A DNA stretch of 57,484 nt from Candidatus Pacearchaeota archaeon (lineage in GTDB: Archaea; Nanobdellota; Nanobdellia; Pacearchaeales; GW2011-AR1), in the NCBI GenBank assembly GCA_023139205.1, contig JAGLOA010000004.1, forward strand, positions 1-57,484. The letters run 5' to 3'. Every line of letters starts with the position of its first letter. Position 1 is the first letter of the stretch. A program made the translations under genes and the position numbers. Of the stretch, positions 1 through 57,484 are shown piece by piece. A model generated the notes under the pieces. It made no database searches and was not told the origin of the DNA. It was given only the letters and a program-made list of their open reading frames with translations.

Positions 1-57
1 ATTTATAAAATTAATGAAATAAAAATCTTTATAATCTCCTTACATTTCTCTCTAACT

Positions 58-945
58 ATGCCTACTCAAGACACATCAGAAATAAGAGAAAAAATAATAT
101 CAATATTAAATAGAAGAGGCCCGAGTCTTCCAGTTCACATTGCAAAAGAATTAAATTTAAGTATGCTTTTTGCCTCAGCATTTTTATCTGAACTTCTCTC
201 TGAAAAAAAAATAAAAATAAGCAACATGAAAGTTGGAAATTCTCCAGTTTATTTCATCTCTGGACAAGAACCCAAATTAGAAAATTTCTCCCAATACCTC
301 AAAAGCAGGGAAAAAGATGCATTTATTTTATTAAAAGAAAAAAAATTTCTAACAGACCAAGAACAAGATCCGGCAATCAGAGTTGCCTTAAGAGCAATAA
401 AAGATTTTGCAGTTCCATTTAAAAAAAATGAAGAAATTTTTTGGAGATACTTAACAATTCCAGAAACAGAAATAAAAACAGAAGAAAAGGTAGTTCCGAT
501 TACACCTCCTGAAAAAATAGAACCTATCTCTCAAGTAAAAGAAACAAAATCTTTAGAAGAATTAAATATTTTTGACAAAACAAGAGAAAATCCTCCTAAA
601 AAAACTAAAACAATAACAAAGAAGAAAACATCTAACAAAAAAAATGAAAAGTTTTTCAATAAAGTAAAAGAATTTTTAACAGAAAAGCAAATAGAAATTG
701 TAGATATAGAAAATTTTAACAAAGAAGATTTAATTTTAAGAATAAAAGAAAACAATCAAGAAAAACTCTTAATAGCATTTAATAAAAAAAGAATAAGAGA
801 AGAAGAAATAATAAAAGCATTCAAAAAATCCCAAGAGTCTAATTTAAATTATGTAATTCTAAGTTTAGGGGAACCTCTAAGAAAATTAAAATGCTTAATA
901 AAAGCATTAGAAAAATTAGAAAAATTAGAAAAAATAAAGGACTAA
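58..945 (+). CDS. hypothetical protein with possible N-terminal winged-helix domain
   Basis: 295-aa ORF; N-terminus (GPSLPVHIAKELNLSMLFASAFLSEL) has helix-turn-helix-like spacing; K/E-rich linker. Confidence 0.6.
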   Translation: MPTQDTSEIREKIISILNRRGPSLPVHIAKELNLSMLFASAFLSELLSEKKIKISNMKVGNSPVYFISGQEPKLENFSQYLKSREKDAFILLKEKKFLTDQEQDPAIRVALRAIKDFAVPFKKNEEIFWRYLTIPETEIKTEEKVVPITPPEKIEPISQVKETKSLEELNIFDKTRENPPKKTKTITKKKTSNKKNEKFFNKVKEFLTEKQIEIVDIENFNKEDLILRIKENNQEKLLIAFNKKRIREEEIIKAFKKSQESNLNYVILSLGEPLRKLKCLIKALEKLEKLEKIKD

Positions 946-1118
946 TTTTCTTCTAATTTTCTTACAAGAGTCTTCTCAGAATCAATATCGCTTTCTAAAT
1001 CTCTAGGAATAACATAACCCTCAGAGTTTTCACCCCACATTACCTTTATTCCAGGCATTTCCAAGTATTGGTTATCCATTTTACTTCTCCCATTTATTTT
1101 CCTATATTGGTTATCCAT
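942..1118 (-). CDS. small hypothetical protein (58 aa, or 45 aa from the second ATG at 1079)
   Basis: Manual translation MDNQYRKINGRSKMDNQYLEMPGIKVMWGENSEGYVIPRDLESDIDSEKTLVRKLEEN*; GGAGA SD-like motif before both ATGs; below the ORF-track cutoff. Confidence 0.45.
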   Translation of the reverse strand: MDNQYRKINGRSKMDNQYLEMPGIKVMWGENSEGYVIPRDLESDIDSEKTLVRKLEEN

Positions 1119-1202
1119 TTTTTTCTTCTCCTATTTAATTAACCAGCCAAGCCAGGCCCTTACTCCCCTCAAATAAAACCTTAGAAATAAAAGCCCACAA
1201 CC

Positions 1203-1274
1203 TTAGTACTGGACTTTAAGAGCTGAAGCTGATTTAACAACATTCGAATTGGTTAAACTAGCCACTAAACTCAT
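1203..1274 (-). CDS. putative 23-aa leaderless peptide
   Basis: MSLVASLTNSNVVKSASALKVQY*; TATA-like ATATTTAAAT about 25 nt upstream of the ATG on the minus strand. Confidence 0.25.
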   Translation of the reverse strand: MSLVASLTNSNVVKSASALKVQY

Positions 1275-1337
1275 AACCAATTAAAGAAAAAGGAATTTAA
1301 ATATCTTTCTAAAATTAAGAATAATGTATTCGGCATA

Positions 1338-1347
1338 GACATATGTC
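1338..1347. promoter_or_regulatory. palindrome GACATATGTC, candidate transcription factor site
   Basis: Perfect 10-bp palindrome about 70 nt upstream of the rps17e ATG; same motif at 57473-57482. Confidence 0.3.
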
Positions 1348-1413
1348 CTACCCAGATTATACACTAAAATTAAGAATAAAAAGTTTTAAAAACAAAGTAA
1401 AACAAAATTTAAC

Positions 1414-1605
1414 ATGGGAAAAATAAAAACAAACTTAATCAAAAGAACAGCAAAGAACCTCTTAGAAAAAAAGATAGAATTCAGTGAAAATTTTGAAAAA
1501 AATAAAGAGATCCTAAAAGACACTATGCCGAGTAAAAAAATTAGAAATCAAATAGCAGGATTTTTATCTAGATTCAAGAAAAAAGAAGAAAAAATTAACT
1601 TATAA
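1414..1605 (+). CDS. rps17e: 30S ribosomal protein S17e
   Basis: MGKIKTNLIKRTA...FSENFEKNKEIL...PSKKIRNQIAGF matches the S17e signature. Confidence 0.9.
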   Translation: MGKIKTNLIKRTAKNLLEKKIEFSENFEKNKEILKDTMPSKKIRNQIAGFLSRFKKKEEKINL

Positions 1606-1670
1606 GCAATTAAAAGCAAAAAAGAATTCTAACTAAGAAACTTTTTAAATCCAATAATTCTACTAACCTT

Positions 1671-1743
1671 GTCTCTGTAGCTCAGGGTTTAGAGCGCGGC
1701 TCTCATGAGGCCGAGGTCGAGGGTTAAAATCCCTTCAGAGACA
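1671..1743 (+). tRNA. tRNA with CAT anticodon (elongator Met or Ile2), atypical T-loop
   Basis: Cloverleaf: GTCTCTG/CAGAGAC acceptor, GCTC/GAGC D-stem, CGGCT-CTCATGA-GGCCG anticodon arm, GAGGG-TTAAAAT-CCCTT T-arm. Confidence 0.8.
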
Positions 1744-1851
1744 TTTCCTCGACCGAGAAGAGGTCGCGAGGTTATTGAACAGCGACAAATTTCTAAGATT
1801 AATAACGTCTTTTCGATGACTGAGTCAGAGTTAAAATCTCCTCAGAGACAT
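1723..1851. mobile_element. short structured insert flanked by duplicated tRNA-CAT 3' end
   Basis: GTTAAAATCCCTTCAGAGACAT (1723-1744) vs GTTAAAATCTCCTCAGAGACAT (1830-1851), 20/22 identical; hairpins in between. Confidence 0.6.
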
Positions 1852-1906
1852 CTCAGATTAAATTTAATCATCATAATTCTTTTAAATTATAAAAAGATTT
1901 AAAAGC

Positions 1907-2305
1907 ATGATTAAATGGTTTAAGAAAAAAAGAATTACTTCATGGGTAATAACCATTCTAATCGCAATAGAGATTTTTTATTTTTCCTCAATCCCTGGAA
2001 ATACTTTGGCAGGAACCAGTGGAGGAAATATCTAGATTTCAAGAACATATCATTTCATTGTATTTTTTCTATTTAGTTTTTTCCTTTTTGCAACAATAAA
2101 TAAAAACAAAAAAATAAAAACAAAACATCTTTTAATTGTCTTAATAATTTCAATAGCATACGCAATCTCAGATGAAATTCATCAACTATTTGTAACTTTT
2201 AGAAATTTCAGTATTAAAGATATTTTAACAGACACTCTTGGAATTTTTTCCTCAATAATAATTTATTCTCATATAAATCAAAAAACACTTAAACAACCAT
2301 CTTAA
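1907..2305 (+). pseudogene. VanZ-like membrane protein with in-frame TAG at codon 43
   Basis: Frame 1907-2305 reads through to YAISDEIHQLFV.FR.FS..D...D.LG (VanZ-like motif); single TAG at 2033-2035. Confidence 0.7.
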
Positions 2306-2636
2306 CTTTATCTCCTTTTTTTCTGGGGATAATATGAAAATGAAAATGTTTCACAACTTGACCTGCTACCTCAAGATTATTATTAATCACATTAAAACCT
2401 TCAGCTTTCTTCTCTTCAATTAACTTTAAAGAAGTTTTTTTAATACAATCAATTAACTCTGAACCCAAACTACTTGGTAAATCCAGAATATTTTCAAAAT
2501 GTTTTTTAGAAATAATTAAACTATGCCCTTCAACAATCGGACTAGCATCAGGAATAGAAAAAAAATTATCATTTTCATAAATTATTTCCCCAGAAGCTAT
2601 TTCCCCCTTAACTATCTTACAAAAAACACAATCCAT
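2289..2636 (-). CDS. HIT (histidine triad) family hydrolase
   Basis: MDCVFCKIV start and AGQVVKHFHFHIIPR triad. Confidence 0.92.
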   Translation of the reverse strand: MDCVFCKIVKGEIASGEIIYENDNFFSIPDASPIVEGHSLIISKKHFENILDLPSSLGSELIDCIKKTSLKLIEEKKAEGFNVINNNLEVAGQVVKHFHFHIIPRKKGDKVKMVV

Positions 2637-2701
2637 TTAAATAAGAATAAAAAATACTTTAAAAAAATTTAGATTATAAAAAAATAAAAAAGAGAATTCT
2701 A

Positions 2702-2908
2702 CTATCTTCTTTTTTTCTTAACAGCTTTTCTCTTTGCAGGCTTTCTCTTAACTGTCTTTCTTGTTACTTTTCTCTTAACAGTTCTTTTTACAGGTTTCTT
2801 CTTTTTTGCCACAACAGATTTTTTCTTAGCTGCTTCAAGTTTTTTAACTTGGTTCTTAAGAGATCTTATCTTAATATCAAGCTGTTTTGGTGTTCTAGCT
2901 TTTGCCAT
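2702..2908 (-). CDS. small, highly basic Lys/Arg-rich protein (histone H1-like composition)
   Basis: 68 aa with repeated KRTVKRK/KRKAVKK-type units. Confidence 0.6.
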   Translation of the reverse strand: MAKARTPKQLDIKIRSLKNQVKKLEAAKKKSVVAKKKKPVKRTVKRKVTRKTVKRKPAKRKAVKKKRR

Positions 2909-3012
2909 TTTTCACCTCTCTTTTTAATTAATTAAAACAAGAAACTAATATTTAAAAACTCTTCGGTGTGAAAAGGATTAAAAATTTTAAAAAAGAAAAC
3001 AGCTTCGACAAA

Positions 3013-4683
3013 TTACTTTGTTCTTGTATGGATTAATTTTCCAAATTTTTCAAAATTAATTTCTTCTTCAATTAATTTTTTCAAAACTTCTCTAAGATCA
3101 GAAATTTTAACACGAATTTGTTGAGTTGTATCACGAAATCTTATTGTGACATCTTTCTTTTTATCTGAATCCCCGTCAATAGTTATACAATAAGGAGTTC
3201 CTATTTCATCATTACGCGCATATCTTCTTCCAATACTTCCAGATTTATCATAACAAACATTCCAATCTTTTTTCAATTCATAAACAATATCCTCTGCGAT
3301 CTTTTCAAATTTTTTCTGTTTGATAATTGGAAATACTGCTGCTTTTATTGGAGCAAGTTTAGCAGGAATTTTTAAAACAACATTTTTTCTTTTTTCATCA
3401 TAACAATATGAATTTGCTAAAACAGCTAAAAAAATTCTTTCCATCCCAAAAGTTGGTTCAATAACCCTTGGCAAAACTTTTTTTCCATATTTCTCGTCGA
3501 ATATTTCCAAATTTTGTTTGCTTTCATCTTGATGTTGAGTTAAATCAAATTGTCCCCTATTAGCATTCCCTGCAACTTCTTTGCTTCCAAAAGGATATTC
3601 ATAATCAATATCAAAAGTTGCAGAAGAATAATGGGAAAGTTCATCTTTAGTATGTTCTCTAATCTTAATATTATTCAAATTCAAACCTCTAAACCACAAA
3701 ATTTGTTCTGCAAGCCAATAAGCATGCCACTCTCCTAATTTATTTTTTTCTAAAAGTTCTTTTATTGTAATTTCTTTTAAATCTTGCTTTCCTTTATTTT
3801 GAGTTTCTTCGTCTAAAAATTTAAATTTACAATTTAAATGCCTAGAAGTTAATAAATCACATTTTTTTTCTTCAGGATTAATAAAAAATTCAAACTCTCC
3901 AATATGAAATTCCCTGCTCCTAAATAAGAAATCTCTTGGAGCAATCTCATTTCTAAAACATCTCCCAATTTGTGCAATTCCAAAAGGCAATTGCATTCTG
4001 GAAGTTTGCTGGACTAATTTAAAATTCATAAACATAGATTGAGCAGTTTCTCCTCGAAGATATGATTTAACAGACTCCAAAGCTCCAATAGTTGTCTCAA
4101 ACATTAAATTAAAATCACCTCTAACCTCATAATCTCCACCACACTCACATTTAACTTTCCCTTCCTCAGATTTATCAATCTTTGTCGCTTTTTTACATTT
4201 TTTACAAACAACAGCAAGATCAGAAAAATTTTCTAAATGTCCTGAAGCTTTCCAGGTTCGAGGATGAGAAATAATACTCGCCTCAATTCCAACAACATTA
4301 TCTTTTTTCCTCACAAAAAAATTCCACCAATTATCTTTAATATTCTTAAACAACTCTATCCCAAAAGGACCAAAATCCCAAAAACCAGAAAACCCCCCAT
4401 AAACATCACTAGATCTAAAAACAAATCCTTTTCTTTTACAAAAACTAGCTAAATCTTCAATTGAAATTTTCTCTCTCTTTAGTTCAACAACAGATTTATC
4501 CACAGAATTTTTTGTTTCTTCTTTTCTCCCCTCAAGAATATCTTTTGCTTTTTTCTCAGCTTCTTTTTTTTCTTTTCCAAGATAAGCAAGAGTTTTTGTT
4601 TTTACTTTTCCTTCAACTCTTTTATTTTCATTAAGATAATAATAATCATTCCCATGAATTTTTTTCTTAACAACAAAAGCCAT
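3013..4683 (-). CDS. glyS: glycyl-tRNA synthetase (alpha2 type) with extra N-terminal domain
   Basis: KRKGFV...YGGFSGFWDFGPFG, LRGETAQSMF, GIAQIGRCFRNEI.PR.FLFRSREF, VIEPTFG, GSIGRRYARNDEIGTP; start placed at ATG 4683 (MAFVV). Confidence 0.95.
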   Translation of the reverse strand: MAFVVKKKIHGNDYYYLNENKRVEGKVKTKTLAYLGKEKKEAEKKAKDILEGRKEETKNSVDKSVVELKREKISIEDLASFCKRKGFVFRSSDVYGGFSGFWDFGPFGIELFKNIKDNWWNFFVRKKDNVVGIEASIISHPRTWKASGHLENFSDLAVVCKKCKKATKIDKSEEGKVKCECGGDYEVRGDFNLMFETTIGALESVKSYLRGETAQSMFMNFKLVQQTSRMQLPFGIAQIGRCFRNEIAPRDFLFRSREFHIGEFEFFINPEEKKCDLLTSRHLNCKFKFLDEETQNKGKQDLKEITIKELLEKNKLGEWHAYWLAEQILWFRGLNLNNIKIREHTKDELSHYSSATFDIDYEYPFGSKEVAGNANRGQFDLTQHQDESKQNLEIFDEKYGKKVLPRVIEPTFGMERIFLAVLANSYCYDEKRKNVVLKIPAKLAPIKAAVFPIIKQKKFEKIAEDIVYELKKDWNVCYDKSGSIGRRYARNDEIGTPYCITIDGDSDKKKDVTIRFRDTTQQIRVKISDLREVLKKLIEEEINFEKFGKLIHTRTK

Positions 4684-4726
4684 TGATAAATTAGGCACTA
4701 CGAAGTATTTAAATTTTTTGATAGAA

Positions 4727-4799
4727 AGCGGAGAGTGGGACTCGAACCCACGAAAATTCGCTCTGCAGGCGAACGCAGTAGCCGCTGTGCCACCTCCGC
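4727..4799 (-). tRNA. tRNA-Cys(GCA)
   Basis: Minus-strand cloverleaf GCGGAGG...TTCGC-CTGCAGA-GCGAA...GTGGG-TTCGAGT-CCCAC-TCTCCGC-T. Confidence 0.93.
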
Positions 4800-4912
4800 A
4801 TATCTAAAGATTAAGAATTCTATATTTAAAGGTTTTTAGTCACAATTATTCAACTCTTTTTTCATTTTAACTTAACATTTATTATTGCTACTTTTTCTCT
4901 CATTAGAAAGTA

Positions 4913-5562
4913 TCACTTCAATTTTAATGATTTAAGCAATCTCGGCTTTGATAAACCTTTTTTTGGATGCAAATCCCACTCCATAAATTCTATCTCGTTT
5001 ACACTAAATTCTTCAAAGGAATAATCTCGATATCTCTTCTCTATTTCTTTAAACAAATTTGAGGGATTGTTTTTGAAAAATGTTGTAGAAATATGAGGAA
5101 CAAAACCAAATTTTTCTTTAAGACTAAATTTTTCTAAAATTTTTTTATTTAGACCATAGATAGCTTTGTTAGGAGAATAAACTTGTGCAAAGATTAGTGT
5201 TGGAAGATGATTCAAACCATTAATAGCTAACTCAAAAGAAGAAGTTTTATCACAAATTTTCTTTAACCCCCTTCATATTTTTTTTGGATAATTTTATTAT
5301 AATTTTTATTCGCTATCTCTAAACCTGAAACTGTAATATGATATCTTTCTTTAAAAATAAACTCGTTATTTGGGAATTTTCTTTTTAGTTTTTTAATTAA
5401 AAAATCTATATTTGAAATAATTTGTTTTGGGAGAGGAATACTTACCCCAAAATAATAACCTTGATTTTTTGGGAAGGGTTTAACCATAAAGGATTTTTCA
5501 GGATCATTGCATGAATCCCAAATTTTTTGGAATTCTTTTTTTTGATTCATTTTAAATTTCAT
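4913..5562 (-). pseudogene. 2H phosphoesterase / 2'-5' RNA ligase-like gene split by a frameshift
   Basis: Upstream ORF has YHITV and downstream ORF has PHIST (the two HxT/S motifs of 2H enzymes); frames join at a G5 run near 5267-5271. Confidence 0.65.
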
Positions 5563-5636
5563 GCCCCCGACAGGATTTGAACCTGCGACCTACTGCTTAG
5601 AAGGCAGTCGCTCTATCCAGGCTGAGCTACAGGGGC
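5562..5636 (-). tRNA. tRNA-Arg(TCT)
   Basis: GCCCCTG...ACTGC-CTTCTAA-GCAGT-AGGTC-GCAGG-TTCAAAT-CCTGT-CGGGGGC-A. Confidence 0.95.
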
Positions 5637-5674
5637 CTACCAAATTAAAGAACAAGAACCTATTTAAAATCTTT

Positions 5675-6571
5675 CTATTCGACCTCAAAATCATCTAAAT
5701 CTTTAGCTACAAAAGAATTTTTGAAAACTTTTTTTGCTTCATCCAAAATTTTTTTAAAATTATTCTCATATCTTTGACTTATATGAGTTAAAACAAGTTT
5801 TTTTGATTTAGATTTTTTGGCAATTTCTCCAGCTTGTGTTGAAGTCAAATGTAAATGTTCTTTAGCCTGATCCTGCAAATCAGAACCAAAATTTGACTCG
5901 CAAACAAGTAAATCAGAATTCTTTACAAAAGGAACAATCTCCTTGTTATCTAAAGTATCTAAAACAAAAGAAATCTTCTTGTCATCTTCTTTAAAAGTTA
6001 AATTCTTTACCAAATATTTTTTTCCCTCATAAGAAATATTTTTTCCTTGTTTTAACTTTTGCAACAAAGGACCTAAAGGCAAACCAGATTTTTTCAATTT
6101 GTTCTTATCAATTCTCCTCTGACCTTTTTTCACAAAACAATAAGCATTACACGGAATCCCATGCTTCATTTTTTCAGATTCAAGAAAAAAATCATCTGTT
6201 TCAAAAAATTTCCTATCAACCTCTTCAACAAAAATCTTATAATTTTTCTTAAAACCAAAAACTCTCAATAAATCTTTCATAAAAAGTTTAGTTCCTTTTG
6301 GACCATAAATAAAAAGAATTTTATTATAACCGCTTAAAGCCAAAGTAGACAATAAACCAGGTAGTCCTAAAACATGGTCTCCATGCAAATGAGTAATTAA
6401 AATCCTAGTTATCTTACAAGGATTAAGTCTGGCTTTTCTAAATTGCCTTTGAGTCCCTTCCCCGCAATCTACTAAAATATTCTCTTCATTATAAGTCAAC
6501 AAAATAGCTGAATGATTTCTTTTAGCACTTGGAATCTGATCTGCAGTTCCCAAAAAATTTATCTTTATCAT
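5675..6571 (-). CDS. rnz: ribonuclease Z
   Basis: FLGT...RN, LVDCGEGTQRQ, THLHGDHVLG, HLHLTS, LTHISQRY; start moved to MIKINFLG at 6571. Confidence 0.93.
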   Translation of the reverse strand: MIKINFLGTADQIPSAKRNHSAILLTYNEENILVDCGEGTQRQFRKARLNPCKITRILITHLHGDHVLGLPGLLSTLALSGYNKILFIYGPKGTKLFMKDLLRVFGFKKNYKIFVEEVDRKFFETDDFFLESEKMKHGIPCNAYCFVKKGQRRIDKNKLKKSGLPLGPLLQKLKQGKNISYEGKKYLVKNLTFKEDDKKISFVLDTLDNKEIVPFVKNSDLLVCESNFGSDLQDQAKEHLHLTSTQAGEIAKKSKSKKLVLTHISQRYENNFKKILDEAKKVFKNSFVAKDLDDFEVE

Positions 6572-6670
6572 AAAAGAAAAAAGATAAACTGATTTATAAT
6601 GTTTTCTTAAAGTTCCAACTAAAAATAAAACATCAGAATTATACCTAGCGAAAATCAACAGGCACAACGC

Positions 6671-6925
6671 TTATTCAGTTTTCTTTAATGCAGTAGATGC
6701 AGGAGAAATAAAAATAATTGTATCTCCTCTTAAAAAAGTCAATCCAAGATTTCTTTTTATTTCATTGTTTTGCATTTCTTTCACATTATCCAACACTAAA
6801 TTAATGTGGATGTCAAAAGCCAACAAAGTTCCAACAAACTGTTTGTCACTTTTCAAATGCACTAAAACTTCTTTTCCCTTAGACGTATTCAACAAATCCA
6901 AAGGACGTTCAATTCCATTAACCAT
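6671..6925 (-). CDS. Sm-like archaeal protein (SmAP/Lsm)
   Basis: ERPLDLL...GTLLAFDIHINLVL...FLRGDTIIFISP. Confidence 0.92.
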   Translation of the reverse strand: MVNGIERPLDLLNTSKGKEVLVHLKSDKQFVGTLLAFDIHINLVLDNVKEMQNNEIKRNLGLTFLRGDTIIFISPASTALKKTE

Positions 6926-7015
6926 AATTTAAACTTGTATAAACTCTTTATAAATATTTCGTCAATAGAAAGTTATTTAAATAAAAAATAAGCTTTCTTA
7001 ATAAGGTAAACAAAA

Positions 7016-7375
7016 ATGAACAAAGGAAGAAAAGTATCTGGAGGGAAATACATTAGAAACAGAAAAAAGAAATCCTACGAAACAAGAGGACAAAAGAAAG
7101 TCACAAAACTTGGGGAAGAAAAAAGAAAAACAAAAAAAGTAAAAGGCGGAAATAAAAAAACCTACTTACTTCAATCAAAATTTGTGAATGTTAAAGAAAA
7201 AAACAAAACCTCAAAAACAGAGATAAAAAATGTTTTAGAAACTCCTTCAAATAGATTCTTAGCAAGACGAAACATAATTACAAAAGGAACAATTATTGAA
7301 ACAGAACTTGGAAAAGTTAAAATAACAAACCGTCCAACCCAGGAAGGGAATATAAATGGTATCCTTGTTGAGTAA
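7016..7375 (+). CDS. rps8e: 30S ribosomal protein S8e
   Basis: KVSGGKY...NIITKGTIIETELGKVKITNRPTQEGNING. Confidence 0.93.
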   Translation: MNKGRKVSGGKYIRNRKKKSYETRGQKKVTKLGEEKRKTKKVKGGNKKTYLLQSKFVNVKEKNKTSKTEIKNVLETPSNRFLARRNIITKGTIIETELGKVKITNRPTQEGNINGILVE

Positions 7376-7513
7376 TCTCCATCGATAAAAAATATTTCTT
7401 TAAAAAAATACGAAGAATTTTACTATTAAATCATAACTATGAAAACCAAAAGGTTTTTAAAAGGAAAACCTTTATAAATGTTACGTTAAACTAAAAAATA
7501 GTAAAATTCTAAT

Positions 7514-8437
7514 ATGTCCTTTATAAAAAAATGCCCTGAATGTGGAAGTATAAACATAACATATGATGCACATTTAGGAGAAGTAATTTGCAATGATTGT
7601 GGATTAGTTATTGAAGAAAAAATGGCTGACACAGGAATTGATTTACAGGGAAGATTTGACAAAGATGAAAAAAAAGGAAGAGGTGGAGCACCAATCAGTA
7701 TGCAAAAATTTGATAAAGGTCTCACAACAAACGTAGGAGAAATTTCTGACATATACAGATTAGAACCAAAACAAACAAGAAAATTCTTAAGATTAAAAAA
7801 ATGGCAAGAAAGAGTTTCTACAAGTATTGAAAGAAACTTAAGACTCGCAATGGCAGAATTAAGAGTTATTGCCTCTTATTTACATTTGCCTAATGTTGTA
7901 AGAGATGAAGCATCAAGAATTTATAACTACGTTTTACAAAGAAGTTTGGTAAGAGGAAGAAGCATGGAATCAGTAATAGCAGCTTGTTTATATGCTGCAT
8001 GCAGATCATACAACATCCCCCGAACACTAGATGAAATGGCAACTGCATCAGATGTAGAAAGAAAAGAAATAGGAAGAACATACAGATTTATCATAAGAAA
8101 ACTAGGAATCAAAGTAACTCAAAGCTCTCCTAAAGATTATATCTCAAGATTTTCATCTGTTTTGAAATTATCCCCAAGAACTCAAAACGATGCTTTAAAA
8201 GTTTTAAGACAAGCAGAAGAAGTTGAATTAACCTCGGGTAGAGGTCCTGCAGGAATTGCAGCAGCAGCATTGTATGTAGCTGCTTTAATGAATGATGAAA
8301 AGAAAACCCAAAGAGAAGTTGCAGACATAGCAGGAATAACAGAAGTAACAATAAGAAATAGATATAAAGAATTAATAGAAAGATTAAAGCTAGAAGATAA
8401 AATAAAACAAAAAGAAGTTGAATCTAAAAAGAAATAA
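7514..8437 (+). CDS. tfb: transcription initiation factor IIB
   Basis: CPECGS...GEVICNDCGLV zinc ribbon; RGRSMES, PRTLDE, SGRGPAG, TQREVADIAGITEVTIRNRYKEL. Confidence 0.96.
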   Translation: MSFIKKCPECGSINITYDAHLGEVICNDCGLVIEEKMADTGIDLQGRFDKDEKKGRGGAPISMQKFDKGLTTNVGEISDIYRLEPKQTRKFLRLKKWQERVSTSIERNLRLAMAELRVIASYLHLPNVVRDEASRIYNYVLQRSLVRGRSMESVIAACLYAACRSYNIPRTLDEMATASDVERKEIGRTYRFIIRKLGIKVTQSSPKDYISRFSSVLKLSPRTQNDALKVLRQAEEVELTSGRGPAGIAAAALYVAALMNDEKKTQREVADIAGITEVTIRNRYKELIERLKLEDKIKQKEVESKKK

Positions 8438-8484
8438 ATTCTAATTCTAAAACTTTTTATAGCATAATCTCTAAATAAATTTAA

Positions 8485-8568
8485 GCGGAGATGCTGGAGT
8501 GGTCAAACAGGACAGACTCAAAATCTGTTGGCTTAGTGCCTACGAAGGTTCGAATCCTTTTCTCCGCA
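8485..8568 (+). tRNA. tRNA-Leu(CAA)
   Basis: GCGGAGA...ACAGA-CTCAAAA-TCTGT, long variable arm, GAAGG-TTCGAAT-CCTTT-TCTCCGC-A. Confidence 0.95.
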
Positions 8569-8658
8569 TATCATTTGATTCGAAGCCTTGGGTTTCATTT
8601 GGATGCTAAGCAGACGAATGACGGAGAGTGAAACGACCCACGAATCCTTTTCCTGCAT
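8551..8658. mobile_element. short structured insert flanked by duplicated tRNA-Leu 3' end
   Basis: CGAATCCTTTTCTCCGCAT (8551-8569) vs CGAATCCTTTTC-CTGCAT (8641-8658); hairpin GAAGCC-TTG-GGTTTC in the insert. Confidence 0.6.
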
Positions 8659-8745
8659 TATCTTATCACAGATAATATATTAGAATTTGTCAGTCGCTTA
8701 AATTCAAGGAAGTTTTAAGTGCCTGCATTTGGTTCTCCACCTTGT

Positions 8746-11700
8746 CTACCTAACAGGAGTCCAAAATATATAAACAGGATGTCTATTATCTTTTAAAGAA
8801 ATTATTCTATATGTATAAACATGACACCACTCTTTCTCATATTTGTTTTTATTCTTAGACTTAGGAGAAACTAAGTCATCAGTACACTCTTGTCTTTTTT
8901 CTTTATCAATATTCCGAACTTTCTGACCTTTCTCCACATAATCCATCCAATCAAAAACTTTTGCCAATCTTGTTTCTTTATTAATCCATTTAATAAAAAT
9001 AACATTATGAGGAGCACCTTCACTATGAATGATAGACAACAAATCCCCTGGCTGGATCTGGTCTAATTTATCTCTCTCAGGAAAGTCTTCAAAGTCCGCG
9101 AACTTACAAGCACTTCTCAATTCTACACTCTCAGGAACAGCAAAAATTGAATTTCCAATTACTTCTTTAAATTTAACAAAATCAGTATCTATATTTGCAA
9201 AAGTATATTCCCTGCCAACATTATCTGTATAAACACATCTATGATTAAAACCTAATTTTTTATAAAGAGCCATTACTGCTGAAAAACAATTCTCTCCTCT
9301 TTCTGGAATAACAATTGTTCCTTCCAGTTTTTCAGCAAGTTCTAAAACTTGATTTCCTAAATCCTCCCCAGTTTGATCTTCAGAAGAAGAAGAAGAAGAA
9401 GAAGAAGATTCAACTGAAGAACTTTCTCTTTCTTTTTCTTGTTGCTCCAAATCAAACTCCCTTACCCTTAATTCATATTCATCTAAAATATCATCTTGAG
9501 ACATATCCACAAAAGATTTATCTTCTGGGAGTTCTTTTTTAATAATTGGAATCTTTTTATCCCTCTTTTCTTCTAATAACTCTTTCAACCAAACCATATC
9601 TTTTTCCTTAGTAAAAAGCCCTGTTTTTTTCATCTCTTCATATTCCTTCTCACTTAACATTCCTTCATTATAAATTTTATTAACTAATTCAAAATTATCA
9701 CACCAAGCATATATCCCCCCACGAGTCCTCTCCTTATTCCCACATGCCTCCCCTATATTCTTTTCAATCTGAGACTCAACATCCTTTATAGCTAAATTAT
9801 ATGTCTCTCTATCAATCCCTTCCCTCTCTGTTTGATATTCTTCTGAAGAAGCTTCAATCTCAAGAACTCCTTTTGATTTCATAGTATGCCTACGTTTCTC
9901 TTTTCCCTCTTCATCTATTTTATAACAATAAATCTTAGCATAATACTTTCCAGGATTAAATAAATTAAATGTTTTAGTTCCACCAATAAGAGTTGACATT
10001 CCAAAAATAGTCTCATCTCCAATATCCAAGGGTAAATGAACCTTATTTGAATTAATTTCATATTTTACAATATCACAACCATGCTCAACATTTAAGATAA
10101 TCTTATTATTTTCTTGTTTAAATTCCACAGAATCTATTTTATACGTCTTTAGAGCAGTAATTTTTTCATCTTCTTCTTCAACTTTTTCAGGTTCTTCTTC
10201 CTTTGAAGCTTCTTTAGTAATTCCAGAAATCGTTGGATTAAAGATTACATAAACAGGATGATTTCCTGTTTCACTTATGTCTGTTATCTGATATCCAAAA
10301 ACAAGTTCATTTTGTTCATTTCTCTGCCAACCAAACAATTTTGCAATTCCTTTCCGCTCATCAACCCACTTAATAAAAATAACATTATGACCATTCCAAG
10401 GATCTGAAACAATAGATAAAATATCTCCAGGTTGGATTTTATCATATTTTTGTTTTACATTTACATCTCCAGAATTATAACGACATGTATCGGGATAAAC
10501 TAAAAAAATAGTTTGCTCTTTATCATTCTTAGAAATGCCCATTTCTCTAACATATTTTTTATTGTCCCCAGAAGAATCTTTTTCCCATTCAAGCGAATAT
10601 TTTTTCCCAACTTCATCAGAATAAGAACACACTCCTGCTTCAACTCCTGCTTTCTTATAAACATACATAACAGAACTCCAACAACTAGCACCTTCTGTAC
10701 ATAAATACTCCTTTATGATATCTTTTGCTGCAGAACTCTCATCTAATTCTTCAACAACTCTCAAAACTCTTTGTCTAGGGTCAGTTAATTTCAAAATATC
10801 TTCTCCAATTTCAACTCCTCCATCTCCAACAACCCCTGCATTTGTAAAAATAAGAACAGCCCCTTCATCAAAACCCATTTCATTTAAACTATTTATTAAT
10901 TCAAGAGTGCTTTGAACAGGTTTTTTCCCGTCCCACTTCCCACCTTTAACAACTATTGTCTGAACATTCATCCAATTTTTTTTATCAAAAGACCATTCCC
11001 ATTCATCATTCTTATGCCTAAAATAAAGAGGTGTTGCTCCTTTTTTCCCAACAGTAAAAATTCCTTTATGAGATAACTCAACATTTTCTGTAGATAATTC
11101 TGTACCCCAACTACCAAGCATAGTCTTTCCTTCATCATCCTCAAGAGTTCTTTCTATCAACAAATTTAATCCTTGTTCAAAATTAGGATTTTCTTTTTTC
11201 AATAATTTTATAAATTTTTCATTCTTTTCACCAAAATACCAATCTCTCCATTTTTTATCTTCAACATCCATTTCCTGAATATTTCTCCAAGGTTCCTCAT
11301 CAACATACCATTCCCATCCTTGATTAGAATATTTATAATACAAATTCCCATCAGGTTTCCCATCCTTAAACTCAAACACAAGAGAATTATAATCCACAAA
11401 CTTCTCTTCTTCCTCTTCATCAAAAATCTCTTCTTCATCAATTTCTTCCTCATTAATTATTGTCTTTATCTCTGGCTTTCTAACCAAACCAGCATAAGCA
11501 TCTCCCCTCAATAAATGCAGCCGAGCTTTCTCACTATTATAAAAAACCTTCTCTAAAAGTTCATTTATTAAATCGATTTGCTCTAAACCCTTTTTACCCT
11601 TAATCTTCTCAATTTCATCAAAGAAATCCTTCTGAGAAATATAGCCATCTCTATTTCTTAATACTTCTAAATAATCGTCTGTAACACCATCTAAAACTTC

Positions 11701-14700
11701 CTTTTCTATAGTTGTTACTTCTATTACATCCTTAACACTTTTAGTATCAAGCCAGCACTTTATTTTTTTATCTCCGCAATATCCTACTTCCAACCATCTT
11801 GCTCCTTCTCCTCCTGACTTAGCATCTGTTCCTTTTCCAGGATTATCAGTTGCACAAATCCGTATAATTCCTCTATCGTAAATTGCAGGATTAATCACCT
11901 CATCTGCCCCACCCTGAAGATTAGGAGTCAGCAAACTATAAGCGCTTGCACTTCCTGCAATACATCCTGTCTCTGTCTTAATATTTGTTTCTCCTGCCTG
12001 ACTTGCTAAATACTTATCTTCAACATAATTAACTGCAAAATTAGTTGAAACCTGTTTAAACCCACACTCTGGCTCCTGGTTATTAACCATAATGCACATT
12101 TCCTGATAACCAGAAGGAGCAGTAAAATCCTTTGTCTCAGAAGCATATCCTCCTGACGCAATATAACCAGAATCAACCATTCTTGTTGTTGCAGTATCCT
12201 GATAAAATGAACTCTCTGAACTTCCCTTTAAATAAACCCTGTAATAAACTCCAGAATCTTTTCCTGCATAAATATGATAAAACACTTTATATTGTGAAAT
12301 AGGCGGAACAGTTGCAGATGTAAAAGGCATCTCATCAAATCTTCCATGAAACTGAGTAGGTGAATCTGGTTCTGTCAAAGAATCTAATAAATTTCCTCCG
12401 TCAGGAAAAACCCCGGAAACATAAGACTTGCAAATTTCTCCTCCAATATCCTCTGCACTTCTTGCTTTAAATGCATCATAAGAATTTGCAGCATAATAAT
12501 CAGTAAAATAATTTACAGAATTTTCTGCATTATCCCATGCACTTTGAACTCCTAAATACTCTCCTCCACCGCGAGTATTTTGCCCCATCGCCATTTCCAT
12601 CATTTTAGGAATCATTATTTTCGCAAGAGGAAGTGCCTGCTTCCATAAAAACTCACACATATAAACACTATAAATCTCGTCACAAACCCCAATCATCTCC
12701 CCAGTATCTAAACTATGCTGTAAACAATCTCTATAAGAAGTAAAAATAGAAAGAAACCCATCTACTCCTGCTTTTATTCCAGTAAGACAAACTGGAATAT
12801 AAATCCCCTCCTTAATATTTGGCAAACATAATACAATGCTTCCAATTATTCCTGACTGAACAACATCTTTAACAGGATATGCTCCTCCAAAATCACATCT
12901 GCTTGAAGGACAAATAACAGGGTCGCATACATTAAATAATAAATTACAATCTTTAGGAGACATAAAATCCTGGCACTTCATTTCAGGAATATCCACAGCA
13001 GGATTGCAAACCCTAACATCCTGTCCATTAATTCTTACACTCTTCCCTGAACTTGCTGATTTATATTTCCTGGAAGCTTCCTCAACAGCTTCCTGAGCAT
13101 CTCTTATAACTTTTGACGCATCTCCTGGACTTAAACCTGCAAAAGTATTATATGGCTGTCCTGTCCCAGTATTAATCATCTGACAAATATCATCTCCCCC
13201 TTTATTTTCCTCTATTTCATTTTCTCCAACATTGCACACCCAAAAACTCGTAACTCTTCCAGATTCATCATAAGATTTTATTCCTCCAAAAACAGGCAGT
13301 GTCTGACCCACATAAGCATACCATCCATTTTTCAAATCAAAAGGCACAATCGCAGGAAGCCCCTTATACGGCTCTGTCTCATAATATCTCAAACAAGCAT
13401 AAGACTCTCCCAAAGAAGCTTTGTAAGTATTTTCATAAGAAGTTCTGTCATATTTTTTAAAAGATTTAAATTTTCCAACAATATCTTTTCTTTCTTCCCC
13501 AACTTGAATAATTCCATTTTTAATTCCTTCATAATCATAAACTTTATCGACAATATAATCTCTATTTGCCCTTTCTAAAACAGCAACATATTTTTTTCCA
13601 TTATAAGTAATAATCTCTACAGGATAATTTATTTCCTTACCTTCTTCATTTTTATCTTCTAAATTTACTCCCTCAATCTGATTCGAAACAATAGTCCCAC
13701 CAGAATAAGTTCCTACAATAGAACCCTCCTCCCCATAAGAAGTAACACCTAATTCCAAGTTACTTTTTTTCAATTCTTCTGCAAGAGTTTCTCTTTCAAC
13801 ACTAACCTCTGAAGTTTCTTGTATCTCATAAAGTTTTGAATAAATTCTCGCCTTAGCCAGCTCATTTTTCGGATCATCTTCCAAAATAAAAAAATCCTTT
13901 TTAATATCCCTTAAATCATCCAAATAAAGATATTGATTTTTCTTTTTATTTGAAAAAGCATTATGAATTGTAGAACCTTCTGAAAACTTAATTGATTCAT
14001 CAGGATTATTTGGATTAATCATACCCTCCCCATAATTTTCTAAATCTTGAAAAATCTCAGGACGCAGTCCATCCAAAACTTCATCCTCATCATAAACTTT
14101 TTCACCAAACAATCCTTCAGTAACCCCAACTTCACTTTGTATTTTTTTCATCTTTTCATTTACTTTTTGCATTGCCTTATATTCTACCTCAACATCCTTA
14201 TCAATCTCATCTGCATTATCATTCAAACATTCATCTACAGAATCATAACCATCAGCACAACGTGCATACCATCCTCCTTCACCCCTCATAACTTCTTGTC
14301 TTGCAATTGCCTTTCCCCCAGTATTTGCAAAAAAGTTCTTAACAGTCAACATAGCACCAACACCCAGACAAGCTGTTTTAAGCCCCTTCACAACCTTCCC
14401 AAGATCATCAGAAATCTTTGTCCATTTTTCAATTGTCTCATTCAACCCCTCAATTATCTCCAAAGTTTTTTCAGGAGAAAGTTTTATTGACCTCTTTTCA
14501 ATTCCAATCTTAAAACTAAAATTTGCTTCTGTCCCGGCATTATCAATATTTGAAATAACAGAAACTTTTGCAATTTTTTTCAGATTTATTTTATCCACTC
14601 TAATTTTATATTTATTTTTGCCAAGATTCGCCTCATAATCATCAAGCTTAATTGTTTTAGTAGTTCCAACATTCATTAATTCACCAACCCTTTCTCTAAT

Positions 14701-16719
14701 GCTTAACTTAATTTTTATAGAATCCTCATCTAATTCAATTAATTCAATACTCTCACCTCCTAAAAGAAATACCTCTGCACCTTTCACCAGTCTCTTTGAT
14801 TCACGTATTTTCTTTCCAGTTTTTTCATCCTCTCCAGAAACAAAAACCTCTGCACCATATTCCTCAAAACTCGGCTCATAAATTCCTTCAAAAGAAATTG
14901 TTCTAACTCTCCCATTAATCATAATATTTTCACTTGATATTACAGAACTCGAAAGTTTATACTCATCATCACATAAATTTAAATTTTTCTTAGATTTAGG
15001 ATATCTTTCCTTAAACTCCCCGCATAAATCTATTACAGTTTTTTTCTGGTCCATATCCCATGCAAGTATTATTTTCCTATACAAAGCTTGTTCCCCATAA
15101 GTTATTTCATTAGCTCCATCAATATACTCTTCAGAAGAAAAACTATCCAAAATATTATCATAATCCCTCATTGCTTTTTCATAATATCCTTCTTCACCAA
15201 GTTCTCTATTTTGTGCTCCTGCAAAACCAATAAAATCCATTTCCTTTAAATTTTTCAATTCTTCCACACCTTTCTTCACAAGTAATTCCAACCCCTGAAG
15301 AACTGCCCCCCCAGGAATTAATGCTATTACTCCACGAACAATCATCTCAGTAGTACTCATTTCATTTTTACCAGAACTTTTTTCATAAATCCACCCAACA
15401 GGATAACTCCCGGTTATTAAAAAATTTCCAAAATTATAAAGCCCTCCTCCAGAAACAGAAAATGCTCCCTTCATTAAATTCAATAAAAAATTCCCAGTAT
15501 CCTGTTGAGCAATTTTAGTTAAACCATGTAATCTCTTATAAATTTGTGTATTTTTAAATTCCTCAGAATTTTTTGCAGGACTAACAACAGGGATAATAAA
15601 TTTAGTTCCATCAAAAGTTTCTCCAATATAACCTAAATAAACAAATTTATTTTTCCCCTCAACCTCATACAATTGATCACCAATTCCATAACCTTCTTCT
15701 TTTGCTCCATCAAAATCCAAAATCACTCTTGGGCTAATACTTAAAGAAAAAGCTTTTTCTCCTTTACAACGAATCTTAATTTCCTGAACAAGCCCTTGTT
15801 TTTTTATACTATTTTTTACAACATAACAATTATTCTCCAAAAAATTCTCTTTCTCCTTAACTTCAACAACATCAGAACCCACCCTTAATTTAATTCTTGT
15901 ATCTGGGACTTCAAAACCATTTAATTTTAATTCCAAACCAGCTAAACAATCAAATCCAGGAAGATAAATTTTCTTGGAAGTTTCTCCTTTTTCTAAACTA
16001 ACAGTTGAAATTTTTTTAACATCGTCATAAATTGAAATTACAGCTCCGTCATCATTAATTGATTCTGCTCTCAAATATCCTCTTCCATCCCAAAATCCAT
16101 ATTGAATCTGCTTATCCTCCCACTCTTCATCATTAAGTTCTGAAAGATAAAAACTTGCATCACCAATACCAAAAGCATTTTTAATATCATATTTTATTTT
16201 TGCTGTCAAACGTCCTTCAACATATTCCGGCATTTCTGAAGAATTTTTTTGTTTTTTCAAAACTATAACCACATAACCAATATTATTCAAAACAGGAGAA
16301 TTAAGATTTCCTCTAACACCTAAAGCTGCTTTTGCAGGATGAAACCCCACATCTGAAACAAACTCTCTTGAAAATTCTTTTTCTGGAAAAGAAATACTTT
16401 CAATTGCTTCAACATCAATCAAAGGATTAATTTTTGTTGCACCAAGCTGACAAAACACAGGAACATTTTGCTCTTCAAGCAAATCACTTCTGACAACAGC
16501 AGGAGTGCATCCAAAAGGAGCAATCTGAATAACAAAATCCTGTCCAGCCTCGCACATTGATTTATCAAACTCCTGATATCCCCCCAAGCCAGTTCCTCCA
16601 AAATAAGATGCTCCAAAATTTGTCTCTGTATAAACTCCTGAAATAAATGAACTAGAAAAAATTACTAAAATTCCAACTAACAAAAACATTCCAAAATTAA
16701 TTTTTTTATTTATTTTCAT
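8746..16719 (-). CDS. giant exported protein (2657 aa) with Cys-rich core and two C-terminal NlpC/P60-like domains
   Basis: N-terminal hydrophobic signal; C-terminal repeats CWSSVMYVYKKAG...IQPGDILS...GHNVIFIKW and CFSAVMALYKKLG...IQPGDLLS...PHNVIFIKW. Confidence 0.75.
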   Translation of the reverse strand: MKINKKINFGMFLLVGILVIFSSSFISGVYTETNFGASYFGGTGLGGYQEFDKSMCEAGQDFVIQIAPFGCTPAVVRSDLLEEQNVPVFCQLGATKINPLIDVEAIESISFPEKEFSREFVSDVGFHPAKAALGVRGNLNSPVLNNIGYVVIVLKKQKNSSEMPEYVEGRLTAKIKYDIKNAFGIGDASFYLSELNDEEWEDKQIQYGFWDGRGYLRAESINDDGAVISIYDDVKKISTVSLEKGETSKKIYLPGFDCLAGLELKLNGFEVPDTRIKLRVGSDVVEVKEKENFLENNCYVVKNSIKKQGLVQEIKIRCKGEKAFSLSISPRVILDFDGAKEEGYGIGDQLYEVEGKNKFVYLGYIGETFDGTKFIIPVVSPAKNSEEFKNTQIYKRLHGLTKIAQQDTGNFLLNLMKGAFSVSGGGLYNFGNFLITGSYPVGWIYEKSSGKNEMSTTEMIVRGVIALIPGGAVLQGLELLVKKGVEELKNLKEMDFIGFAGAQNRELGEEGYYEKAMRDYDNILDSFSSEEYIDGANEITYGEQALYRKIILAWDMDQKKTVIDLCGEFKERYPKSKKNLNLCDDEYKLSSSVISSENIMINGRVRTISFEGIYEPSFEEYGAEVFVSGEDEKTGKKIRESKRLVKGAEVFLLGGESIELIELDEDSIKIKLSIRERVGELMNVGTTKTIKLDDYEANLGKNKYKIRVDKINLKKIAKVSVISNIDNAGTEANFSFKIGIEKRSIKLSPEKTLEIIEGLNETIEKWTKISDDLGKVVKGLKTACLGVGAMLTVKNFFANTGGKAIARQEVMRGEGGWYARCADGYDSVDECLNDNADEIDKDVEVEYKAMQKVNEKMKKIQSEVGVTEGLFGEKVYDEDEVLDGLRPEIFQDLENYGEGMINPNNPDESIKFSEGSTIHNAFSNKKKNQYLYLDDLRDIKKDFFILEDDPKNELAKARIYSKLYEIQETSEVSVERETLAEELKKSNLELGVTSYGEEGSIVGTYSGGTIVSNQIEGVNLEDKNEEGKEINYPVEIITYNGKKYVAVLERANRDYIVDKVYDYEGIKNGIIQVGEERKDIVGKFKSFKKYDRTSYENTYKASLGESYACLRYYETEPYKGLPAIVPFDLKNGWYAYVGQTLPVFGGIKSYDESGRVTSFWVCNVGENEIEENKGGDDICQMINTGTGQPYNTFAGLSPGDASKVIRDAQEAVEEASRKYKSASSGKSVRINGQDVRVCNPAVDIPEMKCQDFMSPKDCNLLFNVCDPVICPSSRCDFGGAYPVKDVVQSGIIGSIVLCLPNIKEGIYIPVCLTGIKAGVDGFLSIFTSYRDCLQHSLDTGEMIGVCDEIYSVYMCEFLWKQALPLAKIMIPKMMEMAMGQNTRGGGEYLGVQSAWDNAENSVNYFTDYYAANSYDAFKARSAEDIGGEICKSYVSGVFPDGGNLLDSLTEPDSPTQFHGRFDEMPFTSATVPPISQYKVFYHIYAGKDSGVYYRVYLKGSSESSFYQDTATTRMVDSGYIASGGYASETKDFTAPSGYQEMCIMVNNQEPECGFKQVSTNFAVNYVEDKYLASQAGETNIKTETGCIAGSASAYSLLTPNLQGGADEVINPAIYDRGIIRICATDNPGKGTDAKSGGEGARWLEVGYCGDKKIKCWLDTKSVKDVIEVTTIEKEVLDGVTDDYLEVLRNRDGYISQKDFFDEIEKIKGKKGLEQIDLINELLEKVFYNSEKARLHLLRGDAYAGLVRKPEIKTIINEEEIDEEEIFDEEEEEKFVDYNSLVFEFKDGKPDGNLYYKYSNQGWEWYVDEEPWRNIQEMDVEDKKWRDWYFGEKNEKFIKLLKKENPNFEQGLNLLIERTLEDDEGKTMLGSWGTELSTENVELSHKGIFTVGKKGATPLYFRHKNDEWEWSFDKKNWMNVQTIVVKGGKWDGKKPVQSTLELINSLNEMGFDEGAVLIFTNAGVVGDGGVEIGEDILKLTDPRQRVLRVVEELDESSAAKDIIKEYLCTEGASCWSSVMYVYKKAGVEAGVCSYSDEVGKKYSLEWEKDSSGDNKKYVREMGISKNDKEQTIFLVYPDTCRYNSGDVNVKQKYDKIQPGDILSIVSDPWNGHNVIFIKWVDERKGIAKLFGWQRNEQNELVFGYQITDISETGNHPVYVIFNPTISGITKEASKEEEPEKVEEEDEKITALKTYKIDSVEFKQENNKIILNVEHGCDIVKYEINSNKVHLPLDIGDETIFGMSTLIGGTKTFNLFNPGKYYAKIYCYKIDEEGKEKRRHTMKSKGVLEIEASSEEYQTEREGIDRETYNLAIKDVESQIEKNIGEACGNKERTRGGIYAWCDNFELVNKIYNEGMLSEKEYEEMKKTGLFTKEKDMVWLKELLEEKRDKKIPIIKKELPEDKSFVDMSQDDILDEYELRVREFDLEQQEKERESSSVESSSSSSSSSEDQTGEDLGNQVLELAEKLEGTIVIPERGENCFSAVMALYKKLGFNHRCVYTDNVGREYTFANIDTDFVKFKEVIGNSIFAVPESVELRSACKFADFEDFPERDKLDQIQPGDLLSIIHSEGAPHNVIFIKWINKETRLAKVFDWMDYVEKGQKVRNIDKEKRQECTDDLVSPKSKNKNKYEKEWCHVYTYRIISLKDNRHPVYIFWTPVR
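9383..9408. repeat. (GAA)8 microsatellite encoding a poly-Ser linker on the minus strand
   Basis: Eight tandem GAA units; protein reads VESSSSSSSSSEDQ. Confidence 0.85.
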
Positions 16720-18563
16720 TTAAACAATATCTCCAAATCTTTTTCTTCAAATAAAATATAATTATCCTGAAGTTCTTCAATTGATTTTGGCAAATCCAAA
16801 CTCTCTGCATTTATTTCAATCACATTTGAATCACTTAATTCAGATTCTAAAATATAATAATTTTCTTTTCCTCCTCCAGACAACACCTCTGAAACAATCT
16901 GTTCAGGTATTTCAACATTAAAACATTTTTCCTGAGTCAGACCAAAAAACCCTCCTAAACCAGATTTAGGAACATCCATACATTGCTCATGAGTTGTCTT
17001 ATCTAATTTTAAAGAAGAACTTCTATAAATATAAACCTGAACCTCATACTGACCCTCGCTTAATTCAACAGCTTTTGTATCAGGATAAACAATTGTTTTT
17101 GAAGATTTATCCGAGATAAAACTGATCATTGCATTTTTTTGATAATTCTTTCCATCTAATTTTAATTCAACATCTAATTCATGAAGTTTATCAAGAACAA
17201 TATCAACACTTCCGTCTTCTGTTATGGAATATAAATATTTAGCGTCTTCAAAACCTTCTGCCTTTGCTAAAAGATACCCATTTACACACTGAGGGAAATA
17301 TTCTTCTAAAACTCCGTGTTTTGTTTTTCCAATATTACATGTTGTTCCAAAACATTCATAAGAAATATCTGTTTCAAGAGGATTCAAACTTGCATCATAA
17401 GTGCTAACATCAAGCAAAGTATTTTTATATTTGCACAATTCAGGAAGTCCAATTTCAACTGCACTAACATCCAAAGCTTCTCTTGGTTTATTTCCCTGGA
17501 CTACAATTGCTACAGGAAACTGAAAAATTTCTTCCCCGCTATAAACCTGAATTAAAACAGGATATTTAACATTATAAACAAAATGATATGGCACATAACA
17601 AAAACCTAAAATTCCTAAACCAGGCTGATTTCCAACAGGTTTTGCAATTAAAATACTTTCTTCAGAAGGAGCAACTTCAAAACTACTTGCCCAACTCTTT
17701 GAATTAATAAACATAACATCTGCATCAACAGAAACATCCACAATAAAATATTTATTTTCTTTATTTCTTAAAGAATAATCTCCTCCCTGAACTTTCAAAG
17801 CCAGGGTATTTGCTTCAATTGCTTCTTGCAATTCATCAAAAATTTCACCAGCCTCCCAAGTCACAGGAGAACAAGTTAATTCAACACCATCAACAGGAGC
17901 ATAAAGCCGTAATGTATCCACAGCATAATTCTCTAAAAATAAACTTTTCTGCTCATATTCATAAATTTTTTTCGCAGAATCATAAAGTGTTCCTAATTTT
18001 GACTTAACCACCACTCTGTGAGTTTTAATTAATGCACTATCTTCTTCTTTTTTTACATCTAATCTCATATCTAAACTAACTTCAACCTCATTATCCCCAA
18101 TAATTACTTTTGCCTTTGGTTCCCCATAACTAATTTCAAATCCCTGCTCATAATATTTATCAAACATACATTCAGTTATCTTCTCGTCTATAAATGCTCC
18201 TAGTTGATCTTCCATATTTCTCTTAGAAGGTACCTGTTCTTTCTGAATATTATTTCCAGAAACATAATACCAATAAGGAATAGGATTTCCCAAAAAATTA
18301 AGTTGAGATGAAAAAGGCATATAAGACGAACCATGTTCAAAATCTGGCAGAGAAATATAACCTGCCTGACTTTCTAAAACATCTATCCCTACTAAAGTAT
18401 CCTCTTCTATACAAGATAAAAAACTAGTATAAACCGGCTCTATACTTGCAGGAATTTTTTCAGTAATAAAAGAATTTCTAAATATAAAAAAACCAACAAT
18501 TGAAGAAACTAAAATTATCGCGATGACAATAAAAATTGTTATTTGCCCAGATTTATTTTTCAT
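16716..18563 (-). CDS. class III (prepilin-like) signal peptide protein, 615 aa
   Basis: MKNKSGQ-ITIFIVIAIILV: basic residues, GQ, then a hydrophobic stretch; overlaps the start of the giant ORF by 4 nt. Confidence 0.7.
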   Translation of the reverse strand: MKNKSGQITIFIVIAIILVSSIVGFFIFRNSFITEKIPASIEPVYTSFLSCIEEDTLVGIDVLESQAGYISLPDFEHGSSYMPFSSQLNFLGNPIPYWYYVSGNNIQKEQVPSKRNMEDQLGAFIDEKITECMFDKYYEQGFEISYGEPKAKVIIGDNEVEVSLDMRLDVKKEEDSALIKTHRVVVKSKLGTLYDSAKKIYEYEQKSLFLENYAVDTLRLYAPVDGVELTCSPVTWEAGEIFDELQEAIEANTLALKVQGGDYSLRNKENKYFIVDVSVDADVMFINSKSWASSFEVAPSEESILIAKPVGNQPGLGILGFCYVPYHFVYNVKYPVLIQVYSGEEIFQFPVAIVVQGNKPREALDVSAVEIGLPELCKYKNTLLDVSTYDASLNPLETDISYECFGTTCNIGKTKHGVLEEYFPQCVNGYLLAKAEGFEDAKYLYSITEDGSVDIVLDKLHELDVELKLDGKNYQKNAMISFISDKSSKTIVYPDTKAVELSEGQYEVQVYIYRSSSLKLDKTTHEQCMDVPKSGLGGFFGLTQEKCFNVEIPEQIVSEVLSGGGKENYYILESELSDSNVIEINAESLDLPKSIEELQDNYILFEEKDLEILFK

Positions 18564-18690
18564 TTTTCACCTTTAAACCCAATTTCTCTTTTATCAAATT
18601 TATAATTTCTGTATTAAGATCCTTATGAATAATCTCTTTAAATTTCTCCCAAAGTTTCTCATCTTCTATAAGAAGCAAATATTTTTTCAT
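18553..18690 (-). CDS. small ribbon-helix-helix-like regulator (45 aa)
   Basis: Manual translation MKKYLLLIEDEKLWEKFKEIIHKDLNTEIINLIKEKLGLKVKNEK*; strand-helix-helix pattern; overlaps next gene start by 11 nt. Confidence 0.55.
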   Translation of the reverse strand: MKKYLLLIEDEKLWEKFKEIIHKDLNTEIINLIKEKLGLKVKNEK

Positions 18691-18744
18691 TTAATAAACC
18701 TCTTTTAACAATTATCTCTAATAAAATAAGTATATAAATGTTTA

Positions 18745-18771
18745 TTATTAACTTACTAAGTAAGTTAATAA
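18745..18771. promoter_or_regulatory. perfect 12-bp inverted repeat, operator candidate
   Basis: TTATTAACTTAC-TAA-GTAAGTTAATAA, about 6 nt upstream of minus-strand TATA box TTTATATA (18731-18738). Confidence 0.65.
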
Positions 18772-18828
18772 ATTAGTAACAAAAATTGTTTTTAAAATTA
18801 TCTATATAAAGTCCATTAAAGAACTAAC

Positions 18829-19032
18829 TTAATATGAAAGTTTTTTTCCAGCTCTAAGAGAATTAATTCCTCCAACAATTATCAAAATTCCTCCAATAAA
18901 AAGTATCCAATTATCTATTTTAGAAATAAATTCCGGAAGAGTAATGAAATTTAGAGAAGAATTAATAAAATATGCTCCAAAAACCAGATATGATAAAAAG
19001 AAAATGATCTTAAATTTTTTATCCATTATCAA
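18829..19032 (-). CDS. small two-TM membrane protein
   Basis: 67 aa with two hydrophobic segments. Confidence 0.6.
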   Translation of the reverse strand: MIMDKKFKIIFFLSYLVFGAYFINSSLNFITLPEFISKIDNWILFIGGILIIVGGINSLRAGKKLSY

Positions 19033-19143
19033 AAAGATAAATAAAACTATTTAAACATTTCTGAAAACTTCAAAGAAATTTGTTTAAAATTACATAAAAC
19101 TCTTACCAAAAGGTTTTAAAAACCTAAATTCTCTCATCAAATT

Positions 19144-19458
19144 ATGAAAATTCCAAAGACAACAAATAGATTTTGTCCATATTGTAAAAAGAAAACAGAA
19201 CAAAAAATTAAGCCAATGGGAACAGGTTTTTCAAGAGGTACAATGACTCGCGGTGGTGGAAGAGCAAGAGCAAAACTTAGAGGTTTAGGAGTTGGAATTG
19301 GAAATTTAGGAAAATGGGGCTCAAAACCAGCTCAAGCAAAGCACAAAAGAAAATCCAAAACAACTAAAAAAACAAATATTATGTATACATGTAAAGAATG
19401 TGGAAAATCAAAATATCAAAAAAAAGGAGAAAGAGCAAGTAAAGTTATACAAGAATAA
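19144..19458 (+). CDS. rpl44e: 50S ribosomal protein L44e
   Basis: MKIPKTTNRFCPYCKKKT...KPA...KTTKK...YTCKECGK. Confidence 0.93.
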   Translation: MKIPKTTNRFCPYCKKKTEQKIKPMGTGFSRGTMTRGGGRARAKLRGLGVGIGNLGKWGSKPAQAKHKRKSKTTKKTNIMYTCKECGKSKYQKKGERASKVIQE

Positions 19459-19460
19459 AA

Positions 19461-20033
19461 ATGGCAATAGCAAAAAGAAAAAAAAGATTTTTTGATGTTG
19501 AAATTCCTTTAATAAAAAAGGAAACACAACTTCAAGCATATGAAATCAAAGAATTAGAAGGAAAAACAATCAAATATGATTTAACAAGGATGCTTAGAGG
19601 GAAAAACATGCTTATTAAACTAAAAGTAGTAATAGAAAAAGACAAAGCAAAAGCAATTCCAAAAGAAACAATTATTCTTCCCTGTTTTTTAAGGAGGATG
19701 GTTAGAAAAGGAACAAATTATATTGAAGATTCATTTTCAACAGATTGTAAAGATGCACAAATAAGAATAAAACCTTTCTTAGTTTCCAGGAGAAAAATTT
19801 CTCGGGTTGTTAGAAAAGCTCTAAGAGAAAAAGCAAAAGAAGAATTAATAAAATATGCCAAGAACAAAACTTCAGAAGTATTATTTGATGAAATTCTAAA
19901 AAATCAAATACAAAAACCTCTAAGTTTAAAATTAAAAAAGATTTATCCTTTAGCCTTATGTGAAATAAGAATTCTGAAGGTAGAAAAAGAACTAGAAAAA
20001 CCAACAGAAAAAGAAAGTAAAGATAAAGAATAA
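19461..20033 (+). CDS. rps3ae: 30S ribosomal protein S3Ae
   Basis: YDLTRMLRG...LRRMVRKGTNYIED...LKKIYPLALCEIRIL; follows L44e. Confidence 0.9.
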   Translation: MAIAKRKKRFFDVEIPLIKKETQLQAYEIKELEGKTIKYDLTRMLRGKNMLIKLKVVIEKDKAKAIPKETIILPCFLRRMVRKGTNYIEDSFSTDCKDAQIRIKPFLVSRRKISRVVRKALREKAKEELIKYAKNKTSEVLFDEILKNQIQKPLSLKLKKIYPLALCEIRILKVEKELEKPTEKESKDKE

Positions 20034-20069
20034 GAAATCTTTTAAACTAATTAATTCTAAATAATTTAT

Positions 20070-20141
20070 GCCTCTATAGCTCAGTGGTAGAGCGACTGCC
20101 TTGTAAGCAGTAGGTCGGGAGTTCAAATCTCTCTGGAGGCT
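20070..20141 (+). tRNA. tRNA-Thr(TGT)
   Basis: GCCTCTA...ACTGC-CTTGTAA-GCAGT-AGGTC-GGGAG-TTCAAAT-CTCTC-TGGAGGC-T. Confidence 0.95.
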
Positions 20142-20151
20142 TTTATAAAAA

Positions 20152-20400
20152 ATGTGGCAAGATATTATCATAACAATTTTAGCTTTTTGTTTTAGCTATG
20201 CTTTAATTCCTCAAGTTTATCATGGATTCAAAGAAAAAAAAGGGACAATACATCTACAAACATCAATAATAACTACAATAGGAGTATTTACTTTAAGCGT
20301 TACTTACATTACCTTGGGGTTATTCTTCTCAGCAATAATGATGTTTATTAATGCAGTCTTATGGACAACCTTACTTATCCAAAAAATAAAATATAAATAA
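20152..20400 (+). CDS. PQ-loop / SemiSWEET-like small membrane protein
   Basis: Three TM segments with LIPQV motif after TM1. Confidence 0.7.
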   Translation: MWQDIIITILAFCFSYALIPQVYHGFKEKKGTIHLQTSIITTIGVFTLSVTYITLGLFFSAIMMFINAVLWTTLLIQKIKYK

Positions 20401-20724
20401 TTATTTTAATTTAACCGCAGTTCCATAAGCCAGCATTTCAGCTGCACCCTGCATTATCATTGAAGTCATAAACCTCATTCCAATAATTGCGTCTGCTTTC
20501 AAATCAATTGCCTGATTAACCATCCGGTTATATGCTTCTTCTCTTGAATGAGAAATCATCTCTGTATAAGTTTTTATTTCTCCACCAACAAGATTCTTAA
20601 AACCAGCCCCAATATCTCGCCCAATATTTCTTGCTCTCACAGTATTTCCTTTAACAATTCCCAAAATCTTTACAACATTCTTTCCAGGAACTTCGGTAGT
20701 TGTTGTAACAATTATATTAACCAT
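20401..20724 (-). CDS. YbjQ/UPF0145 family protein
   Basis: GIVKGNTVRARNIGRDIGAGFKNLVGGEIKTY...GAAEMLAYGTAV. Confidence 0.9.
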   Translation of the reverse strand: MVNIIVTTTTEVPGKNVVKILGIVKGNTVRARNIGRDIGAGFKNLVGGEIKTYTEMISHSREEAYNRMVNQAIDLKADAIIGMRFMTSMIMQGAAEMLAYGTAVKLK

Positions 20725-20933
20725 TATTTTTTACCTCCCAGATATTTATTTTTTATCCCCTCTATTTTATCTTCCTTTTTATTAAAAAAAATAAAAAATC
20801 CAATTATCAAAATTAAAATTCCATAAATCAAAATAAAAAAAGAGGTAAAAAAAGAAATCGCAATTAAAATTAATCCTAAAAAAATCATGATTATCCCAGT
20901 TATTGTTCTACTGACTAAGTTCATAAAAAACAA
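20724..20933 (-). CDS. small membrane protein
   Basis: 69 aa, two hydrophobic helices, basic tail. Confidence 0.6.
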   Translation of the reverse strand: MFFMNLVSRTITGIIMIFLGLILIAISFFTSFFILIYGILILIIGFFIFFNKKEDKIEGIKNKYLGGKK

Positions 20934-20976
20934 ATTCTCAAAGGTTAATAAAACTATTTAAAAAATATTAAATACT

Positions 20977-21534
20977 TCAACAAGATTCTCCTTCAACAAG
21001 CTCTGCTTTTCCACCATCAATCAAAATCTTAGCAATCTCTTTAGGAATATTCGCGATTTGTCCCTTTTCAAAACTCATTTTCTTCCCATCTAAATCTACA
21101 AATTCTTCAACATCTTCAACAAAAACAATTAACTCATTTTGTTTAACTTCTTCTTTTCCATTAAGAATCTCACTTATTTTTTTATCTGAATGATTCACAG
21201 ACCTCATTAAATCCTCAAAAAGATCTTTTTCAAAACTAAACATATTCTCAAAATCTTGTTTTGAAATTCCAGTCTCAGTCGCAATTAAAACTAAATTTAA
21301 AATCTTCTTTCTTCTCCTCAACATAATTTCCTTAAAGAGAGTTAAAGCATTTTCAAGTTGTTTTTTAGCTTTTATAACTACATCAGAAAAAACATCTTCC
21401 TCATTTGAAGAAACATCTTTTTTTTCTTTTAAATAATTAGCCACATCTAAAACAAAATTTTTAGGAATTGGTTGCAATTGTTCAGAATATCTTTCTTTTC
21501 TCGCAGCTTCATAAATTTCATTATAAGTTATCAT
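20977..21534 (-). CDS. DNA replication complex GINS family protein (Gins51-like)
   Basis: MITYNEIYEAARKERYSEQLQPIPKNF; RRRKKILNL; C-terminal B domain FVDLDG...FEKGQIANIP...AKILIDGGKAELV. Confidence 0.8.
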   Translation of the reverse strand: MITYNEIYEAARKERYSEQLQPIPKNFVLDVANYLKEKKDVSSNEEDVFSDVVIKAKKQLENALTLFKEIMLRRRKKILNLVLIATETGISKQDFENMFSFEKDLFEDLMRSVNHSDKKISEILNGKEEVKQNELIVFVEDVEEFVDLDGKKMSFEKGQIANIPKEIAKILIDGGKAELVEGESC

Positions 21535-21592
21535 CTTTTAAGCAATAATATCTAATTTTTAATGATTGCTGTGATTAACAAATACAAATTAT

Positions 21593-22000
21593 TTACGCAT
21601 AACCAGAAATCCCAGTAAAATTTCCACGCACTTCTAAATTAAATGTAGTCAAAAATTTATTCAATTCATCAAAAGTCTTCTTATCAATTATTTTTTGGGC
21701 ATACAACTCTTCAAAAACCCCTTTTAAAAAAAGTTTAAAGTCTTTATTAAAAAAAGCTACATTCTTTTCTTTAATTACTTCATTAAAAACACCATACAAA
21801 ATTTCTAAATCAGAATCAAATAAAATCGGATACCTCAACAATAATTTATTGAATTTTGCATCTACTTTTTCAAGTTTTCTTTTAGATATAAAATCTTCTT
21901 TATCCTCTAATAAAGAGGATTCTAATTCTCTTTTTTCAAAATAAAAACTAATAAAATCTCTCATAAATTTTTTATCTTTTTTACTAATCTTTTTTTCCAT
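21593..22000 (-). CDS. hypothetical protein, paralog of 22050-22443
   Basis: Shares FNKDFKLFLKGVFEELYAQKIIDKK..F.ELN.FLTTF.LE with the neighbouring ORF. Confidence 0.7.
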   Translation of the reverse strand: MEKKISKKDKKFMRDFISFYFEKRELESSLLEDKEDFISKRKLEKVDAKFNKLLLRYPILFDSDLEILYGVFNEVIKEKNVAFFNKDFKLFLKGVFEELYAQKIIDKKTFDELNKFLTTFNLEVRGNFTGISGYA

Positions 22001-22476
22001 TTTATCTCACAAACCCAACTTTCTTTAATAATTTCATCCTAAAAGATAATTAAAAGCCCAGACCAGCTCCAGCAGTTTCTCCAGGACCCATTTTACGAGA
22101 CTCTAAATGAAATGTAGTCAAAAATCTATTCAATTCATTAAAAATTTTCTTATCGATTATTTTTTTGGCATACAACTCTTCAAAAACCCATTTTAAAAAG
22201 AACTTAAAAGATTCATTAAAAAAATAACCTTCCCTTTCCTTATCTTTAGCGACCTTATTAAAAACTTTATATAAGAGATTTAAATCCTTAAATAAAAAAC
22301 CATAATTAGGTAACATGCTATTTAATTTTTTATTTGCTTCTTCCAAACTCTTCTTATCTTTGTTAAATTCTGAATCAATACCCTCAAGGTAAGTATTAAT
22401 AAATTCTTCAATAAATTTCCTCTCTTTTTTGTTTTTTTTCCATTTTATCTCACAAACCCAACTTTCTTTAATAATT
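21991..22476. repeat. perfect 43-bp direct repeat of the apgM 3' end, 443 bp apart
   Basis: TTTTTTCCATTTTATCTCACAAACCCAACTTTCTTTAATAATT at 21991-22033 and 22434-22476. Confidence 0.9.
22050..22443 (-). pseudogene. paralog of 21593-22000 with its ATG out of frame through an A8 run
   Basis: ATG at 22443 followed by GA8C; removing one A gives MEKNKKERKFIEEFINTYL..., aligning with MEKKISKKDKKFMRDFISFYF of the paralog. Confidence 0.65.
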
Positions 22477-23686
22477 CTCCTCCAACCATACGCCCCAAAG
22501 TCCCTTTTTTTGCTTCTTTTTCATTAAATTTTTTCTCTTTTGGAATTGAATCATTATAAAATAAAACAGGAACAGGATCTGCTGAATGATTCTTAAGATT
22601 ACAGGGTGTTGAATGATCTGCAGTCACAACAACTTTAATTTTATTTGGAGGAGCAAATTTTCTCAAAAACTTAAAAAAAGTTTTATCAATATACTCTAAC
22701 ATTAACTTCTTTTCAAAAGGTTTATTATCATGCCCAGGAGTATCTGTTTCTTTCAGATGTATGTAAGCATAATCCACGTTTTTATAATTTTTTTTCAAAA
22801 TTTTAATTGAAAACTTACAGGCTTTTGCTAAACCCTCATAAAGATTTGCATAAGCATCTAAATTCCTTAATTTAGGGTATTCAAAAGAAAAATTTTTCAT
22901 ACCACAAACTCTTGAAAAACCAATTTCCAAAGGCATGTAATTAGCTGAAATCCATCCAGCATAGGATTTTAATTTAGGGATTTCAATTCCTGCACCCCTT
23001 ATAAAAAGATAATTCGCAGGCAGCAATCCTCTTTTTTTTCTTTCTTTATTCAAAGGATGTTCATTCAAAACTTCGTGAGCTCTTTCTAAAAATTCATTAA
23101 CAATATTAGCAGAATATTGAGAATTTTCGTCATCATCCAAAGCTTTACAAAAACCAATCTTATCTATCCTTCTAGATTTTCCCTGATGATAAGTCGCATC
23201 ATTACCTAAAATATTATCTGAAAAACCCCCTCTAAAAACTAAAACAGCCCTATGTTGAATTGTTGGTTTAAAAACAAATTCACAGGGAAGCTTTATTTTA
23301 TTCAATGCTTTAGAAAGAACATCTGCTTCTTGATTTGTCAGAGTTCTCCCTACTCTCCTATCAAGAATATTTCCTTCCTCAAAGGAATCAATTGTCGCGA
23401 AATTAACTCTCAAGGCCAAATCCCCTCTTGTCAATTTAATATCTGTACCTCTTACCTCTAATTGTCCTCTTGTACTAGAAATTAAATCATTACCAAAAAT
23501 AGAAACAATTGCCTCATCTGATTCAGGGATAAATCCCGGCCTAACAGAATACAGATATCCCATTTCTCCTCTGGTAGCTAAAAAATCCAGATTAGGAGTA
23601 TATGCAACTTCCAAAGGAGTTTTCTCACCAAATTGCTTACAAGGTAAATCACCTATTCCATCCAAAATAACAAAAATTCCTTTCAT
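22445..23686 (-). CDS. apgM: 2,3-bisphosphoglycerate-independent phosphoglycerate mutase (archaeal type)
   Basis: ILDGIGD...KTPLE.A.TPNLD, PESD, HLKETDTPGHD, TADHSTPC...HSADPVP. Confidence 0.92.
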   Translation of the reverse strand: MKGIFVILDGIGDLPCKQFGEKTPLEVAYTPNLDFLATRGEMGYLYSVRPGFIPESDEAIVSIFGNDLISSTRGQLEVRGTDIKLTRGDLALRVNFATIDSFEEGNILDRRVGRTLTNQEADVLSKALNKIKLPCEFVFKPTIQHRAVLVFRGGFSDNILGNDATYHQGKSRRIDKIGFCKALDDDENSQYSANIVNEFLERAHEVLNEHPLNKERKKRGLLPANYLFIRGAGIEIPKLKSYAGWISANYMPLEIGFSRVCGMKNFSFEYPKLRNLDAYANLYEGLAKACKFSIKILKKNYKNVDYAYIHLKETDTPGHDNKPFEKKLMLEYIDKTFFKFLRKFAPPNKIKVVVTADHSTPCNLKNHSADPVPVLFYNDSIPKEKKFNEKEAKKGTLGRMVGGELLKKVGFVR

Positions 23687-23861
23687 TTGATAAATTTCCT
23701 ATTTAGCGAATGAATACAAAAATTCCCTGTTTTTGCTTTCATTCAAAATAACCTCCAAATCTTTTTGAATGAATGAAAAATCTTCCTCTGGACCTACTTG
23801 GTTGATTTACTTTCATAAATTTAACAAGACTCTCTTCTTTATAAAAATTTATATCTAAGAA

Positions 23862-24533
23862 TTAAATTTTCAAATCATACTCAAAAACTTTATCATAAGG
23901 AATAAACCATTTTATTGCATCCTCTCTAGAAACATTCTCCATAATCTTTCTAAACAAACGAATAGAATTACCATGAGCAGAAATTGCGACATTAACTTTA
24001 TGCTTTTTCATAAAATTCTTCAGATAAACAATAAACTTCTTAACTCTTTTTTCAACATCTGCAAAAGACTCTCCATTTGGTGCCGCAACATCATACCCTC
24101 TATGAATTGCTTCATATTCTTCTTCCCCAAAAAATTTCTCCACTTTATTTCTGAATTTTGGTTCTAAATTTTCAATAGCATCCCCCTCAATTCTCAAATC
24201 ATAAGAACGTTTTCCTATTTTTTCAATAAATTGTCTATGTGTAGTTCCTTCTAAATCCCCATAACTTCTTTCAATCATTCTATCATCAATAATAATTTTT
24301 TTACATTCAGAATGAAATTTTAAAACATAGTTCAAAGTCTGTTTAGAACGTGGTAAACTTGTATGAAAAGCAACCTGAATTTTCTTATCCCTTAATTTCT
24401 TAGATATCTTTTTTGCATCTCTTTTCCCTCTTAAAACTAATCTTGTATGTTTATGCCCACAAAAAAGTCCATTAACATTATAAACAGTTCTTCCATGCCT
24501 AAACAGATAAATCTTAAACACCTTCTTTTTCAT
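23862..24533 (-). CDS. histidine phosphatase family protein, dPGM-like
   Basis: FRHGRT, ERSYGDLEG, APNGESFADV.KRV, ISAHGNSIR. Confidence 0.85.
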   Translation of the reverse strand: MKKKVFKIYLFRHGRTVYNVNGLFCGHKHTRLVLRGKRDAKKISKKLRDKKIQVAFHTSLPRSKQTLNYVLKFHSECKKIIIDDRMIERSYGDLEGTTHRQFIEKIGKRSYDLRIEGDAIENLEPKFRNKVEKFFGEEEYEAIHRGYDVAAPNGESFADVEKRVKKFIVYLKNFMKKHKVNVAISAHGNSIRLFRKIMENVSREDAIKWFIPYDKVFEYDLKI

Positions 24534-24622
24534 AAAACATAAAACAAAAATTTCTTTATAAAAATTTGGATTTCAAAAATCAATAAAGAAAATATTATAA
24601 ATCTCCAAACACTAAAGAAAAC

Positions 24623-25795
24623 ATGTTTAAATTTTTAAAAGATAAAATAGGAAAATGGGCAAAAAAAGTCTCTGAAAAAACAGAAATAAAAGAAAAACCA
24701 AAAGAAATAGAAACTCCTGTAAAAATAAATCTAAAAGAACAGACATCTAAACAAGATTTAGAAAAAGAAATTAATGAAAAAAAAGTTGAAACTAAAAAAG
24801 AAGTTAAAATTCCTGTAAAATTTAATGCAGGAACACATGCATATGAACCAGATTTAGAAAAGTTAGAAGAAATCAAAAAAGAAGAAGAAACCCCCGAACC
24901 AGGAAAAAAAGGATTTTTCAAAAAAATAACTTCAAAAATAAACAAGGTAAAAATTTCTGAAAAAGAATTTGAAGTTTATTCTGAAGAACTTGAAATGTTG
25001 CTTTTAGAAAATAACGTAGCTTTAGAAGTAGCAGAAAAAATGATTAAAGAATTAAAAGAAAAAATAATCGGAAAAGAACTTTTGAAAAAAGAAGTTGAAG
25101 GAGAAATAAAAGATTGTTTCAAAGAAATAATTGAAGAAATTTTAATAGATCCTTTTGATTTAGTTGAAAAAATTAAAGAGAAAATCTCTAACCAAAAAAA
25201 AGACCCTTATGTGATTTTATTTTGTGGGATAAATGGGACAGGAAAAACAACAACATTGGCTAAAATTGCAGATTCTTTAAAAAGTAAAAAAATTTCTTGT
25301 GTAATTGCTGCAGCAGACACTTTTAGAGCAGCCTCAATAGAACAAATAAAAGAACATGGAGAAAAAATAGGAGTAAAAGTTGTGTCTCAAGAATATGGTT
25401 CTGACCCTGCAGCAGTAGGATTTGATGCAATAAAATATGCAAAAAAGAATTTCATAAATTGCGTTTTAATTGATACAGCCGGAAGAATGCACACTTCAAA
25501 AAACTTGTTAAAAGAAATTGAAAAAATTTCAAGAGTCTGCAAACCAGATACAAAAATATTCGTTGGGGAAAGTATAACTGGAAATGATGTTATAGAACAG
25601 GCAAAAAGTTTTGACTGGGAAATTGGAATTGACGGAGTGGTCTTAACAAAAGCAGATATTGATGAAAAAGGCGGCACAGCTTTGTCAGTAGGTTATATAA
25701 CAAAAAAACCAATTCTTTATTTAGGTACAGGTCAGGCCTATGACAAGATAGAACCCTTTGACAAGCAAAAATTCATAGAAAAATTAGGATTGTGA
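24623..25795 (+). CDS. ftsY: SRP receptor FtsY
   Basis: GINGTGKTTT, AADTFRAA, DTAGRM, TKAD.D.KGG, GTGQ.Y; K/E-rich N-terminal region. Confidence 0.95.
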   Translation: MFKFLKDKIGKWAKKVSEKTEIKEKPKEIETPVKINLKEQTSKQDLEKEINEKKVETKKEVKIPVKFNAGTHAYEPDLEKLEEIKKEEETPEPGKKGFFKKITSKINKVKISEKEFEVYSEELEMLLLENNVALEVAEKMIKELKEKIIGKELLKKEVEGEIKDCFKEIIEEILIDPFDLVEKIKEKISNQKKDPYVILFCGINGTGKTTTLAKIADSLKSKKISCVIAAADTFRAASIEQIKEHGEKIGVKVVSQEYGSDPAAVGFDAIKYAKKNFINCVLIDTAGRMHTSKNLLKEIEKISRVCKPDTKIFVGESITGNDVIEQAKSFDWEIGIDGVVLTKADIDEKGGTALSVGYITKKPILYLGTGQAYDKIEPFDKQKFIEKLGL

Positions 25796-25933
25796 ATTTT
25801 TGTGCAGTCTATATGATTTCTCCAGAGGAAATTGGAAATCACCGTTCAGTGTTTTGGGGGAAGGTTCTAAAGGAAACCAGCCGGTTTCTTTTATTTTGAC
25901 AAACAAAAGTTCATAGAAAAACTTGGATTATGA
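25757..25933. mobile_element. 99-nt hairpin module flanked by synonymously recoded copies of the ftsY 3' end
   Basis: 25757-25795 and 25895-25933 both encode FDKQKFIEKLGL*; 34/39 nt identical, all 5 differences synonymous. Confidence 0.8.
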
Positions 25934-25983
25934 AAGACCATCTAAATCTTTAAAAATAAGGGATTTCTTTCAATCAATAGAAA

Positions 25984-26988
25984 ATGAACGATGATGAACC
26001 TCCTGATTCAAGAACGAATTCTCTAGAAAGAAAATTAACAACAATAATAGTCCAAAAAAACACAGAACCTCTACTCTCTCCAAAGATGCTTAAAGGGAAA
26101 TATAGTTCTATTAGAAATCCTGGAGCATTTACTTATAAAGATAAAATTGGATTGCTTTGCACAGTAAGATATTCTTCAGATAATAAATGCAGATTACATC
26201 TAGCATGGAGTGAAAATGGGAAAGATTTTAGTCTTGAAGAAAATCCATTCATAGATTTAGACCCGGATGCACAAGAAGGAGTAGAAGATTCAAGAGTTTC
26301 AAAAATCGGAAAAGAATATTTTATTACATTCACTGCCTATAAAGGGTATGAAAACAAAGCAAACACAACTAGGGTGGGGCTTATAAAAACAAAAAATTTC
26401 AAATCTTTTTTTGAAAGAAAAATTATACTTGATGAGCATAGAAATAATAAAAATTCATTAATTTTTGAGCATGAAGGGACTCCATGGATAATTGACAGAA
26501 AATTTAGAGGGGATGGAAATGATGAATTTTCTCCAGGGGCAAGAATAGCAAGAATAAAAAACTTAGAAAAAACAGAAATTGAAGAATTCAAACCTTTTTT
26601 AATGCCAAGAAAAGAAAAATGGGATAATGCAAGAACTGGTGTAAACACCCCTCCCATAAAAATGAAACATAAAATTTACGGGGATATTTTATTTATGTTA
26701 TATCATGGGGCAAGTAAACAAGGAAACAGATATCAAATGGGATATGTTATATTAGACGGTAAAAACCCAAACAAAATTTTAGAAAGATCAATAGAACCTC
26801 TTCTCTCCACAGAATTAGATTGGGAAATAGGAAGAGGAAAATATCCTGCAGAAGTAGGAAATGTAGTGTTTGGTTGCGGGGCAATTCCTATAGGAAAAAA
26901 CAAAATAAGAGCATATTATTCAGGAGGAGACAGATATCCTGGATTTGCAGACCTAACAATCAAAAACACAAAAATTAAAGAACAATAA
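25984..26988 (+). CDS. GH130-like glycosidase/phosphorylase (five-bladed beta-propeller)
   Basis: RNPGA, GVEDSRV, NNKN, WDNARTGVNTPP, YHG, NVVFGCGA, YYSGGD. Confidence 0.8.
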   Translation: MNDDEPPDSRTNSLERKLTTIIVQKNTEPLLSPKMLKGKYSSIRNPGAFTYKDKIGLLCTVRYSSDNKCRLHLAWSENGKDFSLEENPFIDLDPDAQEGVEDSRVSKIGKEYFITFTAYKGYENKANTTRVGLIKTKNFKSFFERKIILDEHRNNKNSLIFEHEGTPWIIDRKFRGDGNDEFSPGARIARIKNLEKTEIEEFKPFLMPRKEKWDNARTGVNTPPIKMKHKIYGDILFMLYHGASKQGNRYQMGYVILDGKNPNKILERSIEPLLSTELDWEIGRGKYPAEVGNVVFGCGAIPIGKNKIRAYYSGGDRYPGFADLTIKNTKIKEQ

Positions 26989-27058
26989 TCACAAAACAAA
27001 GATTAATAAAAAACCAAAAAGATTAAAAAGGATTAAAGATAGTATTAACTACTATACA

Positions 27059-27658
27059 ATGGCAATAAAAGGAGCTTTTCAAATGGTTGCAGGATACAGA
27101 ATATTCCTTCTTCATAATGATAATATCTCTGAAGTCCACTCTTTCATTAAAGAAGAACATTGTACAGAAAGTGGGATTGAAGAAGAAGTCCTAAATGAAA
27201 AAAGAGGCGAACTAATCCTAATCCTAAAAGACATTAGGGACAGCGATAATCCTGACAGAGTTAGAGGCTTTGTAGACTGTTTATACAACAATTCTACAAA
27301 AGGAGAAAAAACTCCTCAAAACTTATCTGACTTAGAAAGGGGTTACTTTTTAAAATTCAAACAAGATCCTTTCCATAATTACTTAATTATAAAAGAAGGT
27401 GCAGATAATGTATTGTCCTTAAAGGAACAAGCAGGACTATCACTTTCCTTGTTTTGCTCACGTAAAAACATAAACGAAGATTATAAACATCATGAGAATG
27501 ACCTATGTATAAAATGGATAGATGAAAACGGAGGAAAATTCAGTGAAATTTTTAGAGAAAGTTATATAGAAAAATTAAGTAGAAAACCTTACAAAGTTTA
27601 CAAAAATCTTGAAAGGAATATTTCTAAACTTATTGAAAAAAGAAGTCAACAACCATGA
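27059..27658 (+). CDS. hypothetical protein
   Basis: 199-aa ORF filling the intergenic space; no recognised motif. Confidence 0.6.
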   Translation: MAIKGAFQMVAGYRIFLLHNDNISEVHSFIKEEHCTESGIEEEVLNEKRGELILILKDIRDSDNPDRVRGFVDCLYNNSTKGEKTPQNLSDLERGYFLKFKQDPFHNYLIIKEGADNVLSLKEQAGLSLSLFCSRKNINEDYKHHENDLCIKWIDENGGKFSEIFRESYIEKLSRKPYKVYKNLERNISKLIEKRSQQP

Positions 27659-27721
27659 CCATAAAATCTTTTATAACTAAGAAACCCAAAATTTATTAAC
27701 CATACTTTTACTCAGTATTCT

Positions 27722-29089
27722 ATGCTAGAAAAATTAGGAGAAGTTTTAAGAAAAGCCACAGACAAAATAGCAAATGCTATATTCTTAGACAAAAACCTTG
27801 TTGATTCTATAATCAGAGATTTACAAAGAGCTTTAATTGAAGCAGATGTAAATGTTATTTTAGTCAAGCAAATTAGTGATAAAATAAAAAAAGCTGCTGT
27901 AGATGAAAGAATCAAAGGGATAGATAAAAAAGAACACATAATAAAATTATTACATGATGAACTTAAAAAAATTCTTGGAGAATATAAACAGCTAAAATTA
28001 CAGCCAAAACAAAATAAAATTATGCTCTTAGGTTTATATGGAGCAGGAAAAACAACAACAATCGCAAAACTAGGAAATTATTTTGCAAAACGGGGAAAGA
28101 AAGTAGCATTAATTGGATTAGATGTCCACAGACCAGCTGCACCAGAACAACTAAAACAACTTGCAGAAAAAAATAAACTTACTTGCTTTATAGATTTAAA
28201 AGAAAAAGACCCTCTGAAAATTTGGAAAAAATATGAAAAAGAACTAAAAGATTATGATTTAATTTTAATAGATACTGCAGGAAGACACAATCTTGACAAA
28301 GAACTAGTTAAAGAAATAAAAGAATTAGGAAAGAAAATAAAACCAACAGAAACGATTTTAATAATGCCTGCAGATATTGGGCAAGCAGCAAAAACACAAG
28401 CACAAGAATTCAAAGACGCTGTAAATATCTCTGGAGTAATTATTACAAGAATGGACTCAACTGCAAAAGGAGGGGGAGCTTTAACAGCCTGTGCAGAAAC
28501 ACAAGCTCCGGTTTATTTCATAGCAACAGGTGAAAAAATAAATGATCTGGAAGAATTTGACCCTGAACGTTTCCTTTCAAGACTTTTGGGCATGGGGGAC
28601 TTACAATCTTTAATTGAAAAAATAAAATCAGTTACAGATGAAACCCAGCAACAAAAAATTCAAAAAAAATTAGAAGAAGGAAAATTAAGTTTAGATGATG
28701 TTATCGAGCAAGTAAAATCAATGAATCAATTAGGAGGACTTGATAAAATAAAATCCATGATTCCTGGTATGGGAAATGCAAAAATTCCTGAAAATGTTTT
28801 AGGAACTCAGGAAGAAAAAATAAAAAAATGGGAGCACATTGTGAAATCAATGACTCAGGAAGAAAAAGAAAATCCAGAAATATTAGAAAAACAAACTTCA
28901 AGGATGGCAAGGATTGCAAAAGGTTCAGGAGTTCACACAAGCGACGTGAGATCTCTGCTAAAACAATACAAAATGCTTAATGAAATGATAAAAGGTGGAG
29001 CAGATATGGACATGTCACAAGGAATGAGCCAAAAACAAATGATGAAATTTGCAAAGAAATTTATGAAAGGAAAAAAGATGAGATTTTAA
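27722..29089 (+). CDS. ffh: signal recognition particle protein SRP54/Ffh
   Basis: LQRALIEADVN, GLYGAGKTTT, DTAGRH, TRMDSTAKGGGALT, Met-rich M domain. Confidence 0.96.
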   Translation: MLEKLGEVLRKATDKIANAIFLDKNLVDSIIRDLQRALIEADVNVILVKQISDKIKKAAVDERIKGIDKKEHIIKLLHDELKKILGEYKQLKLQPKQNKIMLLGLYGAGKTTTIAKLGNYFAKRGKKVALIGLDVHRPAAPEQLKQLAEKNKLTCFIDLKEKDPLKIWKKYEKELKDYDLILIDTAGRHNLDKELVKEIKELGKKIKPTETILIMPADIGQAAKTQAQEFKDAVNISGVIITRMDSTAKGGGALTACAETQAPVYFIATGEKINDLEEFDPERFLSRLLGMGDLQSLIEKIKSVTDETQQQKIQKKLEEGKLSLDDVIEQVKSMNQLGGLDKIKSMIPGMGNAKIPENVLGTQEEKIKKWEHIVKSMTQEEKENPEILEKQTSRMARIAKGSGVHTSDVRSLLKQYKMLNEMIKGGADMDMSQGMSQKQMMKFAKKFMKGKKMRF

Positions 29090-29128
29090 AAAGATTATTT
29101 TTAAAATTATAAAAAGTTTAATTTTTAT

Positions 29129-29695
29129 TTATGCTTCATATGTTATTGTTATCCAACCCCGATTATAAGGATCATCATATTCTTCAGAATCAAAATTAGA
29201 ATTCTCAAAAAATCCTCCTGTGAATCTACTTATTAAAATACGATTACTAGTAGTATCTCCAATAGATCCACCTTTCGTTAGCTCAACACTATCACCCAAT
29301 AAAATCGGATAAATCCTAGTATTAGCATCATCTCTTATTATAACGTCTATACTTCTAATTTTAAAATAATTAACCCCAAGCCCATGATCAACCCCCGAAC
29401 CAAATGAAGAAACCATATTCCAATCACCAATTTCAATAACTTTTGTTTTCAAAACAATATTATCTGTTTTTATCCCATCATTGAAAACAGCAACTCCATC
29501 AACTCCCCCACTTAAATCAAGTTCTTCAGCACTATGTCCTACAACAGAAGCAGGTCCTCCAGAGTTATAAGCATAAACTCCAACACCAACTACAGCTAAA
29601 ACTCCAATTACAATCAAAGTATAAAACAATCTGTTAGAAAAATTTATCTGAAGTTTTCCTATTTTAATTTTCTTCACCATCTTTATTAAAAACAT
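29129..29695 (-). CDS. membrane-anchored hypothetical protein
   Basis: N-terminal TM (LFYTLIVIGVLAVVGVGVYA) followed by a beta-rich domain. Confidence 0.6.
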   Translation of the reverse strand: MFLIKMVKKIKIGKLQINFSNRLFYTLIVIGVLAVVGVGVYAYNSGGPASVVGHSAEELDLSGGVDGVAVFNDGIKTDNIVLKTKVIEIGDWNMVSSFGSGVDHGLGVNYFKIRSIDVIIRDDANTRIYPILLGDSVELTKGGSIGDTTSNRILISRFTGGFFENSNFDSEEYDDPYNRGWITITYEA

Positions 29696-29712
29696 TAAAG
29701 AATTGTTCTTTT

Positions 29713-30066
29713 TTAAATATTCCTCTCATCTAAAAAATCTTTAAATTCCTTCTTCAACCATTGTTCACATTTCTCTAAATATTTAGGAGAACTCTTTCCT
29801 GAATCATTCAAAATAAATAAATCTTCATTACAACCATAAGGAGATGGAGAACTTTCATAAAGCAAATAAACATCACTTTCTACATGAAATTTTATATGTT
29901 CACTCTTTTCTTTTAAAGAAGGATATGAAACAACCCCTAATTCCCCAGAATTAATTAATTTATTTAACCTTTTTTCTAAAGCCGAATTTGGATTGTCTTT
30001 TGAACCTATATGTCCCTGATAAGCTATAACTCTCTTCTTGATCATATCTCCATTAAATAAACTCAT
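29713..30066 (-). CDS. hypothetical protein
   Basis: 117-aa ORF, no recognised motif. Confidence 0.55.
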   Translation of the reverse strand: MSLFNGDMIKKRVIAYQGHIGSKDNPNSALEKRLNKLINSGELGVVSYPSLKEKSEHIKFHVESDVYLLYESSPSPYGCNEDLFILNDSGKSSPKYLEKCEQWLKKEFKDFLDERNI

Positions 30067-30119
30067 GAATATAAGAAAATAACTAAGTTTTTAAGCAAAT
30101 CCCTATTCAAGAATATATA

Positions 30120-30554
30120 TTAAATTTTTAGCCTTTTTTTAAGAGCTTCTAAGAAAAAACTTGGAATAGATATTGGTTCTTCTTTTGAAACATCAACAAA
30201 AAGATCTTGTGTTTGTGCAGTAAAAACTAATTCCTGAGAATCATTAAAAAACTGAAAATCCATTTGAAAAAAAGGATTCTTAATTTTAGTTATCTTTAAA
30301 TCAACCTTAAAATTATCTCCATACTTCAAAGATCTTCTGTAAGTAAGATCAAAAAATCTTCTCCTTGTATAAGCAATGTTTTTCTCTTTCCTAAAAAATG
30401 CATCACTCCAACCAAACTGCTTTAAAAATTCTGCCCGAACATACTCACAATATTGAAAATAATCTGCATTATTAAGATGTTCATTACGATCGTTTTTATG
30501 AGATACTTCCAAGTTAAAACTACCTTCATAAAGCAATTCCCCTAATTCTTTCAT
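30120..30554 (-). CDS. acyl-CoA thioesterase, 4HBT/YbgC hot-dog family
   Basis: DRNEHLNNADYFQYCEYVR resembles the DxxGHVNNxxYxxYxExxR motif. Confidence 0.8.
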   Translation of the reverse strand: MKELGELLYEGSFNLEVSHKNDRNEHLNNADYFQYCEYVRAEFLKQFGWSDAFFRKEKNIAYTRRRFFDLTYRRSLKYGDNFKVDLKITKIKNPFFQMDFQFFNDSQELVFTAQTQDLFVDVSKEEPISIPSFFLEALKKRLKI

Positions 30555-30642
30555 AATAAATTTGTAAAATAAAAGTTTTTAAGTTTTATTATATTCAAAA
30601 TAAAATCAATAATCTTATAAATAAAAAAGAACAAGAAAAACT

Positions 30643-30849
30643 ATGGAAATAAAAATAATTTTAGAAGAGCAAAAAGAAGGAGGATACACAACTTATGTGC
30701 CTTCTTTGCCAGGATGCACCTCCCAGGGAGAAACAATTGAAGGAGCACTAAAAAACATTAAAGAAGCAATTGAATTATATCTAGAAGCAGATGAAAATGA
30801 ACTTATTATTTACAAAGACAATGTAAAAACAGAAACAATCACAATATGA
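30643..30849 (+). CDS. hicB: HicB family antitoxin
   Basis: EGGYTTYVPSLPGCTSQGETIEGALKNIKEAIELYLE. Confidence 0.9.
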   Translation: MEIKIILEEQKEGGYTTYVPSLPGCTSQGETIEGALKNIKEAIELYLEADENELIIYKDNVKTETITI

Positions 30850-31064
30850 AAATTCCTCAGATTTCTGGAAAAGAATTAATAAAAAAACTGCGTAAATTTG
30901 GTTTTGTTGTGACAAGGCAAAAAGGTTCTCATATAAGATTAGAAAAAAACACTGAAAACAAAACCATCAAAATCACAATCCCCAACCACCAAATTCTCAA
31001 AAAAGGAACTTTAAACCAAATCATTAAATCAATAGGGTTAACTGCTGAGGAAATTTTTTCTTGA
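30846..31064 (+). CDS. hicA: HicA family toxin (mRNA interferase)
   Basis: ISGKELIKKLRKFGF...RQKGSHIRL...IPNHQILKKGTL; ATGA overlap with hicB. Confidence 0.9.
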   Translation: MKIPQISGKELIKKLRKFGFVVTRQKGSHIRLEKNTENKTIKITIPNHQILKKGTLNQIIKSIGLTAEEIFS

Positions 31065-31124
31065 ATAAAATGAGCCAAAAGCAAATGATGAAATTTATAA
31101 AAAGTAAAAAAATTAAGTTTTAAG

Positions 31125-31580
31125 ATGAACCGAAAAGAAAAGTTAGATTGGTATAAAGAAGAATTTGATAAGATTTGTAAAATTATTCACAACAAAAAAG
31201 AATTATCTTATCTTGATTTCTTAAGAATTAGAAATTTTAAATTACAAAATTCTACAATTGAAGAGGAAAAGAATATTAAAGAGATTACATCTAAAGCATT
31301 TGAATTAGCAAAAAAAGATAAAATTGAAGGATCAATAAAAGAATTGCTCAAATTAAATGGTGTAGCCATACCCATTGCATCTACAATTCTTGCTATGAAA
31401 TTTCCAGAAAAATATGCTATAATTGACAGAAGAGTTATAAAACAATTAAACAAACCCGAATGGATGAAAGATTATTTAAAAAATCCAAAAACTTACAAGG
31501 AATATATTTTAGCAATGAGAAAAACCAAACCTATCAATTTATCTTTAAGAGATTATGAAAGGAGTTTATTTGAAAAATGA
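31125..31580 (+). CDS. hypothetical protein with HhH-like motif
   Basis: LLKLNGVAIPIASTIL...YAIIDRRV resembles a helix-hairpin-helix followed by D, as in HhH-GPD glycosylases. Confidence 0.55.
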   Translation: MNRKEKLDWYKEEFDKICKIIHNKKELSYLDFLRIRNFKLQNSTIEEEKNIKEITSKAFELAKKDKIEGSIKELLKLNGVAIPIASTILAMKFPEKYAIIDRRVIKQLNKPEWMKDYLKNPKTYKEYILAMRKTKPINLSLRDYERSLFEK

Positions 31581-32272
31581 CATCACAAAAAAATTGTTTG
31601 CATGTGGCATCCATCGGAGGCAATTAAAAGATGCCACCGTTCAGTGCTTCGAGGAGAGAGCGCGAGAGAAATCAACGGGTTCTCTCGCAGGGTGCAGAAG
31701 CAAAAATAATTCTTTCAGGAAATTCAATCATAAAAGATAGAATAAAAAAATCATACAGAATCCCAGAACTTGATGAAAAAATTAGAAAATTAAGAACTCG
31801 TTCAGAAACAAAACTTCTTACAAAAGCATCTGAAATAATTAATTGTCCTAAACCTCAAGAACTAAAAGAATTTGATAAAATAAAAATGCCTTTTATCGAC
31901 GGCAAAAAACTTTCAGAACATTTAGATAACTTTCCCTTAAAACAACAAAAACAAATTTGCAATCAACTTGGAGAAGCAATTGCAAAACTTCACGACAATA
32001 ATATAATTCATGGAGATTTAACAACATCAAATATGATTCTAAAAAATGAAGAAGTTTATTTTATTGATTTCGGATTAGGATTTATAAGTCACAAATATGA
32101 AGACAAAGCAGTTGATTTGCATTTACTAAAACAAGCCTTAGAAGCAAAACATTTTCAAAATTACAAAGAACTTTTAAAAGAAGTTTTCAAAGCCTATAAA
32201 AAATCCAAAGACTCTAAAATTGTTTTTGAAAGATTAAAGGCAGTTGAAAAAAGAGGCAGATATAAACACTAA
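31577..32272 (+). CDS. bud32: KEOPS kinase Bud32, 5' end interrupted by a structured insert
   Basis: QGAEA, K.RIKKSYR..ELD..IR..RT..E, IIHGDLTTSNMI, IDFGLG, EDKAVDL; ATG 31577 overlaps upstream stop (ATGA) but in-frame TAA at 31625; alternative ATG at 31631. Confidence 0.9.
31592..31688. mobile_element. hairpin module homologous to the ftsY insert
   Basis: TGGCATC/GATGCCA stem, then CCGTTCAGTG, then GCGAGAGAA/TTCTCTCGC hairpin; same layout as 25796-25894. Confidence 0.75.
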
Positions 32273-33019
32273 CTATTTCTTCTTACCCTCAAAAGCCCTA
32301 AGAATTTCTAAAGGAAGTCCTAAAACAACAGTATTGCTTTTATCAGAACTTAAATCATTAAGAGTTTGCAATGTTCTCAAATGTAATGCTCCTGGCGCAC
32401 TTGCAAGAGTTTTCGCAGCTTTTGCCATATCAGTAGCAGCAATTACCTCTCCTCCAGCCTTAATAATCACCGCCCTTTTTTCCCTCTCAGCTTCAGCCTC
32501 TTTCCCTATTGTCCTCTTTAATTGCTCAGGGAGCTCAACATGCTTTAACTCAACTGAATTAACTTTTATCCCCCAAGGATCTGTTGCCTTATCCACAATC
32601 TCTCTAATCCTTTTTGAAACAGAATCTCTCTGACTCAATAACTCATCCAAAGAAACCTCTCCAATAACATCTCTCATAGTAGTCTGAGCTAATTGTGAAA
32701 CAGCATAATTAAAATCCTCAACCTCAAGGATTACTTTCTGAGAATCAACCACCTTATAATACAAAACAGCATTAACTTTAAGCGAAACATTATCTCTTGT
32801 AATAGAATCCTGGTCAGGAACATCTATTACTTTAACACGGATATCAACTCTTCTCCAGGTCTGTATGACTGGGACAACAATCCTCAAACCTGGCTTCATA
32901 ATCCCAACATATTTTCCAAAAGTAAATTTAACTCCTCTTTCATATTCTTTAACAACCTTTAATCCAGACAAAATAAAAACCACAACTAATCCAAGAATAC
33001 CAAATAAACTAAATACCAT
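32273..33019 (-). CDS. SPFH/band 7 (stomatin-like) protein
   Basis: EYERGVKFTFGK...PGLRIVVPVI...QDSITRDNVSL...AQTTMRDVIG...AEAEREKRA...LHLRTLQTL. Confidence 0.92.
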   Translation of the reverse strand: MVFSLFGILGLVVVFILSGLKVVKEYERGVKFTFGKYVGIMKPGLRIVVPVIQTWRRVDIRVKVIDVPDQDSITRDNVSLKVNAVLYYKVVDSQKVILEVEDFNYAVSQLAQTTMRDVIGEVSLDELLSQRDSVSKRIREIVDKATDPWGIKVNSVELKHVELPEQLKRTIGKEAEAEREKRAVIIKAGGEVIAATDMAKAAKTLASAPGALHLRTLQTLNDLSSDKSNTVVLGLPLEILRAFEGKKK

Positions 33020-33069
33020 TCACAAATATAAAATCAGGGATATATAAAACTTATGGGAAAAATTTGTTA

Positions 33070-33182
33070 AATAGCTCCTCCAGGATCCTCGAAGAGGTCT
33101 TGTCCCTCCTTGGGATTCTCGTGCTGGGAGCATTAGCGAGGCAATATCGAACCTTGGTTCGAATCAATAGCCCCACCAGGAT
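33070..33182. mobile_element. short multi-hairpin insert flanked by duplicated tRNA-Gln 3' end
   Basis: Minus strand ATCCTGGTGGGGCTATT (tRNA end) vs ATCCTGGAGGAGCTATT 96 nt downstream; four short hairpins between them. Confidence 0.65.
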
Positions 33183-33292
33183 TCGAACCTGGGTCCCAGC
33201 CTTACTTCAAGCTCCAAAGGAATTGGAGTAATGAAAGATGCAAGCATCTTACTTTCAAAGGGCTGAATACTTGACCACTGTACTATGGGGCT
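33168..33292 (-). tRNA. tRNA-Gln(TTG) with 52-nt intron at 37/38 (33203-33254)
   Basis: AGCCCCA/TGGGGCT acceptor, CAGCC-CTTTGA[intron]A-GGCTG, CCAGG-TTCGAAT-CCTGG; CTTT pairs with intron GAAG as a BHB-like central helix. Confidence 0.88.
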
Positions 33293-33325
33293 ATAATACT
33301 TAAGAAATTATATAATTTATAAGGT

Positions 33326-34117
33326 TTACTCAAACGCCCTTTCATAAAAAAGAGCCCGGTTAATATCTTGTTTTGGAGGGTTAACCCATCTAAAAAAATT
33401 CCTTAATTTAACAGGTTTGTATTTTTCTCCAATTAAAGTTGCTGCAAGTTTATTGTATTCTTCACTTGCATTAGAATTAGGATTATGGATAGTAGAGGGA
33501 GTAAATTCAGACAAAGCTTTCAAAACATTGAGATCATGGGGAATAACTGCCAGAACAGGGACTTCAACTGTTTTCTCAATATCTCTTAAAGAAACTTCAA
33601 ATTTTTTATTATTAACTTTATTTAAGATTAAACCAGTAATTGGTGTTCCTCTTTTCCTTGCATTTCTAACTGCTTTAATTGTAGTCCCCAAAGTAGGATA
33701 ATCAGGAGTAGTCACCACAAAAAGTTCATCAGAAGCCAACATTACTGCCAAAGTCTCATCATTTAAAGCAGGAGAAGAATCAATAAGAATGATATCATAT
33801 TTTTTCTTCAAAAATTTAATTCTATCTTTTAATTTCAAAGGATTTATCTCTTTTCTGTAATACATAGAAGAAGGAATCAAATCAAAATTATCTAATTCAT
33901 GAACAGCCTCGGTAACATTGTTCTCTCTATTCAAAACATGGTGAAGAGTTATCTCAGGGTCAAAAACATTTAAATGCAAACCAAGATTTGGAGCTGAAAG
34001 ATTTCCATCAACTAACAAAACTTTTTTATTAAATCTCGAAAGAGAAGCTCCTAAAGAAGAAACAACAGAAGTTTTCCCAACCCCTCCTTTAAGTGAAATA
34101 ATGCCGATAGTTTTCAC
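33326..34117 (-). CDS. MinD/ParA family ATPase
   Basis: KGGVGKT deviant Walker A, LLVDGNL, IILIDSSP, VTTPD. Confidence 0.88.
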   Translation of the reverse strand: MKTIGIISLKGGVGKTSVVSSLGASLSRFNKKVLLVDGNLSAPNLGLHLNVFDPEITLHHVLNRENNVTEAVHELDNFDLIPSSMYYRKEINPLKLKDRIKFLKKKYDIILIDSSPALNDETLAVMLASDELFVVTTPDYPTLGTTIKAVRNARKRGTPITGLILNKVNNKKFEVSLRDIEKTVEVPVLAVIPHDLNVLKALSEFTPSTIHNPNSNASEEYNKLAATLIGEKYKPVKLRNFFRWVNPPKQDINRALFYERAFE

Positions 34118-34244
34118 TTTAATTTCTCCTGAAATTTTCTCAAGCTAAGAATCTCTATCACCTTTCTCATTAAATCAATAAGCAATTTTTATTTAAATAT
34201 CTTTCATTAGTAAGATTTAAAAGACAAGATTACAACTTAATAAA

Positions 34245-34595
34245 ATGCCAAAAAAAGTTGAAGAAAAAACAGAAGAAAAAAAGAAAGCAAAACCAAAAAA
34301 ACTTTCCATAGCAGAATTTGAAAAAAAAGTAATAGAATTAGTTGGGAAAGGGCTTACAAGTGAAAAAATAGGTGAAGAATTAAAAAAACAGGGAATTCAT
34401 TCAAAAGACTATAACAAAAAAATCTCTAAAATTCTAGGAGAAAAATACATTAACCCAGATTTAAAAAATGTTGAAAACAAATTAGAAAGAATAAAGAAAC
34501 ATTACGAGAACAATAAGCAAGATAAAAGAGCAATGAGAGAAAAAGATAGAATATTTGCACAACTTAGAAAACTAAAAAAATATTTTAAGATTTGA
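34245..34595 (+). CDS. rps15: 30S ribosomal protein S15 (S13e family), short form
   Basis: VIELVGKGLTSEKIG..LK.QG...PDL.N...I.KH...NKQDKRAMR; precedes DHH gene. Confidence 0.8.
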   Translation: MPKKVEEKTEEKKKAKPKKLSIAEFEKKVIELVGKGLTSEKIGEELKKQGIHSKDYNKKISKILGEKYINPDLKNVENKLERIKKHYENNKQDKRAMREKDRIFAQLRKLKKYFKI

Positions 34596-34624
34596 ACTTT
34601 CTATCTAAAAAACTATTTTTAAAA

Positions 34625-35962
34625 ATGGAAAAAGAGGTAAATTCGCTAGAAAGAGAAATAAAATCTGTAGCCAAAAAATTTCTTGAAAAATCCAAGGACA
34701 AAAAAATTCAGGTTATAAGCCACTTTGATACAGACGGCATTACTTCTGCAGCAATAATGATTCAAACCCTCAAAAAATTAGATAAAACATTTACTGTAAA
34801 AATAGTGAAAAGCCTCGAAGAAGAATTAATAAAAAAACTACCAAAAGACAAATTAACTTTATTTTTAGATTTAGCTTCAGGAAGTTTAAACCATATTTCT
34901 GATGCAAAATTAGAAGATGTTTTTATAATAGATCATCACGAAATTATCCAGGAAATTCCCCCAGAAATAAATATTATAAATCCTGAATTAAAAGATAAAC
35001 AAAAAATAAGCGGTTCAAGTTTAACCTATTTATTTTGCAAAGAACTAAATCCAAAAAATCAAGAATCTGCAAAATTAGCAATATTGGGGATGATTGGAGA
35101 TTGTATGGAAAAAGAAATAGATAAACTAAATCATGATATCTTAAATGACGGAGAAGTAAAAAGAAAAAGAGGACTTTTAATTTATCCGTCGACAAGACCC
35201 CTAAACAGAACTTTAGAATATTGTTCTAAACCATATATCCCAGGAGTTACCGGAGACACAAAAGGAGCTTTAGAATTATTAAGAGAAATTGGACTAAACC
35301 CTAAAGAAGGCAAATACAAAAGTCTCATAGAACTGGATGAAAAAGAAATGTCAAAGTTAGTTACTGCAATAATATTAAGAAATCCAAAAGTAAAAAATAA
35401 AGAAATAATAGGAGATATTTTTTTAATAAAATTGTTCAATAAACTCGAAGATGCAAGAGAATTAAGTGCGATGATTAATGCTTGTTCCAGACTAGGAGAA
35501 AGTGGATTGGCAATCCAGCTTTGCATGGAAATTTCAAAAGCCAAGAAAAAAGCAAAATCAATTTATGTCAAATACAAACAATTAATTGTATCAGGATTAA
35601 AATTTGCTTCAGAAACAGAAAAAATACAGGGAGAAGGATTTACAATAATAAACGCTAAAGACAAAATAAAAGACACAGTAATAGGAACAATCGCAAGTAT
35701 TTTATCTTATTCTTCAATTTACAAAGAAGGGACAATTATTATCGCCATGGCATATTACAGCAATAAAATAAAAATCTCTGCAAGAAATGTTGGAAGAACC
35801 GGAAGAAATGTCAGAGAAATTTTAAACAAAGTTGTGAATGAAATAGGAGGAGAAGTTGGAGGTCATGAATTTGCAGCAGGAGGCATGATTTCTCAGGAAA
35901 AAGAACAGGAATTTATTAATCTTCTAAAAAAGAATCTTGAAATAGAATTAATTAAAGTTTAA
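34625..35962 (+). CDS. DHH family phosphoesterase (RecJ-like)
   Basis: SHFDTDGITS, LDLASG, IIDHH, GMIGD, SARN, GGHEFAAG; start placed at MEKEV. Confidence 0.9.
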   Translation: MEKEVNSLEREIKSVAKKFLEKSKDKKIQVISHFDTDGITSAAIMIQTLKKLDKTFTVKIVKSLEEELIKKLPKDKLTLFLDLASGSLNHISDAKLEDVFIIDHHEIIQEIPPEINIINPELKDKQKISGSSLTYLFCKELNPKNQESAKLAILGMIGDCMEKEIDKLNHDILNDGEVKRKRGLLIYPSTRPLNRTLEYCSKPYIPGVTGDTKGALELLREIGLNPKEGKYKSLIELDEKEMSKLVTAIILRNPKVKNKEIIGDIFLIKLFNKLEDARELSAMINACSRLGESGLAIQLCMEISKAKKKAKSIYVKYKQLIVSGLKFASETEKIQGEGFTIINAKDKIKDTVIGTIASILSYSSIYKEGTIIIAMAYYSNKIKISARNVGRTGRNVREILNKVVNEIGGEVGGHEFAAGGMISQEKEQEFINLLKKNLEIELIKV

Positions 35963-36552
35963 CTGTATTCATTCTACAAGGGTAAAACTTATAAAAGTTT
36001 CTTATCTCTCAGAGGGATATGGGAATAGTAAAATTATTGACTGGAAAAACATTAAAAAGACATTTTACAGAAGATCCAGGAAATATTAAAGAATTTTTTG
36101 AAATGGTAAAAGAAAAGGGAGAAAAAGATGTAAATGCGAATATAATTGAATATCCAAACCAAACATGGGATATGTTTGATTATAAGATGTGTCCAAGCCA
36201 TCAGAATTGCATAAGGACAAAATATCAATCTTCAACAATCGAATTTATCAAACATGAAAACTACAGCAATCTTGTAGAACCTGTTGAAAATTATAATGGA
36301 ACTAAATATAATATAAAAAGAGGCGATGTTATTAAACATTTTACAATTGAGGAAAAGGATTATTACTCAAAAAAATTTCCAGAACTAAAAATAACACTAC
36401 AAAAAGAGAAGGAAATCCGAGACTCAATTAAAGAACTTACTGAATATTATGAAACTCCCCCAATAAAATTTAAAGGGGTAGAGGATTTCTTTAATTAATT
36501 ATTTATTGATCTTCTAAAAAAGAATCTAGAAATAGAATTAATCAAGGTTTAA
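35911..36552. mobile_element. single-gene insert flanked by recoded copies of the DHH gene 3' end
   Basis: 52-nt copies at 35911-35962 and 36501-36552, 48/52 identical; FINLLKKNLEIELIKV* vs FIDLLKKNLEIELIKV*. Confidence 0.8.
36019..36498 (+). CDS. hypothetical protein (cargo of the DHH-end insert)
   Basis: 159-aa ORF lying exactly between the two DHH-end copies. Confidence 0.65.
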   Translation: MGIVKLLTGKTLKRHFTEDPGNIKEFFEMVKEKGEKDVNANIIEYPNQTWDMFDYKMCPSHQNCIRTKYQSSTIEFIKHENYSNLVEPVENYNGTKYNIKRGDVIKHFTIEEKDYYSKKFPELKITLQKEKEIRDSIKELTEYYETPPIKFKGVEDFFN

Positions 36553-36592
36553 ACACAATAATCCTTAAAAATCATCTTTAATTAAAAAAAGC

Positions 36593-36961
36593 ATGATAAA
36601 TCGTTTAACAATTGATGAATTAGAATTAATCGTAGAGAATGTAGAAAAGTGGAGACTTGGAAAAGATGATTTTTTTCTTGTTGGTTCATTAGAAAATGTA
36701 AAGATAAAAGCAAAACCAAATACAAATTTTACTCCTTCTTATATAAGGATAGAAGCAATATCTACAAAATGGCCTTATGGAAACTTGGCGAGTTATAGTT
36801 CACGATTTGATGATAGAACCCACCAAAAAACAAATGATGAAATAAGAATTGATAGAATTTACTCGAAAATTGAAAAAGCTTACGAAGAACAAAAGAAATT
36901 GGCTATAGAAAACTCTATCTCTAAAACAAGAGATTTAGTGAGAAAACTTCAAGAGAATTAA
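36593..36961 (+). CDS. hypothetical protein
   Basis: 122-aa ORF, no recognised motif. Confidence 0.55.
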   Translation: MINRLTIDELELIVENVEKWRLGKDDFFLVGSLENVKIKAKPNTNFTPSYIRIEAISTKWPYGNLASYSSRFDDRTHQKTNDEIRIDRIYSKIEKAYEEQKKLAIENSISKTRDLVRKLQEN

Positions 36962-37018
36962 TTCTTTTATTAAAGAAGTAATCAATAAATTTAAAACCCC
37001 AAATTATCTCTTCTTTTC

Positions 37019-37726
37019 ATGACAAATTTAGAAGTAGGAAACATTGTTTTATGCACTGTAGATAGAGTAGTTGGAACAATTGTATTTGTAAAAATAGAAG
37101 GAAATGGTGAAGGAAGCATAATTATGAGCGAGGTTGCTCCTGGAAGAATTAGAAATTTAAGAGATTATATTGTTCCAAAGAAAAAAATAGTTTGTAAAAT
37201 TCTAAGAATTTTAGGAGACAGAATAGATTTATCATTAAGAAGAGTTACACTAAAAGAACAAAAAGAGCTAAAAGAACAATATAAACAAGAAAAAGGATAT
37301 GCAAGTATTTTAAAAAGGGTTTTAGAAGATAAAGCAGAAAAAACAATTGAAGAAATAAAAAGCCAAGAGAGATTATACGATTTTATAGAAGAAGCAAAAG
37401 AAAATCCTACAAAATTAGAAAAAATTTTAGGGAAAGAAGATTCTGATAAAGTATTAGAAATTTTAAAAAACCAAAAACAAAAAAAAGTAATTCTAAAAAA
37501 AGAAATATCTCTAACAACAACCAAACCAAATGGATTAAAATTAATAAAAGATCTTTTAAAAGATATAAAAAATATTGAAATAAAATATATTTCTGCAGGA
37601 AAATATTCCTTTAAAAAAGAAGCTTCTGATTTAAAAAAAGCAGACAATGAATTAAAAGAGATTTTCAAAGAAATAGAAAAACAATCAAAAAAACAAGGTG
37701 TTAATTTTAGTGTGATTGAAAAATGA
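37019..37726 (+). CDS. eif2a: translation initiation factor 2 alpha subunit
   Basis: S1 domain with SEVAPGRIRNLRDYIVPKKKIVCKILRI...IDLSLRRV; YISAGKY; followed by nop10. Confidence 0.88.
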   Translation: MTNLEVGNIVLCTVDRVVGTIVFVKIEGNGEGSIIMSEVAPGRIRNLRDYIVPKKKIVCKILRILGDRIDLSLRRVTLKEQKELKEQYKQEKGYASILKRVLEDKAEKTIEEIKSQERLYDFIEEAKENPTKLEKILGKEDSDKVLEILKNQKQKKVILKKEISLTTTKPNGLKLIKDLLKDIKNIEIKYISAGKYSFKKEASDLKKADNELKEIFKEIEKQSKKQGVNFSVIEK

Positions 37727-37845
37727 AATTAAGAAAATGTGCAAAATGCAATAATTACACACTAAAAAATAAATGTCCTAAATGTAATGAAAAAACTTCT
37801 GATGCTCACTACAAATTTTCAAAGATAAAAAACGTTTCTAACTAA
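37723..37845 (+). CDS. nop10: H/ACA RNP protein Nop10
   Basis: Manual translation MKLRKCAKCNNYTLKNKCPKCNEKTSDAHYKFSKIKNVSN*; CxxC..YTLK..CPxC; conserved position after eIF2alpha. Confidence 0.8.
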   Translation: MKLRKCAKCNNYTLKNKCPKCNEKTSDAHYKFSKIKNVSN

Positions 37846-39058
37846 ATAAAGTTGATTGCTGTTCTCCTAATAAAGCTTCTCCATATTCTCCATCATAACC
37901 AGGTTTTACTTTTATTTTTTGTTGCCTGTTTTTTATAATTAAATTTGCTAGTTTATCGTCGACATTTTCGCTTAATAATTCCTCTTTTGAAACATTTAGT
38001 AAAATATTAAATTCATTTTCAAATTCTTTTATCAAATTATTATAAACATCCCAAACTTTTTTACTTTGCATATTAAATCCAAAACATAAAGAAATTATTT
38101 CATGTAAAGGTAAAAGCTTGTGGAAAGGTTTTTCGTTTTTTGCTTTAAATCCAATAGGATTTTCTGCAAGTTGTTCTACCCTGTTATCCACTCCAATTGT
38201 TAAAGGTTTTTTACAAACAGGACAAATCCCATTAAGCTCTTTTGTTTTTTCAGGGCTGCAAGAAAAATTACAATTTCTATGCCCATCCCAATGATACTTT
38301 CCATACGCAGGTTCTGTTTCAATTGTTCCAATAAAATCATTTCCCCTAATTTGTTCTATAATCTCTTTAAATGAATCACATTTCTTAAAAATCGTTGCTT
38401 CTCTTCCTAATCTAAAAGGCCAAAAACTATGTGCATCTGAAAAACTTACAATAGCTTTATTTTCTAACTCCTTTATTCTCCAGTTCATTTCAGGGTCAGA
38501 TGAAATCCCTGTTTCAATTGCATGAACATTTTCAAATTGCTCCTTAAAACATTCCTTTAAACTATCAAAACCAGACATACTCCCAAAAACTCCAAACCAG
38601 GGGGTCCAAATATGCGCAGGGATTATTTCAATCTCAGTTGATATTTTCATCATCTTTCTAACAAACTCGTCTCCAGGAAGCTTAAAAATAGGCCTGCCAT
38701 CATAATCTCGCCTACCTTGAGTATCTAAATAAGAATTAATTTTCTCAGCAATTTCAATACTTGGGACCAATAAAACCAAATGAATTCTTCTGCCTCTTCC
38801 TTGAGTATACATCAAAGAAATCTCCCCAGTAATTATAAAAGGGAAATCATTCAAATAATAAAATCCTTTCCCATTACTCTTAAGCTTTTTTATTTCCTCC
38901 AACCAAACAGGATGAGTAAAATCTCCTGTTCCCAACAAATTAAGACCCTTAATCTTTGCCCACTTAGCTAAGTTTTCAAAATCGATATTTTTACTGCATG
39001 CTCTGGAAAATCGAGAATGTATATGAAAATCCCCAATCATCCAATTTTTTATATCCAT
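37838..39058 (-). CDS. PHP-domain protein with zinc finger (TIGR00375 / endonuclease Q-like)
   Basis: GDFHIHSRFSRACS, GTGDFTHP, PAHIWTPWFG, ETGISSDP, SFSDAHS, GKYHWDGHR.C, CPVCKKPLTIGV, PGYDGEYG. Confidence 0.85.
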   Translation of the reverse strand: MDIKNWMIGDFHIHSRFSRACSKNIDFENLAKWAKIKGLNLLGTGDFTHPVWLEEIKKLKSNGKGFYYLNDFPFIITGEISLMYTQGRGRRIHLVLLVPSIEIAEKINSYLDTQGRRDYDGRPIFKLPGDEFVRKMMKISTEIEIIPAHIWTPWFGVFGSMSGFDSLKECFKEQFENVHAIETGISSDPEMNWRIKELENKAIVSFSDAHSFWPFRLGREATIFKKCDSFKEIIEQIRGNDFIGTIETEPAYGKYHWDGHRNCNFSCSPEKTKELNGICPVCKKPLTIGVDNRVEQLAENPIGFKAKNEKPFHKLLPLHEIISLCFGFNMQSKKVWDVYNNLIKEFENEFNILLNVSKEELLSENVDDKLANLIIKNRQQKIKVKPGYDGEYGEALLGEQQSTLFS

Positions 39059-39090
39059 AAATATTTAGAAACAAATTAAGTTAAATAATT

Positions 39091-40497
39091 TTACTTTTTT
39101 ATTTTCTTAAACAAAAACCATCCTCCAACAATCAAAATCACAATTCCAAGGATAATCCATAACCAAATGAGACTACTTTTTTCTTCGTCAAACTTTCCAA
39201 TATCCTCCTCTTCTTCAACTTCTCCAGTTGTTGCTGAACTTTCTTCCTTATCAGATATCTCTTCATGAATCTTTTGTATAGTTACATTTGCCTTATTACT
39301 TTCAATTGAATTCAAAAGAACATAAACATCATAAAACCCATCATTTGTAACATCTACCTTTGAATCTTCCCCAATACTTAAGATTACTTGAATTGGGTTA
39401 CTTGAAATATTTATCGTTGCTGTTGTTTCTGTCAATTTTATGATTCCAACATGATGATAAGCACTTTCAACCTTAATCTTTACTTGATTATTCATAGCAA
39501 GCTCCTTTGTATAACCTTCTTCAAATTGCTCATCATTTATAACATAAGTTTTTGTCCAATAAGATTTTGTGGAAGATTCTGTTGTACTACTCTTTATATT
39601 CCCCACAGTATAAGAAATTGAAGAACTCCCTGAATTGCCTGCATTATCTGTAACAGTACATGTTGCTGTATAACTACCTGTATCAGATGTTGAAGGACTT
39701 GCAGTATAAGAAGTATTACTAACTCCAGAACCTACATCTGTACCAGAACATGAACATGTAATTGTTTCTGTAGCATAAACAGAAGTAGGAGAACAACTAA
39801 AAGCGACTATTGGTACTGTTGTATCCACCCAAACAACATAATATGAAAGATTAACCCCTACACTATTAACAGTATCATTTGCCCAAACATCAATTGAGTG
39901 ATTCCCATCAGCCAATCCAGTAAGATTTAATTGAGTTGTGTTACACCACCCATTAGAAACCATGACCGTCTCATTTGTTCCATTAACATCAAATATACAA
40001 CCACTATTTTCCACTCCAGAAAGTGCATCACCAACAGAAATATTTACTGTTAAAAGTTCTGTATTTTTCTTGTAGGTTATATTATTATATCCAGAATTTG
40101 TCCAGTTTACTAATGGAGCAGTTGAATCAACATACATAGAAACATTTGTAGTAGAATTTATTGCTATTGCAGTCCCATTTAGAGCTTCAATTGTAAAGGT
40201 ATAATTTGCCTCAGTAGTATTAGACCAAGAATAACCAAAATTACTATTATTCTTTTCTGTTCCACTTACATAATTATCATTCATCCAGATGTAAATTGTA
40301 TAATTTGCTTCAACATCTCCTCCACCTGGGGTCCAGTTAACTGTAAAAACCCCTTCATCATAAAGAGATGTTACATTTTGTTCTATTATTAAATCAGTAG
40401 GTGCTGCAGCAGCAGCCAAAACAAAATAAATTGAAAGGATTACTCCTAGTACAATTATCCCAACAAGAAATAGTCTTAAAAACCTTTTATTCACCAT
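39091..40497 (-). CDS. secreted, C-terminally anchored surface protein with Ig/FN3-like repeats
   Basis: Signal peptide, Asn/Thr-rich beta domains (VDSTAPLV, VDTTVPIV), Ser/Thr linker, C-terminal TM and basic tail. Confidence 0.75.
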   Translation of the reverse strand: MVNKRFLRLFLVGIIVLGVILSIYFVLAAAAAPTDLIIEQNVTSLYDEGVFTVNWTPGGGDVEANYTIYIWMNDNYVSGTEKNNSNFGYSWSNTTEANYTFTIEALNGTAIAINSTTNVSMYVDSTAPLVNWTNSGYNNITYKKNTELLTVNISVGDALSGVENSGCIFDVNGTNETVMVSNGWCNTTQLNLTGLADGNHSIDVWANDTVNSVGVNLSYYVVWVDTTVPIVAFSCSPTSVYATETITCSCSGTDVGSGVSNTSYTASPSTSDTGSYTATCTVTDNAGNSGSSSISYTVGNIKSSTTESSTKSYWTKTYVINDEQFEEGYTKELAMNNQVKIKVESAYHHVGIIKLTETTATINISSNPIQVILSIGEDSKVDVTNDGFYDVYVLLNSIESNKANVTIQKIHEEISDKEESSATTGEVEEEEDIGKFDEEKSSLIWLWIILGIVILIVGGWFLFKKIKK

Positions 40498-40505
40498 TTT
40501 TCACT

Positions 40506-43500
40506 TTATTTCCTCCTCCTAACAAAAATTCCTAAAAAAATAATTCCAGCTAAAACGAAAATTCCAAGAATAATCCATAACCAAATTAAATTGCTTTTTT
40601 CTTGCATTTCTTCACCTTTAGCAATCTTTTCTTTTTCCTCTTCTTCTAAAATTGTTTCTGGTGTTACTTCTTCATAAAGAGACTTAATTGTAAATTCTGC
40701 TTTATTTGATGTAGAATTTATACTATCAAGGGTAACACTTAAATCATAATAATTATCTTCTGAAACTTCAAATCTTCTTGTATCTCCTATACTCAATGTA
40801 GCTATTTGAGGTGTTGAAGAAATATTAATCTTAGCAGTAGTGTTTGTCAATTCAATTAATTGAACATGATGGGTCTTATTTTCTACTTTTAATCTAAACC
40901 GACTATTTACAGGTATTGCTTTTGTATAACCTTCTTCAAATTGCTCATCACTTATAGTAAATGTGGGTATAGAAGATCCACCTCCGGAAGATCCACCTCC
41001 GGAAGAACTATCTGCAGGAGGGGTCGTAGCAGGCACACTTATTGTATAACTAGAAAAGCCTAATGAAGTCGGAATCTTACAATTAGTCTGAGAAGAATCT
41101 CCAGAACAACTTGAATAAGATTTAACATCTGAAGAATTACTTCCATCATCCGCTGCCCATGTTAAAGTATTGCTTGCACTATATGCCACAGGAAAAGACA
41201 ATTCAACAGAATCTCCAGAGCCACCCATTCCCAAATCACTAAGAAGAAAATTCCAGGCCTTTGTTGAAGAATTCATTCCTAAAATTTCATTGTCTGTATC
41301 AGCAATAAAAGCTCCGTCTAAACTTAAAGTCTTTGGTTTATACAAATCAGCCCCGACAAACTTAAAATGCATATCTTCATAACTAACAGTAATATTCATA
41401 TTTTTAGTTTGGGAAGTATTTGTCTTTATACCAATATCATAAGTATTAGTACTTGAATTATCATAATAAGTAAAATTCCCCGCATAAAGAGTACTGCCAT
41501 CTCCTGCAGTAATATTAACAACATAACCATCTGGTAAATCAATTCTAAATATAAAATTCTTATTTTGTTTTCTTGTTGTAAAATTCAAACACTTTGAAAT
41601 TCCGCAGTTTCCAGAAGGGTCGCAAACTTTCACCTTATAATAATAAGCAGTATTATTAATTAAATCAAATCCTAGGGTATCATTATTTAAATTAGCCCGG
41701 TGAAATGGTTTATAATCATCAAAACTAAAACCAATGTCCCCAAGATCATCTATATTTGGGGTTACATTTAAAGCACAAGTTGAACTTGTGTTATAGAACA
41801 TCAGAGAACCATTTGCAGGCTCATCTGTGTCATAAATTATAATTGCAGAGTCAGCCATCTTCTCAACCTTGCTAAACATTACAACAGGCGCTTTATTGTC
41901 ATTTGTATCAATTATAAAATTAAATGCTGTTCCGCTACCAACACATGCAGGACTAAATATACATTTAGGGTCAGCACAATCAGCATATCCATCACTATCA
42001 TCATCTACTCCGTTTTTGCAATCTTCAAACATTTGTGCCCCAAACTTCTGAAAACTCTTACACTTCGGATCTTTAATCATTGGATTAGAACAATCTACAA
42101 AATCAAAATCAATTGTTCCTGGAGTATAATAAGCAGGTCCTACTTCATCTGCACCATCTCCCTCCCCTGTTCCATTAAAACTCACTGCAAAAACCCTCAT
42201 AGGTTCTGTTATATCAAACAAATTAAAATTTTCCAAGGTTTCTTTTTCTATTGAAACAAATGGAGAACCCATATTAGAAGTAAAACAGGTAAACTTTTTA
42301 TCATCTGTAATAAACACATTTGTTGGAGCCCATTGCCATTCATTATTTGAATTTTGAATACACACATATAATTTTTTTGTTGTTTCTATACTTCCAGTAT
42401 CAGTATTATTTCGCACAAGATAATCAATATAAAATTCATAATTAGGATAACCTAAAGAAACTTCATTTGAATCAGTAGCATTACAATGACTCAAAGAACT
42501 TGAATCTCCGTCAGTATCTAAATACCACCTAAATCTTGTTGCATTTATCCCAATTCCAGAAGAAATAGTTTCTTGTCCGGGAATAGAAATAGGATAACCA
42601 TTACAAATAGCAGCATCTGTAATATTATAAACGCCGGTTCCAAATCCATAAGCATTATCTGTAACCCTCATTCCAAAACCCATAATATCTACATAACCAG
42701 AAATACCTGCTTCAGCACCTCCAAGATTATTATCACTATCCATACCAAGCATAACTGGCTCCCCTTGCATTTCACCAACTAAATCATAATTTCCTTTAGG
42801 ATCGCACCAACCATCTGGTTCATCTGCACTAAGATTATTATCCACACTAGTATCATTAAACCAAGTACAAGTATAATTATTCAACAAACAAGCAGTCATA
42901 TTTCCATCATATTGCATACAGCCAGTTACACCTCCACCACCACCTCCCATAATGTCAAAAAATTCAGGCATACACATATCAGTAGTATTTCTCCATTCAC
43001 AAATTCCACTTCTATTATCACTTGTACAAGCAGATTCATTTACATCCTCGCTAAAACAAACAGGTTCACAAATTTGTTCGGACGCAAACCATGTGCAATT
43101 CCCATTTGCCTGACAGCCACTTACATTTCCATCCATTGAAATACAATCTGCAAAAAGATAATAATCACAAAAACCACTAATAGAACCACCAGGATTAGTC
43201 CAATTAACCCAAGAACAATTTCCAGTACAACTTTCCTCAGAGCCAATATTCCAGCAAGAAGCACTATCTATTTTTGAGATATTAACATCACAAAAACCAG
43301 AACCAAAATCCACACTTGACTCATTTGTGCATCCTGGTTGAGCACCACACCCAGTTAAATTTCCATCCCACTGCCAGCAAATTTCTCCAGGCATACCACA
43401 ATGCCCGTTTGGTTCCCAGGTATTATTTATCCAAGTGCAATTAGTATTTCCAAAAGCAATTGCTGCTTCACAAGCTGTTTGATCATCATCATACATAGCA

Positions 43501-45725
43501 CAATCACCAAAACTTGAACCTCCGCAAGCCATATCAAAACTACAATCAGGATCTGCACAATCAATCATCCCATCCTTATCATTATCTGTTCCGTCAAAAC
43601 AAATCTCTCCGTCAAAATTATTCGGCTTGCACAAAATATTAGTTGCATCCCACATACAATCAGTAGAACTTGCAAAACAGGATTGAGAATCATAACAGCT
43701 AAAACAATCTGTATCACAGACTTTTTTGTTTTTAGAAACACAAGAACCAGTTGCTAAAACACTTCCAGTCATATTTGTATCATTTACCCACTTACAACTT
43801 GCAGAACTTGAAAGACAAGAACTATATGCATCCAACATCATTCCACAATCATTACAATTTATCTGGCAGTCTCCTGCACCATAACTCATTTCTTCCGGAT
43901 AATCACACCAACCCAATTTATTAGGAGAATTTGTATCAGTTGTCCATCTACAATATCCTAATGCAGAACCAACACAAGCAGCTTCTGCCAAAGTCCCATT
44001 ATTTTCCCAGGCTCCACCACTTGAATTAAATTCACAAGCCCAACAATCAGAATCACAACTACCTTTATTTGCTGCTGCTGTTCCAGTAGATAAATCAAAT
44101 AATGCTCCTTTCTCACACCATTGATCTTGTTTTAAAATTCCATTATCCAAATAATATTCTTTCATCCATGTTCCTCCAGCAGCAATACAAGAATACTCTG
44201 AATTAATTATTTCATATTCCTGTTCATTACTCCCTGTTCCAGAACCAGAACCAAAAACAGCATTTGAATTAAATGTGCAATTTTTAATAATCGTAGAAGA
44301 ATTATCCCATTTACAAGGCATCATATATTCTTCCCACAAACTCTTACATAAAGTATAATTATTTTTTGCATCAGGATGTTCACAAAACATAACAGGCGGA
44401 ACTGCTTTTTTTTCAGAACTTGTTCCAGCAGCACAATAACTTCCAGTTACATTAACAGAACTATTCCAGACACAATTTGGCAAAGGTCCGTAATTGCAAG
44501 CACTTTTTATTTGAATATCTGAACAAACTAAATTAGCAGTATTATTTGCATTAGTATAAATTTGAGAATCCCAAGAATCATGTCCCTCACAATACCCAAT
44601 TTGTTTATTATAACAAATATTATTATCTGAAGAATTATCTACCCCATAATTTCCTGTCCCTGTAGCACAATAAGCACATCCAGTTATATTCCCACAAACT
44701 AAAGGTTGATTATCTGCAAACCAGCAATGAGCTTCTCCACCAAACATAAATGCTCCTCCACCATCAGTAATAGTTGGCATTTCACAAGCTGTTCCATTCC
44801 ACCAACCACCAGTTCCCATGCAAGAATCAGTATCATCAAAAAACATAAATCCTCCTCCACCCATATCTTGGCAAGTACCACTTTCATTAGTACAAGGCAT
44901 CATCATTTGTGTTTTTAACATATTACAAAGAGTATGATTATCACCTGCTTCATTACACATTTTTGAATAACAACAACCAGCAGGATCAGGACACCAAAGA
45001 TCATCTGTTTTATTTACATAAGTACAAAGTCCTGCAAAAACTCCCTCAGACATACATTGAGATTCATTACCATCATAAGTCCAACAACCTTTTTGTTCAC
45101 AACAACCAATATCATTTATAGTTGCAAAAGAATTCTCAATTAAAGCATCACCCAAGGTTTTTATCCAGCACCATGGATTTTGATTTTGATCATTTGCTTT
45201 CCATTCACAAGTAGCAGTATTCGCACTACTTGCACATTGTCCTCTATCTCCATCATATTGCCAACAACCACTTGCAGCCCCACCAAAATTATCGTCGCCC
45301 ATGGCATTCCAATCTCCATAACAGGTTCCATTCATTTCAAAAGAAGTTCCATTTTGATAATAATTTGTAGCAGGAAAACCATTCCAAGTACAATTTAAAG
45401 TTCCATCATTTGTTTCACAAATATTTTGGCTTGTTGCATCCCACTGCCAACACATTTTTTCTAAACAACAATAACTAGAATAATCAGAACTACACATACA
45501 ATCAAAAGAAACATTATCACTATTATATCCATATATAGTTTCCACACCAGCAACATTATCAGAAGTTACAACACAACCTGCAGCAACACAAGAATCTGGA
45601 GTCCCTCCATTTTGTGCTCCATATTGATAACAATCAATCCATGCAGAAACAAAATTTAAACAAATTAAAATAGAAAATACTAAGAATACTAATAACAAAA
45701 ACAATTTAGATTTTTTCCTCACCAT
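40506..45725 (-). CDS. giant Cys-rich surface protein (1739 aa)
   Basis: Signal peptide, repeated CWQ(W/Y)DG units, CxDGxDNDxDGxxDCADPDC motifs, C-terminal TM; anchor domain shared with 39091-40497. Confidence 0.75.
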   Translation of the reverse strand: MVRKKSKLFLLLVFLVFSILICLNFVSAWIDCYQYGAQNGGTPDSCVAAGCVVTSDNVAGVETIYGYNSDNVSFDCMCSSDYSSYCCLEKMCWQWDATSQNICETNDGTLNCTWNGFPATNYYQNGTSFEMNGTCYGDWNAMGDDNFGGAASGCWQYDGDRGQCASSANTATCEWKANDQNQNPWCWIKTLGDALIENSFATINDIGCCEQKGCWTYDGNESQCMSEGVFAGLCTYVNKTDDLWCPDPAGCCYSKMCNEAGDNHTLCNMLKTQMMMPCTNESGTCQDMGGGGFMFFDDTDSCMGTGGWWNGTACEMPTITDGGGAFMFGGEAHCWFADNQPLVCGNITGCAYCATGTGNYGVDNSSDNNICYNKQIGYCEGHDSWDSQIYTNANNTANLVCSDIQIKSACNYGPLPNCVWNSSVNVTGSYCAAGTSSEKKAVPPVMFCEHPDAKNNYTLCKSLWEEYMMPCKWDNSSTIIKNCTFNSNAVFGSGSGTGSNEQEYEIINSEYSCIAAGGTWMKEYYLDNGILKQDQWCEKGALFDLSTGTAAANKGSCDSDCWACEFNSSGGAWENNGTLAEAACVGSALGYCRWTTDTNSPNKLGWCDYPEEMSYGAGDCQINCNDCGMMLDAYSSCLSSSASCKWVNDTNMTGSVLATGSCVSKNKKVCDTDCFSCYDSQSCFASSTDCMWDATNILCKPNNFDGEICFDGTDNDKDGMIDCADPDCSFDMACGGSSFGDCAMYDDDQTACEAAIAFGNTNCTWINNTWEPNGHCGMPGEICWQWDGNLTGCGAQPGCTNESSVDFGSGFCDVNISKIDSASCWNIGSEESCTGNCSWVNWTNPGGSISGFCDYYLFADCISMDGNVSGCQANGNCTWFASEQICEPVCFSEDVNESACTSDNRSGICEWRNTTDMCMPEFFDIMGGGGGGVTGCMQYDGNMTACLLNNYTCTWFNDTSVDNNLSADEPDGWCDPKGNYDLVGEMQGEPVMLGMDSDNNLGGAEAGISGYVDIMGFGMRVTDNAYGFGTGVYNITDAAICNGYPISIPGQETISSGIGINATRFRWYLDTDGDSSSLSHCNATDSNEVSLGYPNYEFYIDYLVRNNTDTGSIETTKKLYVCIQNSNNEWQWAPTNVFITDDKKFTCFTSNMGSPFVSIEKETLENFNLFDITEPMRVFAVSFNGTGEGDGADEVGPAYYTPGTIDFDFVDCSNPMIKDPKCKSFQKFGAQMFEDCKNGVDDDSDGYADCADPKCIFSPACVGSGTAFNFIIDTNDNKAPVVMFSKVEKMADSAIIIYDTDEPANGSLMFYNTSSTCALNVTPNIDDLGDIGFSFDDYKPFHRANLNNDTLGFDLINNTAYYYKVKVCDPSGNCGISKCLNFTTRKQNKNFIFRIDLPDGYVVNITAGDGSTLYAGNFTYYDNSSTNTYDIGIKTNTSQTKNMNITVSYEDMHFKFVGADLYKPKTLSLDGAFIADTDNEILGMNSSTKAWNFLLSDLGMGGSGDSVELSFPVAYSASNTLTWAADDGSNSSDVKSYSSCSGDSSQTNCKIPTSLGFSSYTISVPATTPPADSSSGGGSSGGGSSIPTFTISDEQFEEGYTKAIPVNSRFRLKVENKTHHVQLIELTNTTAKINISSTPQIATLSIGDTRRFEVSEDNYYDLSVTLDSINSTSNKAEFTIKSLYEEVTPETILEEEEKEKIAKGEEMQEKSNLIWLWIILGIFVLAGIIFLGIFVRRRK

Positions 45726-45814
45726 CTTTTTATTATATATATTACAAGATATGCTTTATAAATGTTTTTTTTTTAATTCAATAAATTTATAAATAAAATT
45801 TACAAAAAGATTTA

Positions 45815-46264
45815 ATGGAAGAAAAAACTTTAGTCTTAATTAAACCAGATGCTATGGTGAAAAAATTAGCAGGAAGTATAATTTCTGATTTATATAATTT
45901 AGATTTAAAGATGATTGGTTTAAAATTAGTAAATGTTCAAAAAGAACTTGCAGAACAACATTATAAAGAACACAAAGAAAAACCATTTTTCTCAAAACTC
46001 GTAGATCATATTACAGGGCAGTTGCATAATCATGAAAATGTTGTAGCAATCGTTTATCAAGGAGAAAATGCAATTCAAAAAATAAGAAATGCTGCAGGAA
46101 AAACTCACCCTGAAGAAGCAGATTCAAAAACACTTAGAGGGAAATATGGAAGGTGGCATAGTAAAACAGATTGTTTTGAAAATGTGATTCATACATCAGA
46201 TTCTCCAGAATCAGCAGAAAAAGAAATAACTCTTTGGTTTAACGACGATGAATTAGTTGAATAA
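45815..46264 (+). CDS. ndk: nucleoside diphosphate kinase
   Basis: EKTLVLIKPDA, G.T.PEEA...TLRG.YG, NVIHTSDSPESAEKEI.LWF. Confidence 0.95.
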   Translation: MEEKTLVLIKPDAMVKKLAGSIISDLYNLDLKMIGLKLVNVQKELAEQHYKEHKEKPFFSKLVDHITGQLHNHENVVAIVYQGENAIQKIRNAAGKTHPEEADSKTLRGKYGRWHSKTDCFENVIHTSDSPESAEKEITLWFNDDELVE

Positions 46265-46271
46265 TTCTAAG

Positions 46272-49200
46272 TTAATATTGTAAAATAGCTTCTCCAGTAA
46301 TTTTTTCTTTTGACTCCCACACTTCTTTTTCTTCTTTTTTATCTTCGTCCTCAAAATCTTCTCTGTCTTCTCCTTCCATTCCTTTTTTCATCATCATAGA
46401 AAAAAATGTTTTAAATAAAGTTTTAACATCTTTTTTAGCTTCTTCGGGATAAACTTTTGCAGAATTAATTATAGCATTAACTTTAAAATACATTTTTATT
46501 CCATTAGTTATTTCTTTTATTTTTTGAAGAGGTCTGGCTCTTCTATCCCAAGGAGGAGATTCTATCTCTGCCCCCCTCATTTCTTTTTCCATAACATAAA
46601 TCATATCATAAATTTTTTCAAAATCAAGTTCTATTCTAACATCTTCTTCTGGAACTTCCTCAACCAACATTGGCTCCATTTTTAAGATATCATCTTCATT
46701 AACCTGCACATACAAATTAAAAACAACCTCATCAGTTTCATAATCTTTAAACTGAACAACTGCATTAACATTTCCCCCATACTTCTCTGAAATTTTTCTT
46801 ATCTTTTTCATAAACCCTTTATCTTGTTTTATCATCTCTCTTTCTTCTTCAGTAGGACCCTCTTGATTTCCTCTTTCCATTTTTTCTTCTGGAGATCCTG
46901 GAAACTCATGATTTTTCATTGATTGTTTCATTTCATAAATAATAAATTTTTTAGGGGGGAAAATCCAGACTTTCATATAAGGTGAAATAATTTTATGTTC
47001 TCCTTCTAATCCGGGAATTTTTACTGTTTTTACTTCTTCCCAATATTCCAAACTTCCAAACTCTGTTTCATAATTCATACTTATTAAATTATATTCGGGG
47101 AGCTCATTAATTCCGAGGCATTTCATTCTTTCTGCAGTCTGTCTTTGATTATCAACATTATTCCAATATAATTCATAGATTCCACTTTGTGCTTGCTCCC
47201 AATCTTCTGCAGAATTAGCTAAATATTTTTCAAAAAACCATGCAACAAATTCCTGATTAAATCCTTTTTCAAATTCTTTTCTTTGCTTTCTCAAATTTTC
47301 TAAATCATACTTACACCATTCAGCTTCCCCTCCTGAATAATATTTTGTTTTTAATGGTTGAATTTTATCAAAAGGATTTCCCCATCCATTAAACCAAATA
47401 AATCCCTCTGTTTTTCCCTGACTAGTTCTGCAAGATCCCCCTGCCATAAAAACTCCTTTCTCCTCTTTATGTTCTTCTTGCTCTTGCTCAAATTCCTTCC
47501 ACCAATCTCCTCCTTTCATACATTTCTCAACACAATCCTCTTCAGCTTTACAAGAACCTTCACACTTTCTTTGCTCTTCATCCACATTACAGTCCAGCTC
47601 TTCACCACAAGATTCACGAATACATTTTTCTATACAAGGTCTGCTACAATCTTTAGCACATCTTTTCTTATCCTCTTCTCTTCTTTCTTTCTCATCTCTT
47701 TCTTGTTCTTTGTCTTCCCTTTCTCTTCTCTCTCCTTCTTTATCCTCCCAATTCTCATCAGATTTTTCTTCATCAAAAAATTCCTCATGTTTTTCTTCTT
47801 CATCAAAATTCTCTTCAATTACATCGCCTTCTGTTTCATCAAGAAAATTTTCTTCAACATCATCTGCACCATCAGATTCATCCCCTTGTGAAGAACCATC
47901 ATCACTTTCTCCTTCATCAAATGATTCTGATGCACCTTCTCCTGCAGTATCTCCTCCATTATCACTTCCTTCATCAACTGTGGCTCCTGTAATCCTGCCT
48001 AAAATTGCCCTAAAAAAATTAAAAATAATTTCTCCTGTTACTGGTGCTGATTCTTCTATATTTTCTTCTTGTTCCTCTGGCTCACTTTCTTCTACTTCTT
48101 CGACCTCTTCTTGTTCTTCTGCAGGTTCCTCGAATCCTGATTCCTCAATTTCTTCTGCTGGTTCTTCATCCACTCCATCTTCTATAATTTCTCCATCTTC
48201 AGATTCCTCACTTATCTCGTCTCCAAGAACTATTTCTTCAATTTCAGAATCTTCTGCCTCAATCACCTGAGGAATTGTAACACACTTCCCATTACTGCAA
48301 ACATCATTTTCTCCCCCACAATCTCCTCTTACTGAACATTCTTCCCCAACAATTTCATTTTCTACAATTTCAACTTCCACAACTCCTTCAATAACTTCAT
48401 CAGACACTTCACAATCAACTCCTGTTTCTCTCCATAAACCATCAATACATTTTTCAGCAACTATTTGCTCTCCTGAATCGCAATTTTTTACTTTTTCATC
48501 CCCATCCACGCAATCTGACTCTCTGCATTCAGATAACTCAATTAACATGCATTTACCCTCGATACAATCTGCTTTTCCGCATAAAGGCTGAATACAATCT
48601 TCATCAAACTCACAATCATCCTTCTGCACAATACAAACAGGCTCCATAGGACAACCATTTTCATCTTTACCGCTAAATATAACTTTTCCAGAACAATTTA
48701 TTGCAGAATATTGAGGGCAAAGAGAACAATCCTCGGCACAAGTTTCTATTGTCTCATTTTCCTCACAAATATGATTCCCACAAATAGTTTTTATTTTTTT
48801 CACAAGCTCTTCTTTAACTTTACATTCCCCTGCAATGCAATACAATTCCAAAATCCCTTCTCTAGTTTGATTTCCTTCTTCTAAAACAACAGTTGTTTTT
48901 CCGCAAAACTTTCCCCCGCATTGCTTATCATCACAATCCACTTTCTCATCCTCATTATCATCTATATTGTTATCACAAATCTCTTCTCCAAACTCCTTAA
49001 ACTCCTCAACAAGCCTTTTTTCAAATTCTACCTGGGTAAAATAAGATTCTCTTTTTTCATAGCCAGAAAAAAGATTAAGATAAAATTGTTTTCTCTTTTC
49101 ATAATTTTCTTTTCTCAATTTCTTTTCCATTTTCTTTTTTGCCTGCTCCTCTTTTATCCATCCATAATTATCATAATCATCCATAAGCCATTCTATCTTA

Positions 49201-50480
49201 TTTTCATTAATCATCATATTTCCAACAAGAGTATTCTCAACTACAACATTTGTTTGAGTGTCTTCTTCGCCAATTGTGTTTTCAACTATAACATCATCCT
49301 GACTATTTCCTTCAACAACTTTATCCTCAACTACTCTCTCTTGATTTCTACTTCCTTCAATTATTTTTCCAGCATTATTATCTCCTCCAAACATATTATC
49401 AATTTGCTCCCAAACATCATTTGATTTTTGATTCCATGCATCATTTATCACCCAGATTTCTTGTTTTATCCCACTAATTTTTTTCCATTGTCTTTCATCT
49501 ATTGCCTGCTTATATTCATCTAATAATTCCGTAATCCTCCTCTCAAACCCTCTAAAATCCATATTTTTAAATTGCTCAGGAGATATCATCTTCAAATCCC
49601 CTTCTTCAATTTTAATCCCAAAACCTCTTCCTTCTAACCATAAATCAAGATTAATCCAGTTCCATTCACAATCATCACACATTTCCAATCTTGCAATTAC
49701 CTCAAACTTATCTCCTTCATAAAAATCAATTTCCTGGACAAGAAGTTTTTGAGTCTGCCTTTGATTTTCAGAACCAAAAATAGCTTTCATTAAATCTTCA
49801 CATTTTCCCTGATTCTGCCTAAAATAATTTTCAAATATTCTTTCAGCATTCACACTCTCTTTCGCTAATTTATCCCCATTTCCACGCGACGAATCAGAAT
49901 TAAAAATCTGGGCAAGAGTTTGAATATTCTTTATTTTTCCCTGAATATCTAATTGCTCTTTTGGTTTTTTAAATTCAGTTTCAAAATCCAGTCTATAAAT
50001 TATATCTTTTTCAGTAAATTCTTTTTCTTTAAAATTTTGTTCCTCTTCTTTAAATTTTTCTTTATCTTCAAATTCCTTTTTCATAAAAACAGAAGGCCAC
50101 GCATTAAGTCTTATTTGAATCTTTTTTCCGTCGAAAATTATTTTTTTCCAAACAGGCACATAACTACTAAGTCTTGTCTCATGCTCTAAACCATCGACCC
50201 AAACCCATTTTGTTTGTTCATTTGACTCTCCTAAAATTGATTTAATTTGATCCTGCTTTAAAATTCCCCCATGCTCTCTCTCAGTAGCACCTAAAATTTC
50301 ATTTAAACTTTGCCTGACAGCACTTGTATAAACCAAAAGCTGAACATAATTTATATTTCCTATCTCATATTCTTCAGCATAATAAGTAATTTTTTGCATT
50401 TCATCGTCAACAAAATCAGCAGAAATAATTGGAAAAAGAAATAAAATTAACAAAAATAAAAATACAATCACCTTTTTCAT
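46272..50480 (-). CDS. giant exported protein (1402 aa) with Cys-rich and long acidic regions
   Basis: Signal peptide; EICDNNIDDNEDEKVDCDD, ICGNHICEENET...CAEDC; extended E/D-rich segment. Confidence 0.7.
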   Translation of the reverse strand: MKKVIVFLFLLILFLFPIISADFVDDEMQKITYYAEEYEIGNINYVQLLVYTSAVRQSLNEILGATEREHGGILKQDQIKSILGESNEQTKWVWVDGLEHETRLSSYVPVWKKIIFDGKKIQIRLNAWPSVFMKKEFEDKEKFKEEEQNFKEKEFTEKDIIYRLDFETEFKKPKEQLDIQGKIKNIQTLAQIFNSDSSRGNGDKLAKESVNAERIFENYFRQNQGKCEDLMKAIFGSENQRQTQKLLVQEIDFYEGDKFEVIARLEMCDDCEWNWINLDLWLEGRGFGIKIEEGDLKMISPEQFKNMDFRGFERRITELLDEYKQAIDERQWKKISGIKQEIWVINDAWNQKSNDVWEQIDNMFGGDNNAGKIIEGSRNQERVVEDKVVEGNSQDDVIVENTIGEEDTQTNVVVENTLVGNMMINENKIEWLMDDYDNYGWIKEEQAKKKMEKKLRKENYEKRKQFYLNLFSGYEKRESYFTQVEFEKRLVEEFKEFGEEICDNNIDDNEDEKVDCDDKQCGGKFCGKTTVVLEEGNQTREGILELYCIAGECKVKEELVKKIKTICGNHICEENETIETCAEDCSLCPQYSAINCSGKVIFSGKDENGCPMEPVCIVQKDDCEFDEDCIQPLCGKADCIEGKCMLIELSECRESDCVDGDEKVKNCDSGEQIVAEKCIDGLWRETGVDCEVSDEVIEGVVEVEIVENEIVGEECSVRGDCGGENDVCSNGKCVTIPQVIEAEDSEIEEIVLGDEISEESEDGEIIEDGVDEEPAEEIEESGFEEPAEEQEEVEEVEESEPEEQEENIEESAPVTGEIIFNFFRAILGRITGATVDEGSDNGGDTAGEGASESFDEGESDDGSSQGDESDGADDVEENFLDETEGDVIEENFDEEEKHEEFFDEEKSDENWEDKEGERREREDKEQERDEKERREEDKKRCAKDCSRPCIEKCIRESCGEELDCNVDEEQRKCEGSCKAEEDCVEKCMKGGDWWKEFEQEQEEHKEEKGVFMAGGSCRTSQGKTEGFIWFNGWGNPFDKIQPLKTKYYSGGEAEWCKYDLENLRKQRKEFEKGFNQEFVAWFFEKYLANSAEDWEQAQSGIYELYWNNVDNQRQTAERMKCLGINELPEYNLISMNYETEFGSLEYWEEVKTVKIPGLEGEHKIISPYMKVWIFPPKKFIIYEMKQSMKNHEFPGSPEEKMERGNQEGPTEEEREMIKQDKGFMKKIRKISEKYGGNVNAVVQFKDYETDEVVFNLYVQVNEDDILKMEPMLVEEVPEEDVRIELDFEKIYDMIYVMEKEMRGAEIESPPWDRRARPLQKIKEITNGIKMYFKVNAIINSAKVYPEEAKKDVKTLFKTFFSMMMKKGMEGEDREDFEDEDKKEEKEVWESKEKITGEAILQY

Positions 50481-50518
50481 AAATTAATTAGAAAAAACCT
50501 CTTAATAAATTTTGTCTT

Positions 50519-51535
50519 TTAAACCTTATCAACAATACCTGCTTCAGTTACAAAATAAATCGCTTCATTGTCAGGTAAATTAGGGCTATCAATTAATTTA
50601 GAAACTCTTGAACCTTGTTTCCCTCTTCTCAAATACATTCGATAAGTAGAAGCGTGCCCCACAATATTCCCCCCAATAGCTGTTGTAGGATCTCCAAACA
50701 TCTGAGCAGGATTAGCCATCACCTGATTAGTCACATAAACAGCTAAATTATAAGTTTCAGCTAATTTCATTAAATCATGCATGTATCTGTTTAATTTTTG
50801 CTGCCTGTCTGCTAATTGTCCTCTTCCAGCAAACTCTGCCCTAAAATGTGCAGTTAAAGAATCAATTATCATTAATTTAATTGGCTCTCCAGATTTTATC
50901 ATTTCAGTAACTTTCTCTAACAAAAGCATTTGATGATCTGAATTAAACGCTCTGGCCACAAAAATATTTTTCAAAACTTTTTCAGGATTTGCTCCCATTG
51001 CTTCTGCAATTTGTTTTATTCTCGCAGGCCTGAATGTTCCTTCTGTATCAATAAAAACACACTTCCCATTTGCACCTCCTTTTTCTAAAGGCAACTGAGT
51101 ATTAACTGCTAAAGTTAAACCCAATTGAGTTTTCCCAGAACCATAAGCACCAAACGCTTCAGTAATGGACCTGCTTTCTATACCTCTTCCCCCCAAGAGC
51201 TCATTCAAATTTTTACTTCCAGTTGTAATATAACAAACATTCGAACGTTTTTTTTCAAACTCAAGACCATCAGTAAAACCCAATTCCAACATATTTCTGG
51301 CAGCCTGAATAGCTTTACGGGCAACAGCAGGACTCACACCAGCAGCATCGCCAATTGAAGCAGGACTTGAAACAGCCAAAGCCATTAAATCAAAAATTCC
51401 TGCAGACTCTAATTTCGCAGCAACAGCAGGACCAATGCCTGGCAAATCAGTTAATTCAAGTTCTCTTTTTGGTTTAGATTTTTCACCAGAAACAGCATCT
51501 TCAGTAATCTCTTTTGTCTCTTTTTTAATTGCCAT
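50519..51535 (-). CDS. radA: DNA repair and recombination protein RadA
   Basis: LTDLPGIGP HhH, ITTGS, TEAFGAYGSGKTQ, IDTEGTFRP.RI, IDSLTAHFRAEF.GRG.LADRQQ; start placed at MAIKK. Confidence 0.95.
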   Translation of the reverse strand: MAIKKETKEITEDAVSGEKSKPKRELELTDLPGIGPAVAAKLESAGIFDLMALAVSSPASIGDAAGVSPAVARKAIQAARNMLELGFTDGLEFEKKRSNVCYITTGSKNLNELLGGRGIESRSITEAFGAYGSGKTQLGLTLAVNTQLPLEKGGANGKCVFIDTEGTFRPARIKQIAEAMGANPEKVLKNIFVARAFNSDHQMLLLEKVTEMIKSGEPIKLMIIDSLTAHFRAEFAGRGQLADRQQKLNRYMHDLMKLAETYNLAVYVTNQVMANPAQMFGDPTTAIGGNIVGHASTYRMYLRRGKQGSRVSKLIDSPNLPDNEAIYFVTEAGIVDKV

Positions 51536-51594
51536 ATATATAAGGAACAAAAAGTCTCTCTTTATAAAGATTATTTGGCTCTTAGATATATATC

Positions 51595-52053
51595 TCAAAC
51601 CATACTAAAAATTTTCGAAAATAACAAGAAAAAATCAAGTAAAATAAAAGAAAGAAAAACAAAAGATTCTATTCTTCCCCCCGACTTAATAAAACCCTTA
51701 ATCTTAAACTCAAAAGGCCAAAACATCTTTATTCCTTGTTTTGTAAAACAATCAACAACCAAATGCAAAAAATAACCAATAAAAAATCCCAAACCAAATT
51801 CACCTGTTAACCAAAACAAAATTCCTCCGAAAATTAAAGCAAAAAACAAACTATGCATAATTCCTCTATGCTTGCTAAAAGAAGTTAAAACCCTTGAAAT
51901 AAATCTTTTCCCAAATTTAGAATTATAAGAATCTAAATCAGGGATAAAAGTTGCAATTAAAATTCCTAAAACAAAAACATAACTAAAATCAAAATAATTC
52001 ATTAATAACAAAGAAACAAAAATCGCAATTGCTAAATGAGTTCTATTTAACAT
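51595..52053 (-). CDS. metal-dependent hydrolase, YdjM-like membrane protein
   Basis: RTH, IPDLD, HRGIMHSL, GYFLHLVVDCFT.QGI..FWP. Confidence 0.82.
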   Translation of the reverse strand: MLNRTHLAIAIFVSLLLMNYFDFSYVFVLGILIATFIPDLDSYNSKFGKRFISRVLTSFSKHRGIMHSLFFALIFGGILFWLTGEFGLGFFIGYFLHLVVDCFTKQGIKMFWPFEFKIKGFIKSGGRIESFVFLSFILLDFFLLFSKIFSMV

Positions 52054-52084
52054 TTCTAAAAAAAACTAAGAATTGTTTTTATAA

Positions 52085-52753
52085 TTAACCAAAGAGATTT
52101 CTAAACCAACTCAAGACTCTTTTCCAGACACTTCCATGGTCCCCACAAACATTATTAATACAAAGATCTTTTGTGCACTGATAATCAAATTCACACCTCT
52201 CCCCTTCGGTAAGTAAAGGATTTACAACCCCCTCTTCACTACAATATTCTCCAAAACTATAAGAAATCTCAGTATCTACTTCCTCACAGATTCCATCACT
52301 ACAATATTCAATGCTAGTATTATGACCTCCAATTTTTTCTCCAACATCATAACAAACTTTATTTCTCTCACATTGTGTTTCATCGCAAAAAGGAAAAGGG
52401 ATGCCATCAACACAAGCCCCATCTTCACACAAAATACATCCATCTTCAGGACCATAAGACTCAGAAGCCACTGAATCCCCATAGCAAAAATACTCAATCA
52501 ATCTCCCTGCCTTTAATCCATCTACAATACAATAATCAGTAACATTAATTATTTCTTCCTCTATCCAAATTTTTTCCCTTTGTTCATTCCAAGCCTCCTG
52601 ACCAGTCCCCCATTTCTTACCAATAGCCTCCCCTTTATTGTAAATATCTTTCCCTCCATCAGAATTAATACAAGTTGCAGAAGAAACAAAAGAAAGAAAC
52701 GAAATTAAAATAAAAGAAACAAATAAAACTCCAAAAATTAAATCCCTTTTCAT
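52085..52753 (-). CDS. secreted Cys-rich protein with CxDSDGG-type module
   Basis: Signal peptide (MKRDLIF...), CINSDGGKDIYNKG, EYFC, WKRVLSWFRNLFG tail. Confidence 0.7.
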   Translation of the reverse strand: MKRDLIFGVLFVSFILISFLSFVSSATCINSDGGKDIYNKGEAIGKKWGTGQEAWNEQREKIWIEEEIINVTDYCIVDGLKAGRLIEYFCYGDSVASESYGPEDGCILCEDGACVDGIPFPFCDETQCERNKVCYDVGEKIGGHNTSIEYCSDGICEEVDTEISYSFGEYCSEEGVVNPLLTEGERCEFDYQCTKDLCINNVCGDHGSVWKRVLSWFRNLFG

Positions 52754-52811
52754 TTTAATACAAATAAAAAACACTTTTTAAATCTTAACATATGATCCTC
52801 TAAATTAGAAA

Positions 52812-55800
52812 CTAAACAACATCAAACTCCCAACTAGCACTCTTCTCCAAAAATTCTACATAAACTCTATACTCTCCTGCCTCATTCACAGAAACATTCA
52901 TATTATTAAACCCAGCAAATATTTGATTTCCCAAATTATCTTCTCCAATATCTAATTTTATAAGACCCTTTACAGGAACAGTTATTTCCTGATTAACTGG
53001 AGTTAAATAATCCTGCCATTCTTCTGCTTTTTTCTGAATTTTTATAATTAAATTTCCTAATAAATCTTCACCACCAGTATTAACTATTTTTGATTGAAGT
53101 CTTGGTTGAGGGGCTCCTAAACCACAATCATAACAACCTGTACGTTGTAAATCATGTTGAAACATTGACCAATCACTGCTAGTTTCTTCTCCTTCAATTT
53201 CCCAAAGATATAAGTCCACTCCCAAATCATCTAAATTCTCATCAGCTGAAGCTGCAAACTCAATTTTACCATCATTATCAATATCTTCTATTTGAAGGAT
53301 GTTAGAATGATAAAACTCAGAAATTGGAAGGGGGAATCCTTCTAAAAGAGACCCATCATTCTTGTATCCCAAAACCCCTAAATGCGAAGAAGTGAAAATC
53401 TCCTTCACCCCATCTCCAGTAATATCTTTTGTTACAGAAGAAAACCCTCCTTTTTGAGACCCACCCCAATTGAAATAATCGCTTCCATCAGAATTAAAGA
53501 TTCTTAAAGATAAAGATAATAAAGATTTTTTCATTGCCAAAATTTTAATTTGCCCATTATCTTCTAAATCAGATAAAGTTATCCTGCCCCCATAATTACC
53601 CTCTTTATACCATTTTAAAAAACCATCATTTTCTAACACAAAAAGACCTCCATAACCCCCAAAAATAATTTCATCCTCATCATCATTATCTATATCTCCC
53701 ACAACAGGGACCCCAAAACAAACCTCATATTCATACTCTCTCGACCACCCAGCTACAGTAGTACCATCATAATTATAAACCTCTACTTTTGTTTTTCCAA
53801 CCTGAGGATCAACAATTACAATTTCATAGTCAAGATCATCATCGAAATTTCCTATAGCAAGAGAAGGAAGAAATGCAGACCCCCCCAACAAAGGGGATAA
53901 AGGAATATTTATTTGTTGCAAATCATCAACTATAACAAAACTTTCTTGACATTGAATAATAATTTCATTTTTTCCATCTCCTTCAAAATCAAAAACAATT
54001 ATTGAATTCTCCATAAAATTGCAATTTTCTATTCTTAATTCATATTTTTTATTTCCTAAAAAATCATATCCATAAATCATTGTTTCATCATCATTTAGAA
54101 CAAATTGAACTAATATTTCATCTTTATTATCTCCATCTATATCTGCTATTGTTATTGGAGAATCACTTAACCACTCCCTACCTTGTATCTCTTCAAATAT
54201 TATGCGAATAGGCCATCCAGAAACTTCTAATCCATTCTTTTTAAAAGCATGAATTTTTCCAAGTTCTTGTTTACCAGTTCTCTCTAAAAAAAGCACTTCT
54301 TTTTCTCCATCATAATCTACATCATAAAATTGAGGTGCTAATTCCCCTGGATTATTTATTTCTCCATCTTCACCCAAGGAAATTGAGTTTAATCTTATTG
54401 GCCAGCCTTCTTCTAATTTAGAACTTAAATAAATATTTTCTATGTATTCTTCAAAATAAGAACCAGAAAATTCAAAAGTTAAAACCAAACTATAAAACCC
54501 ATCTTCTAACAAAGAGGTGTCCCAAATTGCAAAAGAATTGTCAATTATATTTATCCCTATCGGGCCTAAGGAAACTCCATCCTCCCCAAAAATATCAACA
54601 GAATAAAAACCATACTCTAAATTTTTTATTTCTACTTTTATATCAACTAAATCCCCTGCTCTATAAACACCATTATTAAATGGCTCTATAATTTCAAGGT
54701 TATCTACCTTAAAAATCCCAAAATCAATACTTTGTTCCCCTCCAGAATCATAAACAACCAACTTAATCTCATATCTCCCATCAACCAAGTTTAAAGCATC
54801 AAAATCCTTACACAAAATACCCTTTTCAATTATCTGACTTCCACTACAAATTAAATCCCAATTAATAGTTCCTTCTTCTCCATAAAATAATTCATAAGAA
54901 CTAAAACCTTCTCCCTTTGATGTTCCATAAATATCCATTAAAACAGAGGGCTCATAATTAATTGGGGCTAACTCGGCAACAAGCGGTCTTCCAGATTGAA
55001 CAGCTTTCAGAATATCAACTCTTCCCTGTCCTTGTTTAATAATTCTCTCATCAAGATCAACTCCAGTATTTCTCAAAGCCATTTTAATTTCATCAGGACT
55101 CCAATCTGGATTTTTCTGTTTTAACAAAGCAACAGCACCTGCAACATGAGGTGTTGCCATACTTGTTCCTGAAATTGCGATATGCTCATTGTCAAAACAT
55201 TTTCTGTCATCCCAAGCAGAATCATATTGTGCAGCACAAATATCAACTCCAGGAGCAACAACATCTGGTTTGATTATAGCTTTTTCATTTCCTTCATCAT
55301 CTTCCCAAATTACAGGACCTCTGGAACTAAAACTTGCCATATTATCAAAATCATCAGAAGCACCGACAGTAATTGCTTTCCTTGCTGTTCCAGGACTCCC
55401 AATTGTTTGCTCACCAGGTCCAGAATTTCCAGCAGCAACAACAGCAACAACACCTGCACTAACAGCATTATCAATTGCTTGAGATTGAGGATCATCTGGG
55501 TCTCCATAACCTCCTAAACTTAAACTAATAACATCAACACCATCTAAAACTGCTTTTTCAATTCCTAAAATTACCAAAGCAGAAGAACCAGATCCCTGCT
55601 CATCCAAAACCTTATAAGCATAAATTTTTGCATCAGGAGCAACGCCCTTAAGAATTCCATTTCCAGAAGCTATTCCCACACAATGTGTTCCATGACCATG
55701 ATCATCCAAAGGATCATTATCCCAATTAACAAAATCATAACCTCCAACAACTTTGCACCCAACTCCAAAACAACCTCCTAAATCCTCATGAGTATAATCT

Positions 55801-57410
55801 ACTCCAGTATCAATTATCCCAATAGTTACACCTTTACCAGTTAAACAATCTTTTCCAGAAACAGAACAATCACTTCCATCTTCATCCAACTCCCAAACAT
55901 CGTCGGCATTTATCAAAGGAACAGAATCCATCAACAAAGTTTTAACTTCATAATTTGGATGAATCTTTTTCACTCCACTCACTTTTTTAAGTTTCTCTGC
56001 TTCTTGTCTTGTAACCTCCAAAGCAATTCCATTAAACACATTTTCATATTCTCCAAGAAAAACTAATTCACTACTTCCAATTACATTTCCAGTAATAAAA
56101 TTGTTTTTTCCTAAAACTCGTAAAACCTCTCTCTTAAAATTCTCTTTATTATTTTTTATTTTAGCTATTTCACTTTCTAATTTATCCTGAACATTTGAAG
56201 GAAGAACAGGCTCTAATGCTTTTGGCAAAAGAACTGCTACAGCTTGAAAAAATAAATTATCTTCATTCTCTTTTGCTTTTTTATCTAACTTATTTTTCTT
56301 AACTAAAATAGGATCATCTTTAAGTTCAATGATATAACCTTTAAAATTTGTTGGTTCTGGTTCAAAACCTCCCTTGGTTAGGACATTTATCCCATCCCCT
56401 CCCACTTTATTAAGAACATAAGTCTCTTCATCTTGTATATCACTTACTACAAATCCAGTAATTCCTTTCTCCACATCTTTAATTCCACTTTCAGGAGGAT
56501 CTGTTAATTTTATTTGTTCTCCAACAATATAAGAATCATTTAAAGTTGCAATTGAAATAATTAGATTAATTTCTGGTTCATTAACACAAATTCCCTCAAG
56601 ACAACCATCAGGACATTCATAATCATGCATAACACATTTCCCTTCTTTACAAAAAATTTCTCTTAACCAACCATCATGTAAACCACCAACAATGCATCCA
56701 TCAACCAGCTCTCCACTTGAATCTAAACAAGTTCCTTTTTCAGGATAATTAATCCCTCCATCAGAATCTGTGCAAGTTATATTTATCTCAGGAATACAGG
56801 CTCCATCATTACAGCCATTTGGACAATTTATGAAATTAACACCAGGTCCATTTTCACTGCAAACTGCTTCTGCTATATCTCCATTTGTTTGACATTGATC
56901 TGTTTCAGAAATAATCTCACCTACCAGCAACCCATAACCTGAAGCAGTGCCTTTAACATAAATATTATTTCCTCCATCAGAATCTGTGCAAGTTATATTT
57001 ATCTCAGGAATACAGGCTCCATCATTACAGCCATTTGGACAAATATACCCTTTATGAGCATCTGATAAAGAAGATTTACAATGATATTCCACAATATAAC
57101 AATCTTCTCCTTCACATGAAGAAACCTCCTTATCCCTATCACTAATTATACTTCCTGAACCAGAAATTTCTGGATTATATATGCAATAATCCCAACTTAT
57201 TATTCCATGATCTGCATAATTAGAATTATTATTTATTCTATAACCTTTAATATAAATATCATCTCCTAAATCAGAATCAATACATTCTCCTTCTACAACT
57301 TTCCCAGTTATCTTTCCCAAAAAATCAGAAAACCACCCAGCAGAAATTAAAGATAAAGACAAAACTAATATTAAAGATAAACAAAGAATAAATGTTAAAC
57401 CTCTTTTCAT
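52812..57410 (-). CDS. secreted S8 subtilisin-like serine protease with Cys-rich N-terminal repeats and FG-GAP-like C-terminal repeats
   Basis: IIDTGVD, HGHGTHCVG, AAGNSG, GTSMATPHVAG catalytic motifs; CTDSDGG repeats; DIDGDNKDEI/DIDNDDEDEI repeats. Confidence 0.92.
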   Translation of the reverse strand: MKRGLTFILCLSLILVLSLSLISAGWFSDFLGKITGKVVEGECIDSDLGDDIYIKGYRINNNSNYADHGIISWDYCIYNPEISGSGSIISDRDKEVSSCEGEDCYIVEYHCKSSLSDAHKGYICPNGCNDGACIPEINITCTDSDGGNNIYVKGTASGYGLLVGEIISETDQCQTNGDIAEAVCSENGPGVNFINCPNGCNDGACIPEINITCTDSDGGINYPEKGTCLDSSGELVDGCIVGGLHDGWLREIFCKEGKCVMHDYECPDGCLEGICVNEPEINLIISIATLNDSYIVGEQIKLTDPPESGIKDVEKGITGFVVSDIQDEETYVLNKVGGDGINVLTKGGFEPEPTNFKGYIIELKDDPILVKKNKLDKKAKENEDNLFFQAVAVLLPKALEPVLPSNVQDKLESEIAKIKNNKENFKREVLRVLGKNNFITGNVIGSSELVFLGEYENVFNGIALEVTRQEAEKLKKVSGVKKIHPNYEVKTLLMDSVPLINADDVWELDEDGSDCSVSGKDCLTGKGVTIGIIDTGVDYTHEDLGGCFGVGCKVVGGYDFVNWDNDPLDDHGHGTHCVGIASGNGILKGVAPDAKIYAYKVLDEQGSGSSALVILGIEKAVLDGVDVISLSLGGYGDPDDPQSQAIDNAVSAGVVAVVAAGNSGPGEQTIGSPGTARKAITVGASDDFDNMASFSSRGPVIWEDDEGNEKAIIKPDVVAPGVDICAAQYDSAWDDRKCFDNEHIAISGTSMATPHVAGAVALLKQKNPDWSPDEIKMALRNTGVDLDERIIKQGQGRVDILKAVQSGRPLVAELAPINYEPSVLMDIYGTSKGEGFSSYELFYGEEGTINWDLICSGSQIIEKGILCKDFDALNLVDGRYEIKLVVYDSGGEQSIDFGIFKVDNLEIIEPFNNGVYRAGDLVDIKVEIKNLEYGFYSVDIFGEDGVSLGPIGINIIDNSFAIWDTSLLEDGFYSLVLTFEFSGSYFEEYIENIYLSSKLEEGWPIRLNSISLGEDGEINNPGELAPQFYDVDYDGEKEVLFLERTGKQELGKIHAFKKNGLEVSGWPIRIIFEEIQGREWLSDSPITIADIDGDNKDEILVQFVLNDDETMIYGYDFLGNKKYELRIENCNFMENSIIVFDFEGDGKNEIIIQCQESFVIVDDLQQINIPLSPLLGGSAFLPSLAIGNFDDDLDYEIVIVDPQVGKTKVEVYNYDGTTVAGWSREYEYEVCFGVPVVGDIDNDDEDEIIFGGYGGLFVLENDGFLKWYKEGNYGGRITLSDLEDNGQIKILAMKKSLLSLSLRIFNSDGSDYFNWGGSQKGGFSSVTKDITGDGVKEIFTSSHLGVLGYKNDGSLLEGFPLPISEFYHSNILQIEDIDNDGKIEFAASADENLDDLGVDLYLWEIEGEETSSDWSMFQHDLQRTGCYDCGLGAPQPRLQSKIVNTGGEDLLGNLIIKIQKKAEEWQDYLTPVNQEITVPVKGLIKLDIGEDNLGNQIFAGFNNMNVSVNEAGEYRVYVEFLEKSASWEFDVV
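56755..57042. repeat. perfect 72-bp direct repeat inside the protease gene
   Basis: 56755-56826 equals 56971-57042; encodes CPNGCNDGACIPEINITCTDSDGG. Confidence 0.9.
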
Positions 57411-57472
57411 AAATCAATTATAAAAAGAATCTATTTAAAGTTTATCCAAATCTCTCAATTGTGCAATCTACT

Positions 57473-57482
57473 GACATATGTC
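57473..57482. promoter_or_regulatory. palindrome GACATATGTC, candidate transcription factor site
   Basis: 63-72 nt upstream of the protease ATG; second copy at 1338-1347. Confidence 0.3.
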
Positions 57483-57484
57483 GT

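Follow-up and report, generated by a model that had tools for sequence, protein, structure and literature searches.

A duplicated RecJ gene end between two small genes of a Candidatus Pacearchaeota archaeon, the probable scar of recombination at a variable locus

Introduction

The genomes of DPANN archaea are tiny, rich in orphan genes and poor in recognisable mobile elements. How did a second copy of the end of a replication gene come to lie behind an unrelated small gene in one of them? The question is raised by a locus of Candidatus Pacearchaeota archaeon, a DPANN archaeon of the Pace/Woesearchaeota type, contained in 57,484 nt of contig JAGLOA010000004.1 (assembly GCA_023139205.1), a stretch that was analysed as a whole and is referred to here as the window. 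The last codons of the gene for an archaeal RecJ/GAN protein occur twice in it, on either side of a small open reading frame (ORF159), and the second copy is followed by another one (ORF122). A preliminary description had likened this arrangement to a gene cassette, with ORF159 and its own promoter captured between two recoded ends of the RecJ gene.

Results and discussion

A 52-nt duplication of the RecJ gene end

The features of the locus are collected in Table 1. The genes in this neighbourhood code for ParA, an S15-like protein, RecJ, eIF2-alpha, Nop10 and an MJ0043-like protein. The domain architecture of RecJ is complete, with Pfam E-values of 4e-14, 5e-15 and 1e-12 for DHH, DHH-CID and DHHA1, respectively, and its score against the NCBIfam RecJ_archaeal model (337 bits) is just under the cutoff of 360. 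Searches with this protein returned more than 2500 homologues, the nearest in public data at 81% identity, and no closer strain was obtained above that value.

Table 1. Features of the RecJ/eIF2-alpha locus (positions in the window)
Feature	Position	Strand	Evidence or remark
Small gene for an S15-like ribosomal protein (116 aa), a conserved neighbour on the upstream side of RecJ	34245..34595	+	NCBIfam S15 match, E 5e-9, under the curated cutoff; syntenic in most relatives
Archaeal RecJ/GAN (Cdc45-like) gene, 445 aa; source of the duplicated end	34625..35962	+	Pfam DHH, DHH_CID, DHHA1; NCBIfam RecJ_archaeal
Repeat copy 1, last 17 codons and TAA of RecJ (ending in FINLLKKNLEIELIKV and stop)	35911..35962	+	Functional; peptide conserved in relatives
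TATA-like box TTATAAA	35989..35995	+	30 nt upstream of the ORF159 ATG; same spacing at many window genes
ORF159, 159 aa, uncharacterised small-protein family	36019..36498	+	Homologues in L081 and L089
ATTTATTGAT, putative 10-nt microhomology and illegitimate joint, ORF159 3' flank versus second RecJ tail	36501..36510	+	One X5 contig
Repeat copy 2, displaced untranslated RecJ tail (ending in FIDLLKKNLEIELIKV and stop)	36501..36552	+	In frame with ORF159, behind its stop
TATA-like box (CTTAAAAA)	36564..36571	+	29 nt upstream of the ORF122 ATG, downstream of copy 2
ORF122, true orphan	36593..36961	+	Only in contigs of this organism
Stretch behind ORF122 aligning with the ORF159 3' flank of run X5	36954..36987	+	27/34 identical; score reached by 5/500 shuffles
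TATA-like box TTTAAAA	36990..36996	+	29 nt upstream of the eIF2-alpha ATG
eIF2-alpha gene, conserved right border of the variable slot	37019..37726	+	Pfam EIF_2_alpha; synteny

Sequence comparison confirmed a direct repeat of 52 nt with a spacing of 590, the two copies being identical at 48 positions. The repeat starts 17 codons upstream of the RecJ stop codon and ends exactly at it, the sequences beyond the copies are unrelated, and the longest run of identity is 19 nt. No third copy was found in the window at up to three mismatches, and none of 100 dinucleotide shuffles matched the repeat. When the RecJ tails of 78 related loci were compared with their own downstream DNA, the best ungapped match covered 23 to 34 of the 52 positions, a background that the two tails of the window far exceed. 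A duplicate of the RecJ tail was absent from all of about 85 related loci and from the 18 other occupied sites considered below, the window alone having two tail peptides, and no comparable duplication of a gene end was seen elsewhere in the window, where tandem paralogues or repeated domains account for the remaining long repeats. The only inverted repeat near the boundaries has arms of 27 nt with 74% complementarity.

The arrangement was recovered identical in every base in seven independent contigs from several cold-seep samples (two ENA and five Logan assemblies), and in each of three runs one contig spans it at 10-17x depth. Many related Pacearchaeota are present in these samples and two of the Logan assemblies break within copy 1, as might happen if two co-occurring strains had been joined into a chimera; the recurrence of the same structure in the products of two assembly pipelines, with spanning contigs at such depth, makes this hardly credible. 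Furthermore, the longest identity between the copies is shorter than the k = 31 needed for a join in the graph, which argues that the structure is not an assembly artefact, and both this run and the 10-nt joint proposed below are shorter than any assembler k-mer used.

Allele-like differences between the two tails

Four sites differ between copy 1 and copy 2: one replaces Asn by Asp (35918, A/G) and three are silent (35938, T/A; 35953, T/C; 35956, A/G). The counts given in the preliminary description are thus correct and the copies can be called recoded, the single replacement being conservative; both Asn and Asp occur at that site in the RecJ tails of relatives. Frame and stop are intact in both copies, and there are no indels. 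The probability of at least three silent changes out of four was 0.03-0.07, which is marginal with four sites. These differences resemble those between alleles more than those of a decaying pseudogene, and their synonymous bias, together with the lack of stops and indels, suggests that the tails probably diverged while both were coding, in separate genomes. An end of the repeat at the stop codon, with unrelated flanks, is expected of two diverged alleles conserved only in their coding part.

An event within a single genome would account most simply for so short a duplication of a gene end. Either the ORF159 segment or the tail with ORF122 would have been inserted with a 52-nt target duplication through a staggered break, template switching or slippage, and the four differences would reflect later drift in a dead copy; with so few sites their silent bias could be chance, and no donor lineage was found. 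We consider this unlikely, since a dead copy should gain changes at random positions as well as indels, whereas here the reading frame and the stop are intact and the changes silent or conservative. Besides, a target duplication of 52 nt matches no known transposition mechanism and to our knowledge far exceeds known target duplications, and neither a transposase nor terminal inverted repeats were found at the locus.

Copy 2 shares the reading frame of ORF159, behind a spacer consisting of its single TAA and one Leu codon. It could accordingly be supposed that the copy was kept for a function, either adding the 17 C-terminal residues of RecJ to ORF159 by read-through or providing a promoter or terminator part for the next gene. 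Its coding sense is fully preserved, and the RecJ stop codon of several relatives overlaps the eIF2-alpha TATA box, at whose position the motif CACAACCTTTAAAAC is kept in relatives, so that a RecJ tail can carry promoter function. Nevertheless, the homologues of ORF159 lack such an extension, and a separate TATA-like box precedes ORF122 at the usual -29, downstream of copy 2. The common frame, a one in three chance, is taken as a coincidence, and retention for function appears most unlikely.

ORF159 and the variable slot between RecJ and eIF2-alpha

The 538-nt insert between the copies holds, as had been described, one 159-aa ORF preceded by a TATA-like box and with a stop ending 2 nt before copy 2. 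Its interpretation as captured cargo was not sustained. Homologues of ORF159 were found directly upstream of eIF2-alpha in the loci L081 (P0002, 58% identity) and L089 (60% identity); in L081 the homologue lies between RecJ and eIF2-alpha, in L089 it abuts eIF2-alpha, the upstream side being lost at the contig end, and neither locus has a repeat or ORF122. Because these homologues hold the same slot or adjoin the same gene free of repeats, ORF159 is probably not captured cargo, and the position relative to RecJ that it has in common with L081 indicates that it was probably already present, which argues against its insertion in this genome. In the RecJ tree the window and L081 form successive basal branches of one clade, a branching that would fit inheritance of ORF159 with one loss.

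The family of ORF159 is defined by the N-terminal motif GKTLxRxxxGxPGNLxEFFEM..ExGE and the C-terminal motif YSKLFPExKIxL. Seven remote homologues were found, and the two of them that were looked up have radical-SAM or Fe-S genes as neighbours instead of RecJ or eIF2-alpha. Comparisons with Pfam, NCBIfam, PHROGs, a PDB sequence profile and Foldseek gave no match (best Foldseek E-value, 0.2), nor was any similarity to recombinases or nucleases detected in sequence or fold. For the fold, an AlphaFold2 model built from nine sequences was usable (pLDDT 77), an earlier one from two sequences being poor (pLDDT 51). No confirmed match of the family was obtained in viral contigs or in GTDB genomes; in the genome scan with a wider alignment, members may have been missed because confirmation was made against ORF159 itself. 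A derivation of ORF159 from the 3' part of RecJ by a 590-nt tandem duplication was rejected, as BLASTP showed no similarity between them.

A comparison of the locus in relatives, as had been proposed, revealed both empty sites and alternative occupants. In related genomes the slot is empty in 26 cases, with gaps of 15-93 nt, and otherwise occupied in 18, by genes that are almost all mutually unrelated: orphans, a HIT protein and an IS (DDE) transposase. It is empty in all six of the nearest RecJ relatives apart from L081. The slot is therefore a hot spot of gene gain and loss. In a deeper clade, ribosomal protein S27e sat between RecJ and eIF2-alpha.

ORF122 matched only itself among 5.8 billion proteins, and no family match was obtained in Pfam and NCBIfam searches. 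Kinship with other occupants of the slot, such as a 121-aa ORF of L003, was rejected (local alignment z of at most 2.2). The lineage-specific novelty of the locus is copy 2 plus ORF122, not ORF159.

One short contig of low depth from a run of a different study (X5) is identical to positions 36406-36510 and then continues with other sequence in place of the tail. The sequence after ATTTATTGAT in this contig aligns with the spacer that precedes eIF2-alpha in the window (Table 1), and the stretch 36954-36987 may be the original spacer between ORF159 and eIF2-alpha. Run X5 holds 30% of the words of the ORF159 module and none of those of ORF122. The left flank of the joint contig does not resemble ORF159 and its frame contains stops, so that this contig could be a rearranged or chimeric fragment. 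The loose flanks of the X5 contigs matched neither the window nor any of the fetched loci.

Comparison with cassettes and other mobile units

The direct repeats around a tightly packed single-gene unit, the perfect 19-nt core that could serve as a crossover region and the empty and alternative states of the slot among species are what a site-specific cassette or miniature integrative element would be expected to show. A circle of about 590 bp, carrying promoter, ORF159 and an att site mimicking the RecJ 3' end, would have integrated into the RecJ tail by means of a recombinase acting in trans; the gene end would thereby have been restored, with attL and attR left behind. Archaeal MAGs are reported to contain integrons with cassettes (PMC9668308), and the locus resembles these in that a unit of one gene sits at a defined point of insertion and the occupants vary between genomes. 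However, no integrase (IntI), attI or cassette array was found in the insert, in the neighbouring ORFs or in ten further ORFs of the window, all of them housekeeping, and folding of each boundary as single-stranded DNA, for either strand, revealed no attC-like hairpin (z of -0.6 to -1.5 versus shuffles). The repeats are a coding gene end instead of attC, and they are absent at every other occupied site and at the homologues of ORF159, which itself lacks recombinase similarity and has no relatives in viral contigs. The search for 590-bp circles that had been proposed gave neither a circle junction (back-joint) nor a 590-nt deletion in the contigs of five runs, contigs being known to drop rare variants.

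The packaging of promoter and gene, which had been considered a sign of a cassette, turned out to be ordinary for this genome: a TATA-like box is located 28-30 nt before the ATG in 18 of 43 ORFs, ORF122 and eIF2-alpha included. For the same reason, a "native promoter context" of copy 2 was dropped as a clue to its origin. Integron cassettes, moreover, are usually promoterless and expressed from Pc, in contrast to ORF159 with its predicted box at -30. The cassette reading was accordingly not confirmed, and we regard it as distinctly improbable. Integrative elements that target the 3' end of a gene for a tRNA or a protein, and bring a substitute copy of it, also leave attL and attR as direct repeats of the target end, differing in sequence and with one intact gene restored; unlike them, which encode an integrase and are kilobases long, the 538-nt interval has one small protein devoid of recombinase features and lacks sister insertions flanked by repeats.

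Origin of the second tail

We consider it moderately probable that copy 2 is a displaced RecJ/GAN tail, left as a scar when two alleles of the variable slot underwent a single illegitimate recombination. The duplicated end lies, as this would require, between two different accessory genes (tail 1-ORF159-tail 2-ORF122). One parental allele would have been RecJ-ORF159-eIF2-alpha, as in L081 and, on the ORF159-eIF2-alpha side, L089, and the other RecJ-ORF122-eIF2-alpha. The latter was not found in public data, which counts against the scar. One side of the DNA from a closely related strain would have entered by ordinary homologous recombination within RecJ or eIF2-alpha, the other side being joined at the microhomology ATTTATTGAT, present at the start of the RecJ tail and putatively just behind the ORF159 stop. 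The product would stack both occupants as RecJ(tail 1)-ORF159-[tail 2]-ORF122-eIF2-alpha, with tail 1 leaving RecJ intact, tail 2 presumably untranslated, and each small gene retaining its own TATA box and, with it, a predicted separate transcription. We favour tail 2 plus ORF122 as the newcomer side, and no further movement of the locus would be expected.

Precedents for such an origin are homology-facilitated illegitimate recombination (HFIR) and the displacement of gene 3' ends together with downstream genes (PMC5361080, PMC3240628). HFIR is described in these sources for Acinetobacter, Streptococcus pneumoniae, Pseudomonas stutzeri and E. coli conjugation (PMC3240628; references in PMC5361080). 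In it, as proposed here, a one-sided homologous anchor and a joint at a short microhomology, of about 3-10 nt, place foreign DNA beside a conserved gene, short duplications or deletions of recipient sequence are possible and no dedicated recombinase takes part. It has been shown experimentally in bacteria only, whereas the present case would rest on one scar in an uncultured DPANN archaeon, with a microhomology supported by a single contig and a putative donor allele. In the 3'-end ("C-terminal") displacement arrays of Rhs, CDI and T6SS effector-immunity loci, as described in the cited source, an incoming end with its downstream gene displaces the old pair and an orphan 3' fragment of the upstream gene is left before the older accessory gene (PMC5361080 and references therein). 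Those loci are presented there as coding for polymorphic toxins whose tips vary, together with immunity genes, and as subject to strong selection for diversity (PMC5361080), while in the window the upstream gene is a housekeeping replication nuclease with a conserved tail, the displaced piece is no longer than 52 nt and no function is known for the accessory genes.

It may also be imagined that the RecJ tail is the recombination site of an undescribed archaeal system, with a recombinase encoded elsewhere, that moves promoter-plus-gene modules into the slot, or that copy 2 has been selected through occasional read-through of the ORF159 TAA and the gain of the RecJ C-terminal peptide, or both. 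If a system of this kind existed, the unrelated slot occupants of relatives would be its products, with eroded repeats. We think this very improbable.

Concluding remarks

No new mobile element is revealed by this locus. Its slot could serve for studies of how genes are gained and lost across Pacearchaeota, and the ORF159 family, with a conserved motif and a confidently predicted fold that has no PDB match, offers a minor by-product for structural and functional work. The proposed recombination scar is a modest finding, although it would provide a concrete and datable example of the gain of an orphan gene beside core replication and translation genes, and would indicate that DPANN archaea can add such genes without mobile-element machinery.

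The duplicated RecJ gene end

ORF159, a small gene between the RecJ-like gene and the eIF2-alpha gene, is bracketed by two 52-nt copies of the RecJ gene end, and no match of such quality was found in the shuffled window. When gene tails are compared with their own downstream sequence in 78 related loci, the best matches cover 23-34 of 52 positions, against 48 here, and no second RecJ tail was found in related loci at either the DNA or the peptide level. Copy 1 comprises the final 17 codons and the TAA of the RecJ-like gene, whose 445-aa product contains DHH, DHH-CID and DHHA1 domains and is assigned by NCBIfam to the archaeal RecJ/GAN nucleases. The copies become similar abruptly, 17 codons ahead of the stop, and remain so exactly as far as the stop; the sequences flanking both ends are unrelated. 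The features are listed in the table. In these respects (the repeat, its four differences, the TATA-like box, ORF159 and the distance of its stop to copy 2) the preliminary description was correct.

Seven contigs, which come from different samples and were assembled by two pipelines, are identical over the region. Single contigs span the repeat at 10-17x depth, and exact stretches common to both copies do not exceed 19 nt, a length insufficient for assembly chimeras. The repeat is confirmed as real, an assembly artefact being excluded for practical purposes. The runs holding the window sequence are cold-seep metagenomes. In two of the runs (X4 and X6) the Logan contigs break off and overlap precisely within copy 1 (35912-35943), and three other runs assemble through it; this suggests that a co-occurring strain or species has the same roughly 30-mer but different sequence beside it.

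The four differences between the copies, three silent and one conservative (Asn/Asp), keep frame, stop and amino acids. Under random changes, the probability of at least three of the four being silent is 0.03-0.07, an argument that concerns four sites only. The silent bias and the intact frame and stop suggest that the two tails evolved apart in separate genomes, each as a working gene end, and were later combined, and argue against one copy having been made from the other and then decaying. Duplication in situ followed by drift is a poorer explanation of why the coding sense is preserved and would involve a 52-nt target duplication, for which we know of no mechanism; we consider it unlikely.

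Features of the window and spacers in relatives
Feature	Position	Strand	Detail
Direct repeat, copy 1 / copy 2	35911-35962 / 36501-36552		52 nt, 48/52 identical, spacing 590 nt
TATA-like box	35989-35995		between the copies, before ORF159
ORF159	36019-36498		2 nt between its stop and copy 2
ORF122	36593-36961		between copy 2 and eIF2-alpha
Giant ORFs	8746-16719, 40506-45725, 46272-50480, 52812-57410	minus	2657, 1739, 1402, 1532 aa
141-nt repeat	21633-21773 / 22102-22242	minus	84% identity; C-terminal halves of 135-aa and 98-aa genes
52-nt and 138-nt repeats	39134-39541 and 40552-40956		85% and 71% identical; about 1416 nt apart
eIF2-alpha/Nop10 spacers, examples	L004:7111-7603, L008:7050-7517, L013:4818-5385		relatives

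Host and other repeats

The window, AT-rich at 25-38% G+C, comes from a Pace/Woesearchaeota-type DPANN archaeon, and every one of the 80 related loci found in GTDB genomes has a name of this type. Its four giant minus-strand ORFs, part of them internally repetitive (56720-57042, for instance), may encode large surface proteins. Two adjacent small minus-strand genes (21593-22346) that share the 141-nt repeat are tandem paralogues, and the 52-nt and 138-nt repeats, as a probable shared paralogous segment, tie a 468-aa ORF (39091-40497) to the adjoining 1739-aa ORF at its end.

Variability of the RecJ/eIF2-alpha slot

The order ParA, S15-like, RecJ, eIF2-alpha, Nop10, MJ0043-like is conserved in relatives. 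The interval between RecJ and eIF2-alpha (the slot) was surveyed in genomes with a RecJ at least 64% identical and eIF2-alpha on the same contig. It is empty in 26 of them, with eIF2-alpha only 15-93 nt after RecJ, whereas in 18 others it carries 150-1560 nt of additional DNA, whose ORFs, on either strand, are mutually unrelated except for one pair. Occupants include a HIT-family protein (L006, opposite strand) and a 331-aa DDE_Tnp_1 transposase (L012:1748-2744, minus strand; an IS insertion). Ribosomal protein S27e takes the slot in a deeper clade whose RecJ is 50-55% identical (L045-L078, e.g. L045:5513-5689; Pfam E 2e-16); from the slot in the clade of the window it is gone, and no S27e gene was detectable anywhere in the 57 kb. 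Of the seven relatives closest by RecJ (79-81% identity), six have an empty slot, and empty joints also occur in co-occurring species of the same samples. Empty and variously filled as it is among relatives, the slot is a hot spot of gene gain and loss, and the site is indeed variable, as had been proposed.

The promoter motif CACAACCTTTAAAAC is conserved in the empty gap and overlaps the RecJ stop codon in some genomes. At L015, L020, L022, L024, L027, L032 and L035 this stop (…ATTTAA/AAC…) overlaps the TATA-like box of eIF2-alpha, with only 15-24 nt up to the eIF2-alpha ATG, so that the end of a replication gene is predicted to double as the promoter of a translation factor gene. A second variable spot, of about 470-570 nt, lies between eIF2-alpha and Nop10 in many relatives; these genes abut or overlap in the window (37723-37726), L005, L007 and L039.

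ORF159 and its relatives

ORF159 had been described as an orphan captured as cargo. It has no match in Pfam, NCBIfam or PHROG, but homology searches returned relatives at two loci and, in an exhaustive HMMER search, seven more remote ones of 110-148 aa; for two of the latter the surrounding genes were inspected and proved unrelated. At L081 the homologue (58% identical) stands directly between RecJ and eIF2-alpha, without a tail copy, which does not fit captured cargo. The one at L089 (60% identical) is directly upstream of eIF2-alpha, its own upstream side being lost at the contig end. A tail copy and ORF122 are absent from both loci. The family shares an N-terminal GKTLxRxxxGxPGNLxEFFEM..ExGE and a C-terminal YSKLFPExKIxL motif; its members (110-162 aa, including P0124-P0130), with the N-terminal motif strongly conserved, lack family annotation. 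By these similarities, ORF159 is no isolated orphan and belongs to an undescribed family of small proteins.

Neighbour-joining of RecJ puts the window and L081 on successive basal branches of a clade whose other members have the slot empty, so one ancestral presence and one loss would explain ORF159 in both; L089 groups elsewhere by its flanking genes, which would require further losses or transfer. L081 also has a LAGLIDADG_3 homing-endonuclease-like gene (603-1520, minus strand) by ParA, two genes upstream of RecJ, without counterpart in the window.

An AlphaFold2 model of ORF159 from nine sequences was usable (pLDDT 77, pTM 0.71); Foldseek gave no match in the PDB (best E 0.2), which holds no sequence relative either, and family, sequence and fold comparison revealed no recombinase or nuclease signs. 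A trans-acting system for which the RecJ tail serves as attachment site is very improbable, and so is read-through from ORF159 into this tail. Copy 2 shares the reading frame of ORF159; a functional role for this copy, by read-through or as a promoter, is speculative.

Origin of the arrangement

A site-specific cassette or mini integrative element, the mechanism put forward in the preliminary description, is disfavoured: repeats occur at no other slot insertion, no integrase is present in the insert or among the neighbouring ORFs scanned, an attC-like hairpin is absent, and no deletion or circle joints were found among assembled contigs, where rare forms could be missed. The gene's own promoter, taken as its sign, is the normal layout here, since a TATA-like box precedes the ATG by 29-30 nt in ORF159, ORF122 and eIF2-alpha alike and is found at that spacing in 18 of the 43 ORFs of the window.

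Most likely, the repeat is the scar that a recombination left in a variable intergenic slot, real and ordinary in kind. Two alleles, RecJ-ORF159-eIF2-alpha and RecJ-ORF122-eIF2-alpha, would have been united through homologous crossover at one end and through joining at a microhomology at the other, that is, by homology-facilitated illegitimate recombination (PMC3240628). The layout is the same as in Rhs/CDI/T6SS loci, where 3'-end displacement pushes the old gene end and the downstream gene behind a newcomer (PMC5361080). We take the second tail with ORF122 to be the more likely addition, because ORF159 directly follows RecJ in L081 too; the opposite direction is also possible. No RecJ-ORF122 parent allele was found in public data, nor any ORF122 homologue among 5.8 billion proteins.

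Metagenome run X5, from a different study, contains a strain in which parts of RecJ and of ORF159 are about 98-99% identical; 30% of the sampled ORF159-module words occur in the run, and none of ORF122. One contig, single, short, of low depth and with a left flank unlike ORF159, matches 36406-36510 exactly (the ORF159 end, TAA, TT and ATTTATTGAT) and then runs on as AAAGGTAATTAATAATCATAAGCTTTAAAA instead of the RecJ tail. This continuation aligns at 27 of 34 positions to the window spacer between ORF122 and eIF2-alpha, a score reached by 5 of 500 shuffles. The RecJ tail, too, begins with the 10 nt of ATTTATTGAT; if the contig is sound, this sequence would be native to the 3' flank of ORF159 and thus constitute the microhomology at the joint. 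As a recombination scar, the arrangement would represent a new instance of a known recombination process, in an archaeal group for which that process had not been documented.
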